A stretch of 64,000 nucleotides of DNA. Source: Trypanosoma brucei. Taxonomy: Eukaryota. Below, in pieces: positions 1 through 64,000 of the stretch (position 1 is its first letter; each line of letters starts with the position of its first letter). The position numbers and the translations under genes were made by a program. The DNA lies in NCBI GenBank assembly GCA_000002445.1, contig CM000208.1:800001-864000 (forward strand), written 5' to 3'. The notes beneath the pieces are model-generated. The model had not been told where the DNA came from. It ran no database searches and was given only the letters and a program-made list of their open reading frames with translations.

Positions 1-1486
1 CCATGCGAAACAGTTTGTGTTTCGCGTCTTTCCCACCTCCGACACGTTCGTTACCGGGGCATCTGAGAGTTTTGTCTGTCGTTGGTGGCACATATTTGCC
101 GTTGGTCGCTACCCCTGCTCCTTCTATCAGCATCTTGCCGTTTATCACTGGTGGAAGGGTTGGTCCCCATTCTGGGGCGTGCACCGCGTTCGAAAACTTT
201 TGATCCTTTCCCCCCTTGACAACAGTCTGGCTCCGTTATTTTTCTGGTTGTTGGAAACTTTTTTTGTAGATTGCTTTTGCCCTTGTTCTGATGTTTCTAT
301 TATTACTTGTTCCGTCATGGAAGCTTTCACACATCCTCCTCTGGCTCTGAAATCTCTTTGGCCCCTATCTGACAACCACTGCTCCGTGCTTCGCGTTGGC
401 CCTTGCCGCCGACTGGCGTGGAGTTCCGCACACCGCGTCGTTAGGACTGTTCCCACACTTTTTAGACTTGTAAAATCATTTTCACCATTCCCACCACGCT
501 TTTTTTTTTCCAGTGGTGACCAACCTGCCTTCCTCCGCCGGGAGGGATAACTTCGGCATGCACCTGGCATCATCTTTCCAACACCCGACCAAACAGTAAT
601 GCCAACAGTCGTCCATTGCTGCCGACAGGCCTGCGTACGGCGCTCCGCTGTGACACTTCAAGAAACCCCCCTGGAAATCGGCGCGGTCCGTGCCTCGTTT
701 TGCGGTTCGTCCTCCTTCGCCTGATCGCCCATGCGCTGGAGATTCCCATTCCTTCATTTACGTACCAGTCAGCAGGCGGCTCTCGCCCGCCACGTTCTTG
801 GGTATGCGTTCTCCCGGGCGAGGTGGCGAAAGCTAGCTCCCACTCCTGGGAATGGTGGCTCCTCCGGCACGTTTAGTTTTTCTGAGGTCTCCGCGTTCGC
901 GTTGAAGCCCGTCGGGAAGCGGACTGCCGTCGCACCAGTTTTTGCATTACGGTTGGGCGCTCCTACTGCGATTGGTTTTTCCGACTCTCCCGCACTTGTC
1001 GTCAATTTGGAGCCCCGCGCCGTTGCAAGCGGCGATGGGCGAACCACGCTGTTCCGTCGTGCCGAGGTCCCATGTTCTTGGAAGGACTCCTTTTTCGACG
1101 AGAAACGTCTCTTAGCAGGGAGCGTCGCATCACCTCAGAACGTCGGCACGGGGACGTGACGGAGGCTGATGGATCTTCCGTCGCAGTGTTACAACTAAAG
1201 GCGTATGTCCACTGGGGGCACGTTGCTTGACGGGTGCGGTGACACGTCGGTCGTTGGGTCTGATCGTTGTGAGACTGTTGCGGGCAGCGCACCGGTTCCC
1301 TGTGGAGGAGGGTAGAACGTGTCTTTGGCCTTCGTACAGGCGGCGCTTGACACCGACGCTACGAGGGAGTGGCCCATTTTTTAGTGATGCGTATCCTTGT
1401 CTGTTGGGCAGTTGGGGTGAAGAAGGGTCGAATGATGGCGCCTCCGTTGATTTTCTGCCTATACGTTCTTTCTGAAATTATTGACC

Positions 1487-1559
1487 GTTTCCTTTTCTTT
1501 ATACCTGATTGCTCATCCTTCGTGTGGCATATTTTTTTTCGCTTTAAATATTTTGGTAG
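1487..1559 (+). promoter_or_regulatory. Poly-pyrimidine tract plus AG dinucleotide, the candidate trans-splicing acceptor for the CDS at 1615
   Basis: 'ccttttctttatacctgattgctcatccttcgtgtggcatattttttttcgctttaaatattttggtag' lies directly upstream of the first ATG. This is the canonical kinetoplastid SL-addition signal. Confidence 0.5.
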
Positions 1560-1614
1560 GACATTAATAGACGGTACTATCTGCTATTGGTGGAGTTCTA
1601 AGGTAGCTGTAGTT

Positions 1615-2331
1615 ATGGACGCCGCAGATGCCACCGGAGGGGGCAGCGTAAAGCCATTGGCTGAATTAATTCAGCTAATCCGTGTCCGCGGTGGCGTTAC
1701 AAAGGAGTGTGCACGCCCTAGGCGTACTAACGATCATTCGAATGACCTTTGCGCTGTACCCTTTTCGTTACCTGTGTGGAAAAGGGCGCGAGGTCACAGT
1801 CCCCCAAGGGCCGCTTTACCAGTGAAGGAGTCGGTGTCAAGGCGACCTGAACTGTCAACAACAGTGAGAAGACGACGACGACGAATGGAAGGTTGCCATG
1901 CGGTGACTACGAGAAATGTTTCTACCTGTTCGGCTGACTTTCAGATTATGGAAAAATTATCAGTTGGGGCGTATCACTTGACGTACGTGCACGTCGATCT
2001 TTATCATCACGGGTTGAAACGTCTGATGGACGATGCGGTGCTTAGGACAAACCCGAAGAAAATCGTTGGACGCAAGTGCTGCTATTTAAAACCCGGCACA
2101 GATCTTGTGGTGACTGGTTGCGTAATTGAATTCACTAAGAATGATCTATCTGTGCAAGTGGCCCCGGATAAGGGCATTGACGTGGACGTGGAGTGGGTGA
2201 AGTTGGAGGATGTTTACGTCCCGGAAAACATTGATAAAGTGAGAGTACGTGTTTCCGATGAAGTGCGCTCGGGATTACAGAAAGTAAAAGAGGCTCCAAA
2301 AGAGATGAGGAGAAGGTTTGCTTCACAGTAA
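1615..2331 (+). CDS. Conserved hypothetical protein. The C-terminal part resembles a small beta-barrel (Tudor/Agenet-like) fold, which is weak.
   Basis: The ORF-track entry 1369..2331 starts at GTG. A poly-pyrimidine tract with AG at 1487-1559 precedes the first plausible ATG at 1615 (MDAADATGG...). The N-terminal 80 aa of the longer ORF is F/L-rich low complexity, typical of translated UTR. Compositionally coding, on the + strand like all neighbours. Confidence 0.5.
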   Translation: MDAADATGGGSVKPLAELIQLIRVRGGVTKECARPRRTNDHSNDLCAVPFSLPVWKRARGHSPPRAALPVKESVSRRPELSTTVRRRRRRMEGCHAVTTRNVSTCSADFQIMEKLSVGAYHLTYVHVDLYHHGLKRLMDDAVLRTNPKKIVGRKCCYLKPGTDLVVTGCVIEFTKNDLSVQVAPDKGIDVDVEWVKLEDVYVPENIDKVRVRVSDEVRSGLQKVKEAPKEMRRRFASQ

Positions 2332-5159
2332 TATTCTAATGGGCTGTACATCAAGTTCTATTGAAACGTGTGCAAGGAAGTGTTCACAAACGCACTAGTA
2401 GTCGAAAGTAATCCCTTTTAAATTAGATAAAACGTACCATACCTGTATGCCATTTACCCCTAATATGGAGCACCAACCCCCGTTGTGTGCATGGAAATGG
2501 CCCTTTGGTTACCCACTTGTATCCTTCCCTTGGGGAGGCATTCGATTGCAATATCGAAATATTTCCCTTATAAGTTTTTGCACCTTTCCGTGCAACGTTA
2601 TGTGTATGTATGGGGAAATTGGAAGCGTTGCAGCTGTTTTTGCGACGACGGTATTTCCACTAGTGTGATTCTGTAGTTAGTGGAATATTCACAGATGCTG
2701 TTTTTCAACTTTTTCTCTCTCATATATATATGTATGAGGGGGATCGGTTACTTTTCTATGAGTTTCTCCCCTCTACTAATCTGTTCACTCCACATCGGCT
2801 GTGCTGCTGCAAGTGTAAGTGATGGGGGTGGTGAGATGAAGTACCGCCTCTTGAGCTTCCAATGTGGATGACAATCACTGCCTGTGTAGCGAATTGCTGT
2901 ACATATGTATATGCGTGTGCATGTGTGTCTTGACCACCATAAGAAGTTTTCCCACTCCTTCGCATATTCTCATTCAGTTTTTCCTTACACCTACATCTCT
3001 GTTTTCGTTCACATTACGTTGTAAGGCTACTTGCTCCGGCGCTCGTCCTTTGTTGATTTGTACGGGACTATCACAAACATTTATTACATATAAGTATATA
3101 TATTTGTAAGAACCAGTCACAGTTTGCTATACGGGGCCGTACTACAGTGTCTATGCACTGTGGGCGCATTCGTCGTTGGATGGTGGTTACATGAGCGGAG
3201 CACATTAGTTTGGACTGTAGATATTGAAAGTTGTAAGAACCGTGGTATTTCAAGGAAAAGTTCGGGTTTAGTAAGCTGCATTCGGATTGTACTCCGCCTC
3301 ATTACGGGAGAGCTTCATTCGGCGGTTAATTGACTTCCGCGTTTTGACCCTCTTTTGTTATTTTACTGATGCTTTGTTTTAGCGGCGAGTGGTTGGCTGT
3401 GAAGCGCATAGCCATAAGAGTCTCATATAACTTAGACCCTCGCAACCTACTTTTCAAGTAGACCGTTTGAGCATTTTGTTTGGTGATGGAAGACATTAGC
3501 TTGCGCGGAAAGTGAGGAGATTAAGTCATAACCAGTGCTGGATGGTTTGTTGCGAAGCAACGGATCAGACTCCTGTATACGGCACCGATTTATTAGTTTT
3601 CAGGATATCGTAAATTGCTCCTCTTCAGTTGGGTGGTGCTTAATTTTCTTCAGGAGTCGCGAGCTTAATTTTGCACCATTCGTATGTTGTTTGCTCTTGT
3701 ATACGTTGTTCGTTTTTTTTTTTCGTGGGGATTCGGCGTAGAGATATCTGAGGAATGACAACAGCATGAATGAGTATGATGGATTTATGGCACTGTAAGT
3801 GTTACAAAATTATGGTGCACGTACGGTCAACCGCTGTCAGTCGACTAAAATGCCAGCACATGTTGTATAATCAGCACTTTCCTTTCCCCAATGGGATTTA
3901 TGTGAGTCCTGTGTCTCATCAGGAGGACTTTGCTGAGCCAACGGTAGACTCATTCGACACTTTATTTTTCTTTTTTTCCTGGGTGTCAAGATGGTAGGTG
4001 AAGGTGTGGAGAAAAGTGTACTCTCGGCGTGGGCACCCAAACTGCTGAAAGTATTTGCGTGACGACCCCTCCTCGTCGTAGCTATCACGGTTCCACAATC
4101 GTGATATTGCCAAAATACTGATTTTACGTAACAGCGATAGTGTGTTAACTATCTTAACTAAAGTTTTAATAAACCTAACTTCATTATTGCCACACTGCCT
4201 ACTTTATGTTCACCACTTTCGTTTTAACATTTTGATGTTGCACACGTTTTTGACGATGCGTACGAGGCAACTGGTTTAACTCACGGTGGGAAGGTGCTTA
4301 CACTGTGTGTGGTTTACGTTAGCGGAGTGCATCCATTTGTTCACCTGCTTTTGTCGTGGGGGTTCAGACTGCTTTCACTCAATGAGGGAGGGGGAAGGGG
4401 AATGTTGCCGTCTTAATTACTGGTTTCCCCTGCGTGGTTAACCTTACACTTCACGGAAAGGAAAATGTCTCCGACCACTCGTTTACACGGTAGCTGCCCC
4501 GTGATTTGCAACTTCAGAATTATGTCTGTTGTACACCTACGTTTTTTTCCTTGCATAGTTTGCTATGTGCACTTCATCGCCGGTTGGTACGTGTTGATAA
4601 GTTCATGGTTCGTTTATTGGCGAGGCATAGTTTGTGTGTTGGTAACTGTTGACATATTTTGTAGCTGTATAAGATGAAAGCTGTGTGATCGAAAGTTTTT
4701 CTGCCTCATTGATACTAGATTTTTTTGTGCCACATATATACAGGTTTTCTTGAAGATCTATTTTTTTTTTTTTTTGCGTTCTACTAATATCGTTTTTACT
4801 GCACATGAGCACTATTTTAGGTGTGAAGCACCAGCCGTTATGCACGGCTCGTATATACGAAGAGGGTGGGGACTTTATTCGCTTAAAGATGTTCTGGAGG
4901 ATATATCTGATTCACTCGTGCAAGCCTCTTACTGTCGACAAAACGTCGTACTGGGCGCTTGAGTCTAGGGTTTATTTTTTGCTTTTTCTTCGCCGATAAT
5001 GATAATAATAACACTTCTGCAGAGTTCCACCGAAGTTGTTCGTATACCTCCATAAGTGTTGCCACCGATACATTTGCAGTGTACCTCCGACGCATGCAAC
5101 GTCTCCTTCGCTCTTAGTAAAACATTTACCGAATCTTCTTTCGTTTTCACTACGAATAG

Positions 5160-6344
5160 ATGGGGATAGTCCGAGTACAGAGGCCGTTGTTGTGGCTGTT
5201 GGGTGCCGTGTTTTTGCTATGGGTTTTACGAAGACAGCGCCGATGCAGCCGATTTTTTGCTTCTTTAAAAACAAGTATTCTAAAGAAACTTACGTGCAAA
5301 CGTTTGGGGAGAAAACAACCCCGCGTGGCTGTCAGAAAAGTTGATCTATTTGTAGAGAAGGTGCTCGCCCAGGGAGGCTTACAAGACGTGGATAAGATAG
5401 TGGGTATTTTCCCGCGACACTTCGAGCTTGTAGGCCATGTGGTCGTGGTAAAACTCAACCGCGGAATAGCACGGGATGTCTTTGCACCGTATGCAAGGGC
5501 GCTGGCAGAATCCTTTTTTCCACGAGTTATTGACGTTGTGTTGTTGGATACCATGGGAATTGTCGGGGAGCTTCGGGAGCCCCACCTAGAAGTACTGTGG
5601 TCGAGTGCCACTTCCCACTTTAGTGTGAACGATAGTTTACTGAAAGTCACCAAGGAGCGAGTGCGCAAGGCATCGACCTTTACCTCAGAGGACGCGGAGT
5701 TGCTCGGCTCATGCGCAGAAGCGGTAACATTTACAACTCATGTCGAAAATGGGGTCCGGTATAGCTTTGATGCATGTAAGGTAATGTTCTGTAGTGGGAA
5801 TGTGACCGAGCGTATGCATTTTGCTTCCATCATAGCCAAGGATGAGGTGGTGGTTGATATGTTTGCTGGTATCGGTTATTTTACACTACCACTGGCCATC
5901 AATGGCGGTGTGAAAATTGTACATGCACTAGAAAAGAACAAATACAGTGCGTTGTATTTGGCATTTAACGCAGTTCAAAATAAAGTCAGTGATTTAATAG
6001 TAATTCATTGCGGCGACAATAGGGACGTGGGATCGGAGTTGTGTGGTCGGTGCGATCGAGTAATAATGGGTTATATACCATCGTGCGAGTCTTTTTTGCC
6101 CCGTGCTATTTCGTTTCTGAGGCGTTCGACGCGTGGGGAACCAATGGGGGTGGTTCATTATCATCTCCTTTCAGAGAAAGATCAGGTCATAAACACTGTA
6201 ACACATCACGTGCGGTCTACCTTGGATGAAGCAACTACATCGCTTATGCGTATCGTGAACTTTCGCATGGTGAAATCATATGCGCCGAAGCGTTTTCATT
6301 TTGTGGTTGACATGCATTTTAGCAGTTTACAGGAGCCGGAATAA
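5160..6344 (+). CDS. Class I SAM-dependent methyltransferase of the Met-10+/TRM5-TYW2 family (tRNA G37 modification or wybutosine pathway)
   Basis: True ATG start. Motif 'FELVGHVVVVKLN' resembles Trm5 'vGhiahlNl'. SAM motif I 'VVDMFAGIGYFTLPLA' is the hallmark Dx-FAG-xG-xF of Trm5/TYW2. 'DRVIMGYIP' lies at the position of the NLP catalytic motif. A poly-Y tract and AG sit immediately upstream (5125-5159). Confidence 0.65.
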   Translation: MGIVRVQRPLLWLLGAVFLLWVLRRQRRCSRFFASLKTSILKKLTCKRLGRKQPRVAVRKVDLFVEKVLAQGGLQDVDKIVGIFPRHFELVGHVVVVKLNRGIARDVFAPYARALAESFFPRVIDVVLLDTMGIVGELREPHLEVLWSSATSHFSVNDSLLKVTKERVRKASTFTSEDAELLGSCAEAVTFTTHVENGVRYSFDACKVMFCSGNVTERMHFASIIAKDEVVVDMFAGIGYFTLPLAINGGVKIVHALEKNKYSALYLAFNAVQNKVSDLIVIHCGDNRDVGSELCGRCDRVIMGYIPSCESFLPRAISFLRRSTRGEPMGVVHYHLLSEKDQVINTVTHHVRSTLDEATTSLMRIVNFRMVKSYAPKRFHFVVDMHFSSLQEPE

Positions 6345-6527
6345 GTCGCGGTCGTTTGGACGGTTGAGGAAATGGTATGTTGTGTGCTAGAGAGAATAAT
6401 AGGATGTATTAGCGTGACTATACTGTTTACATTGTTTCTTTTTTAACCTGTTTAACAACTTGTTCCTGCGGAAAGTCTTTTGTACCCACAAGTATCAATC
6501 TTCACAGTTGGTGTAAATCAAGTCATT

Positions 6528-9029
6528 ATGAGGTCGTTGGAGGTGCAGAAAGACTCCATATTGGCTGCAATAGTTATGGAATGCGTTAAAAATAAGCCAT
6601 CCAACACCAGTTATCACAGTTCTGTGTTGTACCAGCGCCTTAGTGCACCAGAGACACGGAATCTCGTTTACCAATGCTGTTTAGAGCTTGTCGACGATTC
6701 TCAACGGCGCCGAGATATAGGGCAATTGTTGCTGAACTACATTTCCAGCTTTCCACCCTCACAAACAACCCTGCAGGCGATTGCTAGTAAGTGTAAACCG
6801 CACGCAGCAAGTCGTTCCCCCTACAGCAGCATTTACCAGGAGTTGAAGGTAGTGGTTGAAACGTACCTGAACCACAAACCTCTTGGCTATATGCTTGGTC
6901 GTACACTCCAGCCTGAAAAGGAGAGCATCACATTTCGTCAAAGTGAGTTGAGCATTAATCCAGGTTACATTCAAAAGTGTAATCTGCAGCCGCCAGTGAC
7001 ACAGGGTACGGAAAAAGGCAAACACGTTGTTCCCTTTTCTGGCTGGTCTGATGATGATATCACCTCTACCGCAAGGGAAAAGAACAAGACGCGCAGTCGG
7101 CTGTGGACTGTCAAGTATCAAGTAGTTGGTTGCAAAGACTATGTCAATCAGTTGCCACTGGAATGTACTGAAACCCTTATTGAACAGCAAGTTCGCGTGC
7201 TCAATTCGTTCTGGGAAAAGTACAATACTAGCGTTGAGGTTGTTCGGGCTACGTCGTTTTTAATTAAACTTATGTGCGACGCGTATGTTTCAAAAATCCC
7301 CCTACAATCCAACTACTCATTCTTCCGTGCGGTAAGCATTTGTTATCTTCCAACATTGTTCGAGATGATGAGCAGTACTTACGCCTGCGTTCGTAGTCAC
7401 GTGTACGACATATTGTTGACTTTGGGCATGCACTTCCAGCTGGTTGACACACAAGGACTCTTCCCTGGTTGTACCGAGGCGTTGGAAGAGGAATTGATCT
7501 GGTTACTGCTGACAGTCCTTAGGAAGCAGTCCATGTGTGAGGGAGATGATGAGATGATATGGACGATAGCGGCGAAGTGCACAATTGTAGTGATACCCCG
7601 ACACAAACATCACCTTATTGACTGTCGGGCACTCTATCAGTTGATGAAACTTCCGACGGTTATCACGTTCCATCCTCATCTCTACACCACCTTTGCCGAG
7701 GCTTTTGCTAAGAGGGTGTTGAGGTGGGACCCGTCAGGTGATGATGCGGAGGACATGATCGCCCTGGATGAGGATGAGTTCAACAAATGCGGGAATCAAC
7801 CTGTCGCGAAGTTGCTCTTCCTGTACAGACAAGCAATGACATTAGGCGCGCGGCTAGCCTTTTTTCAGGTTCTCTTTACACATACGGTGATGGTGTTACA
7901 ATCCCGCGCAACGTTGCCGCGATTGTATCCACGAATATTAAGGCGATGCTACAGTGAGTTGGTAAGAGTGGGATTTCACTGGCATCTTCACTCGTTGCTT
8001 TTTTACCAGTCGCGCCAAGTTTTTCGTGAACTCCCTGGCCATATTACGTATGACATGGACGTTGAGGTTGTTAGGGATTACAAAATGGAAGTGACGGCAA
8101 TAGTACAGTGCATGTTGCAAACCGTTGAAGATAATGTGCGCCTTCCAGACGTTATAAGGAGCGCGTTTAGAAATGCGGTGGGAACGCGTGTGGAGGAGCG
8201 GACTGCCCTTGCCAGGGTGGTATCTGAATGCGTAACTTTGATTCCAGCTATGCTGAAAGAGGATACTGACGGCGTACTGTACAACATTGGGTGGCATACG
8301 GCACTATACTGTATGCGATTAAGCCGTGAAAAGTTGGATTCTGACGAGAGTGTAGCCTTGTTGGACAAATTGGCAACCAATCTGGTTTCCTTTTCTGAGT
8401 TTAAAGATCGCACGGAGCTCACAAAGATAAAGGGAGCTTGTCCAGATATATTAGCTGCGCTGATGTTCTTAGGTAGGAAACATCCCAACCAAGCTGTGGA
8501 GCCGTTCAGTATATTAATTGAAAAATTTCTCCATGACACTGCGGTAGTTGACAGCCAAAGCGTCATGCAATTGTACTACAGACTCTTTGGTTCCCTTGCC
8601 ATTCAGAATGGGCCGTTTAAGGGCGCTCAGCGGGCTGACATTTCGCAGTTGCTTTGCAGTGAGCAGCTTGTTACTGCGCAGCCCATTATAGACGGTATTG
8701 GTTCACGTGTATTGTGGGCCCTCTACCGTTCGCTCTGTACGGTGCAAACCGCTTCTGCCTGCCGGGCCCGCCACGTATTGGCTTCTTTTTTGGAGGAGTT
8801 GGATACTTCCGGTGGAAGCAGTCATTCCTACTCTTGGAAAACTATAATGGACGACCCATACCCCCCTGTGGCACTGATAGGTGCTCAAAGGATTCTGCAA
8901 ATGTGCGGCAGAACCGCCTACGACCGCTTCGACGAGGCAATGAACACACCAGAAAAAAGTGAAAAGTGTGACTCAGTGTACGTCCTCGCTCTCAAGGTCA
9001 TCCAATTAGCAGAGTCAAGGAAAGAGTGA
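6528..9029 (+). CDS. Large conserved hypothetical protein (833 aa), predicted alpha-helical
   Basis: Track ORF 6480..9029 begins with TTG. The first in-frame ATG is at 6528, after the poly-Y tract 6440-6480. The ORF is long and uninterrupted on the + strand. I recognise no domain. Confidence 0.6.
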   Translation: MRSLEVQKDSILAAIVMECVKNKPSNTSYHSSVLYQRLSAPETRNLVYQCCLELVDDSQRRRDIGQLLLNYISSFPPSQTTLQAIASKCKPHAASRSPYSSIYQELKVVVETYLNHKPLGYMLGRTLQPEKESITFRQSELSINPGYIQKCNLQPPVTQGTEKGKHVVPFSGWSDDDITSTAREKNKTRSRLWTVKYQVVGCKDYVNQLPLECTETLIEQQVRVLNSFWEKYNTSVEVVRATSFLIKLMCDAYVSKIPLQSNYSFFRAVSICYLPTLFEMMSSTYACVRSHVYDILLTLGMHFQLVDTQGLFPGCTEALEEELIWLLLTVLRKQSMCEGDDEMIWTIAAKCTIVVIPRHKHHLIDCRALYQLMKLPTVITFHPHLYTTFAEAFAKRVLRWDPSGDDAEDMIALDEDEFNKCGNQPVAKLLFLYRQAMTLGARLAFFQVLFTHTVMVLQSRATLPRLYPRILRRCYSELVRVGFHWHLHSLLFYQSRQVFRELPGHITYDMDVEVVRDYKMEVTAIVQCMLQTVEDNVRLPDVIRSAFRNAVGTRVEERTALARVVSECVTLIPAMLKEDTDGVLYNIGWHTALYCMRLSREKLDSDESVALLDKLATNLVSFSEFKDRTELTKIKGACPDILAALMFLGRKHPNQAVEPFSILIEKFLHDTAVVDSQSVMQLYYRLFGSLAIQNGPFKGAQRADISQLLCSEQLVTAQPIIDGIGSRVLWALYRSLCTVQTASACRARHVLASFLEELDTSGGSSHSYSWKTIMDDPYPPVALIGAQRILQMCGRTAYDRFDEAMNTPEKSEKCDSVYVLALKVIQLAESRKE

Positions 9030-9450
9030 TCATACGCTAGATGCAGCGGTGACCGTTTTGTCTTCATACCTTTCTTTATTCGTTCACTTTATGACCCTTA
9101 TTACTGCTGAGCTCATCGTTCTATAAGCTGCATGGAGCTTGCTGGAGTTGACCAGTAAAAAATTTTGCTTTCCTTATTTTCATGAGGGTGAAGACGCAGA
9201 AAGACGTAGAGGAACTGTATTCTTCCTTTTTCACCTGTGAACTGTTCTTTGAACTCTGTTTGTGGTGTAGCAAGCGGTTTACGACGAATTACTGTTGCAT
9301 AAATCTGGTGTTAAGTTCAAACCCCTAAGTCACTTTTAAAGAACTCTAATATTCAGGAAAGCGATATTCTGCGAGCGACTCCGTTGCTGCTGTCCGTGTA
9401 GTTGACGAAATTTAACGTATTAGGGCTTGCAGGGGTTCTCGACGCACTCA

Positions 9451-11547
9451 ATGGAGGGAAAGAGCGTAGTAGGTGGTTCTCACAAACTTGCTGATGGGAG
9501 TTCTTCCTGCGGCACGATTGGCGCAAACCCGGGTTATGCCGGTACAAGCACCCCGTTGGATGCCAGTTCTTCGTTGTATTTTGGGAAGGTAGTAGAGGAT
9601 GCCGTACCTGTGAGAGTTGAAGTTGGAGAAACCACCACACGACACACCGATCCACAGGGTGCGTCCGTTCCTCTGACCAGGAAGGCAACCGCTAAGGACC
9701 GTATAGCAGTAGAAAAGACATCGGATTTCGTATTTTGCGACGAATGTGGTCAAAACATTCCAGTCTCCGAGTGGGCGGATCACCGTGAACATCCGCGAGT
9801 GGTGGAACATGTTACCTCATGGGTGGGTAGATTGAACAAATTATTGATTCGTCTTTTCATCGATTTTTTCATGTGGGTGCTCATGAATATTTACTTTCGG
9901 GAGGTTGTGGTGGTTAACGAAAAGAGCATTCCAAAAACTGGTGGTGTTGTGTTTTATGGTAACCATCAGAATCAGTTTATCGATGCTATGATGATCCGTG
10001 CAAACTGCGGCAGGCCCGTGCGATTCGTTATGGCGGAGAAGTCGTTTCAGAGACCGATCATCGGTCTCTTCGGCCATATGACGGACGCAGTGCCGGTTAT
10101 AAGGCCGCAGGATGCTCCTCTCAACTCTGGTGAGGGGCGTCTTATTCGCATGGATGGAGATATGATTTATGGGGAGGGTACAAAGTTTACAATGTGTCTT
10201 TCCGACAGGGATGTCATAATATGGTACAGAGAGGATGTAAAGTGCACCGCACAGGTTTTGAAGATAAACTCTGACACGGTGCTGCAGTTAACTATGCCCG
10301 TTGCGGCATGTGATGCGGTGACTAAGCCTGTGGGGTTTCAAGTGTCTCGGCGCATCGACCACTCTGAAATGTACGCCAGCGTTTATCAGACGCTTCAGAG
10401 TGGGCAATGCATCGGCATCTTCCCAGAGGGTGGGTCGCATGACCGCACATCGCTGCTACCTCTCAAGGCAGGTGTCGCTTTATTTAGTCTCGGAGCGGCG
10501 GTGCGTGGCATAGACGTCAAGGTTGTGCCGTGCGGACTAACCTACTTTTACGGCCACAAGTTTCGCAGTCGGGCTCATGTTGAATTTGGCGAACCAATTA
10601 CACCCTCGGCGGAGGTTGTGGCGCTTTTCAACACTGACAAACGCAAGGCCACTGGCATTTTTTTGGAGCAACTAAACGAAGAACTACGCGGCTTTACCAT
10701 AAATGTGCCCAATATGAGTGCCCTAAACTTTCTTCATGGATTTCGACAGCTGTATCAACCACAAAATTGTATTTTGGCGACACGGGATCACCTACGTCTG
10801 ACGCGCCGTCTTAGTGTAATTATGGAGGAACAAAAGGGTAACCCAGAATTCATTGACTATCGAAGTAGAGTAGAAAACTATCAGGATTACTGTAATGCAC
10901 TGCTTGTTCGTGATAGCCAAGCGGCGACACTGGGGAAATTGGGATCTAATGAAGCGCGACAGCTTCACTTGATGTTTCGAAGGTGTTTTACTCTATTTTT
11001 GATGGGTGTTATTTTGGTACCGTTCTTTGTTGTTGGGCTCCCCATCGGTATTTTAGCAAAATCCTTATCTGAGAGGCACCGCAAGAAGGCCCTTTCGCAG
11101 AGTAATATAAAGATTGTAGGCACCGACGTAATGGGCTCGTACAAACTCATTGTAGGTTTTATCAGTGTGCCTGTCGTATTCTCAATTGTCTCAATTATCA
11201 CATACGTGTACACCGATCTCCGTACTGCGTTAACAGTCTCAGTTTGCCTTCCCATGACAATGTACGTTTCTCTGCTGATTCTCCAGGAGGCCGCAATTGA
11301 AATGCGAGCCGCTCTGCCCCTCTTCATGTCGTTGATATCCAAACACAAACAGTTTTGTAAACTGTACGAACGACGCCGTGCTTTAGTGGCATTGACTAAG
11401 GTGCTCGTGAAAAAGTGGGATCCCGAGTTAGAGGAGGAGTTGCAGCATTACGTACAGGAGTCTAAGCAGAGCATGAAACTGCGTGAACCGTCATTGTTTT
11501 CCTTGCGGCACGGCGGGCTGCGCCGGCTTGCGGATATCAAAAATTGA
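9451..11547 (+). CDS. Glycerol-3-phosphate / dihydroxyacetone-phosphate acyltransferase (GPAT/DHAPAT family, yeast SCT1/GPT2-like), putative
   Basis: Track start 9427 is TTG and the first ATG is 9451. Acyltransferase motif I 'GNHQNQFIDAMM' (H-x4-D) and motif III 'IGIFPEGGSHDR' are present. C-terminal hydrophobic segments (VILVPFFVVGLPIGILA and FISVPVVFSIVSIITYVY) are consistent with a membrane-bound GPAT. Confidence 0.75.
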   Translation: MEGKSVVGGSHKLADGSSSCGTIGANPGYAGTSTPLDASSSLYFGKVVEDAVPVRVEVGETTTRHTDPQGASVPLTRKATAKDRIAVEKTSDFVFCDECGQNIPVSEWADHREHPRVVEHVTSWVGRLNKLLIRLFIDFFMWVLMNIYFREVVVVNEKSIPKTGGVVFYGNHQNQFIDAMMIRANCGRPVRFVMAEKSFQRPIIGLFGHMTDAVPVIRPQDAPLNSGEGRLIRMDGDMIYGEGTKFTMCLSDRDVIIWYREDVKCTAQVLKINSDTVLQLTMPVAACDAVTKPVGFQVSRRIDHSEMYASVYQTLQSGQCIGIFPEGGSHDRTSLLPLKAGVALFSLGAAVRGIDVKVVPCGLTYFYGHKFRSRAHVEFGEPITPSAEVVALFNTDKRKATGIFLEQLNEELRGFTINVPNMSALNFLHGFRQLYQPQNCILATRDHLRLTRRLSVIMEEQKGNPEFIDYRSRVENYQDYCNALLVRDSQAATLGKLGSNEARQLHLMFRRCFTLFLMGVILVPFFVVGLPIGILAKSLSERHRKKALSQSNIKIVGTDVMGSYKLIVGFISVPVVFSIVSIITYVYTDLRTALTVSVCLPMTMYVSLLILQEAAIEMRAALPLFMSLISKHKQFCKLYERRRALVALTKVLVKKWDPELEEELQHYVQESKQSMKLREPSLFSLRHGGLRRLADIKN

Positions 11548-12274
11548 GGAACAACTCCACTAACTATATTACTTTCAGTAGCTTTTTTTTGCTATCTTCC
11601 ATTGAAAGTTATCGACTCTTTTCGTAGTTGGGTGGATGTTTTTAAATCGCACGATATCGTGTCACACCTTGGTCGTCCCGCGGCACCCCCTTGGAATTGA
11701 GGTGAACCTGCGTATAAATTGTCTTCGAAGTTTGCGTGTGCGTACGAGTGACGTGGCGTACGGGTGGCTGTGTTTGTGGGAAGGGATTTGCTCCGTAGTT
11801 CTCTTTGTTCTGTTAATGTTAATGGCTGTGGAGAAAGGTGGCATCGTGTGTGGGAGGTTCAAGTGGAATAGGGGAACATACCCGAGCATGGGTAGCGGCA
11901 TCTTTTTTTGCGCGGGGAATTATGTCCCTCTAATGCATGAATGATCGCACGCTTCTGGAGTTGCAGTAATTTGTTCCGTGCTGATATGGTAGTTTCTCCC
12001 CTTCGACCACGGGTAGCGGTTGGACTCATAGTGTGCACCCCCAATTGTGACATTTCACCCACCATCGTTTCGAGATGTCTTGAGGTTTTGATAGCACCTA
12101 ACTGAGGCCGCCCTCCAGGCACCATGCCCCTGCGGCATGTTGCTTAAATATGTCGTGCAAAGGTTCCCTTTTTGTTCACACGTGGTGTGTGTACTTATAT
12201 TCTCTTTCCTTCTTACTTGACTAGGGGGCAGTTAGAATCGTATACACCTGTGGACGTTGGGAGGCACAGAGGGA

Positions 12275-14008
12275 ATGCAAGCGATAGGAACTTCGCCAAA
12301 GGCGCCTCTAGAGGGTGAGAGGGATTTACTTAAAGGGAGAACTGCAATGATTTCGATGCCTGATTGGTCCACAATGTACACGTGCAACCCTGCAGGGAAT
12401 AAAACATTGTTTGAGTTAGAGGCAATTGTTGTTAAGCGGCTGGAACTTCTGGGTTGGATCGACCAGCTGCTGAACTCACCGAACATGAAGAACCTCAGTC
12501 AACTACTTGACGAAGTGGGGGCCCACCTGCCACTTGAACGACGCAAACAGTCAACTCAGCCCGCGGCAGATCACGTCGTCCTTGGGAGAGATAGTGTCGA
12601 TGGCAGCACTTCTGACACCCCAGGATCGCGTGCACCGCGGCACTCTTCTCGCTCATTAACGGCCATGTTGTCAACGCAGAATGTCTTTGTGTTTGAGGGC
12701 GACGAGGATCTTCTTTCCCATCGGCTGGCCCGTTTTGTTTTCTGCATGAGCGAAAAGTGGCGCAAATGGTTCGTGCGCACGGAAGAGATGCTCCTTCGTG
12801 CAAGGCTCAGGCTCCAGCTTGCAAAATGTGAAGCTGATTTTCTTCCCAACCTCATGAGACTGAACGGTCTTCCTTGTGACGCCCTTACGGACGATCAGCA
12901 ACAGGACCCGCGCCTGCAGAAGTATATCATCTACCATACGGCTGTGCAAGGCAAGGGCCAGCTGCGCCGGGCCGATGAGTATTTTTTGGTTCCGTTGTCT
13001 CTAGCCACACGCTTGATAAAGGCGCGTAGTGTCCTTTGCTTGCGGGGCCATGCTATCCTTCACCGAGATCAGGTTCAAGAAGTGTTTGTAACCATGTTCT
13101 TATCGAAACTTAACAAAGGACTCCACGAGGCGTACCTCGCACGCATGAAGCTGTCGTCACACGAAGATCATGATGAAAGAGAAACCGTGATGAAAATGCT
13201 GGATGCTTTTTTGGAGTATTTTATCGAGGACACCATGAATGAGGTGCAGGAAGCTTCGGCTGGTGCTGTAGGTGCTGGTGATGTGCGCCATCTTGCGCAG
13301 ACACACTTCCCCCTTTGCATGCGTCAGGTGGACGAGCACCTTCGCCGTGAAGGTCACCTTAAGCATCAAGGGCGCTTCACATACGGACTGTTCCTCAAAG
13401 CGATCGGTTTGTCGATGCAAGATTCTATGGTCCTCTTTTCTTCTTTGATGACGTTGAAGGCTGGGGCTGCCGGGAAAGGGGACCCTGAAAGTTTTGCAAA
13501 AACATCGTACGGGTACAATATACGTCACAACTACGGTATGGAGGGTAAGAAAACTAGCTATAGTTCACTCTCGTGTACATCATTGCTGGGTTTGCCCCCA
13601 GTTGTCGATAAGTTTGATTGTCACGGTTGTCCGTTTCGCTTCAAGAATGAGAGTGCATTCCGGGGGGTGTTGTTAAAAGAACAGCTCCACCCACTTGGAA
13701 AGGGCCACTCATCAATTAGGCTTGCTGCAAGTGACATTGAAGATATTATACAGGATTGTAAAGGTCAGCATTATACACGGGCCTGCTACAAATATTTCAT
13801 GGCAACCCATCCAGGCGCGCGCCGCGATACGTTGTTTCGCTCCCCACACGAATATTATGTAACAAGTCGCGAAATGACTGATAAGGTGGGGGACTCTCTA
13901 TCTGACTCAACCCCAGCACATGAAACGCCCGGCAGGGATAATTTGAAGCGTTCGATCTTCACACCCACCTTGCGCGAGGATGTAGTCCGTCCGCGTGATT
14001 CTTTGTAG
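12275..14008 (+). CDS. PRI2: DNA primase large subunit (PriL/PRIM2)
   Basis: Track start 12257 is TTG and the first ATG is 12275. Strong similarity to the eukaryotic PriL C-terminal domain: 'FPLCMRQVDEHLRREGHLKHQGRFTYGLFLKAIGL', 'YGYNIRHNYGMEGKKTSYSSLSCTSLL', 'FDCHGCPFRF' and 'QHYTRACYKYF'. These hold all four Fe-S cluster cysteines at conserved positions. Confidence 0.85.
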   Translation: MQAIGTSPKAPLEGERDLLKGRTAMISMPDWSTMYTCNPAGNKTLFELEAIVVKRLELLGWIDQLLNSPNMKNLSQLLDEVGAHLPLERRKQSTQPAADHVVLGRDSVDGSTSDTPGSRAPRHSSRSLTAMLSTQNVFVFEGDEDLLSHRLARFVFCMSEKWRKWFVRTEEMLLRARLRLQLAKCEADFLPNLMRLNGLPCDALTDDQQQDPRLQKYIIYHTAVQGKGQLRRADEYFLVPLSLATRLIKARSVLCLRGHAILHRDQVQEVFVTMFLSKLNKGLHEAYLARMKLSSHEDHDERETVMKMLDAFLEYFIEDTMNEVQEASAGAVGAGDVRHLAQTHFPLCMRQVDEHLRREGHLKHQGRFTYGLFLKAIGLSMQDSMVLFSSLMTLKAGAAGKGDPESFAKTSYGYNIRHNYGMEGKKTSYSSLSCTSLLGLPPVVDKFDCHGCPFRFKNESAFRGVLLKEQLHPLGKGHSSIRLAASDIEDIIQDCKGQHYTRACYKYFMATHPGARRDTLFRSPHEYYVTSREMTDKVGDSLSDSTPAHETPGRDNLKRSIFTPTLREDVVRPRDSL

Positions 14009-14610
14009 GTGCTGTGCTACCAGTCTTGTTACATTCTCTGTAATTGCGCACATATCACTGGTTGGGCGGGAGAGAGGGTGCGTAGGTGCTGTATAAGGTG
14101 ACTCAGGATCCTTCGTGGGTAGAAGCGTATATATATATATACTTTTTTTATATGTGTTTGTGTTTGTGATTGTTTGGTTGTTGCTACTATCGCATAGAAG
14201 TGGGGTAGTTGTGACGTATATTTTGCGAAGGTATCATAGAGAGTTCTTGTATCTTGCTTGAGCGGCCCTCTTCAACTCGTGCTTCATAGATACACATCTT
14301 TATAGATTGTGAGGGATTACAGAACTGGTTTGACATGCGCCGAGCAAACGCTTTAGGATGGCGTTGTTGGTATTGTGTCCGCTTCTTTTTTTTGCATACA
14401 GATTTTTTTTACGTTGCTTTGTTCCATACCAACAAGCGTTACCCTTGTGGTGCACACAGCCTCATAGTAGGGCTTTGCTCCAGGTGTCTTCTTTCTTACC
14501 CCTTTGATCCCTCCTTGAAATGCTTGTGAGTGACGAAAAAACATTTGAACTCAATTTCGTATAGGTGGACAAATAGTGACTTAAGAAGGAACTTTCTCCT
14601 TTCGCTTCGC

Positions 14611-15309
14611 ATGCTCCGTTCCCCGTGGACTATGCTGTGTGGTGTCGGCCCACCGGGTCTGGCGCCAAAGCGGAAGCCAAAGATACGGATCGAGAGTGGT
14701 TATGAGCGGGAGAACCAAAAATATTACGAAGAGCGTGGGCACTTTTTTTCCGCCTTTGCAAGCATATCTATTCTATCACTCGGTTGTACCTTCCTATTCG
14801 TCCCTTTGTATCGTATGTACTGCGCCCCTACCGGCCGCGGCGCAGACCCGAAGTTCTACACGCCACAGGCTCAACGGGACCGAGAACAGTTGAATGAAAT
14901 GTATCCTGTACCCAAGAAGCTCCTCAAGGTGCGTTTTCTGAGCGATGTCGGCAATACGATGCCTATTGCCTTTGTTCCACTGCAGAAGGAGGTGGAGGTC
15001 TTGATAGGTGAACCTGCTCTGGCCTTTTACTCTGCATATAACCGTAGCAACCGCACTCTTTTGGGTGTTTCGTCCTATACAATTGCACCACCGGAGGCAA
15101 CAAACTACCTGAATAAAATTCAGTGTTTCTGTTTTGAAGAACAGCGGTTTAAACCACATGAGTTAGTCGAGATGCCAGTTTTCTTTTATATTGATCGTGA
15201 CTTTCTTAATGACCCGATGGTAAACTGGCTAGACGAGGTTATTGTCAACTATACTTTCTTCAACTTAGAGAAAACTAAGGACATAATTTTTCGGTCGAAT
15301 TTAGCGTAG
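14611..15309 (+). CDS. COX11: Cytochrome c oxidase assembly protein COX11 (CtaG), mitochondrial
   Basis: Track start 14530 is GTG and the first ATG is 14611 (MLRSPWTMLCG..., presequence-like). A single TM 'ISILSLGCTFLFVPLYRMYC' is present. The conserved COX11 copper-binding 'KIQCFCFEEQ' (CFCF motif) and the C-terminal 'NYTFFNLE'-type beta region are present. Confidence 0.85.
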   Translation: MLRSPWTMLCGVGPPGLAPKRKPKIRIESGYERENQKYYEERGHFFSAFASISILSLGCTFLFVPLYRMYCAPTGRGADPKFYTPQAQRDREQLNEMYPVPKKLLKVRFLSDVGNTMPIAFVPLQKEVEVLIGEPALAFYSAYNRSNRTLLGVSSYTIAPPEATNYLNKIQCFCFEEQRFKPHELVEMPVFFYIDRDFLNDPMVNWLDEVIVNYTFFNLEKTKDIIFRSNLA

Positions 15310-15929
15310 CACATAAGCGACTACTTGTCCACATGGGGAAACTGAAGAGGCCTTAAAACCGCACATGTTACGGAAAGACGAGGGCTGCATGGACTACCAG
15401 GCGGTTTCGTACGCTGTGTGAATGAGTTGTAGTTGTCAGTCGCGGGTAGCTACCTGTGAAAAATGTCTCAGATTTTTTTTTTCCGACGCGCGCCGCGTGT
15501 ATTTTATCGTGTGTGGCGCAGGACGGTGTCGCCTACCACTTACCGGACGTTTATAAAGGTCAAATGCCTCCCTCACCCTCCGTCACATACGTGTATGTGC
15601 GTTCGAAAAATTGTGTGGTGTTATGAATGTACGGTTCCCTGCTGTGTTTGTATTTCTCTTACTTCCTTTTTGTTACGCCTTTAAAAATACATTCAGACTT
15701 TATTTTAGTCTCTGAAGTGAACTAGAATTTTTTGTTTTCGATAGTCCGCGCACCGCAATTACACGACTACGTGTGGGGACGGTACTGTTGTGTAGCTATC
15801 AGCTGTCGGAGGGGTGTGAATCAGGTGCCCCGTCCAAGGATAAGAAAAAAAATACTGAAAAGAGGAACATATATACATTAACACTAACGAAGAAAGAAAG
15901 AGACGCTCAAAAGGGGGCAATATCAGGGG

Positions 15930-18284
15930 ATGAATGTTCTCATTGGAAAACGTGAGCTTTTTGCATTCGCGGAACGCTACTCCGAGTGCCGCATAAAGGA
16001 GTATGCAGAGCTGGCAGATGGTGCCATACTGTGTTCTTTGTTCGCTGCCGTGTTTCCAAATATGCGCATTCGGACTGCAACATCGCAGACGCACACACGT
16101 TCTCAGCTTGCGCATGCAAACTGGTCAGCTTTACGCAAAGCGTTAAGTGCTGTTGGCATCCCTCCGTCGTTGCTTAACCGTGAAAGGCTGCAGTGTGGCG
16201 ATGCTGAAAGCGGCTTCTCCGCCCTTGTGCTTTTCTACTTTTTGTTTCACCTGTCGAGGCGCAGCGACTTCTCTGCAGAGTTCGCCGCTGATGTCTCTGA
16301 AGAGCTCACAGAGTTTCTTCAGTCAGTTGATTCCATCGCGGCACTTGTTGCTGGAGGCGCCATGTCCTTAAGCGCGGTTCCACTGCCTTTACAAGAGCAA
16401 TTGCGAGGTGCTATTATGAGAACACGTGAAGGATGTGGGCTTCCAGAAGGCGGGAAGGAGAGTGGAAGAAGTTGTGGTGATACGGGCTTAGACACTGCTT
16501 GTCCCTCATCTGTTGTCCTTGCTGTGCAGATGGATGGAGGAGATAATGAAAACAACGAGAAAACAACATCGGATGACCTAAAAAGGCCGCCGAGTTTCAG
16601 TTCTCCCGAAAAATTTGCTGAGAGGAAGGATGACCGAGTGCCTCAAGAGACAGGGGGAAACGAAAGGGAAGTCCACTCCGGTTATTCAGTCTGTAGGAAG
16701 TGGAAACAAGATGACAGAGAGTGTGAAGAGGCATATGACACTATCGACCACTGCGATAGCTGCAGGGGTGGCGATGCTGGGTATCGTAGAATGGCTGCTG
16801 GTGTGGCGGAGGAAGTGGGTGATGAGTTGATGGCGCCCATATTTCAACAAAATCGTGATCTTCAAGAGTTACTAATGGTCAAAGAAAAGAAGTGTGAGGA
16901 ATTAAAAGCACAGAACTTAGAACTACTTGGCCACTTAACTAAACTCCGCATCCAGTATTCGATGGAAAAAGCTTTGCCCTGGCAGGGTGACGATACAGCG
17001 AACGAATCTACCAAAGTGGAGAAGGGTGAACTTCTAGCATCGGAGGAAGTGCAACACCTGCGCTCTGTTCTGCAGACCACAAGATCGGAGCGTCGCCGAC
17101 TTGCGGCAAAGGATGGTGTTCCTATCGATGAACTTCTGGGGGGCATCGTTGATGCGGAGACGGGAGAAGTAATTGATGTTGAAAACGAGGCCACTTTGCT
17201 TAATGGTGTGCTCGCTGATGTTCTTCGTGATATTCCTCGCGATCGGCGCGAGGCCCAGAGATGTCTTTGGCGCATTGTGTCCGCCTTCAACGTTTTGGAA
17301 GAACGTCTTGCAGTTGCAGTTGGTACACAAAAACCGAATTGTGAGCGAGTGAAAAGGGAAGCAAATACGATCTTTGGTGATGACGGTGGCGAATGTGGGT
17401 CACCTGCTTCGGTTTTCCGCCCCCCCACCACTCCGTGCACCACCGCAAAACTTGTTGAGTCTTGTGATGATTCATCAATGTTTGATCTAAAGGCCCCCGC
17501 CGACCCTTCTTTGTCGCCTGAAAACATTTTCTCGCGGTTAAAGGAGGAGATGATACTGCGACAGAGGCGATTTGAACGCCAGCTTATTCAACTGCACGAC
17601 AATGAGGCACGACTGCAGAAACGTATCCATGTACTACAGAACAAAATCTGCCATTTGTGTCAGAGGTCTCTGGAACGTGATTTGACGTGGAAGTCCTTGT
17701 GCGCTGCAATCTGTGAAGCCGAACGCACTTCACTTCTTGTTGCAGATGCGGAGAGTGAGGAAGCGGTGGAACGGCTGCTGGAACAAAGGAATGCATGCTA
17801 CATACGTGCAGACGAAGTATCGGCTTCGCTTATGCGGGACCAAGAGGAGCAAGGTGATGCTCTTATTATGCCCGGTGGCCATGAGAACGACTGCCACGAT
17901 GTGTGTGAAACAATGAAGGTGCTCCTTGAGAGCGTTACGCAGGACAGAGACAAACTGTTAAAGGAACTCGAAGCTCTGCAAGACGTGGGTGAAACTGGGC
18001 GCAATCAAAGAACTGAGCACCAGCAACGGTTGTCAAAGGGTGACTTGAGAAAGTCTGTGCGAACGCTTCTGCAGGAGGAGGGTCACTCGAGCAATGGGGA
18101 GTGGTTTGCGCAAACAAGCACGTTTTTTCCCTTTGCTTCCTCACCTTCAAAACTTGTGCTGAAGAATTCGGTGTCCGCAGCACAACAGGAGGACGGTCGA
18201 CCCCTTCATGGGGGTCGTTGCCCATTGCCTCCAGGGGAAAACCTTTCTGCGCTGCTCTCATTGCCTGGAGTGATAGGACGGTAA
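15930..18284 (+). CDS. Hypothetical protein with an N-terminal calponin-homology-like (Hook/EB1/SPEF1-type) region followed by long coiled-coil segments
   Basis: True ATG. The N-terminus 'ELFAFAERYSECRIKEYAELADGAILCSLFAAVFPNM...ANWSALRKALSAVGI' fits the CH-domain hydrophobic pattern. The central and C-terminal parts are heptad-rich (E/L/R/Q). Confidence 0.55.
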   Translation: MNVLIGKRELFAFAERYSECRIKEYAELADGAILCSLFAAVFPNMRIRTATSQTHTRSQLAHANWSALRKALSAVGIPPSLLNRERLQCGDAESGFSALVLFYFLFHLSRRSDFSAEFAADVSEELTEFLQSVDSIAALVAGGAMSLSAVPLPLQEQLRGAIMRTREGCGLPEGGKESGRSCGDTGLDTACPSSVVLAVQMDGGDNENNEKTTSDDLKRPPSFSSPEKFAERKDDRVPQETGGNEREVHSGYSVCRKWKQDDRECEEAYDTIDHCDSCRGGDAGYRRMAAGVAEEVGDELMAPIFQQNRDLQELLMVKEKKCEELKAQNLELLGHLTKLRIQYSMEKALPWQGDDTANESTKVEKGELLASEEVQHLRSVLQTTRSERRRLAAKDGVPIDELLGGIVDAETGEVIDVENEATLLNGVLADVLRDIPRDRREAQRCLWRIVSAFNVLEERLAVAVGTQKPNCERVKREANTIFGDDGGECGSPASVFRPPTTPCTTAKLVESCDDSSMFDLKAPADPSLSPENIFSRLKEEMILRQRRFERQLIQLHDNEARLQKRIHVLQNKICHLCQRSLERDLTWKSLCAAICEAERTSLLVADAESEEAVERLLEQRNACYIRADEVSASLMRDQEEQGDALIMPGGHENDCHDVCETMKVLLESVTQDRDKLLKELEALQDVGETGRNQRTEHQQRLSKGDLRKSVRTLLQEEGHSSNGEWFAQTSTFFPFASSPSKLVLKNSVSAAQQEDGRPLHGGRCPLPPGENLSALLSLPGVIGR

Positions 18285-18526
18285 AATTTCCTCAAGCAAC
18301 TACCTGTTTGCCTTTCCTCAAGTAGAGTTGCTATAAAGACATAGACTTTTTACACTTATGTTTGTCCATAGAGTTGGGGAAAACATAGATTTATTTAATG
18401 AAAGGGTTAAGTGATCTCATCGATAACCTCTTTGCCAGTGGTAATAGCCCCATTTTTTTGTTCTCTCAACTCTTCCATTTCGTTTTGTTTCGCGGAAAAC
18501 CCTTTTTCCAGAAGAGATTCTGGGAA

Positions 18527-18545
18527 GTGTGTGTGTGTGTGTGTG
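18527..18545. repeat. (GT)n microsatellite
   Basis: 'gtgtgtgtgtgtgtgtgtg' in the intergenic region upstream of the LRR gene. A similar (GT)n lies at 50386-50404 and a (TA)n at 50314-50329. Confidence 0.9.
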
Positions 18546-18726
18546 ACAACCTGGTCACTGGTCTGCGGCCATAACCGCTTTTCTTTTGAGACCCAATGCG
18601 CTTCATACGTGTGACTATGTAGCGTTTTTTGTCACGTTTTGAGCGTTTCGGAAGGAGTGCATGTTTTTTTCGTTGTGCGCGAGGGCTTCTTAACCGTTTC
18701 TGTTTATTAAAGTTTATGCTTGTTTT

Positions 18727-18765
18727 ATCTCTGTCTTATCTCTTAGGTTTTAGTGCATAGCGGTA
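18727..18765 (+). promoter_or_regulatory. Poly-pyrimidine tract/AG splice-acceptor region for the LRR gene
   Basis: 'atctctgtcttatctcttaggttttag' lies 15-50 nt upstream of the ATG at 18779. Confidence 0.5.
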
Positions 18766-18778
18766 CTTTACACGTACC

Positions 18779-20671
18779 ATGTACACCGTGGCTCCTGCTC
18801 CGGGTTGTCTTTCCCGCCAACTGCACGTTTCTGGACGTAATAAAAACATTAAAGACATTGATCTTGGTGCTGTTTTCTTTACGCATGAGGATAAGGAGAC
18901 TCTGGCCCTTATTACATCGTTCGACCTTTCACATAACTGCATTGAAAAGTTACTACATCTGGATGCCCTCGTGTCTCTTACAAGTTTGGACGTGAGTCAC
19001 AACCGCATTAACGTTGTTGGCACACTCCCTATTACCATCACACGGTTGAATCTCTCTAACAACGGGTTGGTAACGCTTGACAACGTTGGGGCACTGCGAA
19101 ATCTGCGTGAGCTGGATGTGAGCCACAATAGGCTCGATTCCTTTATTGGCCTGCGGTCCATTTCCACGCTCCAGATATTGAGGGCTGACAATAACCGTAT
19201 TTTTAGTGTGTCGGAGCTGGGCTGCATGACCTCGCTGCATTTTCTCAGTCTTGATCATAACGTGATTAGAAATGTCAACGAGCTTGTCTTTCTTACATCG
19301 ACCAAGCACCTTGAGATGCTTTCGTTATGTGGTAATCCCGTTTCAAACATGAAGGGATACAAAAAACTTATAACTCAGTTGTGCCCCGGTCTTCTTTCCC
19401 TGGATGGATTGCCTCTTGCAAGCGACACATCGGAGTGTGTCGTTGATGTGCCGGACGACGACGAGGAGGATGAGGAATTACTTACTCCTGTCGCACGACT
19501 AGGGCCGTGCCCGGCCCCGCACCCGCTGTTGAAGACTAATCGTGCCGTCCATGGTGGAAATGTTCGCGTTAATGGCTTTCTTCTTGTGGAAGGACAAGGA
19601 GGTGAGTCGGCTACTGGAAAAGGCGGCCGTGCAGATTCCTCTGTTCGCCGTTCTGTAGTTGCTACCAAGTGCTGTGGAAACAAGCAGTCTGCTGCAACCG
19701 AAACAGGAAAGCCCCCGGAAAATGATCTTTCGAGCATCAAGGTTGCTAGTAGTGATACTTCCGTGTCCTCAAAGCAACGGGACTCTCTAAATGTGGGCCC
19801 AGAAGGATCAGAACGGCCCCAGCGGGGAATGCAAAAACAGCGGAAGCTGCAGCAACTGCAGACTAGAGGGTCAGGCGTTGAAGCTCCTACCATCTCTAAA
19901 ACCACTTCTTCATACGCCAGTAAGATTGCATCCAAAGTTTCTCATCATTCAAGCGAGGAAAAAGACGGGAGTTCATCTTTTTCCGGTTCCCAACCTTCGC
20001 GAGATACCGAGCGATTACTGCGGGAGACACAGGTGCTTGTAGAGGAGCTTAGGAAAGAAAATGGATACCTGCGCGCGCGCAACAAGAAGATTGAGGCCCA
20101 GCTGAGAGAGGTGCGCAGAGTTGTGACGCACCAGCTTGACGATATAACGGACCTAAGAAAGCGATGTGCTGCTGCCGAGAGCCTTGTGGCTGCGTCCAAA
20201 GAGCAAATGGAAAAAGTTAAACGGCACGCGCGTGCCACTGGAAAATACACACACAGTGCGGTGGATGCTATGGCTCTGGAGCAGGAGCGCCTGCGGGCAG
20301 GTTACGAGGCTCAGATTGCGGACCTCAACGTGCAGCTGAGGGACGCGCAGATGCGATCAAAGAAAGCGACAATGTGTCCTATCCAACAATCGAGAAGTGG
20401 GAAGGTCCTAACGTTAAACACAGAAGATATTAATGGTGCCTGCACCGAAATTGAAATATCGTTGGGAGAGGGTATGAGTAGTCCTACGAGAGAGGGATGT
20501 GAGTTATCTCTTGTTTTGTCTCCCACCGACACGACGACAAGCGACTCGGAACGCTCTGTTACACGCGACTTTTGTGATGATGCTGGAGTTTTGAATGGCA
20601 GTGTAAACACATCCGGCATCCACAAACCTAAAGGCACGAGGGACACCGAAGAGAGCGCGTGTCTTGAATGA
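18779..20671 (+). CDS. Leucine-rich repeat protein with C-terminal coiled-coil
   Basis: True ATG preceded by a poly-Y/AG at 18727-18765. At least 7 consecutive ~22-aa LRRs (LxxLxLSHNxIxxV: 'LDVSHNRINVV', 'LNLSNNGLVTL', 'LDVSHNRLDSF', 'LRADNNRIFSV', 'LSLDHNVIRNV', 'LSLCGNPV') are followed by an acidic stretch and a coiled-coil. Confidence 0.7.
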   Translation: MYTVAPAPGCLSRQLHVSGRNKNIKDIDLGAVFFTHEDKETLALITSFDLSHNCIEKLLHLDALVSLTSLDVSHNRINVVGTLPITITRLNLSNNGLVTLDNVGALRNLRELDVSHNRLDSFIGLRSISTLQILRADNNRIFSVSELGCMTSLHFLSLDHNVIRNVNELVFLTSTKHLEMLSLCGNPVSNMKGYKKLITQLCPGLLSLDGLPLASDTSECVVDVPDDDEEDEELLTPVARLGPCPAPHPLLKTNRAVHGGNVRVNGFLLVEGQGGESATGKGGRADSSVRRSVVATKCCGNKQSAATETGKPPENDLSSIKVASSDTSVSSKQRDSLNVGPEGSERPQRGMQKQRKLQQLQTRGSGVEAPTISKTTSSYASKIASKVSHHSSEEKDGSSSFSGSQPSRDTERLLRETQVLVEELRKENGYLRARNKKIEAQLREVRRVVTHQLDDITDLRKRCAAAESLVAASKEQMEKVKRHARATGKYTHSAVDAMALEQERLRAGYEAQIADLNVQLRDAQMRSKKATMCPIQQSRSGKVLTLNTEDINGACTEIEISLGEGMSSPTREGCELSLVLSPTDTTTSDSERSVTRDFCDDAGVLNGSVNTSGIHKPKGTRDTEESACLE

Positions 20672-21309
20672 CTGTCGTAGTTGCTGTTAGTGGGAACCGT
20701 AACCATCTTTGGAGTTTTTTTTTTCGCACCTCCTCCCCTAAGGCAATGTGAGTTCGACTGGATACATCACTTGATCATGCCTGCCTGGGGTGAGATACTG
20801 GTTCCTTGGGCAGACTGTGAGGCAGCCATCTGGGGCACTGGTTGATTCACGTAACATTTAGTTCTCCTGTTACCTGCAAGTGACGGAGGTGCAATTGTAG
20901 CGGCTAGGTGACGAGATCTGCCTTTGTGTTTCATGAATACATTGTGGAACTTGTAGCATCCTGCGTGTTGTCCGTGCGTTAAGGTTCACCCCTGTCTATT
21001 TGTGAGTGGTGAGTGGGGTATGAATCTCATCCCTTGAAAACATTTTTCACTTTGGAGTGCCTTGTTTTTGCTGCAAATTGGGGTCTTCTGTCCTTTGGTT
21101 GTATATTTTTTTCCTCCCCATTTACGGCCTTTTTCCAGGTTGCTTTTCGGGACTCCCCATGTTTTGTCGCTTTTGTGGTTTACGGTCGTGCTAGAGCCAT
21201 TAAACTTTTATCTCAATGATTTTTCTTCCCCGCCGTCACGGTGACAAACACAAACGTGTATGTATGTGTATCCGTGAACTGTACATTTAGAAGACAAAGG
21301 AACAAGACC

Positions 21310-21927
21310 ATGGTATCCAACGGTAAAACCAACGGCAACGAGCGGAGCATAACCGGACGGGAACTCCGACCTGTTGAAGGACTTCAGATACGTGTACTTG
21401 ACGATCCACGCTTAGTTGAACGCATCCGCGTTTTAGATGGGTATTGCTTGCCTATTAAGTACGGGGACCACTACTATGACACGTACGTGCGGCCTTGTGC
21501 TCACAGGTATAGCCAAATTGCCCTCTTTCACGACATGCTTGTGGGGAGTTGTACCTGTAGACTTGAGCGCACTGAGGATGAGGATGAGTTTTTTCTCTAT
21601 ATCATGACGATTGCAGTACTTGAGCCGTATCGGCGGCTCGGTGTTGGTAGTCGGTTGCTTGAGAGCGTCCTACGTGCAGTGGCTAGCGAGACGAAGGTAC
21701 GCGTCCGGCAGGTGACGTTGCATATGCAGGTGAGTTCTCCAGTGATTGAATTTTACAAAACGTTTGGGTTTGAAGTAATGGAAAGAGTGCCAGACTACTA
21801 TACAAACTTGGACGAATGTGACGCCTACCTCCTCCGCAAGGTGATTGACCAACCCCATCTTGAGTCAAAGCAACATCAAAATCGAAAAGCAAAGGGGGGT
21901 GCTGGAAAGGGTGGGAAGGCGAAGTGA
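21310..21927 (+). CDS. N-alpha-acetyltransferase, Naa50 (NAT5/San)-like GNAT
   Basis: Track start 21241 is GTG and the first ATG is 21310. The GNAT core aligns with Naa50: 'YIMTIAVLEPYRRLGVGSRLLESVL' against human 'YIMTLGCLAPYRRLGIGTKMLNHVL', and 'LHMQVSSPVIEFYKTFGFEVMERVPDYYTNLDECDAYLLRK' against '[42 protein letters not shown]'. A K-rich tail follows. Confidence 0.75.
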   Translation: MVSNGKTNGNERSITGRELRPVEGLQIRVLDDPRLVERIRVLDGYCLPIKYGDHYYDTYVRPCAHRYSQIALFHDMLVGSCTCRLERTEDEDEFFLYIMTIAVLEPYRRLGVGSRLLESVLRAVASETKVRVRQVTLHMQVSSPVIEFYKTFGFEVMERVPDYYTNLDECDAYLLRKVIDQPHLESKQHQNRKAKGGAGKGGKAK

Positions 21928-22335
21928 AAGCAATGGGAGTATGGTGAAGAAATAGGGTTAGCTGCGCGAATTTGTACTTCGTCGGTGCATGCGCGCCCCG
22001 GAATGAGCGTTCCATGGGACAATGACGCTGCTGCTTTCTTCCCCCCCCCCCATAACGAGGAATATAAATAGTTTAAATAAACACATAAAAGTGTGTACCT
22101 TCGGTTAAATTATATCCTCTTGAGGGCATTGTGTCGCTACCTCGTTCTTGGTCTTCAATCTCGACTCGCCATTTTTTTTTTTATACCTCCTTTGGTGCTT
22201 CGGCAATGCGTTTCGTTACCTGGTCAACAGCGGAGGGAGGTTTTCGAAGGATCGTTGGGTAAAGAGTTAGGTAGATCGTGATAATTTGCGGAGTCGGAGG
22301 GGCTGACAACAAGCAACAGCTACCGGGCAACGACA

Positions 22336-22728
22336 ATGCGTTACTATCCCACTGGTCTTGACCGTGATTCACACATTTCAGGTGTACGCCCCGGAGGAGG
22401 GGCTCCAGTTTCACACGACGTAAACAAACGAAGGGACAATTTGCCTGATCATGTGTTTGCCTCCATCCGTGAGGAGGTTCTAATGGAGGAGCGAATGCGC
22501 CATGTAAATGCGGAGGCGCGAGCCCGTGCACAGCTAATACAAGCCTCAGGCACACACGGAAAACGTATGGCCGGTGGTTCTGTTGGTGATGATCGCCGCG
22601 AGCTTGAGCGGGTGTCGAGTGCAGAGGCAGTGAATGCTCGCCATCGTGCGCTGTTGGAGTTATATTCACTGGAGATGGAGGGGTGGAAGGAAGAATTGGC
22701 AGAGCGGGGGTTGAGCATAGAGATGTAG
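22336..22728 (+). CDS. Small hypothetical protein (130 aa). Uncertain.
   Basis: ATG-initiated ORF on the transcribed strand between two confident genes. A larger antisense ORF (22181..22747, minus strand) overlaps it. I prefer the + strand only because of the unidirectional context. Confidence 0.3.
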   Translation: MRYYPTGLDRDSHISGVRPGGGAPVSHDVNKRRDNLPDHVFASIREEVLMEERMRHVNAEARARAQLIQASGTHGKRMAGGSVGDDRRELERVSSAEAVNARHRALLELYSLEMEGWKEELAERGLSIEM

Positions 22729-23193
22729 AGTGGAGGGAGCAAGGCATGATTATCCTTTCCTTTGTTTGCTGTTTTCACTGGCCGTGCCGGCGGGGGGTTG
22801 TGTGCCGTTTAGTATGTATATCAGCTGTGCTTCCCTTATGGACTGGCCGCGGCGCGCTGCCACACGTGGGGTGACCCAGCAATCAAAGTCGGCAGCAATT
22901 TGTGTTCTACCCTTTCCAGCTTTTTTTTTTACACACTGGCTTTCCGGTTAGATATTCATTACTTGGGTTTTTCTTTGGGTACCTCTTTTTTTTCCATTCT
23001 TGGAAATATGCTTTTCCTCTCTACACACACCGCTCCCCAAACACTAGTGGTTTATTGTTTGTTACGGGAGAAGGGGAGAAAGTAGAGGCGGGGGGAAGGT
23101 TTTGCACCAAGCACGCAAAAACAACAAGAGAAACAGTAGTGACAGGGCTGGGAAGGAGGAAAAGGGAAGAACAAGTTCTTATTACCTCACTAC

Positions 23194-25365
23194 ATGGATC
23201 TTGCACAGGCAAAGACTATTCTTGATGCACATGACCCCAGGGTTGTTCGTGTGTTCCAGGAGAGCGTACCGGAGCTTGGCTTGCGGCGGCTCGACGCATG
23301 CGTTCTGGAGTACCTTTTGAGGATGCTTGAGGGGCAGATGAACCCAGCATCATACCTCCCGGAAAAGACGATTGAGCAGACGCTCAGACTTTATTTGAAT
23401 GAATTCCAAGTTTGCCCGGATGAAAATGCTGTGGATTCGGCTGTGGTTTCCATATGCAACGCCATGGAGACGAGCGGGCTGGTGCAAAAACCCAAGGAGG
23501 ATTCGAGTCGTCTTGTTAATGCGGTCAGCATCGGTAGGCAATACGAGGAGAACCTGAAAAAGGCGACGATGATACGGACTGTGGGTAGGGCGGCTGTAGT
23601 TAACACAAATGCGGACTGGACTTGGGAGACAAAACGCAATGCAGCAAAGGAGACCCGCAAAAAGCGGAAAGAGGAAGAAAAGAAGTCCATGCTGGCAGAG
23701 GAATATGAGGAGTTCCTCCAAAAACGTGGTATTGCCAGTGCAACCGCCATAGTTAAAATCCATCACAAGAGTGACGGGGTACAGTACACTACGGATATAC
23801 GGTGCGAGAATATCCGTATCCACATGGGCAAGCAGGTGCTTTTGGATAACACGGAGCTCACTATACTTTCAGGTCACAAGTATGGGCTCGTTGGGCGCAA
23901 TGGAACGGGCAAAACAACACTGTTACGTGCGTTGACGGAGCGGGAGATAGAAGGCGTGAGTCCGTTTGTTCAGATTCTTCATGTAGAACAAGAGGTGGTG
24001 GCAGGAGGGGAAACTCCACTCGAAGTTATACTGTCAGCCGACGTGGAGCGCGAGCAATTACTGCGTGAGGAACAGGAACTGCTCAAGCGCAGCGACGACG
24101 AAGCCAACAACCGGTTGAAGGACGTTTATGAGCGGTTGTATGCTATCGAAGCGCATAGTGCGGAAGCACGCGCGTCAGCTATTCTTAGTGGTTTAAGTTT
24201 TACACGCGAAATGATGACCAGTCCAACGAAGAACCTTTCTGGTGGTTGGCGTATGCGTGTGGCATTGGCACGTGCACTGTTTGTGGAACCGGACGTTCTG
24301 CTGCTGGATGAGCCTACAAACCACCTTGATCTCTTTGCCGTTCTATGGCTTGAGCAGTTCTTGAGGGATTGGAAGCACACACTTGTGGTGGTTTCCCATT
24401 CTCGATCCTTCTTAAACAATGTGTGTGGCGAGATCATCCATCTTGATGACAAAAAGTTGCACTACTACACAGGCAATTACGATCAGTTTGAGATTACGCG
24501 TGTAGAGCAGTTGCGGCAGCAGCAGAAACACCACGACGCACAAGAGCGGCAGCGTGCTCACATGCAAAAATTCATCGATCGCTTTCGTTACAACGCTAAG
24601 AAGGCCAAGATGGCCCAATCGCGTATCAAAACACTTGAACGCATGGAAGTTGTGGCTGCCGTGAAATACGACCCGCAGTTTTCTTTTAAGTTTCCAGATC
24701 CAGAGCCCATTTCTGGGTCATATTTACAGTTGGTTGATTGCGAATTCGGTTACAAACCGGGGACAACGCTATTTCGCGACGTTAACATGGGTATCGACGA
24801 AAACTCTCGGATTGGTCTTCTGGGTGCGAATGGTGCAGGTAAGTCAACTTTCATGAACATTTGTTGTGGAAAATTGGAACCGCGCCAGGGCCATGTGGTG
24901 CGCAACCAAAAAATTCGTGTTGCTCATTTTGCACAACACCATCTTGAGGCGCTCACACCCCAGCTTTCTTCTGTTGAGTTCATGCGCTCAAAGTTTCCGC
25001 AAGTGGAAGATCAACAGTTACGTGCCCATTTGGGCTCTCTTGGCCTTTCGGGTGATAAGGCACTTCAACCCATATACACACTTTCTGGTGGGCAGAAATC
25101 ACGTGCCGTACTTGCTTGGATTACCTTCACGCGACCTCATCTATTGTTACTGGATGAGCCGACGAACCACCTCGATATTGACACCCTTGACGCCCTCATC
25201 GAGTCGCTTCTTGATTACAAAGGTGGGTTGGTGGTGATATCGCACGATGAACACTTTATTACATCGGTGTGCGATGAGATGTTTGTGTGTGGTAACGAGA
25301 CAATAAAGAGATTTGATGGAGACTTCTCAGAGTATCGGGATATTGTTATGAAGCAGATGCGCTGA
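23194..25365 (+). CDS. ABC-F family ATPase (GCN20/ABC50-like, two tandem nucleotide-binding domains, no TMD)
   Basis: True ATG. Walker A 'GRNGTGKTT' and 'GANGAGKST' are present. ABC signatures 'LSGGWRMRVALARAL' and 'LSGGQKSRAVLA' are present. Walker B 'LLLDEPTNHLD' occurs twice, with a K/E-rich inter-domain linker. No membrane domain. Confidence 0.85.
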   Translation: MDLAQAKTILDAHDPRVVRVFQESVPELGLRRLDACVLEYLLRMLEGQMNPASYLPEKTIEQTLRLYLNEFQVCPDENAVDSAVVSICNAMETSGLVQKPKEDSSRLVNAVSIGRQYEENLKKATMIRTVGRAAVVNTNADWTWETKRNAAKETRKKRKEEEKKSMLAEEYEEFLQKRGIASATAIVKIHHKSDGVQYTTDIRCENIRIHMGKQVLLDNTELTILSGHKYGLVGRNGTGKTTLLRALTEREIEGVSPFVQILHVEQEVVAGGETPLEVILSADVEREQLLREEQELLKRSDDEANNRLKDVYERLYAIEAHSAEARASAILSGLSFTREMMTSPTKNLSGGWRMRVALARALFVEPDVLLLDEPTNHLDLFAVLWLEQFLRDWKHTLVVVSHSRSFLNNVCGEIIHLDDKKLHYYTGNYDQFEITRVEQLRQQQKHHDAQERQRAHMQKFIDRFRYNAKKAKMAQSRIKTLERMEVVAAVKYDPQFSFKFPDPEPISGSYLQLVDCEFGYKPGTTLFRDVNMGIDENSRIGLLGANGAGKSTFMNICCGKLEPRQGHVVRNQKIRVAHFAQHHLEALTPQLSSVEFMRSKFPQVEDQQLRAHLGSLGLSGDKALQPIYTLSGGQKSRAVLAWITFTRPHLLLLDEPTNHLDIDTLDALIESLLDYKGGLVVISHDEHFITSVCDEMFVCGNETIKRFDGDFSEYRDIVMKQMR

Positions 25366-25517
25366 GAAATGTTTTCTATACGTTAAGCCTTCGATCCAGT
25401 TGATCAAGAGAGCGCTCTCAGTAATACGTATGGGGGAGGACATACGAAAAAAAAAAGATTAAACATAAATCTATCGAGGTTTTTTTTTGTATACGAAGTA
25501 AACCAGCAGGATACCAA

Positions 25518-25635
25518 GTTTTTTTTGTACCCTTCAGTCATTTTTTTTTTGCCTTTGCGTGTTGCTAATGGAAATTACAAGTACGTTATTCTGCTGTTTC
25601 CCTCCACTTTTGAGCTCTGCCGCGCTTTGGTCTAG
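25518..25635 (+). promoter_or_regulatory. Poly-pyrimidine tracts plus AG, serving ABC-F polyadenylation and the downstream zinc-finger gene's trans-splicing
   Basis: T8-T10 runs and 'ctgctgtttccctccacttttgagctctgccgcgctttggtctag' lie upstream of the ATG at 25678. Confidence 0.45.
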
Positions 25636-25677
25636 GTTGTTGTGCCCCCGGGAGTGATAGAAGAAAAAGTGGGGGAA

Positions 25678-27024
25678 ATGACAAAACAGCAGATGTGCCT
25701 CCGAGATTTTTTTCTAAAAGGGAAAAAAGGTATGATTAAAGACGCTTGTAGTGATGTGATTGATCTTCATGTTGCTGTTAAGGGGGACGAGTTGGTTGAT
25801 GCCTTTTCCTCTAAGGAGAAACATGAATTTTTGGACTCAATGCCACCCATGAAGCATTCTACCGATGTCTCTGCGTCATGTTACCTGGACGATAACGTGC
25901 CAGAAAGCTCCAGCAGTAATCACGGGGAGGGTTCCACTTTAGCAAGACCCAGTGGCGTAACCGCTTTCCCCTTTCAGACGAAACATGTTGGTAAATACGG
26001 CGCACTGACAACACGTAGTAGCAAACGCCCTCGTTCAGGGGCTCAGACATGTCTGGATTTTGGTCAAAGTGACATTGGTGGCGTGACCACCTGCAGGATA
26101 TGTGGAATGATTTATAACGCCGTTATGCCTGAAGATATACGTTTGCACAGGAGGTTCTGTCGACCCCAGGCACTCTCCAACAAAAGGCGTAAGGAATTAG
26201 ATGCTGCTGATGGTCATTGTGTGTGGCTTGCTTCAAGAGATGTTATCGTGCAACTCGATAGACTTGCTGGGTCTCAACGACAGAACTTGGCAATGCAGAG
26301 AAGATACCGCGCCGGTGCAGCGCCAGTGTGCCTTAAAGTGCAAGAGTCCACAGCAGATGAGTTCATTTGCTATGTACTTGAGTGCGGTGCACGGGGTTTA
26401 GCACGCAGCGCCGTGGTTTCTCGGTTTGTTGAAGCTCTGCAGTTCGATGACGTCACACTACAGGGTGAATCAGATTATTGCTTGGTCGCTGTTGTGCAAG
26501 TTTATTTGGAGCGACTCGTTTGTGTTGTGGCGGGGAGACCTGTCGCCCGTACACATGAACCTACGCTACTCCCGTACAAGAACCATTGCGAAACAGCACT
26601 TGGAGGGAAGCAGTATTTGGAAACTTCACAGAAGACCCTGTGTGATGTACCGTATATATGGCTACAAAGTGAGTTGGTGCTTGCCACCACATGGAGGGGG
26701 TGCTTGCAACAGCAAATAGCACCCGCAGTAAAATCGCAGCGGGACGTTACGCGAGACTTTTTCAAATGTAGGGGCATGGCAAGCGAGAAGAAGTTTGAGG
26801 ATTTGCAGCAAACTCGTTCTCTTGGCGACGCTGCCTTAAGTCGCGCCCTGTCCACTTTGGGTCGTCATGTAACGTACGGCTGCGCGTTGTGTCCGCGTAG
26901 GCAGTTTTCGTATGACAGTAGCGTAGTTAATGAAAGCGTGTTGCATCGTGTCGCTGGAGTTATGGGATGTGATGATGTTTCCACTTTGTACACCCACACC
27001 GGTGCGTCGTCTCATTTTCAATAA
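25678..27024 (+). CDS. Zinc-finger protein, possibly an ESCO/Eco1-type C2H2-like finger (candidate cohesin acetyltransferase-related), putative
   Basis: Track start 25642 is GTG and the first ATG is 25678, downstream of the poly-Y/AG at 25518-25635. 'TCRICGMIYNAVMPEDIRLHRRFC' matches the C-x2-C-G-M-x-Y...D..LH...C/H pattern of the ESCO zinc finger. The C-terminal region is not clearly assignable. Confidence 0.5.
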   Translation: MTKQQMCLRDFFLKGKKGMIKDACSDVIDLHVAVKGDELVDAFSSKEKHEFLDSMPPMKHSTDVSASCYLDDNVPESSSSNHGEGSTLARPSGVTAFPFQTKHVGKYGALTTRSSKRPRSGAQTCLDFGQSDIGGVTTCRICGMIYNAVMPEDIRLHRRFCRPQALSNKRRKELDAADGHCVWLASRDVIVQLDRLAGSQRQNLAMQRRYRAGAAPVCLKVQESTADEFICYVLECGARGLARSAVVSRFVEALQFDDVTLQGESDYCLVAVVQVYLERLVCVVAGRPVARTHEPTLLPYKNHCETALGGKQYLETSQKTLCDVPYIWLQSELVLATTWRGCLQQQIAPAVKSQRDVTRDFFKCRGMASEKKFEDLQQTRSLGDAALSRALSTLGRHVTYGCALCPRRQFSYDSSVVNESVLHRVAGVMGCDDVSTLYTHTGASSHFQ

Positions 27025-28557
27025 TCAAAGGAACGTACAATTTTCTATAGGGACTGTCCACCAATGTGGCGTTGAGAAATTCCGTCCCATGTCATAGAGA
27101 GTCGCTTTTGTATATTTCACCTTTTATTCTTTTGTTTTTTTTTTTTGAAATTCAATCTAGTTCTCCTTTTTTTTTTCTTGACATTTTGTTGTGCTGCATG
27201 CTTCCTCCTGGTCGTCTGGTGGGGTGGACGTTGTAGCGGTGATACATGGAAGGAGCTCTCTTTCTGGAGGGCCGCAATGTCGTTTTCTTTTTTGTTCCTT
27301 TTAAAAATTTATTTGTCGTTGCTGTGAAGCATGACGGTGTGGAGGAGCAGATGAGGTGTGTTTTGGTTTGGGAAGATGAGAAGGGTCTTTTCAACGTCAT
27401 AACTGCTGATGGTGGCGGGAAATGGTACCGATTAATGGGCCGTGGGCGCATACGCGTTATGTTTCGTGTGGTGGCGACGGTTGCGGGAAGGGATTTCTTT
27501 CCTCCTCTTCTTGTTCATAAATTTAAAAGACCTTCGATTTTCCCTTTCCCCTTATTTTCGTGGGAGCTGCCCCCTTCTTTCTTCCTGCCCACCCGTCCGT
27601 ACTTCGGGCCGCAGCGGTGCGGAGGCGTTTCTTATCCCTTTTATCCTTTTCCTTTTTCTTTTTTGTTTGTTTTGTTTACTGATTTATATTTTAAAGGCGT
27701 TGGGGTATTAGAATACAACAAGGACGCGATGTATCTGCTCCTGCGGTGTTTTCTTCCCCTTTTCAGTTTTGTGCATGTAATTTGTCTTCCCTTCTCTTAT
27801 GGAGGTGGTGGTTGAAGGGAAACAATGTTCGAGAGAAAGGTTAGAAAGTGTGCGAGAATTAAACGAAACTTCTGCAGAGAGAGTTGAGGTTGCATTAGAT
27901 CATTTCTTCACATAATGAAAGGTTAAAGCAAAGGGTAGGGGAAATAATCGAAAGCGTGGATGTACAAGGACATCAAGTATTCAGAGGAGACTTCTCTCAG
28001 AAGTTTACTTTCTATTTACTTTGTCTTCTTTGCTTAAAAAAAAAACTCTTGCTGTAACCTTGCGGTTACGGGAAACTGTTTTTGTTGTTAGCTTCATGGA
28101 CAAATTTTGTTCGTAGGTCTTAAAGGAAGCAACTAAAAAAAAAAAAGAAGCCAACAAAAGGAAGGTAGTTAGGTGTAACAATTTGCTTCATACTGGATTC
28201 TCTCTTGTACTATTCTTCTTTTCTTTTGCTACTTTCCCATCCTTTATTGATAATTAGGCTTCGCTACTTCGAGCAACAGTACTAATAACGTTTTTTTCTC
28301 GTGTTTGCACGTGTACGCGACTTCCGTTATCTCGTCTTGCTCACATTAGCCCGCAAGACAACGGAACCGAGGAATCCGACACAAACACTACCAGGTGATA
28401 AGGTGTACCTTTCCGCGCCGCTGCTACCACAAATTCATTCGTTCTATTGTGGAGGCAACACCTTGTGCTTGTCTGGCTAGATATACACCGCTGATTCTTT
28501 TAGGTCTTAGACAGTTAGTTAGCTCCTTCAGTTGCTTCATCTGTCTGTGGCACCGCA

Positions 28558-29301
28558 ATGTATCAAGACCGTTGCATATTTTTCTCCAAAATGGGGGCCT
28601 GTCGGCATGGGGACGGCTGCACGAAGGTTCATGTCCGGCCAACCACCTCGCCGACAGTTCTTTTTCCCTTCATGTACCCGAACCCCGCGGCTATTGAGCA
28701 CATTCAGGATAGGGAATGGAATTTTCACTTTGAAAGGAAGTATTTGAGGCGGCATTTTGAGCACTTTTACAAGGAGACGTGGCGGACGTTTATGGAACTT
28801 GGACGGATTGCTGAGCTGCGCGTTGTGAGCAACCTCGGAGACCATTTGCTTGGCAACGTTTATATCCGCTTTGAAGATAGTCACGATGCCTCTCGCATCG
28901 TACGGGAACTAAAGGCGAAGAAATTGAACGACATTGTTCTGTTGCCGGAGCTGAGTCCTGTAACAAACTTTGCTGAGGCTTGCTGTAAGGAGGACCTGGA
29001 GGGTAAATGCGAACGCGGACCGCAGTGTAATTACCTGCACATCATGAAGGTGTCTCGGAAATTAATGGAGAAGTTAGAAAAAGAGCAGGCTAAGTTTTGG
29101 AAAAAGAAGGAGAAGCACAGCAGCAGCAGCAGTAGCAGTCGCAAGAGGGAACGCTCAAAAGAACGTGGTGGAGAGCGCTCGAAGGAACGCTCGAAGGAGC
29201 GCGGGAGGGACAGGCAAAAGTCACCTCGGGGGTATTCCAGCGACATGTGCCATATTTGTGGAAAATCTGGTCACATCTCTCGCGAATGCCCCTTAAAATA
29301 A
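28558..29301 (+). CDS. U2AF35: U2 snRNP auxiliary factor small subunit U2AF35
   Basis: True ATG. N-terminal CCCH finger 'CIFFSKMGACRHGDGCTKVH' and central UHM/RRM-like 'GNVYIRFEDSHDASRIV' are present. Second CCCH 'CCKEDLEGKCERGPQCNYLH' is present. An SR/KER-like repeat 'SRKRERSKERGGERSKERSKERGRDR' is present. C-terminal CCHC knuckle 'CHICGKSGHISRECP' is present. Confidence 0.85.
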   Translation: MYQDRCIFFSKMGACRHGDGCTKVHVRPTTSPTVLFPFMYPNPAAIEHIQDREWNFHFERKYLRRHFEHFYKETWRTFMELGRIAELRVVSNLGDHLLGNVYIRFEDSHDASRIVRELKAKKLNDIVLLPELSPVTNFAEACCKEDLEGKCERGPQCNYLHIMKVSRKLMEKLEKEQAKFWKKKEKHSSSSSSSRKRERSKERGGERSKERSKERGRDRQKSPRGYSSDMCHICGKSGHISRECPLK

Positions 29302-29628
29302 GAATAGGAGCAGAAAAGAGAAAATAAACATAAAAAAATATAATATAACAAAGATGTCATTCGGGCTCGCGGCGCGGGTTCTGTTTGAGAATGCCGTATG
29401 GTAATGAACGCGTATTATGTTGTGGAGGGGATAAGGGGGGGGGGTCTTCAATTAATGAAGAAAAAAAAATAAAGAAAAATTGACTAGCGTGAAAGAAGAT
29501 GGGCGACTAAGTGAGCTAAGAACTCTGTGGGTGTAGGGCGGGGGCACCTTGTACTGTTAATGTGTCAGCTGCTATTTGAGAGTTTAAGGGTTAACTTCAC
29601 GCCGTTTCTCTCCCTCTTCAATGCGTCC

Positions 29629-29651
29629 ACACACACACACACACACACACC
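29629..29651. repeat. (AC)n microsatellite
   Basis: 'acacacacacacacacacacacac' in the U2AF35/P5CDH intergenic region. Confidence 0.9.
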
Positions 29652-30607
29652 AACTAGACCAATAGCCCCTCTCTACACTACTTGTGCATGCAAACGCTTC
29701 GAAGAGGGAGGAAAACGGCGTGTGGTTGGGCTTCACCGCGAGAGTTGTGTTGTGAGGTGTGAATTTAGGGAGACATTAAGGGGGGAGGGAAGCTCAAGCA
29801 CTGATGCGTAGGCTGGCGGTTTGGGAAGGAGTGAGCGCTTGGAATGGCCACTGTTTTGTTTTGTACCTCCTTTTCACCATCAGTGGCCTTCTGGTGCCAT
29901 CCAGTCGACGGAGCGCCACCAGACCAATCCAGTGCGTGTTTGTGGAGGGTAATGTTTGAGGACTGGGGAAACTGTGGGAAAATGACGAAAATACCGGAGA
30001 AAGAATAAAGGAGAATATGGAGAAAAGAGGGACATATAAGGTGCCTACATCTCTTTTTCCACGCGGTTGGGTGCGATATGATGATGTGCGTGGTTGTGCG
30101 TAGAGGTTGGCGGAATAATCGAGTGAGTTCCATTCGAAGATAACATTGCCATATGGACATAGTGGTGAGGAGAAGGAGTTAAAAAGGAAAAAAGATAAAT
30201 TTACCACAATCTTCAAATTGTGATGGTGCCCAAGTGCCAAGGCCCCTGTCTATTTGAATACGGTGGTGGTGCATCACCACTTTTCTTTTTTCACTTTTTT
30301 TTTTCGGTTCTTTCTTCGTCGCTGCAACTGTGACTCAGCTTCCTTTATTTTTATCATTATTATTACTGATGTTTAACAGTGCCGATAATTTCGACCTGCC
30401 CGCGTCCGAGCAGCTGTGCAGAAAATCATGTCACTGGTTGGCGCTCGTGGAGAAATACCAACAAAGGTGAAGTTGAGGGATATATGTGTACTTTCCCTCT
30501 GCTTTTGTTTCTCATTCGTTAATTAGTCAAAAGAAACCAATTTCAAGAAGAAAAGCAAACCAACGCCTGCTGAAAAAGAAAAAGAAAGCGGAATATAACA
30601 GACAGAA

Positions 30608-32293
30608 ATGCTTCGCCGTACGTTGCCTTTTGCGTTTGCCTTCGTTAAGTCACCCCCTGCGGTGAATGAGCGAATGGATTCGTTTCAACCGGGTTCGGAC
30701 TCTGCTCGTGGAACGTTGGAAGCGTGTAAGCGCCTGCGTTGTGGTGCTACTGATTGCCCAATAGTTATTGGTGGGAAGGAATACCGCACTGATAACGCCA
30801 TCAACCGCATGATTCCATCTAGTCACCAACAGCAGGTTGCGAAGGGGTATAACGCAACACCGGAGTTGGCACAAAAGGCTATTGACACAGCACTGGGTGC
30901 CGCCAAGGAGTGGAGTCAGATGCCCTTTAAAGATCGGGCGGCAATATTTCTGCACGCGGCACATCTTATCTCGACGAAATATCGTCACGAATTGCGTGCA
31001 GCCACGATGCTCGGGCAGAGCAAGAATCCCTTCCAGGCAGAAATTGATGTGATTGCTGAATCGTGCGACTTCCTTCGATTTTCGGTGAAGTACGCCGAGG
31101 AGTTGTACAATCAGCAGCCGATCTCTCCCGCAAGTGGTCCGGTTTGGAACGCTCTTGATTACCGACCACTTGAGGGGTTCGTATCCGTCATTGCGCCCTT
31201 TAACTTTTCGGCAATTGCAGCGAACCTTGTGGCATGCCCCGCACTAATGGGAAATGTGATCTTATGGAAGCCCTCACCCAATGCTGTGCTTTCAAACTAT
31301 CTTTTGTACAAGGTGTTTGAGGAGGCGGGGCTTCCCGCGGGCGTGGTGAACTTCATGCCATGTGAACCAAAGGTAATGACTGAGGTTGTTAATTCTCATC
31401 CCGAGCTTGCTGGCGTCGCCTTTACTGGCTCCACGAACGTCTTCCTCTCTATCAACAAACAGATCTACTCCCGCTTGGAGGAGTACCGCAACATCCCGCG
31501 CATCAGCGGCGAAACAGGTGGAAAGGACTTTCACCTCATCCACCCGACGGCTGATATGAAAATGACAGCTGCTCTGACGGTGCGCGGCGCGTTTGAGTAT
31601 CAGGGTCAGAAATGTAGCGCCACATCACGGATTTACGTGCCGCAGAGTCGGTGGGAGGAGCTAAAGGGGTACTTGTTGGAACTGCATGGGAAGCTGAAGA
31701 TGGGCCAACCCGATGACTTCCAGAGTTTCATGTGCGCTGTTATCGATGAGACTGCATTCGACCGAAACAAGAAGTACATTGACATTGCCAAGGCGGATTC
31801 CAGTGCCTACACCATCATTGCTGGTGGTGGCTGTGATAAGTCGGAGGGGTGGTTTATTCAACCTACCATTATTGTGGCTAAGGACCCCAACGCACAGCTT
31901 CTGCGTGAGGAGATCTTTGGACCCATACTAACAGTGCATGTGTATGATGACAGCAAGCCAGATTTCTGGTCAGAGGCATGCAACCTTGTAAACAACGCAA
32001 CAAAGTATGCTCTAACCGGCAGCATTTTTGCGCAGGACCGCAAGGCGATACGCGATGCGACGGAAAAACATTTGCGCTACGCTGCTGGCAATTATTATAT
32101 CAACGACAAGTGTACGGGGGCGGTTGTCGGGCAACAGCCATTTGGAGGCGCGCGTGCAAGCGGTTCCAACGACAAACCGGGAAGTGCTCTCTTTTTAACG
32201 CGGTGGGTGTCGGCGCGGACCATAAAGGAGAATTTTGACCACAGTGCCCAAGTTTCTTACCCTCATCAGCTACCCGACTACGTGACTCTGTGA
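30608..32293 (+). CDS. P5CDH: Delta-1-pyrroline-5-carboxylate dehydrogenase (ALDH4 family), mitochondrial proline catabolism
   Basis: True ATG. The ALDH fold carries the P5CDH-specific catalytic region 'EYQGQKCSATSRIYV', general base 'GETGGKDFHLI' and NAD-binding 'FTGSTNVF'. Length (560 aa) and 'FGGARASGSNDKPG' are typical of ALDH4A1 orthologues. Confidence 0.9.
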   Translation: MLRRTLPFAFAFVKSPPAVNERMDSFQPGSDSARGTLEACKRLRCGATDCPIVIGGKEYRTDNAINRMIPSSHQQQVAKGYNATPELAQKAIDTALGAAKEWSQMPFKDRAAIFLHAAHLISTKYRHELRAATMLGQSKNPFQAEIDVIAESCDFLRFSVKYAEELYNQQPISPASGPVWNALDYRPLEGFVSVIAPFNFSAIAANLVACPALMGNVILWKPSPNAVLSNYLLYKVFEEAGLPAGVVNFMPCEPKVMTEVVNSHPELAGVAFTGSTNVFLSINKQIYSRLEEYRNIPRISGETGGKDFHLIHPTADMKMTAALTVRGAFEYQGQKCSATSRIYVPQSRWEELKGYLLELHGKLKMGQPDDFQSFMCAVIDETAFDRNKKYIDIAKADSSAYTIIAGGGCDKSEGWFIQPTIIVAKDPNAQLLREEIFGPILTVHVYDDSKPDFWSEACNLVNNATKYALTGSIFAQDRKAIRDATEKHLRYAAGNYYINDKCTGAVVGQQPFGGARASGSNDKPGSALFLTRWVSARTIKENFDHSAQVSYPHQLPDYVTL

Positions 32294-33667
32294 ACCCGCT
32301 GTCTTTCTTGACATTAAAAAATAGCGGAGGAAGCAGATCAGAGGATTACAACTATCGTGAATAAAGCCCGGAAGGCAATCGTTGCAACACACACACACAC
32401 ACAAGAAAAAAAAACGGATACCGAAGGAAAGTTAAAATTAAGGGATCAACGACATGAACATCAGCCTTGACAAAAGGCATTGAAGTATCGATACGGTGGT
32501 GGTGAAGAAAATGGGAGTGGACACTCGACATGTTAAATGGCGAAAGAGGAACAAGCTAAAAAATGCAAAAAAATACGTCGGCGGGCGAATGGTAAGGAAA
32601 AATGAGAAAAAAAATGTGGATAACATGAGGTGAAAGACGAAAATCAAAATAACAACAGAATAGTGGTGACGCGCCCCTCTCAACATTTAGAGAGTGCGTC
32701 TCGTATTCCTTTTTTTTTCTTTGTTATATATATATATATATATATTATTTTTTTACCCTTTTAGTTTTGTAAGTAACACGTGTGCAGATTCCGCTTTCAT
32801 GTTGTAAAGATGTGGAAGAGGAAAAAGGGAAGGAACTACAGACACAAAATATGTAGAAGTTCAGATTTAAAAAAAAAGGAATTCTCTTGTGCATGTGTGC
32901 GTGTGACGGGATACCGTGGGGATGCGGCCGCTTCCTTATATTCCCCGTTACATTGTTGTTATCGATAAAATTTCCCCATGTTTGGCGTCTTAAATTATCT
33001 TTGTGTTGGTTTAATTACCATTATTGTTACCACTATTTATTTGGTTATTATTTTTTTTCCACGCAAATTGGGTCAATCGGTGTTCCATAAACAATGCAAA
33101 AAATCCGTCACGTGAGGGGCGCTAAAGGGTGAAGCGGGAATGGGAGGGGAGGGGAGAGCGACACAAAATGACGGTTTGTTTGATTGTAGACAGTTGTTTT
33201 TAGTGTTGTGTGTGAATAAAAAAAGAAGGAGGGCAATCGAAATTTAACATAAGAATAATGATAGTAGTGCAAACAATATATATATATATATATATATATA
33301 AAGTGATTTGTCGTGCGCCCTGAGGGGACATGCCATGTGTACTCTTCCATTTTTTCCTCTTTTCCCTTTGGTCATTATTTTCTTTTTTTTTTGTTTTCTT
33401 GTATTCCTGCTTTTAAGACACATCCACTCACTCTGATACAGACATATCGTACGGCAGTGACTAACAAGGGCAGTCTATTGAGTCGTGGAGTTTCTCGCAC
33501 CAGAGCAGTGCGCGCATTTTTCGGCGCAAGCCTCGTGCGGATTGCATAGCGAGATATCGTGTGGTTGAACGAAACAGCAGTCAGACACACGCACGCACGT
33601 ACGCACTCATACAATTTTATATACCTTTATTCGTCATCTCCATTCACGTTTATAAACCGCAACACTC

Positions 33668-34114
33668 ATGGCGAAAGGCAGAGACAGTACTGCTCATATG
33701 CGTGAATTTATCAAACGCCTCCGAGCCCGTTCCAACGTTTCTGAAAGTCCTCAGCCGCAAGAAGGGGAAGCGCCGCCCCGTTACGCTCGCTCTGCCATTA
33801 CTGGTGAGGTAAGAGTTGTTGGTCAAAAGGGACCTCTCACAACATCGTTTCCATCACCCCACCGCCGACTGTTGAGTCATGTGGAAAATATAACTGCCAC
33901 CACCACCTCGAAGCCCGAAGAACCTCCGCTGCCTCCTGCGCTTCAAATAGTGCCGGATGCCGCGGAATGGGAGCAGAACACCGGGACAAAACAACAAAGT
34001 TGCAGGGAGAAACCCGTAAACCCGGCAGCAAAGTCGGAGCCTCGACATGGTGCGAAAAAAGTCAGCAAATCAGGGAATGCCAGCGATGTATTGGAGAGAC
34101 ACAAGAAGCGATGA
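33668..34114 (+). CDS. Small low-complexity hypothetical protein (148 aa). Uncertain.
   Basis: ATG-initiated, on the transcribed strand, inside a 4.4-kb gene-poor stretch. The composition is P/E/K/S-rich and no domain is recognisable. No clean poly-Y/AG lies directly upstream. Confidence 0.3.
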   Translation: MAKGRDSTAHMREFIKRLRARSNVSESPQPQEGEAPPRYARSAITGEVRVVGQKGPLTTSFPSPHRRLLSHVENITATTTSKPEEPPLPPALQIVPDAAEWEQNTGTKQQSCREKPVNPAAKSEPRHGAKKVSKSGNASDVLERHKKR

Positions 34115-34405
34115 AATGTCTAAGGTTGCAGCAAGCAGGAAAAAGAAGAAAAGAAAAGAGAAGAAAAGACACGAATGTTGCTCCGCGGCGCGAAAGTCTG
34201 AATATGAAACACATCAAGTATCAGAGTGATATCACAAGTTGGCGGAGTCGGGACTATTAAAGCATTGCTCTACATTTTTTCCCCCTCATCCGTGTTGTTG
34301 TGCCCTCGGTATCTTTTATAACCATTAGCGACAATGTGCGCGTGGGGGCAAATGGGTGGAGGGAAAGAACACGAGTATGTATATTTATATTTATTTATTT
34401 TATTG

Positions 34406-34441
<36 letters not shown>
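34406..34441. repeat. Compound (TA)n(TG)n microsatellite
   Basis: 'atatatatatatatatatatatgtgtgtgtgtgtgtg' within the 32.3-36.7 kb gene-poor stretch. Further (TA)n runs lie at 32726-32745, 33276-33300, 34988-35005 and 36291-36340. Confidence 0.9.
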
Positions 34442-36722
34442 AGGCTTATGTGTGTATATATGCGTGTATATACTCATACGTGTTATTGATAATGATTTTC
34501 CTCTTTTAGTTGTTGCTTTCGCTTAGTGCTGGGTTGGTGGTCAAGGTATTTAACCGTCCGCTCTCGCAGATATTTTTGTTTTTATTTTCAAAGCTGCTAT
34601 GATGTTATTTTTTTTTTTTACCATGTATATATGTATATTTATATCTTCTGTGTTTCTTGCGTCTAAAGCACTCTTTCTCAAACGATATTTTTATTCCCTG
34701 CGCGCATCGTCATTGGTATAATGCTTTCCTTCATTTAGCCTCGGATACTATTGTTTATGAGCACGTGGCAGTATCTTTTTTTTTTTTTACAAAAAGAAAA
34801 AGAAAAAGAGAAAGCAAAGAGATGGTTGGAAGAGAAGGGGAGTAAAAGGGTGTAGAGAGAGAGAAAGAGAGAAATGGACCGAGACTATTAGTTATAATCA
34901 GATGGAGAATTTATTTCATCCTTTTTTTTCTCATTTTTGTACCCCTTCCTGAATGTTATCTTCTAGTCAATGTTTTTTTTTATACAAATATATATATATA
35001 TATATGTATTTATATACGCTTATTTTTACTTTATTTTTCTTTTTGCTAGAATCTTTATTATTATTATTTGTGATTTTATGATGTGTGTCGTTTTTTCTTC
35101 TTTTCTTTTTGCATTTCAGTCGCTATCTTTTCCACGCGGTGGTGTTTGTACATTTTTGTCTGGTGATGCTAAAATACTGAGAATATTTTGTACAACTCGT
35201 CGCCACTCAAAGCTTCATCATGTGTATTGCAATTATTATTTATGCTTTGTCACGCTCTTTTATTATTATTATTCCCACACTATATTAATAAAGAAAAACG
35301 ATTATTTGTTTCTTTTTTTTTAAAAAAAAGCGGAAAAAAAGACAGTTTTTGCGTGCGTTTCCCTTTTTTTTGTTGTTGTTGTTGCTTTGTCATATCATTT
35401 TTTTTGACTACCCTCATTTTTTTTTATTTCTTCTGTTGTATGAGTGAGACAGAGGAGGGTAGTTGTTGCTCTTTTTTGTTTTTTTTCGTTTTCCCTTTCA
35501 CGTGTTGTTATACCTTTCAAGTCCTTTTTTCTTTTTTTTTTTTTAAAGGATAATAAAGGATTTGAGATGATGCTATTTGTATATATTTTCGTATTTGTCT
35601 TCTGTTTTTTTTTCTTTTCAGTTGCTTCAGGGAAGTTCCCCGGATGTGACTGCTGGATTTTCGTCGTAGTCTTTATTATTCCTTTTCCTTTTTCCTCATT
35701 TCCATCCTTCTGTCTCGCAGCATCGGTGATTTAAAAAAAAAAAAGAAATAGCAACCGATAAGTTATGGTGTGAGGGAGATTAGTTAGTGATGGAATGGGG
35801 ACGGGATGTGTTGGAGAAGTGATAATAATAAAAGAAAGAGATTAAATTTAATAAATACAAAAAAAAAAGCGACGGTGCAAGTGTATTCATGTAAAAGTAA
35901 TCCGTATCGCTGTTGGAGACAATATTCTCACCTTTTTTGTCTCCCTTCTTTTTTTTTAAAAAAAAAAACAATATGCTTTAACCATATTCCCACTAAATCA
36001 ATGACTAACTGACTACCTGTTTGTTTCCTCCTCATTTTTGCTATACGCATGTTTCCCTTCTTTTCTTTTCTCTTTTCCTTTCCTTTTTGTTTTGATTTAT
36101 TCTCTACTCACCATTCAGGTTCTTTGCATATAGATGTTCATATAAGGAATCTGATATGTGGTCAGGTAATTTTGACTAATGGTAGTAACATCCACATTTT
36201 ATGGACTCTTTCTTAATTATTTTTTTCTTTAAATAGTTTAACTACTCTGCGAGTGGACATTGCGAGAATTATTGAACCCTTGGCTAATAGATATATATTA
36301 TATGTATAAATAATATATATATATATATAATATATATTCATGTAATTTGTTTCGCCTGTGTGTTGCACTGGTACAGACCACCATAACTGATGTTACTACT
36401 AATGACAGTATTATTGTTGTCTCTACCTGCCACCTTTTTTTCTTTCTTTTTTTTTAAATACATTTTTTTTTTCCTGCACAGTCTTTTGACTCACGCGGAT
36501 ACGTGGTGAGGCATACAAGAGGAAGTTTTTTTTTTTAAAAAAAAGGGAGGAGGAAACTTGGAAGACGAAGGAAGGAGCTAAGAGTAGGCGAGGGAAGTAG
36601 AATTTGAGGCGTGTACGTATATTTGTGTGTGACAATAATAACATCGATATAAAAGGAAAACGAGTTGGAAACGGTTACGAGTAGGTTGACAGGAACAGGC
36701 GGAGGTCAAGTGATTAAGCTGT

Positions 36723-36751
36723 GTTTTTTTTTTTTTACACGCAACATAATA
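36723..36751 (+). promoter_or_regulatory. T16 poly-pyrimidine run immediately 5' of the kinase ATG
   Basis: 'gtgtttttttttttttttacacgcaacataata' precedes ATG 36752. The GTG/TTG-initiated extension in the ORF track spans this tract. Confidence 0.4.
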
Positions 36752-37873
36752 ATGAACAGTAATGCTCCGCTTATCTTTGATGTGCCTCCTGTGTTTAAGG
36801 TGGAGTCCATAATTGGGCAAGGCTCATACGGTGTGGTTTGCAAGGCGTTGTATGGAATTGATCAAATTGCCATCAAGAAAATACCGAACTACACGAAAAG
36901 TGACGAGACCGCGCGGCGTGTGTTACGTGAAATAGAAATTTTACAGAACTTACAGTTCTGCGAGCAGGTCGTAGAGTGCCGACTTCTTTTTCGGCCGACT
37001 AGTCGTGAAAAGGATGTGTATGTCGTAATGAACTTTCTTCCTTCTGACCTCTCCTCCGTTATCAAGAACAAATCCGTCCCGCTCAATGAGAAAATTATCT
37101 GCTACATTACATGTCAACTTTTACTAGCTCTTCGTGCCATGCACCGCTGTAATGTACTTCACCGTGACTTGTCTCCACGTAACATCCTCGTCAATCACGA
37201 TTCGCAGGTATTTGTGTGTGATTTCGGTCTCAGTCGTTTCTTTGATCCCGACGAGCAATTGTCATTTGGTGTTGTAACGCAGTGGTATCGGGCGCCAGAG
37301 ATTATTTTGGATGCCGAGTACGACGCTGCCAATGATATTTGGGGCGTTGGCGTTATCGTGTGTGAGTTGGTGCTCAGACGTCATCTTTTCCCTGGAAAGT
37401 GGAACGACTCTGCGGATCAACTTAATCACATCTTCCACCTTGTTGGCACCCCGCCAGCATCTGTGTTTGAGCAGGGGCAACCGTTTGCTAGGGCTTCTGC
37501 GAATGCAAGAAAATATGCTCTTTCTGTTGTGGAGAAGAAACCGTGCTCTCCGATGTTGCAGGAGTTGCTGAGAAGTTCACCACTTTTTCAGAGCAATGAG
37601 GTGGAGTCGCATTCGGTGATTGACCTTGCCGTAAAGCTTCTTTCATTTAACCCACGTGACAGACCGACAGCTGATGATGCGTTGCGTCACCCATGGTTTG
37701 ATCAGTTTCGCTCCTTCATTGGTGAAATGATTGAGACTCAGGACGGTCACGGTGTGGGGACTATGCAACTTTCAGCCTGTGGTACACTTCCTGTGGAGGA
37801 TGTGGTGAAGAGGATCGAGGAACTCGTTCCAATTTTCTCACAAGACCTACTAGTTAGCGATGATGAGGATTGA
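36752..37873 (+). CDS. CMGC-group (MAPK/CDK-like) serine/threonine protein kinase with a non-canonical catalytic loop
   Basis: Track start 36665 is TTG. The first ATG, 36752, follows a T16 tract. Gly-loop 'IGQGSYGVVCKA', 'IAIKKI', catalytic loop 'HRDLSPRNILV', 'VCDFGLSRFF', and 'QWYRAPEIIL' (CMGC-type) and 'DIWGVGVIVCEL' are present. No TxY dual-phosphorylation motif. Confidence 0.8.
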   Translation: MNSNAPLIFDVPPVFKVESIIGQGSYGVVCKALYGIDQIAIKKIPNYTKSDETARRVLREIEILQNLQFCEQVVECRLLFRPTSREKDVYVVMNFLPSDLSSVIKNKSVPLNEKIICYITCQLLLALRAMHRCNVLHRDLSPRNILVNHDSQVFVCDFGLSRFFDPDEQLSFGVVTQWYRAPEIILDAEYDAANDIWGVGVIVCELVLRRHLFPGKWNDSADQLNHIFHLVGTPPASVFEQGQPFARASANARKYALSVVEKKPCSPMLQELLRSSPLFQSNEVESHSVIDLAVKLLSFNPRDRPTADDALRHPWFDQFRSFIGEMIETQDGHGVGTMQLSACGTLPVEDVVKRIEELVPIFSQDLLVSDDED

Positions 37874-39079
37874 GAAGTGTATTGTGGGTCTTTCGGTACT
37901 ATTACTTTTATTATTTTTATTATTATCATCAATTATTTTTAATGTTTTATTATTCTCGTTTTCCCCCTTTGCTTTGTTTTACTTTACTCTGCTTTGTTCT
38001 GTTCTGTTCTGTTTTATTTTTATTTTTCTTTTTTATCTTTATCTCTGTGTCTGTGCATTTCTTTCTTCTCCATTGTCACGAGAGAACACATGGATATCGG
38101 TCGTTATTTAATAACGCATGTAAAGGGAAGAGATCGCCCCATTTCCCCGAGTTTTATACCCTTTACTGCATGTTTGTTTTCCGTTTTCCCACACCTCTGA
38201 GCGTACCGCCACACGTTCAATTTTTTTCTTTCTTCTCTTCCTCCATCTGAGAAGCCTCCTTATTTTTTTGTTTCTTAAAGAAACCACCACCGAAAGTAAG
38301 ACACAAGAAACAGGAGAGGGAGGAGTGAACAGTAGTTGGCATTTCATGCAAATAAACAAAACAAGGCTTTTCTTTTCTTTTTTTCTTTTCCTTTTCCTTC
38401 AATTTAAAGATAAACAAAAAGCAAAAGATGAGTTTTTTTTTCCTTAAAAAGAAAAAAGAAAAACAACAACAGCTGTACTGAAAAGCAACCTCATTGGTGT
38501 CAGCACTCGCAAGCAGCAGTAATGAGGCTTAACGTGCACACCAGTGGTGATGGCGGAGGTTTTCATTGGATGTTCCATCCTCTTCTGTTTTGTTTTGTTT
38601 TCCGTCTCTGGACTAAAGGAGACTCGATTAAAATTCTTCCTGTCTGCCTTTCTGTCTCTCCCTCTTTTTTTATTATGACATTAAACCACACCGTCAGTAC
38701 ATTTTTGCTTTGTTTTTCCATTCGATGTCTCGTGTCGTTCTGGTCAGCGATTACTTACTTTCTTTCGGATTTTATCTCTTTGTCTCTCCCTTTGTGTGTC
38801 TTTGTGTGTGTGCTTCACGACATTTCCGTATTATTATGCAATTTATTCTATTTAGGGCGCCTGCACTACGCGCACTCCAAACAAAGCAAGTGGGAGGGTA
38901 AAGGTGGTGAGGAGGGGTGGTGGTGAAGGGGAAGGAGAAAAGAAAAAGAAAAGAAAAGAGCAGACATAATAGCGAAAGCAAAAACAGTAACAGCAAATAA
39001 CGATCCATTGTAGGGTTGCTGCAATCTGCGTACAAGTTATATTAGCGTTCAAGCATAGACTGGCAACGTCAGGATCACG

Positions 39080-40003
39080 ATGCGATGTAGTTGCGCTTTT
39101 CTTGATAAGTCCGTGTTTGCGGCGAAGCGGCGTGTAATTGTGCCTATCCACCCGACACCGAACTTTCCTGCACATTTCATCAAATCAGCCTTCACAACAG
39201 ACCCGTTGAAGGAAAAGCAGAAGGCGCGTTTTTCCTCCGGTGGTGAGGCCATGCGTGAGGTTCAGGATATTCCCAAGAACCTCGAGGGTGAGCGATCAAG
39301 GCGGGACCTGGCCAGTCGCGGCGACACCGAGTTCCAAGCTCTTGTGGAATTCATAGAAGGTGCTTCATACGATCAACTTATCTCGGGGCGACGGTTTAAA
39401 AAGGTATATGACGTTTTATCGGAAAATGATGACATGTTCATTTGGTTGTGTCACACGGCAATGTCTGTCCTGAACCCAGGCGACATGCGGTCTCGCTTGA
39501 TATATAACCATCTGCGCATACTGGCAGAATCTGTCGCAAGTGGTGAGATGACTCAACGGACGGCGTTTCGCTTCTTTGAATCGGCAGTGCGCAGCCCAGC
39601 TTACCGTGAAATCGCAAAGCGGCAGCTCGAAGGTGGAGCGGCAACGCGACTCGCTGGCATTTCTGCAGCAGCAGACGTGATGCGACGAATGGGTCTTACA
39701 CGGCGGCCTATGTCATCATACTTTGAGTTGTATCAGCGGATTGTGGAGCGCTCCGAAGCCATGACACCGTGGGGATTTCCTCCATTGTTTCAATTTGAGG
39801 AGCGACTGTCGCTGGAGCCGCGGTTAAAGTTTTTCTCCCGTGCATCGCAACAATCACTTGAGCGGCGGCGGCGGGGGCATGTGATGACACCACACACAGC
39901 ACTTCACGGGCGACGCATATTCTGGATTCCACCCACGTGGAATCGTGCCGGTCGGTTCCTTGGCCCCCATGTGACACTTTACCCGGGAATGACTCCAGAT
40001 TGA
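39080..40003 (+). CDS. Conserved hypothetical protein (307 aa)
   Basis: True ATG. Uninterrupted + strand ORF, predicted helical, no recognisable domain. Confidence 0.5.
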   Translation: MRCSCAFLDKSVFAAKRRVIVPIHPTPNFPAHFIKSAFTTDPLKEKQKARFSSGGEAMREVQDIPKNLEGERSRRDLASRGDTEFQALVEFIEGASYDQLISGRRFKKVYDVLSENDDMFIWLCHTAMSVLNPGDMRSRLIYNHLRILAESVASGEMTQRTAFRFFESAVRSPAYREIAKRQLEGGAATRLAGISAAADVMRRMGLTRRPMSSYFELYQRIVERSEAMTPWGFPPLFQFEERLSLEPRLKFFSRASQQSLERRRRGHVMTPHTALHGRRIFWIPPTWNRAGRFLGPHVTLYPGMTPD

Positions 40004-40585
40004 AGGTCTTGTATTTGTATTTTCGCAGTGGTGTAGTGGTGGATGTTGTAGGGATGAGAGAGGTGATGCAGGGAAGTGAAACAAAGGCCAATCTGCGTTA
40101 TTGTTGCGCCTTACTCTCACCTGTGAATACTGTTCGGGTTGTTTTTGTTTTGTGAAGCAACACCTTTCAGCACCTATTATTTACCTCCGACCCATTTGGT
40201 GGAACCGGCAGCGGAATGTAACGGCACATTACATTTTTTTGTTTTTGCGCAATCACAAAGGACTTTCTTGTATCTTTCACTGCTTTTCTTTTTTTGGACC
40301 CGACTCTTCTTCTCCCTTACACTCTTTACGATATCTTTTTTTTTTTCGTTTTTCTGGTTTCCGTTCTGTAAATAACCTTCAAATTGACTTTTCGCTAATA
40401 TTGTGCCTTTCAGCTGAGGAAAACCACCGAAAGAAAGGGGAAGGGAGGACACGTCAAGAAGAGAAGAATAGAAGGTAAAGGCTCGTAAAAACAAAGTTGC
40501 AAATAATACATAGCGTGTGACGTAGGCAAGCCGCAGAGTAATCATCGGCGAGTCGCAATCGCACGTTGTTTAAAGAACAAAAAAA

Positions 40586-42697
40586 ATGGGTGGCTGCGTT
40601 GCATCCCTTATTGAGAGCAGAAACACAAAATCTCTTGTCGATAACGATGACATTCTGCAATACAACAAACTGCCATGCCAAATCCGTGTAGTTGCGGGAA
40701 CAGAACGGGAGGATGCATCACCGGTCTACCGTAAGTTTGACGTTACTGATGAGGATTTCGAAAAGATGTCACATGATGCGTACCATGGGGAGCCACTAAT
40801 ACAACTAATCCGTGAGATTTGTGGGCTACGGGGGGAGAAGGTTGCAATGGCCTACCGCAATATGCAGCGGGTAGAGAGAAATGTGGTGAAGGATGCGAGC
40901 GGCAAGTCAAAAACGATGGATATGTATGTTTTCTCACCGGGGCGCCGAAATATAAGCTATAAGCAGCTTTGGGAAACCGTCGAAAATTTTTCTAAAGGTC
41001 TCTGTGAAATTGGGCTTCAGGAGCGACAATGCCTTGCTCTGTTTGAAGAGACGCGTTGGGAGTGGTATGCGTCGTTGCTTTCCGCCTGGTGCCACAACAT
41101 GATTGTGGCAACAGTGTACGCCAATCTGGGTGAGGATGCACTCCGTTACGCGTTAAGGGAAGCTCAATGCGGCTGCATCATCTGTAACGGGAAGAATGTC
41201 CCCGTACTCCTTGACAAAGTGAAGTTGAAAGAAATGGGAAATCCAGTGGTTATTTACTTGGATGATTTACCCACTAACGTAGATATTATGGACCTAAGGG
41301 TGTACAAATGGTCTACCGTGGTGGAGATGGGTGCGAAGAGCGAAAAGGCTCAGTTAAACATCCCAACTTGTGAAAATTGTGATGATACCGCTCTTATCAT
41401 GTACACAAGCGGCACTACGGGGGATCCAAAGGGTGTAGTGCACACACACGGAAGCCTTGCTAGTGGCGTCTATGCGCTCAGCATTCGACTGTCCGAAGTA
41501 TTTGGTGACCCACGAGATGACGAAACGTACTGCTCGTACCTTCCTTTGGCCCACATTATGGAACTGGCTGTGCTGTCAATCCTTATGCTCAGGGGATGCC
41601 TCATTGGTTTCGGTTCTCCTCGAACAATTACCAACACTTTTTCTAAACCACACGGTGATTTGGTCGAATATCGACCGTTTGTTCTCTCTGCTGTCCCGCG
41701 TGTGTTCGATACCATTAAAAAAAATGTTGAGGCAATGCTACCCAGTCCCGGGTCAATAAAGCGTACAGTCTTTGAAAGGGGATATCAGGCCCGTCTCAAG
41801 GCTCTGAGGGATGGGAAGGAGACTCCCTACCTCAATGAAAAAGTTTTCAATAAGGTCCGTCAGGCAACAGGTGGGAATGTGCGGCTTTACTTTTCTGGTG
41901 GGGCGCCACTGTCTCCAGCTACTCAGGAGTTCATCAACGTGGTACTGGGGACTGTTATTCAGGGTTGGGGCCTAACGGAGACTGTGTGTTGTGGAGGGAC
42001 TCAGTTCCCAGGCAGCCTCGAGTCCGAAAGTATTGGTCGGATGATCGACACTGTGGAGTTGCGCCTTCTCGACACTCCCGAATATCGGCATACGGATAAA
42101 CCAGAACCTCGTGGAGAAATTTTGTTGCGCGGGCCATTCCTCTTTAAAGAGTATTACAAACAGAAGGCCCTGACGGAGGAGGTTATTGATTCCGAGGGAT
42201 GGTTCCACACGGGTGATGTTGGCTGCGTTTCGAAAAACGGTACCTTGCGCATCATTGGTCGCGTGAAGGCCCTTGTAAAGAATTCCAACGGCGAGTATTT
42301 GGCTTTGGAGTCCTTGGAGGCCACTTACGGGCAAAACAAGTTGTGCACACCAAACGGCGTGTGTGTGCTCGTTCATCCACAGCGCAGTTATATAGCTGCA
42401 CTGGCCCTCACAACAGAGCAACTTATCATGCCCTTCGCAAAGGAGCATAAAATCCGCGGAACATATCCCGAGATACTCGAAAATGTTGAACTCCGCAAGA
42501 AGGTGTGTGAATCATTTCAAGAAACTGGAAGGGCCGCTGGAAAGAAAAGCTTCGAAATTGTGCGGGACGTGCGCCTACTGAGTGATGAATGGACCCCAGA
42601 AAATGGGGTTCTAACAGCGGCCGCCAAGTTGAAGAGGCGAATCATTGATGAACGTTACAAAGAACTGATCGAAGAGATATTCCGCAATGATGTTTGA
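40586..42697 (+). CDS. Long-chain fatty acyl-CoA synthetase (ANL superfamily), with an N-terminal MGGC acylation signal
   Basis: True ATG. AMP-binding motif 'YTSGTTGDPKGVVHTHGS', 'GWGLTET', 'WFHTGDVG', 'GRVKALVKNSNGEYL' and C-terminal 'AAAKLKRRII' are typical of eukaryotic LACS. The N-terminus is 'MGGCVAS'. Confidence 0.85.
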   Translation: MGGCVASLIESRNTKSLVDNDDILQYNKLPCQIRVVAGTEREDASPVYRKFDVTDEDFEKMSHDAYHGEPLIQLIREICGLRGEKVAMAYRNMQRVERNVVKDASGKSKTMDMYVFSPGRRNISYKQLWETVENFSKGLCEIGLQERQCLALFEETRWEWYASLLSAWCHNMIVATVYANLGEDALRYALREAQCGCIICNGKNVPVLLDKVKLKEMGNPVVIYLDDLPTNVDIMDLRVYKWSTVVEMGAKSEKAQLNIPTCENCDDTALIMYTSGTTGDPKGVVHTHGSLASGVYALSIRLSEVFGDPRDDETYCSYLPLAHIMELAVLSILMLRGCLIGFGSPRTITNTFSKPHGDLVEYRPFVLSAVPRVFDTIKKNVEAMLPSPGSIKRTVFERGYQARLKALRDGKETPYLNEKVFNKVRQATGGNVRLYFSGGAPLSPATQEFINVVLGTVIQGWGLTETVCCGGTQFPGSLESESIGRMIDTVELRLLDTPEYRHTDKPEPRGEILLRGPFLFKEYYKQKALTEEVIDSEGWFHTGDVGCVSKNGTLRIIGRVKALVKNSNGEYLALESLEATYGQNKLCTPNGVCVLVHPQRSYIAALALTTEQLIMPFAKEHKIRGTYPEILENVELRKKVCESFQETGRAAGKKSFEIVRDVRLLSDEWTPENGVLTAAAKLKRRIIDERYKELIEEIFRNDV

Positions 42698-43673
42698 TGT
42701 TTTCCTCCTTTTTACTTTTTTTTTGTCACTTCGTTATTTATTTTACGTTTGCGACTTTTCTCACTTCGTTTCTTTGGTCTCATTTTTTTTGTTTTCCCAT
42801 ATTACCTCTCCCTCACCTCTACCAAACTATTCTTTTCCTACCCTTTTTTTCACCTCATCTTTCATTTTCATTCAACTTCATTTTCGCCTTCTCCGAAATC
42901 TACTTTTTTTTCCCCCTCTCTCGTTTCATCGCGTTTTGTTTTTCTCGTCTTTTCGATTATCGTACTTGTACTAATGAGTCAAGTGGTTTGCTGTTACGTT
43001 TCTTTGCATTTGTAAAACCGTGTGTGCGTATGCGATTACCTTCCTACCGTTTCTCCTCCTTCACTGATTCTTCTTTTTTTTTTGTTTCACCCCTTCGATT
43101 CCACCCTTTCACTGTACCAATGCCACACATGTGGTGGCGAGATGCTCATTTTTTCTTTTTTGTTGAGAGTTGTGCCTGTCCCACCCGCGGTTCTATTTTT
43201 TTTTGTTTCTTACCCCCTTTTTTTCTTTTTCTTTATTGCCTTCATTTTTTCGTACCTTTACTTTGATTTTTTTTTCTTCTTTCGGTTACCGACAGGCGGA
43301 AAGTTAACTTTCTTCTCCATTCATCCTTCTGTTTCCCCCCTTATCTTTGCGTTGCTTCACATCATTCGTTGCGCGTAGTGTATGATTATTTATTTATATA
43401 TGATATATGTAAAGATGGGAAGGTGAAGGTGCCTGCTCGCGTTTTTCAAAGGAAAAAAAATAAATAAAAGGGAAGAGAACTTCAATTAACTTTTTTTCTC
43501 ATTTGTTCGTAAACCGTTTGCATTCATAGGGGGTTGCATGTGGCAGGTCACTAAAGATATGACGCAGGGAGAGAAAAAAAAAGGGGAAGGTTTGTATGTA
43601 AAACTGCTGAGGTGAAGGAAAGAAACTAAATTAATATTGAAAAGAGAGAAGCCTTAGGGGAAAAAGGGAATTG

Positions 43674-43692
43674 AGAGAGAGAGAGAGAGAGA
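43674..43692. repeat. (GA)n microsatellite
   Basis: 'gagagagagagagagagag' in the LACS downstream region. Confidence 0.9.
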
Positions 43693-44665
43693 CAACTGAG
43701 AGATGAATTAATACTGGAAAGAAATACTACAAGCGTACACACACGTGCAAAGAAAAAAAAGAAAAAAAAGAAGGAAAGGTTCGTGGGTTAGAGTGATCAA
43801 CTCTGAAACCAGGGAGGCAACTGGGGAAAACGTGATTTACCTTTTTTTTTTTTTGTTTTCCCTTCCCACCATTTCTGTTTGTTAGCAGCAGTGGATTCAC
43901 CAAATGGTCACGGGAATCATAGTGTGAGTAGTGACAAAAAAAACGGATAAGAAAAAGAAAACAGATGAATCAAATGCAATTAGAAGAAAAAAAAAAGGCA
44001 AAGGTGAGAGGAAAGAACCATATTTGAGAAATACCATAAGTGATAATGTTGTGCATGGTTTATTCTTATTCTTCTTCCGTGGTTCCTCTTCTGTAAATAT
44101 GGAGGGTGATTAGTAACGAGAAAAGGGAAACATATGGAGTGACGGAGGAAAATGTGCGGAAGGGGGGTGTTTATATACATATATTATTTTGCTTTCGTTA
44201 GAGGTTCGCTCAAGAAGAGGATGAGTGACTTCAACTTTCACAATGTACACACGTTGCAATCGTTGTGTCTGATGATGTCACTTGGGGGGGGGTTTTAGGG
44301 AGAGGTGAGGAGAGGACGTGGACGAAAAAGAGTAGTGTTGCTTAACCACGGTGTTGGGTTACCCACTACCATAACTGTTCCCTTTTGTTTTGTTTTTGTG
44401 GTTTAGCCTCTTTACGCCCTTTTTTTTCCCCCTACTTTTTCATGTTCATTATTTTGTCCTGTATAATTTTTTTCCCCGTCGAGCACTAACTCGTGCATCC
44501 ATGTACATGTGTGTGCATGTGCATATATATATATATATATATATATTGTTAATTTATATACGGCAATAAATCCCTTAAGTACACGCTAATATGATGACTT
44601 GTCTTCTCTTTTAGTCCTTCCTGTTACCCAAATGTTTACGGCGACTTTTAGTGTTGCTGAGGGCC

Positions 44666-45099
44666 GTGTGTGTATACGTCTGTGTGTGTGTGCGTGTGAT
44701 CGAAAGGATGTTGAGAGGAAGATGATTAAGGGAATTGTAGTGTTTGATTTGTCCGGTTGTTGGGCTCCTCCATCTTTTTTCAGAAGCCCATACCTGAGGT
44801 AATTACAAAAGTGGGAGAGGGCTGGCACCACTGGGACACAAATACACACACACACACACACACCTCGTACAAATACAACCACAAACGCCAATGTGAAGTT
44901 GACGGCATCCGAAGAGGCGTGAGATGGATATGAAGAGACTACCGTAATCATAGGTTTGTTTGTTTGTTTTTTTAGGTATGAATGTTCTTTTCCTTCTTCC
45001 ATTGCAGCGCTGTGTGTAGGTGAGGTGATGGAAACAGTCACCACGTGGTGTTTGTGTTTGTACGAGGTGTGTGTGTGTGCGTGTGTGTGTGTGTGTGTG
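44666..45099. repeat. Cluster of (GT)n, (CA)n and (GT)n microsatellites arranged as inverted repeats
   Basis: Imperfect (GT)n at 44666-44699, (CA)n at 44844-44863, and (GT)n/(GTGC) at 45067-45099. The (CA)n and the distal (GT)n are reverse complements about 200 bp apart. The minus-strand ORFs translated here (HTHTHAHTH...) are artefacts. Confidence 0.85.
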
Positions 45100-45393
45100 C
45101 ATGAGGAGGAAGGAGGACACTTGGTTCCCGTGACAACGCACACATGAACCCCCTAACAGATTTTTTGTGTGTGCGCAAAAACGCAGGGACACTGTATGAA
45201 TTTTACTACATAAATATCATGAGCTCACTGTTTTTGTGCTTCACATTTCTTCCTTTTACTGTCTTTCCTCCATGAAACATGCATCCTTATTGTTGGAGCC
45301 TATTAACTTGCGTAATTTTCACTGCACTGCATCCCTCTACGTTTTGCAGGTTTTATACACCGTAGACATCTTGTTTTCTTACGCTGACGGAGC

Positions 45394-45858
45394 ATGTTGA
45401 GGCGTGTCCGTCCACTTCGCGCTTGGAACAACCGCCAACACAGTGATAGGGAGCGTGACCGCATTGCCCGGGAGCGGCAGCGGCATATTCTGTACGACAA
45501 CGCCGGTAATGTGAAGCTGTATGGTATCTTGTTTCTGTTGTGGGAGGAATTCCGTGTTCCCATTATTGCAGTAGCCACAGGTTTCTTTGTTTTGCTCGCA
45601 TATAATAAGATTGTGCTGTATTACTCCGCACGGCAGCTAGCTGGTGAGCGGGAGCTTGATCAAAAGAGCGAGTCGGAGGCGAGGCTTTCTGGAAAACTCA
45701 AGGGTGATCGTTATTTGATCAAACCGTGGCGACAAGTCGAGGACCCCGACTTTTTAAACATCCCATCATACGCAGGTAAGGGAGTGTACTCAAGCAAATT
45801 ATTTGAGGATGACGTGGCAAGCACCGACCCACTTTTCAGTGAGCGACGCCGAAACTGA
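45394..45858 (+). CDS. Hypothetical single-pass membrane protein (154 aa)
   Basis: True ATG with poly-Y upstream. A basic N-terminus (RERDRIARERQR) is followed by one TM 'LYGILFLLWEEFRVPIIAVATGFFVLLAY'. Confidence 0.45.
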   Translation: MLRRVRPLRAWNNRQHSDRERDRIARERQRHILYDNAGNVKLYGILFLLWEEFRVPIIAVATGFFVLLAYNKIVLYYSARQLAGERELDQKSESEARLSGKLKGDRYLIKPWRQVEDPDFLNIPSYAGKGVYSSKLFEDDVASTDPLFSERRRN

Positions 45859-46546
45859 GCGTGTGTGAAGTCATTACGAAGGCAATGTGAAGGAGAAGTT
45901 GATGTGTGACCACATACGCAAATACAGTGGCGACGGGAACCATAACCAAGTGAGCACAGTTTCGCGTCTGTGCTGCCGTCCCGAATAAGTTATATCATCA
46001 TATCTGCTTACGATGTGTTGTGCAGGGATTTTTATTTGTTAAGTTTATAGCGGTATCAAATATCTGTTATTATTATTATTATTATTATCGTCATTTCATT
46101 CATCTTGGGTGTGACGGCGTGGACCTCCCGTACAATAACGGGAGGGGCGTGGGAATGACGGGGAGCTCCCTCGCCTTCCCACTCGTGGTCTTTATTTTCT
46201 TGGTGATTCCCGAGTTGTGCGCGTCAGTAGATCCGAGTATCGTTCGTTAGTTGTACATTTGCAACGTGTTCCTCACATTTGTTTTTTTTTCCGCACTTGT
46301 TGGCCGTAGAGGAGGAGTGTTTATGCCATTACGGGTACTTGTACGTTGCTTCACAGCAGCACTTTTCTACTTCCGCCCTCTAAGATGTAGGCCCCATGCG
46401 TTCATTCCTGTCTGCTGATTCATACACATTACCTCGATACCAATAAGATTGTCGTAACAGTTTCCAACATTTACTTTTTTTTTTTTGTTTTATTTTATTT
46501 TTACTGCATGATTTAAACAGAGAAGCACCATTGCGAAGAAGGACAG

Positions 46547-46795
46547 ATGCCCCGAGAGATCAAGAACCTCAAGGAGTTCCTCGCCATTTGCAGCCGTAAG
46601 GACGTCCGCTGTGTGAAGGTTAAGCACAACCCAAAGGTAACCAAATTCAAGGTACGCTGCAGCCGCTACCTTTACACCCTCGTGATGGCTGACAAAAAGA
46701 AGGCTGACAAGATCGAGCGGTCCATTCACCCGACTGTGAAGAAGATAACCGTCACTGCTCGCTCCCACGCCAAGAAGAACACACCAAGCAAGTAA
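46547..46795 (+). CDS. RPL38: 60S ribosomal protein L38 (eL38)
   Basis: True ATG. 82 aa '[57 protein letters not shown]' aligns along its length with eukaryotic eL38 ([60 protein letters not shown]). The overlapping minus-strand ORF 46490..47197 is spurious. Confidence 0.9.
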
Positions 46796-47230
46796 GTTGT
46801 ACGACTCCGTGCGCTGGGTGGAATTATAGGGGGATGAAGGAAGAGCCGAGCAAAGTTTCACAATGGAGTGCTTTTGTAACCATAACCCATGGACGGTTGC
46901 TCTTTCCTTCGTCACCAAGAAAGTGGCACGCTTCTCAATCAATAGTTGCTTCGTTTTTTCCTTTTCCGTACTTTTTTTTTGTTTCATTTGAAAAATGAGT
47001 ACATTACTGTATTCAATCCCCACATCCCCTTGTCGATGTGCCCCTCTCTGTTCGCCTACACCAAATGGGCAGTACTTGTGCATTTGGTGACGCTCTGTGT
47101 TACTCTCACCTGGCGTTTTTGTCATTTCTTTTTTTCTCCTTTTCCATTCAACTATGGAACATGCCGCCTTCGGGTTCGTTTTATTAAAGTGCAGCACACT
47201 TTCGCCCGCAGGAACAAGCGGGATTTTATT

Positions 47231-48052
47231 ATGCGCAGCCTCCGCTCAATTTGCGCTTCGGAGCCCCGGTGCTCGCGCTTTAATACTCATAGTTTTCGGT
47301 TGAGAGCGGCGGGCACGTCTCCGGGGGCGGGAGTCTCCGCGTCTCGAACCACCGACTGCGTTACTGCCCTATTCGACGTGGGCGTGGGATCTGTGGAGGA
47401 GATATTTTCATTGCCTGCACCTCAATTGCAGAAAAATTGTGGGGATGTAGTGGGGTCTGTGTTCCGGAAGGAACTGAAAAACGCGAGAGTTGGTAATCAA
47501 GACTTTAGCGAAGTACTGTGGATGGCAACGACACGCGGGGAATTGCTTTCGGATATCAGGAAGCTTTTTCGCCACGCCGGAGTCGAGGAAGCATATGCAG
47601 ATCCCAACGTAACTACTCACCCCTCAGGAGTGCCGATTGGTATCAGGGACGAGCATAATGGTTGGTATTCCCAACAGCCACATTATTCCCCTCCAGTTTT
47701 TCCTTCTACGGCAGCAGTATCTCCTCGCAGTCCATGGGCAGCAGGAATGGATGTGTTTAGTTACGCTTTTGCGTATGGTTTTTGGCAGCAGCGGCGGGAG
47801 TCGCTTCAGCTGGCGCACCATCAGATGCAGAAACTTTCTTCCGATATTCAATATGTCAAAGAAGCTTTGGATGGGGACCACCGAAATAGACTGAGGTTAA
47901 GCTTGAGGCTGTGGTGCATGTTTTTATTCCCTTTCTCCTTGTTGGTTCTCCTCCTTCTATCCACAGATCAAATTCTCTACGTTGCAGAACTGAAACGAGT
48001 TGGTTTGTGTGATTATGATGCGTGGCAGAGGCGCTACCCCAGAGGCCGTTAA
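47231..48052 (+). CDS. Hypothetical protein with a C-terminal transmembrane anchor
   Basis: Track start 46946 is TTG and its first 95 aa are poly-pyrimidine translation. The first ATG is 47231. The C-terminus 'LRLWCMFLFPFSLLVLLLLS' suggests a tail-anchored protein. Confidence 0.45.
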   Translation: MRSLRSICASEPRCSRFNTHSFRLRAAGTSPGAGVSASRTTDCVTALFDVGVGSVEEIFSLPAPQLQKNCGDVVGSVFRKELKNARVGNQDFSEVLWMATTRGELLSDIRKLFRHAGVEEAYADPNVTTHPSGVPIGIRDEHNGWYSQQPHYSPPVFPSTAAVSPRSPWAAGMDVFSYAFAYGFWQQRRESLQLAHHQMQKLSSDIQYVKEALDGDHRNRLRLSLRLWCMFLFPFSLLVLLLLSTDQILYVAELKRVGLCDYDAWQRRYPRGR

Positions 48053-48518
48053 TTCTTATACGAGGTGCATGTGTTTCAGTTTTTCACAGGCATAATGCAG
48101 AGAAATACCTTTGCCCACATCCCCAACAATTGTTGTTGTCGCAGGCGACGGCGGTGTGGAGACAAAAGTTCTCCCACCATCTTTTTCACCTTTTACAATT
48201 ATTCGTGACGCTCATGTGTGATGTGCGGTTGTACACAGTTTCTCGTCGACGGATGTGGGTCCAACGTTTGAGTGTTGCGCGCACATGTGAGTCCATGGAA
48301 TAACAACGATGTCGTCTAAATATGGTGGAACTCAGTGCATATCTGAGTTATGTCTGCTCCACGGATTTCGAACGTGTGGACGCGTACGTTTAGGTCTGTA
48401 TACGTTCTGTAAATTTAGCTTTCTTTGGCCTCTTCCTTTCCTTCGGCGCATTTCTCTCTCCCTCTCCCTATATGGTAATGTCAATAGTAGGTTTTGACTA
48501 AGAGCTGGTGCCTACGGG

Positions 48519-50144
48519 ATGACAGAGGTAGCCGTTGATTGTTTCCCGACTCCAACCGTCAGCAGCCACAGTTTATCCAACGAAGTGAACAACAACGGGC
48601 GTGGTGGAGTGTCCTCTGGTGGCATGGTAGCGGTGGAAGACAAAGTGGCGCTGTTGCTGGCCGGTGCGAGGAAGTTGCTTGAGGAACCAACACCATCATT
48701 ATCGTGTCATGCCGAAGAGGTGTTGCCATGTGATGATGAGGAGGAGTGCCGACGCCGCTTGCGGTTTCTAGAGGCAGCCCATGCTTTTGTGGAGCAACAA
48801 CATGTAACTCAGAGGTATTTGAAGCGGGCTGTGGTTTCCTCACGATCAATAGGTGTGAACGCATGGACCAGCGAACAGACGCGAGGGGGCTTGCCTCACT
48901 GTTCAGCACGCGACTTGCCAGCAGTCGCTGTTATGATAGATGGGGAGCTAACTGATTGTGAAACTGAGGAGTGCCCAACAAGACACAACTTGTGCTTTTC
49001 CACTGTCTTACACATAAAGCCACGCGGTTTGTGGGCGAAGGACGCGGCTGTGCGGCGTCAGGGTCAGTACTGTAAGCAGTGCTTGGATCCGTTACACAGG
49101 TATAAGATCCCTCTTCCTGTGTGGAAGGAGGCTCGTTTTTGTTATTTCACTGGGATGTACTACTGTAATATGTGTAACTCTAGCCGCTATTCGGTGATTC
49201 CTGCGTTTGTTTTGAAGAAGTGGGATTTTAAACCGCGACCAGTGTGCAACGACGCGTATGAATTCTTGAAGTATCACCATAAGCATCCAATTTATCGCGT
49301 GTGTGCTCTTAATCCACGACTATACGAGCGAGTGGCACTGCTGCGGGTGGCCCGGAACCTGCGATCGCAGTTGATGAAATTGCGTGATGTGGGCATGAAG
49401 TGTGCTGTGCTGCGTCACCTTCTCTACCTTCACGACGCTCCTGTCGAACTTGAAAGGGACAGCAATCGTCGCCCCTCCAGAACCACAACCAACGCCTCAG
49501 CTACCAACCATGTAGCCACCTTTGTTGCCAGTGATGGTGATGCCGCCTCGTTTGCCGCTGATTGCTACGTGCCACGCACCCGGCGGTATTTATTGGAGAA
49601 CTGTGAACTTTGGTCATTATCTGACCTTGAGGATGTACGCCGTGGGCAGTTGTTGTTCCGTCAGGAGAGCGCTGGGCGCACAATGGCTTTTATAAAAGAT
49701 ACTTCCCTTATCTCGCAGTTGGCGGCATACAGCAAAGGTACAGCCGCTTTGTGTGGTGAATGCGATACGACTGTTTACCTCAAGCAAGTGCGATCTCGAA
49801 TTTTACGGCACATTCTTGTACACAGTTGTGCGACTTGCCTTGTTAATAGTGTTGACGTGTGTAGCATCTGTTGCCCTGCGGAGGTGGCTCAAAAGTTAGA
49901 GTGCATTAATGAGCAAACTCGAGGAGGTACACCGTTCGGAACCTGTGAGCATTTTTTTGGCTCGTTGATCAAAGATGTTTCAGTGTTGCCTTTTCTTGTT
50001 TATGTTTTCGACACATTGCATGTGTTCTGTTGCACCGGGTGTGGTAGTGCTTATCACAGACGCTGTTTTAAGGAAATGCAACATACCAAGGGCGATTTAA
50101 CATGCTGCCCGCGCTGCAGAGCAACACAGTTGATAAAAGAGTGA
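48519..50144 (+). CDS. Cysteine-rich protein with a Rubicon-homology (RH/DUF4206, DEF8/PLEKHM1/Rubicon-type) zinc-binding domain
   Basis: True ATG. 'QYCKQCLDPLHRYKIPLPVWKEARFCYFTGMYYCNMCNSSRYSVIPAFVLKKWDFKPRPVCNDAYEFL' parallels the Rubicon RH core '[45 protein letters not shown]'. Further C/H clusters 'CGECDTTVYL', 'CATCLVNSVDVCSICC' and 'CCTGCGSAYHRRCF...CCPRCRATQ' complete a multi-zinc module. Confidence 0.7.
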   Translation: MTEVAVDCFPTPTVSSHSLSNEVNNNGRGGVSSGGMVAVEDKVALLLAGARKLLEEPTPSLSCHAEEVLPCDDEEECRRRLRFLEAAHAFVEQQHVTQRYLKRAVVSSRSIGVNAWTSEQTRGGLPHCSARDLPAVAVMIDGELTDCETEECPTRHNLCFSTVLHIKPRGLWAKDAAVRRQGQYCKQCLDPLHRYKIPLPVWKEARFCYFTGMYYCNMCNSSRYSVIPAFVLKKWDFKPRPVCNDAYEFLKYHHKHPIYRVCALNPRLYERVALLRVARNLRSQLMKLRDVGMKCAVLRHLLYLHDAPVELERDSNRRPSRTTTNASATNHVATFVASDGDAASFAADCYVPRTRRYLLENCELWSLSDLEDVRRGQLLFRQESAGRTMAFIKDTSLISQLAAYSKGTAALCGECDTTVYLKQVRSRILRHILVHSCATCLVNSVDVCSICCPAEVAQKLECINEQTRGGTPFGTCEHFFGSLIKDVSVLPFLVYVFDTLHVFCCTGCGSAYHRRCFKEMQHTKGDLTCCPRCRATQLIKE

Positions 50145-51198
50145 AAAAGTCTTGATGCCGATGCTGATGCGGGCGATTTCTGCCACCTGACTATGCCACC
50201 TCGCGCAACGCGGTGTGAAAGCAAGGGGGATGCTGTGGTGGCTTCTGCTATTTGTTTATTTGTATCAACTGTATTTTGTTTATTCTTTATTATTTGTTTT
50301 ATTATATATATATATATATTTATTTATTTATTTAAAAATTGCACGATTGTTATTTTACAATTATCATTGCGAGAGAGGAACTGAGGTGTGTGTGTGTGTG
50401 TGTGCCATAGGGAAGGAATGGCCGTGGTAGTTGTGAGCGTCGATTCTGTGGTGACCCCGTGGGCCACGAAAGCGTTACATTTGAAAGCTTTTTATTTTTT
50501 TTTCTTCGTCCCTACTCTCACCATGTATTTTGTGGGAATACTGTTGGGTCCATGAAGAAACATGTGCATTGTTAACGTTGATGTGAGTGGAAATATTGAG
50601 ATTTGGCAATGACAATCATTATTGCTGTTACTTTCTTGTCTTATTCTTTGTTGTTACTGCAGCCATTACCGTTACCTTCCACGGTGAAGGAATTATCTTT
50701 AATGGTGCTTCGTGCTAATTCGATTGCCACGGCGGGTCATTTCACCCTGCCGATCTTCCTTTGATGTAGCGGTCGTTTACTGCCATAGTTTCTGTTCGTG
50801 TGAGGACCGCTGTTGTGCACCCAGTGGGTGTTCACTCAGTAACCCCTTTTGTGACCCTCGATTATTTGTGTCACGCAGTTGCGTGACACCCCCTCCGCCC
50901 TCAATTAAATTGTTACCTAATGCGGCACCAGTTAAACTTTTGTTCTTTCTCCGTCTCGTATATTCCACACCCCCATCTCTTCCCCTTATATTCTCTACTT
51001 TCTTTTTTGTTGTTCTTTTACCTTCATCTTCCACCTAGTGGGTAGTGACCAAAAACATATTGTAGTAGCGCCACTCATACCGGTGGCGGCGGGAAACGTT
51101 GTTAACTAAGTGTCATATTAGTTCCCTCTAGTGGATACCTGGAATTGGCGCACGGCCATTTCTACTGCTTTGTCTAATTTGCCACCTCACACCACGCC

Positions 51199-54039
51199 AT
51201 GAGTACCGAGAACGAGGGCGAATCAAAAGAAAACCCCTCGTATCTCACTGTAGAATTAGAGCATGTCGGCCATGTCTCCATCGATGCAATTGAGCACCAC
51301 TACATGGAGTTGCAAAAGGAACTAGCGATGGAGCCACATTTGCGACCACTGCGTGAGGAATATGAGAAGATCCACCGCCTCCTCCGTAAAAGTCACGATG
51401 GGGAGAAGCGCTTGATGGCAAAGATAAAGGAATTAGATCATGACTTGATTACACATGCGGCGAACGTTGAAAGTGCGCTGAAACTCGCTCGGCAAGATGA
51501 GGACGTGATTGAGGCCCTGAGGAGGGAAATAGAAAAGGCCTGGTCACTTGCTGACAGCGCGCATGCTCGTGAAAAGGAAACGCGGGAACAAATACAGGAG
51601 TTGCGCCAGCAGGTGGTGCGTCTTAATGGGTTAGTGGATAAAAACACAAGCAGTACATTGGGACAGGAAAACTTTCTCCGCGATCTTATTAAGGCGAAGA
51701 AAGAGTTTGAAAACGAGCGTCTAATGGCACAAGCTAAGGCGGAGCGGCTCGTGGATGAACGGCTATTTGCTCAGAGGAAGATGCACAAACTGCGAGAGGA
51801 TAGTGAATGTGTGCGGCATAGCCTTGAGAACACGCTCAAGAACTATGAAGGCTGTCTACGTAACCTCTCCGATACCAAACGGGATCGCGAGAGTCTGGAG
51901 CAGCAGGTGCGGGAGTACCGTGTAGAAGCGGATGAACATTTGAAAGAGATAGCAAGCGTCCGTCAATCGGTGGCCGAGTTAGCAAAAGAGGAGGAAAAGC
52001 TGAAAGCACTTGCGCTTTCAGAACGGGATTCTGTGGGGCAATTAGCTAAGCAATTGGAAGAACAACAGGACCGATTTAAGAAAGAGGCTGACAAACTTGC
52101 CGCTGTTGAGGCGCACAATGCAGAAATGAAGCAGGAGATACCAAAGATGAGAATGACGCTAAAGGGCCGGCATGCAGAGGTGGAGCGACTTGCCTTATCC
52201 TTACGAAAGGCTCGTAAAGGAGCCGGGGTCCAGCAGACCGAAATAGACAAGCAGATGCAGACGAGGGCTTCGCTGATGGAACAAACGGAGAAAATGCACA
52301 CCGCTATTGAAGAGCTTCTGCGTACATTAGACGACCACGTCAAAGCGTTGCATGATGAAGAGGTCCGATTGAAGGGAGCCATGCCCATAAAAACAAAACT
52401 CCTCACTGAAAATTCGCGCGTTGATAGTGAGAAGGCTATGATGGAGGGCCAGCGGATGCTGGAAGAGGGTAAGCGACGTAACTTAACCCAACAACTAGAA
52501 AAACTTCTTCGGGATAACGAAACAATGCGAAAGAAAATATTTGAACTGGAACAAAATCAGGCGAAAATCCTTGACAATGGACAGCGAGAGGCTTTGCAGT
52601 ATCATCGGGTGCTTGAGCAAACACGTAAGCAACAAGGACAGGCTAAGTTACTGCAGCAGCAGTTGGAGGACAATGAAAAGCGTCTTAAAGCGCAACAGGA
52701 TTTGCTTGACCGAGTCTCCGCAGACCGCGCACGAACGGAAAAGCGGTTGAAGGAAAGTGAACTTGAGTGTTCTGGGTTGAAGCAGCGGTATAATCACAAT
52801 GGGGAGGAGATTCAGTTGTTGAAGATGCAAATTATAGGCAAGGAGGGCGCACTTTGCCGCATTCATATGGTACGCAAGCAACTTCAGCGTGACATCGCCA
52901 ATGCTGAGGAGCGCGCAAGCCACCTGAAGGAAGACGGTACGAGCGCTACCAACCGCTACGAGACGCTAAAGGGAGAGGTAAAGCAACTCAGTCACTTAAT
53001 AGCCGAGTGTGACGCAGAGAAGAGTAAGTACCAATCTAAATTTGCTGCACTTGTTAACGAACGGAATGTACTTGCTACCCAGTTGGTTCGTCGTAACGAA
53101 GAGCTGCGCCTCCTCCACAGCAAAATACGTTTGCAGGAGTGTAGTATTGAAAAAGGTGCGGAGGACTACAACAAGCGTGTGCGGGCTGTGATGGGGAAGC
53201 GAAGTGAACTTGAAGAGCTGCGACTGCGTTGTCGAGTTGCCCTTGCCCGCATGCTTCACGCGGAAAAACTGAGACGGCGAAAACAAAAAATCGAGCGTGA
53301 CCTCTTTACTGAAAAGCGTCGCTCTCGTGCCCTCGCTGACGAGCTTCAACGTCCTGTAAATGTGCACCGATGGCGGCGACTTGAAGGCAATGCCCCCGAG
53401 ATTCTCGACGGCATTTACAAAGTTCACACTCTAGAACGACAGATACTTAAGAAACAAGATTTGCTCGTGGAAAAGACAAAACAATTGGCTGCTCGCAATG
53501 CAGAATATGAGACTGTTAGGAAAAAGCTTGCCGAACTTCAAGGCCCGGAGGTAGCGGGGGAGTTGAGCTTATATGACGAAAACTTGCAATGTCGTCGCGA
53601 ACAAATACGGGGTCTTGACACCGAACTTCAGGAGGTTGAACAGCACGTGGACGTAGTGGCTGAGGAAGTGAAGCAACTGACAGTAGAGTTATGTGAGGTA
53701 AAGCGGCGGTATTATAATGCGAAGCATAAGAATGACCTGCTCCGCCGTGAGCAAGGTGCTTTCCGCGCCATGTGGGGTGGGTCTTCAGCGGTCGCTAGGA
53801 CTGCACTCGCCGCAATCGAAAACGCTTCGGAGCGCCGGCAGCTCCAGCAACAAGGATCAATTTCCAGTCGTCGGCAACCGCTATGGCGCACGCGGGCGCA
53901 AAAGCGCCGCGAGCAAATTAAACAGGAGGAACAAATCGTTCAGGTACTATCGACTGGTGCACCAGCGCCAAGTTTTCCTCTTCAAGTCCCACCAGGTCAG
54001 CGCATTTTCTTGGGGGGTGGTTTTGCGCTAACTCGGTGA
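51199..54039 (+). CDS. Large coiled-coil protein (946 aa), likely cytoskeletal or flagellar
   Basis: True ATG. Almost the entire ORF is E/K/R/L/Q-rich heptad repeats. There is no enzymatic motif. Confidence 0.65.
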   Translation: MSTENEGESKENPSYLTVELEHVGHVSIDAIEHHYMELQKELAMEPHLRPLREEYEKIHRLLRKSHDGEKRLMAKIKELDHDLITHAANVESALKLARQDEDVIEALRREIEKAWSLADSAHAREKETREQIQELRQQVVRLNGLVDKNTSSTLGQENFLRDLIKAKKEFENERLMAQAKAERLVDERLFAQRKMHKLREDSECVRHSLENTLKNYEGCLRNLSDTKRDRESLEQQVREYRVEADEHLKEIASVRQSVAELAKEEEKLKALALSERDSVGQLAKQLEEQQDRFKKEADKLAAVEAHNAEMKQEIPKMRMTLKGRHAEVERLALSLRKARKGAGVQQTEIDKQMQTRASLMEQTEKMHTAIEELLRTLDDHVKALHDEEVRLKGAMPIKTKLLTENSRVDSEKAMMEGQRMLEEGKRRNLTQQLEKLLRDNETMRKKIFELEQNQAKILDNGQREALQYHRVLEQTRKQQGQAKLLQQQLEDNEKRLKAQQDLLDRVSADRARTEKRLKESELECSGLKQRYNHNGEEIQLLKMQIIGKEGALCRIHMVRKQLQRDIANAEERASHLKEDGTSATNRYETLKGEVKQLSHLIAECDAEKSKYQSKFAALVNERNVLATQLVRRNEELRLLHSKIRLQECSIEKGAEDYNKRVRAVMGKRSELEELRLRCRVALARMLHAEKLRRRKQKIERDLFTEKRRSRALADELQRPVNVHRWRRLEGNAPEILDGIYKVHTLERQILKKQDLLVEKTKQLAARNAEYETVRKKLAELQGPEVAGELSLYDENLQCRREQIRGLDTELQEVEQHVDVVAEEVKQLTVELCEVKRRYYNAKHKNDLLRREQGAFRAMWGGSSAVARTALAAIENASERRQLQQQGSISSRRQPLWRTRAQKRREQIKQEEQIVQVLSTGAPAPSFPLQVPPGQRIFLGGGFALTR

Positions 54040-54849
54040 CTTTGCTCTGCTTGTTTCACATCGTCGGGTAAAGGATGTGTGTAGAGAGTTTGTGAATGCT
54101 GTGGTGTTGTTCCTGCGTCTTATGTGTGAAAAATAGGCGTGGAAATGTGAGACTGGCGGGGCTCCCTAGTGTAATTATTGTATGAGTGACTGAGGGCATA
54201 TACAGAGGAGGCGAGGAAGTCAGCGGAGTGGATGAGACCCAAGCAACGAAAATGTCGTGCGATGATTATTCTCTCCCATTTTAATGTCCAACAGTAGTAG
54301 ACTATTCAGCTTTCAATGTATGCAATTTTTTTGTTGTTTTTTTTGTTGTGTCTCCTTCCTTGTTATCTTCGTTGGACCTGACGAATGGTGGGAGGGAGCC
54401 TGCGGAACATGAGGCGCACCCGTTCGTCCACTTGTCGCTGAAACCAAATTGGTATGTATATTACAGGGAGGGGGGAGAAAGGTGAGAGGTGTTGTTTTGT
54501 TAGCAGTCGTTGAGAAGGGTGTCGTCGTATACAGAATTATATAATATATATACATATATATATATATATTATGTATGGGAAGCATATACTTGTATTTACT
54601 GTGAGTGTATTGTGGACGTGTGTTGTGCGGTTCCTTTTGAACTTTTTTCTGGCGTAGGCGGCCATTCTGCCTTTTGTATTCCCCCCCTTCCTCTTCACCA
54701 AATTTTTACTACAACACCGAAAGGAAAAAAATAATTATTATTGGACGACGTAAGTCAAATGGCGGACTCAAATATTTTTGCATACCCTGTGCATGTGATT
54801 TATTATTATTTCGTCTTTCTATCCCAATATGACGTTTATATAGAATGCG

Positions 54850-56520
54850 ATGCGAGGGTGTGCAAAAGGCATCGGTGCTATATTTGCTGCTGATGCCTCG
54901 AATCATGTAAGGGGGAAATCCGTGAACGCGGATGAGAGCTGCTTTGGTGTTTTTCAAAATATGCATATCAACCCTTTTCCCGTTCGCGCCGCTATTGACA
55001 TTGGTACTGGTGGAATGATTACCATGGTGGTTGCTCGCGTTGACGCCGCAGCCAACGCCGTGCGCAATTTCATGTATCAGACGCAGCTACCGTTACACCT
55101 GGAATCTGTAGCCGCAGGGTTGGGCGACTCATCATCGTTCGTTCTTTCCGAAGCAACTCGAGCGGACATACGCAATAAAATGCGTGTGTTTCACGGTGCA
55201 CTCCGTCGTGATAATTATGATGGTCTTAGCGAACGTGCCGCTGTTATGTCGTGGCCGCTGTGCGAAGCCGCTGATGCACTGGCGTTAGCTGAGGACCTAA
55301 CGCGTGAGTTTAAGGTGGATGTGCGTGTTCTGGGGAAAACGTTTAATGTAAGTATGCCGTTCTGTGGTTCAGTTGGGTTATCAGCTAATGCGAGCCAGGA
55401 ATCAATGGAGGTTGACGTGCGGCGGGGTAGGCGCTGTTCTAATGCCTGCACCACTGCTGTTACTGGCGGCAGTGAAAGCGGTTCTGTTCAGTCTTTCTTG
55501 CATCATACTAATCGTCGTCGGAAGGAAAGGCAAGCGAAATTAGATTCACAGCGAGAGGTGCGTACTGTTACTGATGGTGATCGTGTGCCCAATGTACCGG
55601 CAGCTCAGCAGATGGAGCAGTTGGCCTTCCTTGCGCACGCCGCTGTGAGCAAGTGTGTTGCTCCGCAACGCTTGCTCATTCTTGCGGAGGATTGTCATAA
55701 AGGAATATGTGTGCTAGGCGCAGATACAGCTGAACCCGAAGAAGTAACCGACGACGAGACGGCGGCTAACACTAAAGGTATCAACAATAATAGCAAGGAT
55801 GCCGTTACGCACCAAGGAGTTGGGTCACCCACTGGATTACTTGTACATGCGTTGCCGGTCGATTTAGCGATGGCACACCGACTATTGGTTACGACGGTGC
55901 AACGTCGGTCGCAAACTACGGATGAAGGCGCCAACCAACGAAGCCCCAACCCTGTTCTTCGTGAGGAGTTTAGGAGGTTGCGCTGTCTGTTGGAGGAGGC
56001 AATGCACCACACATTGCCTCAGTGGGTTCTTGATAAGTCAAACACTGGTGGGGTCATATGTGGGTCAAGTTTTAACGGTGGCGTGCTAAACGTCGCTGCA
56101 CGAATAGCCCAGCGGTCTAGTGTCTCATTGGATCACCTCGAGACGCATGCGGAGATGCACTATTGTGGTTTAACGGATGTTCTGATGTCAGTCAACTATC
56201 CTAACGCGGCGACGGTAATACCCTGTGCTGCGCTGGCCAGTGCATTGTTACGGTCATTAGATGCACAGCGGTTTGAATATCTACCCGAGGTTCATATTCC
56301 TGCTGCTCTCCTCCTTCAGCCCTCACTGTGGACGTACACAAGGCGTGATCAGGTACGGAAGGCATTGAAGCAAAAACCATTTTACGCGGCCGGGAGCCTG
56401 CGGCGCACATTTCAGCGTCCCCACGCACGTGAAAATCCAACAGCTGCTCCAACGGCTTCGTGGCAGAAGAACAAGGAGTGGAATGCACTCTCATACGACA
56501 ATAGCACGAAAGGTACTTGA
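54850..56520 (+). CDS. Ppx/GppA-family (actin-like ATPase fold) protein, putative exopolyphosphatase-related
   Basis: ATG at 54850. An alternative in-frame ATG at 54961 sits just before the conserved core. 'RAAIDIGTGGMITMVVARVD...LHLESVAAGLGDSSSFVLSEATRADIRNKMRVFHGAL' parallels E. coli PPX 'FAAVDLGSNSFHMVIARVV...[32 protein letters not shown]'. Confidence 0.6.
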   Translation: MRGCAKGIGAIFAADASNHVRGKSVNADESCFGVFQNMHINPFPVRAAIDIGTGGMITMVVARVDAAANAVRNFMYQTQLPLHLESVAAGLGDSSSFVLSEATRADIRNKMRVFHGALRRDNYDGLSERAAVMSWPLCEAADALALAEDLTREFKVDVRVLGKTFNVSMPFCGSVGLSANASQESMEVDVRRGRRCSNACTTAVTGGSESGSVQSFLHHTNRRRKERQAKLDSQREVRTVTDGDRVPNVPAAQQMEQLAFLAHAAVSKCVAPQRLLILAEDCHKGICVLGADTAEPEEVTDDETAANTKGINNNSKDAVTHQGVGSPTGLLVHALPVDLAMAHRLLVTTVQRRSQTTDEGANQRSPNPVLREEFRRLRCLLEEAMHHTLPQWVLDKSNTGGVICGSSFNGGVLNVAARIAQRSSVSLDHLETHAEMHYCGLTDVLMSVNYPNAATVIPCAALASALLRSLDAQRFEYLPEVHIPAALLLQPSLWTYTRRDQVRKALKQKPFYAAGSLRRTFQRPHARENPTAAPTASWQKNKEWNALSYDNSTKGT

Positions 56521-56870
56521 ATGTCGAAGTAGAAGGGGAAATGGGAGTAATGGTAGCGCTATCCTCCACTCCCCTGCCTCGTTCGCGCTCACTTCATATC
56601 CAATTCGCACATTGTGTGCGGTTGTATCATACCATTCCCCCCGTATTAAAGTTTCAGCGATACGTCATTGGAGTTTCGGTTCTGCAGACACTGATAACGC
56701 CAGCTCTCTTAGTACCCTTTCTCCCTTCTAATATATGGTGTTCATGCCACTTACTGGCGTTCCCGCCTCTTTTATGCTGCATTAAAAAAAGAAAACTATT
56801 CGTTACCTCCATCTCAATGCACGTTGGTGCGTGTGTGAAAAATCGTTTGTGTTCAGGTTAAGTTGTGTGT

Positions 56871-57920
56871 ATGCTTCTTATAGTGTTCGTAGTCGGATTT
56901 CTGCTCCTTCTTACTGCGTTCGTTGCACTGCAACTGCGGAGGAGTCAACAGTTCCCGACATTTAGCGATGCAACCCCATCTCGAGTTGCGGCGAGGCGTT
57001 CAGAAACGCGACGGAGTCAATACAATGACGGAGATTATTGGAGTAATGAAAGTTCTGATGAGGGTAGCGACGACGATGATAATGATGACTGTGAAGTAGG
57101 CCACAAACGTGAAGAGAGGCGTAAGCTGCGCGGTGGAACCAGTGGCAGCGCCGGACCATTGCGGCACCGCCGCACGAGGCGCGGTGCAGGGAATGCTGCT
57201 GAGGCAGACGGGGACGGTGAGGAAGATAAAAATGGTTCTCAGACGAAATTATCTCGATTACAAAGAAAGAAACAAGAAAAAGAGAGAGAACGACAGGAGC
57301 GGCAGCAGGCGCAGGAAGCACTGCTAGAGAATCGGCGAGTGAAGCAGGAGGAGGAGCAGCGGCAACAGAAAGACCGCGAGCGTGAAGAGAGGGAGCGAGA
57401 GATTGCCGAAGAAGCAGCACTGCAGGAGTTGCGCGAGGAAAAAAAGCGTCAAGAAGATGAGGAGTATGCAAAGTGGGTTGAAGGCATTGGGGTGGTAGAG
57501 CGCGGTGAAATTGGAGACGAGGAGCGAAAGAAGCATGACAATCTTGTCAAGTACTTAATCACCATGGCGGGTAACGGCGGTGAGCGCCAACAGCAGCGGG
57601 TGATTGATGCAGAAAACTTTGGTGAGGGTGAGAAGGTCGGTGACGAGACAATAACAAGGGGTACCGAGTCAAGCAGCCGTGGAAATATACTGATTCTCAA
57701 CGACGTCGCACGAACGCATGGGTTGTCAGTGGAAGTCACTGTTCAGGTGATAGAAAAGCTTTTGGAGGACGGTGTTATCAGCGGTGTTTTTGATGACCGT
57801 GGAAAGTTTGTTATGCTTTCCGAGGAGCACTATAAGCAAATCGCAGAGTTTGTTAAACTCCGCGGCCGCGTTTCGATGAAGGAGCTTGCACGAGAGTGTA
57901 ACAGGATAATCATGTTGTGA
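56871..57920 (+). CDS. DDRGK1: DDRGK domain-containing protein 1 (DDRGK1/UFBP1) homologue, UFMylation pathway
   Basis: Track start 56865 is GTG and the ATG is at 56871. The N-terminal TM 'LLIVFVVGFLLLLTAFVALQL' is followed by a long E/R/K/Q-rich charged region. The C-terminus carries the eponymous 'GVFDDRGKFVMLSEEHYKQIAEFVKLRGRVSMKELARECN' (DDRGK motif plus winged-helix/PCI-like region). Confidence 0.8.
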   Translation: MLLIVFVVGFLLLLTAFVALQLRRSQQFPTFSDATPSRVAARRSETRRSQYNDGDYWSNESSDEGSDDDDNDDCEVGHKREERRKLRGGTSGSAGPLRHRRTRRGAGNAAEADGDGEEDKNGSQTKLSRLQRKKQEKERERQERQQAQEALLENRRVKQEEEQRQQKDREREEREREIAEEAALQELREEKKRQEDEEYAKWVEGIGVVERGEIGDEERKKHDNLVKYLITMAGNGGERQQQRVIDAENFGEGEKVGDETITRGTESSSRGNILILNDVARTHGLSVEVTVQVIEKLLEDGVISGVFDDRGKFVMLSEEHYKQIAEFVKLRGRVSMKELARECNRIIML

Positions 57921-58528
57921 CGAGAACCCCAGTCGTTGTTGACGGTCCTTCTGTTGTGCCATGATTTGGTTATTTGTACGCGACGTCTTGCCAAACCTCC
58001 TTATCTGGAAGCAGAATCCATAAACACTGAGAGGGAAAGCGGCGGGTCCGTTACTCGCCTTGTTGTTGTTCCCCAATGGCTGAATCTCTGCGGGGAAATG
58101 CACATGTTTGTGTTTGTAACCCTCTTGAGTTCACGGGTAAGTGATTGGTGGCGTTCGAAGTTTTGCCTTGAATTTTTCCCATGTGGTGCCCACAAATCCT
58201 AACCCTTCACCTTTCTTGCTCTGACATTTGTGTAAAGGAAAGTAAGCGTATACTCAGTCACTCCTCGCGTAAGATCACAAGTGGTCAAAAAATAAAAAGA
58301 ATACATATATTTGCACGTATCGTTGTCCTATTTGTGCTGAGCGTATTTGTAGAAGCGTACTGCGTAAACTGGAAACCGTGAGGAAATACTCGTTTAGGAG
58401 ACTGCTCTGCCAGAGGGGAGGGGGAAGAGTGAAGAGTGCTGACCGAGTGTTATCATCATCATTGTGTCAGCTTGTAAGGATACATTTAATTTTTTTTATT
58501 ATTGGAGCACCGTTAGCGTTACGACCAA

Positions 58529-61204
58529 ATGTCCTCACAGGACAGTGAAAGCTGGGGGAATTCGAGACAACATTATCAGTATTCGGATGCTTCCGAGGAG
58601 CATAGGCCAGAGGCGACAAAATTAAAATCTGAATGTTTTCAAAACGCTGGTCGCACCTCTCCAAATCGTCGCCGTGACTCCCCAGCGATACAGCAGGAAA
58701 GTAGTGACTTTGCGACAACATCAGATTCGCCTGTGCCTTGCCACTACAGCCAACGAGGGCCTGCAAGTCAAAACGCACAGCAGAAGGGGAAGGATAGAGG
58801 TGATGTTTTTTGCTCGACGGTTACGTCTTCAGACCTGTTTCCCACTGTTGAACTCGGCCCACGGATGCTTCCGACTAACTCCACGTCAATGAAAGGAGGA
58901 CGTTACGCCGCAGGCGACAGGTTACCCCAGACGCAGGAAACAGATAAAACTGACAAACCTGTACGTAACAGGTCTGAGCGCTCCGAAGGAACACCTCTTC
59001 CCAACTGTGGAACCGCACTTCGCGATGGTTCAAGACATTCTCATTCGCCAGCGAGTTCCTGCAGAGGGAACGACAGCTTAGTAACAAACGGGACTGCTAG
59101 CCAGAGAGAAACAAATGAAGAATCGTGCGATGTGTGTGGCAGCTGCTCAACACACTACGTGAGCGTTAGTCTGGGGTTGAGTGAGTGGGAGACGCTTTCT
59201 CCAAATCAAATAAAACTGCGGCAGTGTTTTGATGCGCCTATTGATTCGATCGCTGTGCCCTCTAGCGAAACGCACCGTTCATTAGCACATGAACAGCAGC
59301 GACAGCTACTGGAAACGATTATGCAAAAGCATTCAAGGAAACGGATCAAGAGGGTGACGGATTATATCCTTGGGCCCATCTGTGGTGAGGGTACATTAAG
59401 CACTGTTCGAGACGCGATTAACATATCATCAAACAATGTTGATCCGTTTCGGTTTCAACGTGTAGCCATCAAGTGCTATAAACAATCCGATTCTAAACTT
59501 AGCGAAGGGGCAGGCAGCTCTGATTGTTCACAACTGTCTTCACTGGCGTCTGCAACGAGGCGTCAGCAGGACGAGCTGCAGCGTTTGCGTGAGGCTGAGA
59601 AACGAAATTTGCAGTGCTTCTACTCCACAAATATTGTCCGCAGTATTGACGTCTTCTCGCATGAGGGGAAGCAGTACATCGTGCTACCTGCGGCTATTTG
59701 TAACTTGGAACAACTGGTGCAACTCGCCAAATGCCAGAACCGTTGTGCTTCTTGTGATTCAGTGAGAGGCAAACGAAATATGATTCCATCTTCAAAGGAT
59801 GGAGTTGATGGCAGATTTGAATTGATGCCCTCTCTGGGGAAACCAGCAGGAAAGTTGCCCCAAAATGATGTCAGCCTCTGCACAGGCGCTGCGAGTTTGC
59901 AAAAAATGTCCCCATATAGGAAAGTTACCTCACTTTTTGCGGCGGAGGTGGTGAGGAGCATTATGAACCAACTGCTTCGCGGAGTTGCATATTTACACCG
60001 TCAGGGCGTAGCTCACAATGACCTGAAACCGCAAAACATACTTCTGTTTGCCGATGGCTTGGTAAAGATAGGCGATTTGGCGAGCGTGTCTGTGAACTAC
60101 ACTGGTCATGGAACTCCAATGTACTTGTCTCCAGAGATCTGTAGATATTTTTATGATGCGGGGAATGAGACGAACGGTAGGGTTGCAGTGGTGGATGCCC
60201 TCAAGAACGACATGTGGGGGTGCGGCGCCATCCTTTACTATCTGTTGACGGGGAACACCCTGTGGGAGGACGGAGCGAACTGCCAGAACGTATATCAATT
60301 ATATCGTATAATTGCGGAGCGGAACACGCCTGTTAGCCTTTCTCATATTAATATACCTGCGGAAACCGAGGATGAACTGATATCCCGTCTTACAGAGTCA
60401 GAGAATATTTCTTTTAGGGCCACGGGTGGGTTGCGTCGCCCAACCGCTTTTCCACACACATCTCTTTTACACTTGGCGGCGGGTTTGTTGGACGTCAATC
60501 CCGCTACGCGATTAACTGCTGAGGAGGCTGTTCGACACCCATCGCTGCAAGCCCCTCCGGTAGATGATGTGCATGATGCCTTTCCAACTGATATGACACA
60601 AGGGGATGTGATGAAGGTGATGTTGGAGTCGCCGTATTACCAGCAGCTCATTAAGTGGGATCGGGAACGACATTTACAGTTTGCAGCGGAATGTTCCCAT
60701 GTTTTGGGTTTGCAGATACCAGAGGAGATATGCGTTTCAGCTCAAAAGCGTGCGGCCGATGGTTGTGGCATGGAGGCGGATGTGACGGACCCGCTGCTGA
60801 GATTACCAAGTTCAATTTACCGTTTAGTGGGGACTGTAAACCCTTCACTTTTCCTCCCCACGGATGAGTTTCATCACTACTTGAGGAAGTTGAAGGTGCC
60901 AAACTATGATGTATCGTCTCTAAGGGCAAATCCCTCTGCTGTGAAGATGATGGAGGATTATCTTCATACCGTGATGATGGAGTGCGGCTACACCGGAAGC
61001 GTCAATACACGGGAGCGGAGCGGGTCGAAAGAAGACCAAAACGGCATAAAGCTTTCGACAAGTCAGCTGACAACACGCTCCAGGGAGGACACGTCGCATG
61101 GTTTGGCCACTTTTAAAGACGATGATCAACCAGAAACTTTGGATCGTGTCTTAACTGACATGCCAAGTGACGGTCGCCCTAACTTCTGCTGCATTATCAT
61201 GTGA
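58529..61204 (+). CDS. Divergent serine/threonine protein kinase (NEK-like features) with a long S-rich N-terminal extension and non-canonical HND / DLA motifs
   Basis: True ATG. The kinase core is present: 'GPICGEGTLSTV' (Gly loop), 'VAIKCYK', 'VAHNDLKPQNILL' (HRD replaced by HND), 'VKIGDLASVS' (DFG replaced by DLA) and 'GTPMYLSPEI' (NEK-like APE region), then 'DMWGCGAILYYLLTG'. Low-complexity inserts occur between subdomains. Confidence 0.75.
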   Translation: MSSQDSESWGNSRQHYQYSDASEEHRPEATKLKSECFQNAGRTSPNRRRDSPAIQQESSDFATTSDSPVPCHYSQRGPASQNAQQKGKDRGDVFCSTVTSSDLFPTVELGPRMLPTNSTSMKGGRYAAGDRLPQTQETDKTDKPVRNRSERSEGTPLPNCGTALRDGSRHSHSPASSCRGNDSLVTNGTASQRETNEESCDVCGSCSTHYVSVSLGLSEWETLSPNQIKLRQCFDAPIDSIAVPSSETHRSLAHEQQRQLLETIMQKHSRKRIKRVTDYILGPICGEGTLSTVRDAINISSNNVDPFRFQRVAIKCYKQSDSKLSEGAGSSDCSQLSSLASATRRQQDELQRLREAEKRNLQCFYSTNIVRSIDVFSHEGKQYIVLPAAICNLEQLVQLAKCQNRCASCDSVRGKRNMIPSSKDGVDGRFELMPSLGKPAGKLPQNDVSLCTGAASLQKMSPYRKVTSLFAAEVVRSIMNQLLRGVAYLHRQGVAHNDLKPQNILLFADGLVKIGDLASVSVNYTGHGTPMYLSPEICRYFYDAGNETNGRVAVVDALKNDMWGCGAILYYLLTGNTLWEDGANCQNVYQLYRIIAERNTPVSLSHINIPAETEDELISRLTESENISFRATGGLRRPTAFPHTSLLHLAAGLLDVNPATRLTAEEAVRHPSLQAPPVDDVHDAFPTDMTQGDVMKVMLESPYYQQLIKWDRERHLQFAAECSHVLGLQIPEEICVSAQKRAADGCGMEADVTDPLLRLPSSIYRLVGTVNPSLFLPTDEFHHYLRKLKVPNYDVSSLRANPSAVKMMEDYLHTVMMECGYTGSVNTRERSGSKEDQNGIKLSTSQLTTRSREDTSHGLATFKDDDQPETLDRVLTDMPSDGRPNFCCIIM

Positions 61205-61305
61205 GGTGGTTGATAGGTAGTTCAACTCATTGAATAACATGCAGAAAGACAAACTTCCTTTTTCGTTTGTTTTATCTATTATTTTACTTTCTCAAATATT
61301 ATGAT

Positions 61306-61332
<27 letters not shown>
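61306..61332. repeat. (TA)n microsatellite
   Basis: 'atatatatatatatatatatatatat' downstream of the kinase stop. Confidence 0.9.
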
Positions 61333-61336
<4 letters not shown>

Positions 61337-64000
61337 TTGTGTCTACGAGGTTCTGTTTTCTTAGCATCCCCTTCTCATCTTTGTGTTTGATTTAGCAGTT
61401 TTATGCTGGTGGTGCAGTTTTGGTACGTCTTTTTCTTCCATCTGTTATGTGAGCCATGTGAGAGTGAAAGGGATCGGAATTTATTTTGCAGGAATTGTTG
61501 CAGATACGAAGCGGCTAAACGTTGATACGTTACGGTGTGTTGGTTGTAAAATGAGGGGTAGCTGCTGATCTTCACTTGTGCATGCTTCGTTGCTTGCGCC
61601 CTTTTTTTTCTTTTTTCCCACAAATACTTTATGTTTCCTACTTTTAGTGGGTGCATCGCCACCGAGGTGCATTTTGCAAAGAGAAAAAGAAAAGACTGTA
61701 AAGTGGCTGTGCCTCACTTTTAAGTGGGAGCAAAATGGTTTGTTGTTAGTTAATGTACATGCTGAGGGAACTGTGTAGATGAGGGGGGAAATAGTCACAT
61801 GAGTAGGTTGTAATAACGGAACTAAGTTTTTGTAAACTCTTGTGGCGTTAGGGTAGAAAGAGAGGGGGAAATAAAGAATTACTTAAAATAATACAACTTT
61901 AGAGCACCATATACCAAGAATCCACAACTAGGGAAGATGCTTATTTAGTTTCCTTTTTTTTTAAATTTGCGCATGTGTTTGCTCTATTGATTTGAAGGAA
62001 GAAGTGAGGAAATGTATGCTAATAAATTTGTTACCTATGAATGTATGGAGGAGGGGTGTGGGGAGAGAAAATGCGTAAGTATTGTTCGCTCGTGGTATCG
62101 AGTACAGCACCGTGGTAGGCATCCTTCTATCGTGTTTATACTCGTAAAACTTATTTACTTTTTTGTTTATATATTTTGCTTATTGTTTTTTTTTAAAATA
62201 TTCTTCCTACTTCATCTCCGATATGTCATAACAATGAATCAGTGGAGGTAGGACTACCATATGCGCATACTCATGCAACCGTAGTACATATATGTAATTA
62301 TAAGTATGATATAATACTATTAACTATTTCACGCATAACTCGTGCAGTTGGTCACAATAATCTTCCAGACCATTTTTTTATTTTTCTTTTCAAATAGCCT
62401 TACCACTCGCGACATCCACTGAGACATCGAGCCAACTATTATTGTTATTATTTTTATCATAAACGTTACTATATTTATTCATCTACTTGGTTTGATTTCT
62501 TTCAGTTTTGATTCATTATGTTTATTGCTTTGGTGGATAGGTAGCATTTGCCTTACCTCCTTGCATATATGTTTAATGAAAAGAAAAAATAAAAGAAAAA
62601 AAAGCAACTGGAAGCTCCACCATTCAAATATCTCTTCCATCTTTTCTTTTCTGATGGTAATTTTATATTTAAAAAAAATGTGTTTTCTCCCTCCCTCCCC
62701 CTTTCCCTTTTTCTAGCAATCGATGTTTCTTCTCTTCTCTTTTCTTTTTTTTGTTTTTACCCGTCTCTGATTTTTTTTTTTTGAGGGAAAAATTTAGGGT
62801 GTCGGTATATTTACTCCCCTCTTCTCTCCCTTCCTTTCCTTTCCTTTCTTTCATTCTTTTGTTTTACAGGTGATCAACATAAAAAAATAGGACGATTTAG
62901 AAGTTTTAATGAGTCTGTGTCCAATATTTTTATTGGAGATTTGCTGAAGTGGAAATACCAAATCACCCTTGTGAATGAGAGAAAAATGGCAAAATCAAAT
63001 ACAAAAAAGAAGAAAAAGCCAAAATCAAATACAACAAGGAATTAAATTTATTTGTTTATTTAAAGACTATATGGCTTCTGGTCCATGTGTCAGTTAAGGC
63101 GTGTGAGGAAATATTAAATTGTGATGTATGATATCACATTATGGTGCGTGCGAACTGGACCATGTTATGCTCATTTTCTTTTATTTTTAATGAGGGGAGA
63201 TCATTTAATACTCCATTAATTTTCCTCAGTGATGTAATTTGCGTGGGCAGCTCTGCTTTATGTCGTGTTTATCATGGAAGCGTGTGTTTGTGTGTGGGAC
63301 ACAACGACAAAATATGATCCGTGTGGTTAAATACTGATACAAATGTATGCACATATGTAATATCGTTACTTAAAGTTGTGATAATTTAGTTGGAGTTTAG
63401 TAGAGATTTATTTCTTTCGTTTTCTCCCCCTTCATCTGGTGTGTTCCTGTTGTTGTTTCCCTATTTTTTTTTGTGTGGTAGCAGGCATATTCCAGCCCTT
63501 TTATTCTTTATTTTTATGTCGGAGAACCGCTTACTGGTGTCTGTTTTTTTTTAATTTTTAAATTTCGCACACACTATTGTTATCTAAGTTAATTCTTACC
63601 TCCTTGCTCTCTTTATTAATTTAATTTTTTTTTTGTGTCGAAAAGCGGTGAAACCGTCTGGAGTCATAAAGATGCATCTGCAAGCCCGGAAGTATTCCCT
63701 TTCTTCTCCGTATGTTTCTTGTTGTTCGTTTTTCTGCTGCTGCTGTTGCTTACTGGAAAGAGGGAAAAGAAAATTTAAAAAAATTACTCTTAACCTACTT
63801 TGGGGAAATAAGCAAACTAACTATACAGAGAAAGCGAAGAAGAAGAAATACAAAGAGGGAAAAAGAAAAGGGGGGGAAAAAAAAGAGGTGACAAGTGCGT
63901 CAAAAAGGGATGTGCCAAACTTTAACTACGGACGGTCTGTCAGGTGAGGTGAGGCCCGCTTTCACTGAAGAGGAACAAAATCCCAACAGATGCAGCGATG

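Follow-up and report, generated by a model that had tools for sequence, protein, structure and literature searches.

We propose that Tb927.10.3340 of Trypanosoma brucei encodes a divergent, farnesylated, non-RD orthologue of LKB1 (STK11) that would activate AMPK-family kinases, a reading to which we give a probability of about 60%. The gene is the complete open reading frame at 58529..61204 on the forward (+) strand of the window (the whole 64,000-nucleotide stretch of T. brucei DNA that was analyzed), and the coordinates below are window positions on that strand unless marked otherwise. From its ATG start to a stop codon within this range it specifies 891 amino acids with a computed mass of 98.7 kDa, which agrees with the entry "Tb10.70.4100 protein kinase CIIM 99" in a listing of T. 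brucei CaaX proteins. Tb10.70.4100 is the older name of the gene, and its L. major counterpart is LmjF03.0350. The product is 100% identical to the T. brucei brucei TREU927 protein (EAN77757.1/XP_822585.1/Q38BR3) and contains a Pfam Pkinase match (E 2e-30), in line with the earlier note, made from the DNA letters, which had called the frame a protein kinase. RNAi of the gene by Jones et al. (2014) used primers that lie at 58991-59010 (+) and 59401-59420 (-) of the window, and scans for tRNAs and tandem repeats around it returned nothing relevant.

When a profile of the kinetoplastid family was compared with all PDB sequences, human STK11 (8vsu_C) ranked first with 114.9 bits (E 3.7e-32), followed by CIPK23 (101.1 bits) and CaMKII (~92 bits), and neither CAMKK (CaMKK1/2) nor NEK structures appeared among the top 60 matches. 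The profile alignment to human LKB1 extends beyond the kinase domain into the basic stretch that precedes it (rrKriKrvsnYilGPllGEG). In the T. brucei protein this NLS-like stretch reads RKRIKRV (residues 270-276, 59336..59356) and lies directly before the kinase domain; its K271 and K274 do not vary within the family, and it aligns with RRKRAKL of human LKB1 and with RKRWKVV of barnacle STK11 (RKRWKVVGRY). Word-prefiltered searches with the single protein or with the kinase-domain profile yielded the orthologues and then MAPK4, ATG1 and bacterial Stk1; because such a list mirrors the prefilter and not relatedness, it was left out of the classification. A Foldseek comparison of the AF2 model with the PDB retrieved active-state kinases (pCDK2/cyclin A, CaMKII), a generic result that does not discriminate subfamilies.

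HMMER, run exhaustively against 1.84 billion representatives, gave ~427,000 kinase matches. As domain scores add up, the full-sequence ranking lifted proteins with several kinase domains (P0101-P0122), and we therefore re-ranked the matches by best domain and analyzed the top 150 for LKB1 class. The family proved to be sharply bounded (216-626 bits), with HND and a CaaX box in all members. Among the ~60 single-kinase-domain proteins outside the family in these top 150, 21 scored as LKB1-class; P0201 proved to be a further, 22nd LKB1-class match. These neighbours include a barnacle "STK11" with HND, DLG and a CaaX box, the "stk11 homolog" of Andalucia godoyi and proteins from Pharyngomonas, Stygiella, Entosiphon and Rhabdomonas. 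The Discoba proteins are bona fide LKB1s: a profile built from them scored 418 bits against STK11 in the PDB and 264 bits against the next family. NJ trees, which used a simple distance, contained long branches and drew their outgroups only from the top matches, joined the family and LKB1 to the exclusion of the closest non-LKB1 kinases with bootstrap values of 81% (exact) or 93% (loose) when all members were included; restriction to slowly evolving members gave 94-98%, and restriction to Trypanosoma 77-88%. The kinetoplastid family formed a clade of its own on a long branch, with 100% support. Two motifs can be paired between the groups, namely GTPAFxSPQIAxG in the family with GSPAFQSPQIAAG in the Discoba LKB1s, and YQLYrxIA with YKLFENIG. 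Euglenids possess a canonical LKB1 with a CaaX box, whereas our search for a canonical LKB1 in kinetoplastids found none, a distribution that fits replacement by the Tb927.10.3340 family. The literature that we searched names no trypanosomatid LKB1.

The most informative feature that the earlier note overlooked is at the C terminus. The protein ends in CCIIM (61187..61201), in which C888-I-I-M constitutes a predicted CaaX farnesylation box and the adjacent upstream C887 is a candidate palmitoylation site. The Cys at -4 never varies, and all complete family members have a CaaX terminus; Tb10.70.4100 is also included in a catalogue of T. brucei CaaX proteins. At the X position, Met and Gln are the residues favoured by the farnesyltransferase of T. 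brucei, an organism that lacks PGGT-I (PMC3206815). In L. mexicana, N-terminally tagged LmxM.03.0350 localizes to the cytoplasm and endomembrane, as expected for a prenylated protein. Few kinases carry a CaaX box, but in LKB1s it is a typical feature, also in those of Discoba: a Cys at -4 occurs in 16 of 119 top matches from outside the family, nearly all of them LKB1-class, and 14 of the 22 LKB1-class neighbours have a CaaX terminus. Farnesylation of LKB1 itself is established (PMC4814216).

The LKB1 signal within the kinase domain itself, in contrast, is weak. Mean kinase-domain identity is 31.6% between the family and LKB1 and 30.0% between the family and the other top matches, the T. brucei protein has its highest identities with non-LKB1 kinases, and hhalign gives 520 for LKB1 versus 506. 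Since identity and hhalign favour LKB1 only marginally, we count them as evidence against over-confidence. The Discoba LKB1 profile assigns 327-612 bits to true LKB1s (415 to human LKB1) and at most 260 bits to other kinases; the family obtains 98-232 bits (123.9 for the T. brucei protein), below the LKB1 class. Human LKB1 has HKD/DLG and barnacle STK11 HND/DLG, and several Discoba LKB1s have HRD and/or DFG, which makes a non-RD loop and DLG typical of LKB1 without defining it. MO25 reportedly contacts a stretch of the activation loop of human LKB1 in the 2WTK complex, and the matching stretch is largely missing in the Tb927.10.3340 family.

Such observations sit well with the alternative of an orphan CAMK-like kinase, specific to kinetoplastids and not derived from LKB1, with the CaaX box, the non-RD loop and DLG acquired independently and with substrates unrelated to AMPK. 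Kinome studies of trypanosomes class the protein as "Unique" or "Orphan" (and not as "Pseudo Orphan"), the LKB1-profile scores of the family (98-232 bits) are lower than those of unrelated CAMKs, and nothing in LKB1 corresponds to the activation segment, the inserts or the C-terminal helical region. Lineage-specific gain of a CaaX box is moreover seen in other T. brucei proteins, for example KinesinCaaX. We nevertheless regard an origin outside LKB1 as rather unlikely, because it would leave unexplained the lead of 14 bits that STK11 holds among the PDB matches, the strong enrichment of LKB1-class proteins in the nearest neighbours out of ~427,000 kinase matches, the 77-98% NJ support for the LKB1 grouping, the CaaX box shared with LKB1s including the Discoba relatives, and the presence of both the pre-kinase basic motif and SPQIAxG in the family and in LKB1.

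We then considered whether the kinase is likely to be active. The G-loop GPICGEGTLSTV (residues 282-293), in which the third glycine is Ser, is followed by VAIK (residues 312-315) and by the alpha-C motif EAEKRNLQ (residues 355-362). The catalytic loop, HNDLKPQN within VAHNDLKPQN (residues 496-503, 60014..60037), has Asn in place of the HRD Arg. DLA, within KIGDLAS, stands in the place of DFG (residues 516-518, 60074-60082) and opens a short activation segment, DLASVSVNYTGHGTPMYLSPE (60074..60136), which has ~9 residues fewer than its counterpart in human LKB1 and includes GTPMYLSPE (residues 528-536). Both substitutions had been reported in the earlier note together with retention of the catalytic and DFG aspartates, and all of this is borne out, D498 and D516 being invariant in the family. 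HND is likewise invariant across ~30 kinetoplastid family representatives; with the HxD Arg replaced by Asn throughout, the protein is a non-RD kinase, as the note had stated. Comparison with the orthologues thus upholds HND as a family-wide character, which is not the case for DLA: most members have DLG, others DLA or DLS, and a few DFG. The change of the DFG glycine to Ala or Ser has at least three origins (T. brucei/T. congolense, the T. rangeli group and P0091-P0093), and DLA is a change from Gly to Ala that recurs against a background of DLG. A strain-specific sequencing error, which the note had named as a possible pitfall, is excluded, since all four T. brucei-group assemblies compared, which are independent of one another (TREU927, DAL972 and two of T. 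equiperdum), have the same HND and DLA. Almost none of the 3-19 differences between strains touch the kinase core; most are in the N-terminal extension, the inserts and the C-terminal linker.

A regulated pseudokinase or scaffold, in which HND and DLA cripple or abolish catalysis and the protein serves in partner binding, could be argued from the Ala that replaces the DFG glycine in T. brucei, the Ser that replaces the third G-loop glycine, the large disordered regions and the absence of a growth phenotype. We consider this improbable. In the alignments K315, E357, D498, K500, N503 and D516 are invariant over ~30 lineages, so that with no catalytic residue lost the pseudokinase reading is unsupported; most orthologues have DLG, barnacle STK11 also has HND, and the polymorphisms between strains spare the catalytic core. 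By the criteria of Parsons et al. the protein qualifies as an active ePK, and it is absent from their inactive set; the kinome papers treat it as an active orphan. Of the two options that had been offered for this gene, a pseudokinase-like scaffold or an atypical active kinase, the second is therefore the better, and the product is apparently a catalytically competent protein kinase.

The NEK motif reads GTPYYLSPE, and the superficial likeness of GTPMYLSPEI to it underlies an earlier description of the protein as NEK-like. Membership of the expanded trypanosomatid NEK family is effectively refuted, however, as no NEK occurs in the top 60 PDB matches, whether the search used the protein alone or the family profile (for which human STK11/LKB1 ranks first), the kinome tables do not list the protein among the ~20 NEKs, and less derived family members show the LKB1-like GTPAFxSPQIAxG.

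The kinase domain is embedded in a long polypeptide with large disordered regions. The N-terminal extension (residues 1-269, 58529..59335) has no Pfam or other domain match and is poorly conserved, to the extent of being essentially unalignable between orthologues. It had been described as a 290-residue S/Q-rich extension; its existence and its Ser-rich character (16%) hold, whereas its length is ~270 residues and its Gln content only 7%. The kinase domain (residues 277-673, 59357..60547) is modelled by AF2 with a core pLDDT of 85-97 and is interrupted by four disordered inserts. Insert 1, between VAIK and alpha-C (residues 316-350, 59474..59578), contains 26% Ser, has pLDDT <50 at residues 321-335 and is reduced or missing in the bodonid-like members P0004-P0007. 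The largest, insert 2 (residues ~414-461, 59768..59911), separates alpha-D from alpha-E; its pLDDT is <50 at model residues 149-196, and both its sequence and its length vary across the family. The other two lie after APE (residues 537-560) and between alpha-G and alpha-H (residues 627-637). The first insert and the one after APE had already been recognized in the earlier note, and both are real; the alpha-D/alpha-E and alpha-G/alpha-H inserts, the CaaX box and the helical C-terminal region are absent from it. This conserved, family-specific helical region (residues 686-823, 60584..60997) contains a disordered loop at ~739-764 and matches no known fold and no part of LKB1. A disordered, non-conserved linker (residues 824-886, 60998..61186; pLDDT ~30-35) then leads to the lipid anchor.

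LKB1 is the master upstream kinase of AMPK and of the AMPK-related kinases. As a strongly diverged kinetoplastid representative of the LKB1/STK11 lineage, Tb927.10.3340 would be a competent non-RD serine/threonine kinase whose activity, as is usual in non-RD kinases such as LKB1, would not depend on activation-loop phosphorylation. The tolerance of Gly-to-Ala at DFG+2 suggests that the kinase remains DFG-in, and its activity could be held by MO25/STRAD-like partners or by its own C-terminal helical region; no relevant paper on MO25 in T. brucei came up in a literature search. Farnesylated and perhaps palmitoylated, the protein may work at membranes on a flexible tether of ~60 residues. If it acts as LKB1 does, it would phosphorylate AMPK-family (CAMKL) kinases on their T-loop, and it is on these grounds a candidate for the upstream kinase that activates TbAMPK-alpha1. 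In T. brucei, AMPK-alpha1 is phosphorylated at the slender-to-stumpy change and its activity regulates quiescence, and the reviews that we consulted name no upstream kinase. In a 2026 survey of TOR and AMPK, no more than 44 of the 210 eukaryotes had a detected LKB1; the text of the survey gives no call for T. brucei. It is tempting to go further and to picture the kinetoplastid LKB1 as a rebuilt membrane kinase, self-contained and dually lipidated, in which the C-terminal helical region packs on the kinase, replaces STRAD/MO25 and holds a short, phosphorylation-independent activation segment in its active state, and which acts as the T-loop kinase of TbAMPK-alpha1 in the slender-to-stumpy quorum-sensing/quiescence pathway, although in this full form the scenario is speculative and we think it doubtful.

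RNAi against Tb927.10.3340 caused no loss of fitness of T. brucei in culture (Jones et al., 2014), and L. mexicana null mutants of LmxM.03.0350 are viable without a culture phenotype. These results are compatible with the proposed role in AMPK activation while giving it no positive support, and they limit the immediate value of the protein as a target. Should the protein be a diverged, prenylated LKB1, Tb927.10.3340/LmjF03.0350 would provide a concrete candidate for the AMPK-activating step, the trypanosomatid kinome would have one orphan fewer, and energy and differentiation signalling would be linked with farnesylation, which is an established target for drugs against T. brucei (PMC3206815). 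If the assignment is wrong, a conserved, lipid-anchored, non-RD, kinetoplastid-specific kinase remains, which is of some interest.

Several known systems can be compared with this protein. KinesinCaaX (Tb927.10.12440) of T. brucei also has a CaaX box ending in Met and is found in the same CaaX catalogue, and its conserved upstream Cys, comparable to C887, is a proposed palmitoylation site (PMC3206815); it belongs to an unrelated protein family, and its farnesylation is demonstrated whereas that of Tb927.10.3340 is predicted. The CAMKK family (CaMKK1/2; yeast Elm1/Sak1/Tos3) comprises CAMK-related, alternative AMPK-activating kinases, and the four T. brucei genes annotated as Other/CAMKK could share this role. 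Unlike the Tb927.10.3340 family, CAMKKs have HRD/DFG and are without CaaX boxes, and CaMKK1/2 structures rank high for a true LKB1 profile, in contrast to their absence from the top 60 of the family profile. The Discoba LKB1s (Andalucia godoyi, Pharyngomonas, Stygiella, Entosiphon, Rhabdomonas) belong to the same supergroup as the kinetoplastid family and share with it the CaaX box (CSVM, CVIS, CSIQ, CIVM) and the motif GSPAFQSPQIAAG, close to GTPAFISPQIANG of basal family members. Their HxD residue varies (G, Q, K, R). They differ from the family in being canonical (418 bits to STK11 in the PDB), 324-831 residues long and mostly DFG, and in lacking the C-terminal helical region. Human LKB1, at 433 residues against 891, lacks the ~270-residue N-terminal extension, the four disordered inserts and the extra conserved helical C-terminal region, and its activation segment is ~9 residues longer; identity to the family is ~31-33% over the alignable core. 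Of all solved structures, the family profile nonetheless matches human/metazoan LKB1 (PDB 2WTK, 8VSU) best, and this LKB1 has in common with the family a catalytic loop of the non-RD type (human HKD, barnacle HND) with DLG, motifs in the activation segment and alpha-G, a basic RRKRAK-type motif right before the kinase domain and a CaaX farnesylation box at the C terminus.

The protein kinase gene at 58529-61204 (+) is a single ORF with an ATG start, whose 891-residue product, Tb927.10.3340, matches T. brucei brucei TREU927 EAN77757.1/XP_822585.1/UniProt Q38BR3 exactly, and the RNAi primers of Jones et al. 2014 for this gene map within the ORF at 58991-59010 (+) and 59401-59420 (-). The earlier note was thus correct in taking T. 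brucei as the source. It is a known, annotated gene already present in kinome-wide screens, and its CaaX box is on record, as the computed mass of 98.7 kDa and the CIIM ending identify it with the entry 'Tb10.70.4100, protein kinase, CIIM, 99' in the published T. brucei CaaX protein list. Under the older name it was paired with LmjF03.0350 and two T. cruzi alleles in the class 'Unique' (Parsons et al. 2005). Jones et al. classed it as 'Orphan', with 'No LOF' in RIT-seq; in kinome RNAi its bloodstream-form growth ratio was 0.99. Baker et al. gave 'Orphan' status to LmxM.03.0350 as well and listed it as dispensable. Immunoprecipitates of TbZFP3, a regulator of transmission-stage mRNAs, contain the transcript at 17-fold enrichment (PMC3326296).

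The 20 ORFs of 250 aa or more in the window are all on the + strand, the arrangement to be expected if they form a single trypanosomatid polycistronic unit, and no tRNA genes were found in positions 1-64000. Directly upstream of the kinase, a UFM1-pathway component with a DDRGK domain (56865-57920, +; Pfam E 4.6e-25) has a highly charged, Glu/Arg/Lys-rich middle. Four other + strand neighbours (30608-32293, 40586-42697, 48519-50144, 51199-54039) belong by Pfam to the aldehyde dehydrogenase, AMP-binding enzyme, Rubicon-homology-domain and CFAP58-like coiled-coil types; the aldehyde dehydrogenase is probably P5C dehydrogenase, Tb927.10.3210, and a 402-aa ORF at 36665-37873 (+) is, judged by position, presumably the MAPK Tb927.10.3230. 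G+C falls to 0.34-0.35 at 34001-36000 and 62001-64000 from about 0.47 elsewhere, and a perfect (TA)13.5 microsatellite (61306-61332), some 100 bp beyond the kinase stop codon, presumably sits in its 3' UTR.

An exhaustive HMMER search of 1.84 billion representative proteins with a kinase-domain profile defined a sharply bounded kinetoplastid family, with about 30 representatives at 216-626 bits and the next scores at 190 bits or less. Members include T. b. gambiense, T. equiperdum, T. congolense, T. cruzi, T. rangeli, T. melophagium, Leptomonas pyrrhocoris (1773 aa), Trypanoplasma (Cryptobia) borreli and a 'Colponema vietnamica' transcript. The last (search matches P0099/P0225, from EukProt), nominally from an alveolate predator, is a clear member with HND and DLG, and is most likely contamination from kinetoplastid prey, suspected to be a bodonid. 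Leishmaniinae-type orthologues (P0082-P0094, e.g. Leptomonas pyrrhocoris XP_015652046) reach 1,033-2,364 aa, with huge inserts that break the kinase domain into 3-4 HMM stretches, while retaining HND, DLG and an SKCLCGLM/V ending. Three shorter members from Logan/ENA/JGI contigs (P0095, P0097 and P0100; 391-705 aa; HND, DLG, CaaX) have the family's highest LKB1-profile scores (204-232 bits) and may stand midway between canonical LKB1 and the form found in trypanosomatids.

Tb927.10.3340 contains a Pfam protein kinase domain (E 2e-30), with the G-loop GPICGEGTLSTV at residues 282-293, VAIK at 312-315 and the alpha-C motif EAEKRNLQ at 355-362; HNDLKPQN (496-503), DLA (516-518) and GTPMYLSPE (528-536) were found where the earlier note had placed them. 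HND occurs in every family member, bearing out a non-RD catalytic loop, and K315, E357, D498, K500, N503 and D516 are invariant, including the two Asp residues said to be retained. Judged from sequence, the catalytic apparatus is intact, which supports the reading as an atypical active, non-RD kinase; it would be active without activation-loop phosphorylation. The same invariance disfavours the alternative of a pseudokinase scaffold. Conservation of DLA proved to be limited to some lineages (T. brucei/T. congolense, the T. rangeli group, P0092/P0093), with DLS in P0091, DFG in a few bodonid-like sequences and DLG in most members. By sequence, Ala or Ser replaced Gly at DFG+2 at least three times, and such repeated tolerance suggests that a DFG flip would be unimportant. 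The proposed NEK likeness found no support, as no NEK appeared among the best 60 PDB matches of the family profile. Sequencing error is excluded: HND and DLA are unchanged in 4/4 independent T. brucei-group assemblies, whose differences (3-19 amino acids) fall nearly all in the N-terminal extension, inserts and C-terminal linker, so that the motifs are real and purifying selection acts on the catalytic core.

Residues 266-891 were modelled with AlphaFold2 from 17 family sequences, giving a mean pLDDT of 70.7, a pTM of 0.73 and a confident kinase core (pLDDT 85-97). Residues 321-335, 414-461, 627-637, 679-685, 739-764 and 824-891 are disordered (178 of the 626 modelled residues); that pTM reached 0.73 despite this suggests that the C-terminal helices have a defined placement with respect to the kinase domain. 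The low-complexity inserts described in the earlier note are real. An insert between alpha-D and alpha-E, the largest of all, and two conserved C-terminal features, the CaaX box and a helical region, had been overlooked. The N-terminal extension is present and Ser-rich (16%), but has about 270 rather than 290 residues and just 7% Gln, and is thus not S/Q-rich. The activation segment is short, at 21 residues about 9 fewer than in human LKB1.

A CaaX box closes every complete family member (CIIM, CGLM, CGLV, CSVM, CRVM, CRIM, CHMM, CSIS and others), with an additional Cys 1-3 residues upstream. In T. brucei, X is Met; its farnesyltransferase accepts Met or Gln at X and not Ser, Thr, Ala or Cys, and the organism is without PGGT-I (PMC3206815). 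C888 is predicted to be farnesylated and C887 is a putative palmitate site; lipidation would anchor the kinase to membranes via some 60 residues of disordered linker. The cytoplasmic plus endomembrane signal of N-terminally tagged LmxM.03.0350 (Baker et al.) is consistent with prenylation.

The single sequence matched PDB entries of generic CMGC/CAMK type, STK11 among them, whereas the family profile placed human STK11/LKB1 first (114.9 bits; CIPK23 reached 101.1 and CaMKII about 92), with CaMKK absent among the best 60 matches; its alignment to human LKB1 extends to the pre-kinase motif rrKriKrvsnYilGPllGEG. Multi-kinase-domain proteins rank just under the family because their domain scores sum, and matches were therefore re-ranked by best domain and each scored with the LKB1 profile. 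About 60 single-domain matches lay within the best 150, and 21 of them scored in the LKB1 class; one more, the chytrid P0201, was found later, having nested inside the LKB1 clade as an 'other' sequence. These neighbours include a barnacle 'STK11' that likewise has HND/DLG/CaaX, the Andalucia godoyi 'stk11 homolog' (HGD, CSVM), Pharyngomonas (CVIS), Stygiella (HQD, CSIQ) and the euglenids Entosiphon (HKD, CIVM) and Rhabdomonas (HKD). A profile of the Discoba sequences scored 418 bits against STK11 and 264 against the next family, which marks them as genuine LKB1s. A Cys at -4 occurs in 16 of 119 non-family top matches, nearly all in the LKB1 class. The GTPAFxSPQIAxG motif of basal family members is shared by Discoba LKB1, where it reads GSPAFQSPQIAAG, and so is their alpha-G motif YxLYxxIA, in LKB1 YKLFENIG. 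Neighbour-joining trees (260 trimmed columns; 18 family, 22 LKB1-class and 26 closest other kinases; 300 replicates) recovered the family at 100% and grouped it with LKB1 at 81% (exact) to 93% (loose) support, at 94-98% with slowly evolving members only and at 77-88% with Trypanosoma alone; these are distance trees with long branches.

On the other side, mean identity to LKB1 is 31.6%, against 30.0% to other top matches, and the T. brucei protein itself has its closest partners by identity among non-LKB1 kinases. Family scores with the LKB1 profile (98-232 bits) fall below those of true LKB1s (327 and above) and also below those of some unrelated CAMK-like kinases (up to 260); hhalign favoured LKB1 only by 520 to 506; and non-Arg HxD and DLG are typical of LKB1 but not universal. 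No canonical kinetoplastid LKB1 was found by the Discoba LKB1 profile search, which was word-prefiltered and hence no proof of absence. The case is one of several weak-to-moderate sequence signals in agreement: the top PDB match, neighbour enrichment, tree support, the rare CaaX trait, the pre-kinase motif, and canonical LKB1 in euglenids versus the family alone in kinetoplastids. As the domain-level signal is thin, we put the probability that Tb927.10.3340 is a diverged, prenylated LKB1 orthologue at about 0.6.

From this assignment it follows that Tb927.10.3340 is a candidate AMPK-activating kinase of trypanosomatids. TbAMPK becomes phosphorylated in slender-to-stumpy differentiation, and the reviews consulted name no upstream kinase. 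No LKB1 link for Tb927.10.3340 was found in the searched literature, kinome papers included, and both the assignment and the candidacy appear new relative to searchable literature. LKB1 is the classical farnesylated kinase (PMC4814216), and by analogy with LKB1 the trypanosome enzyme would phosphorylate AMPK/CAMKL T-loops.
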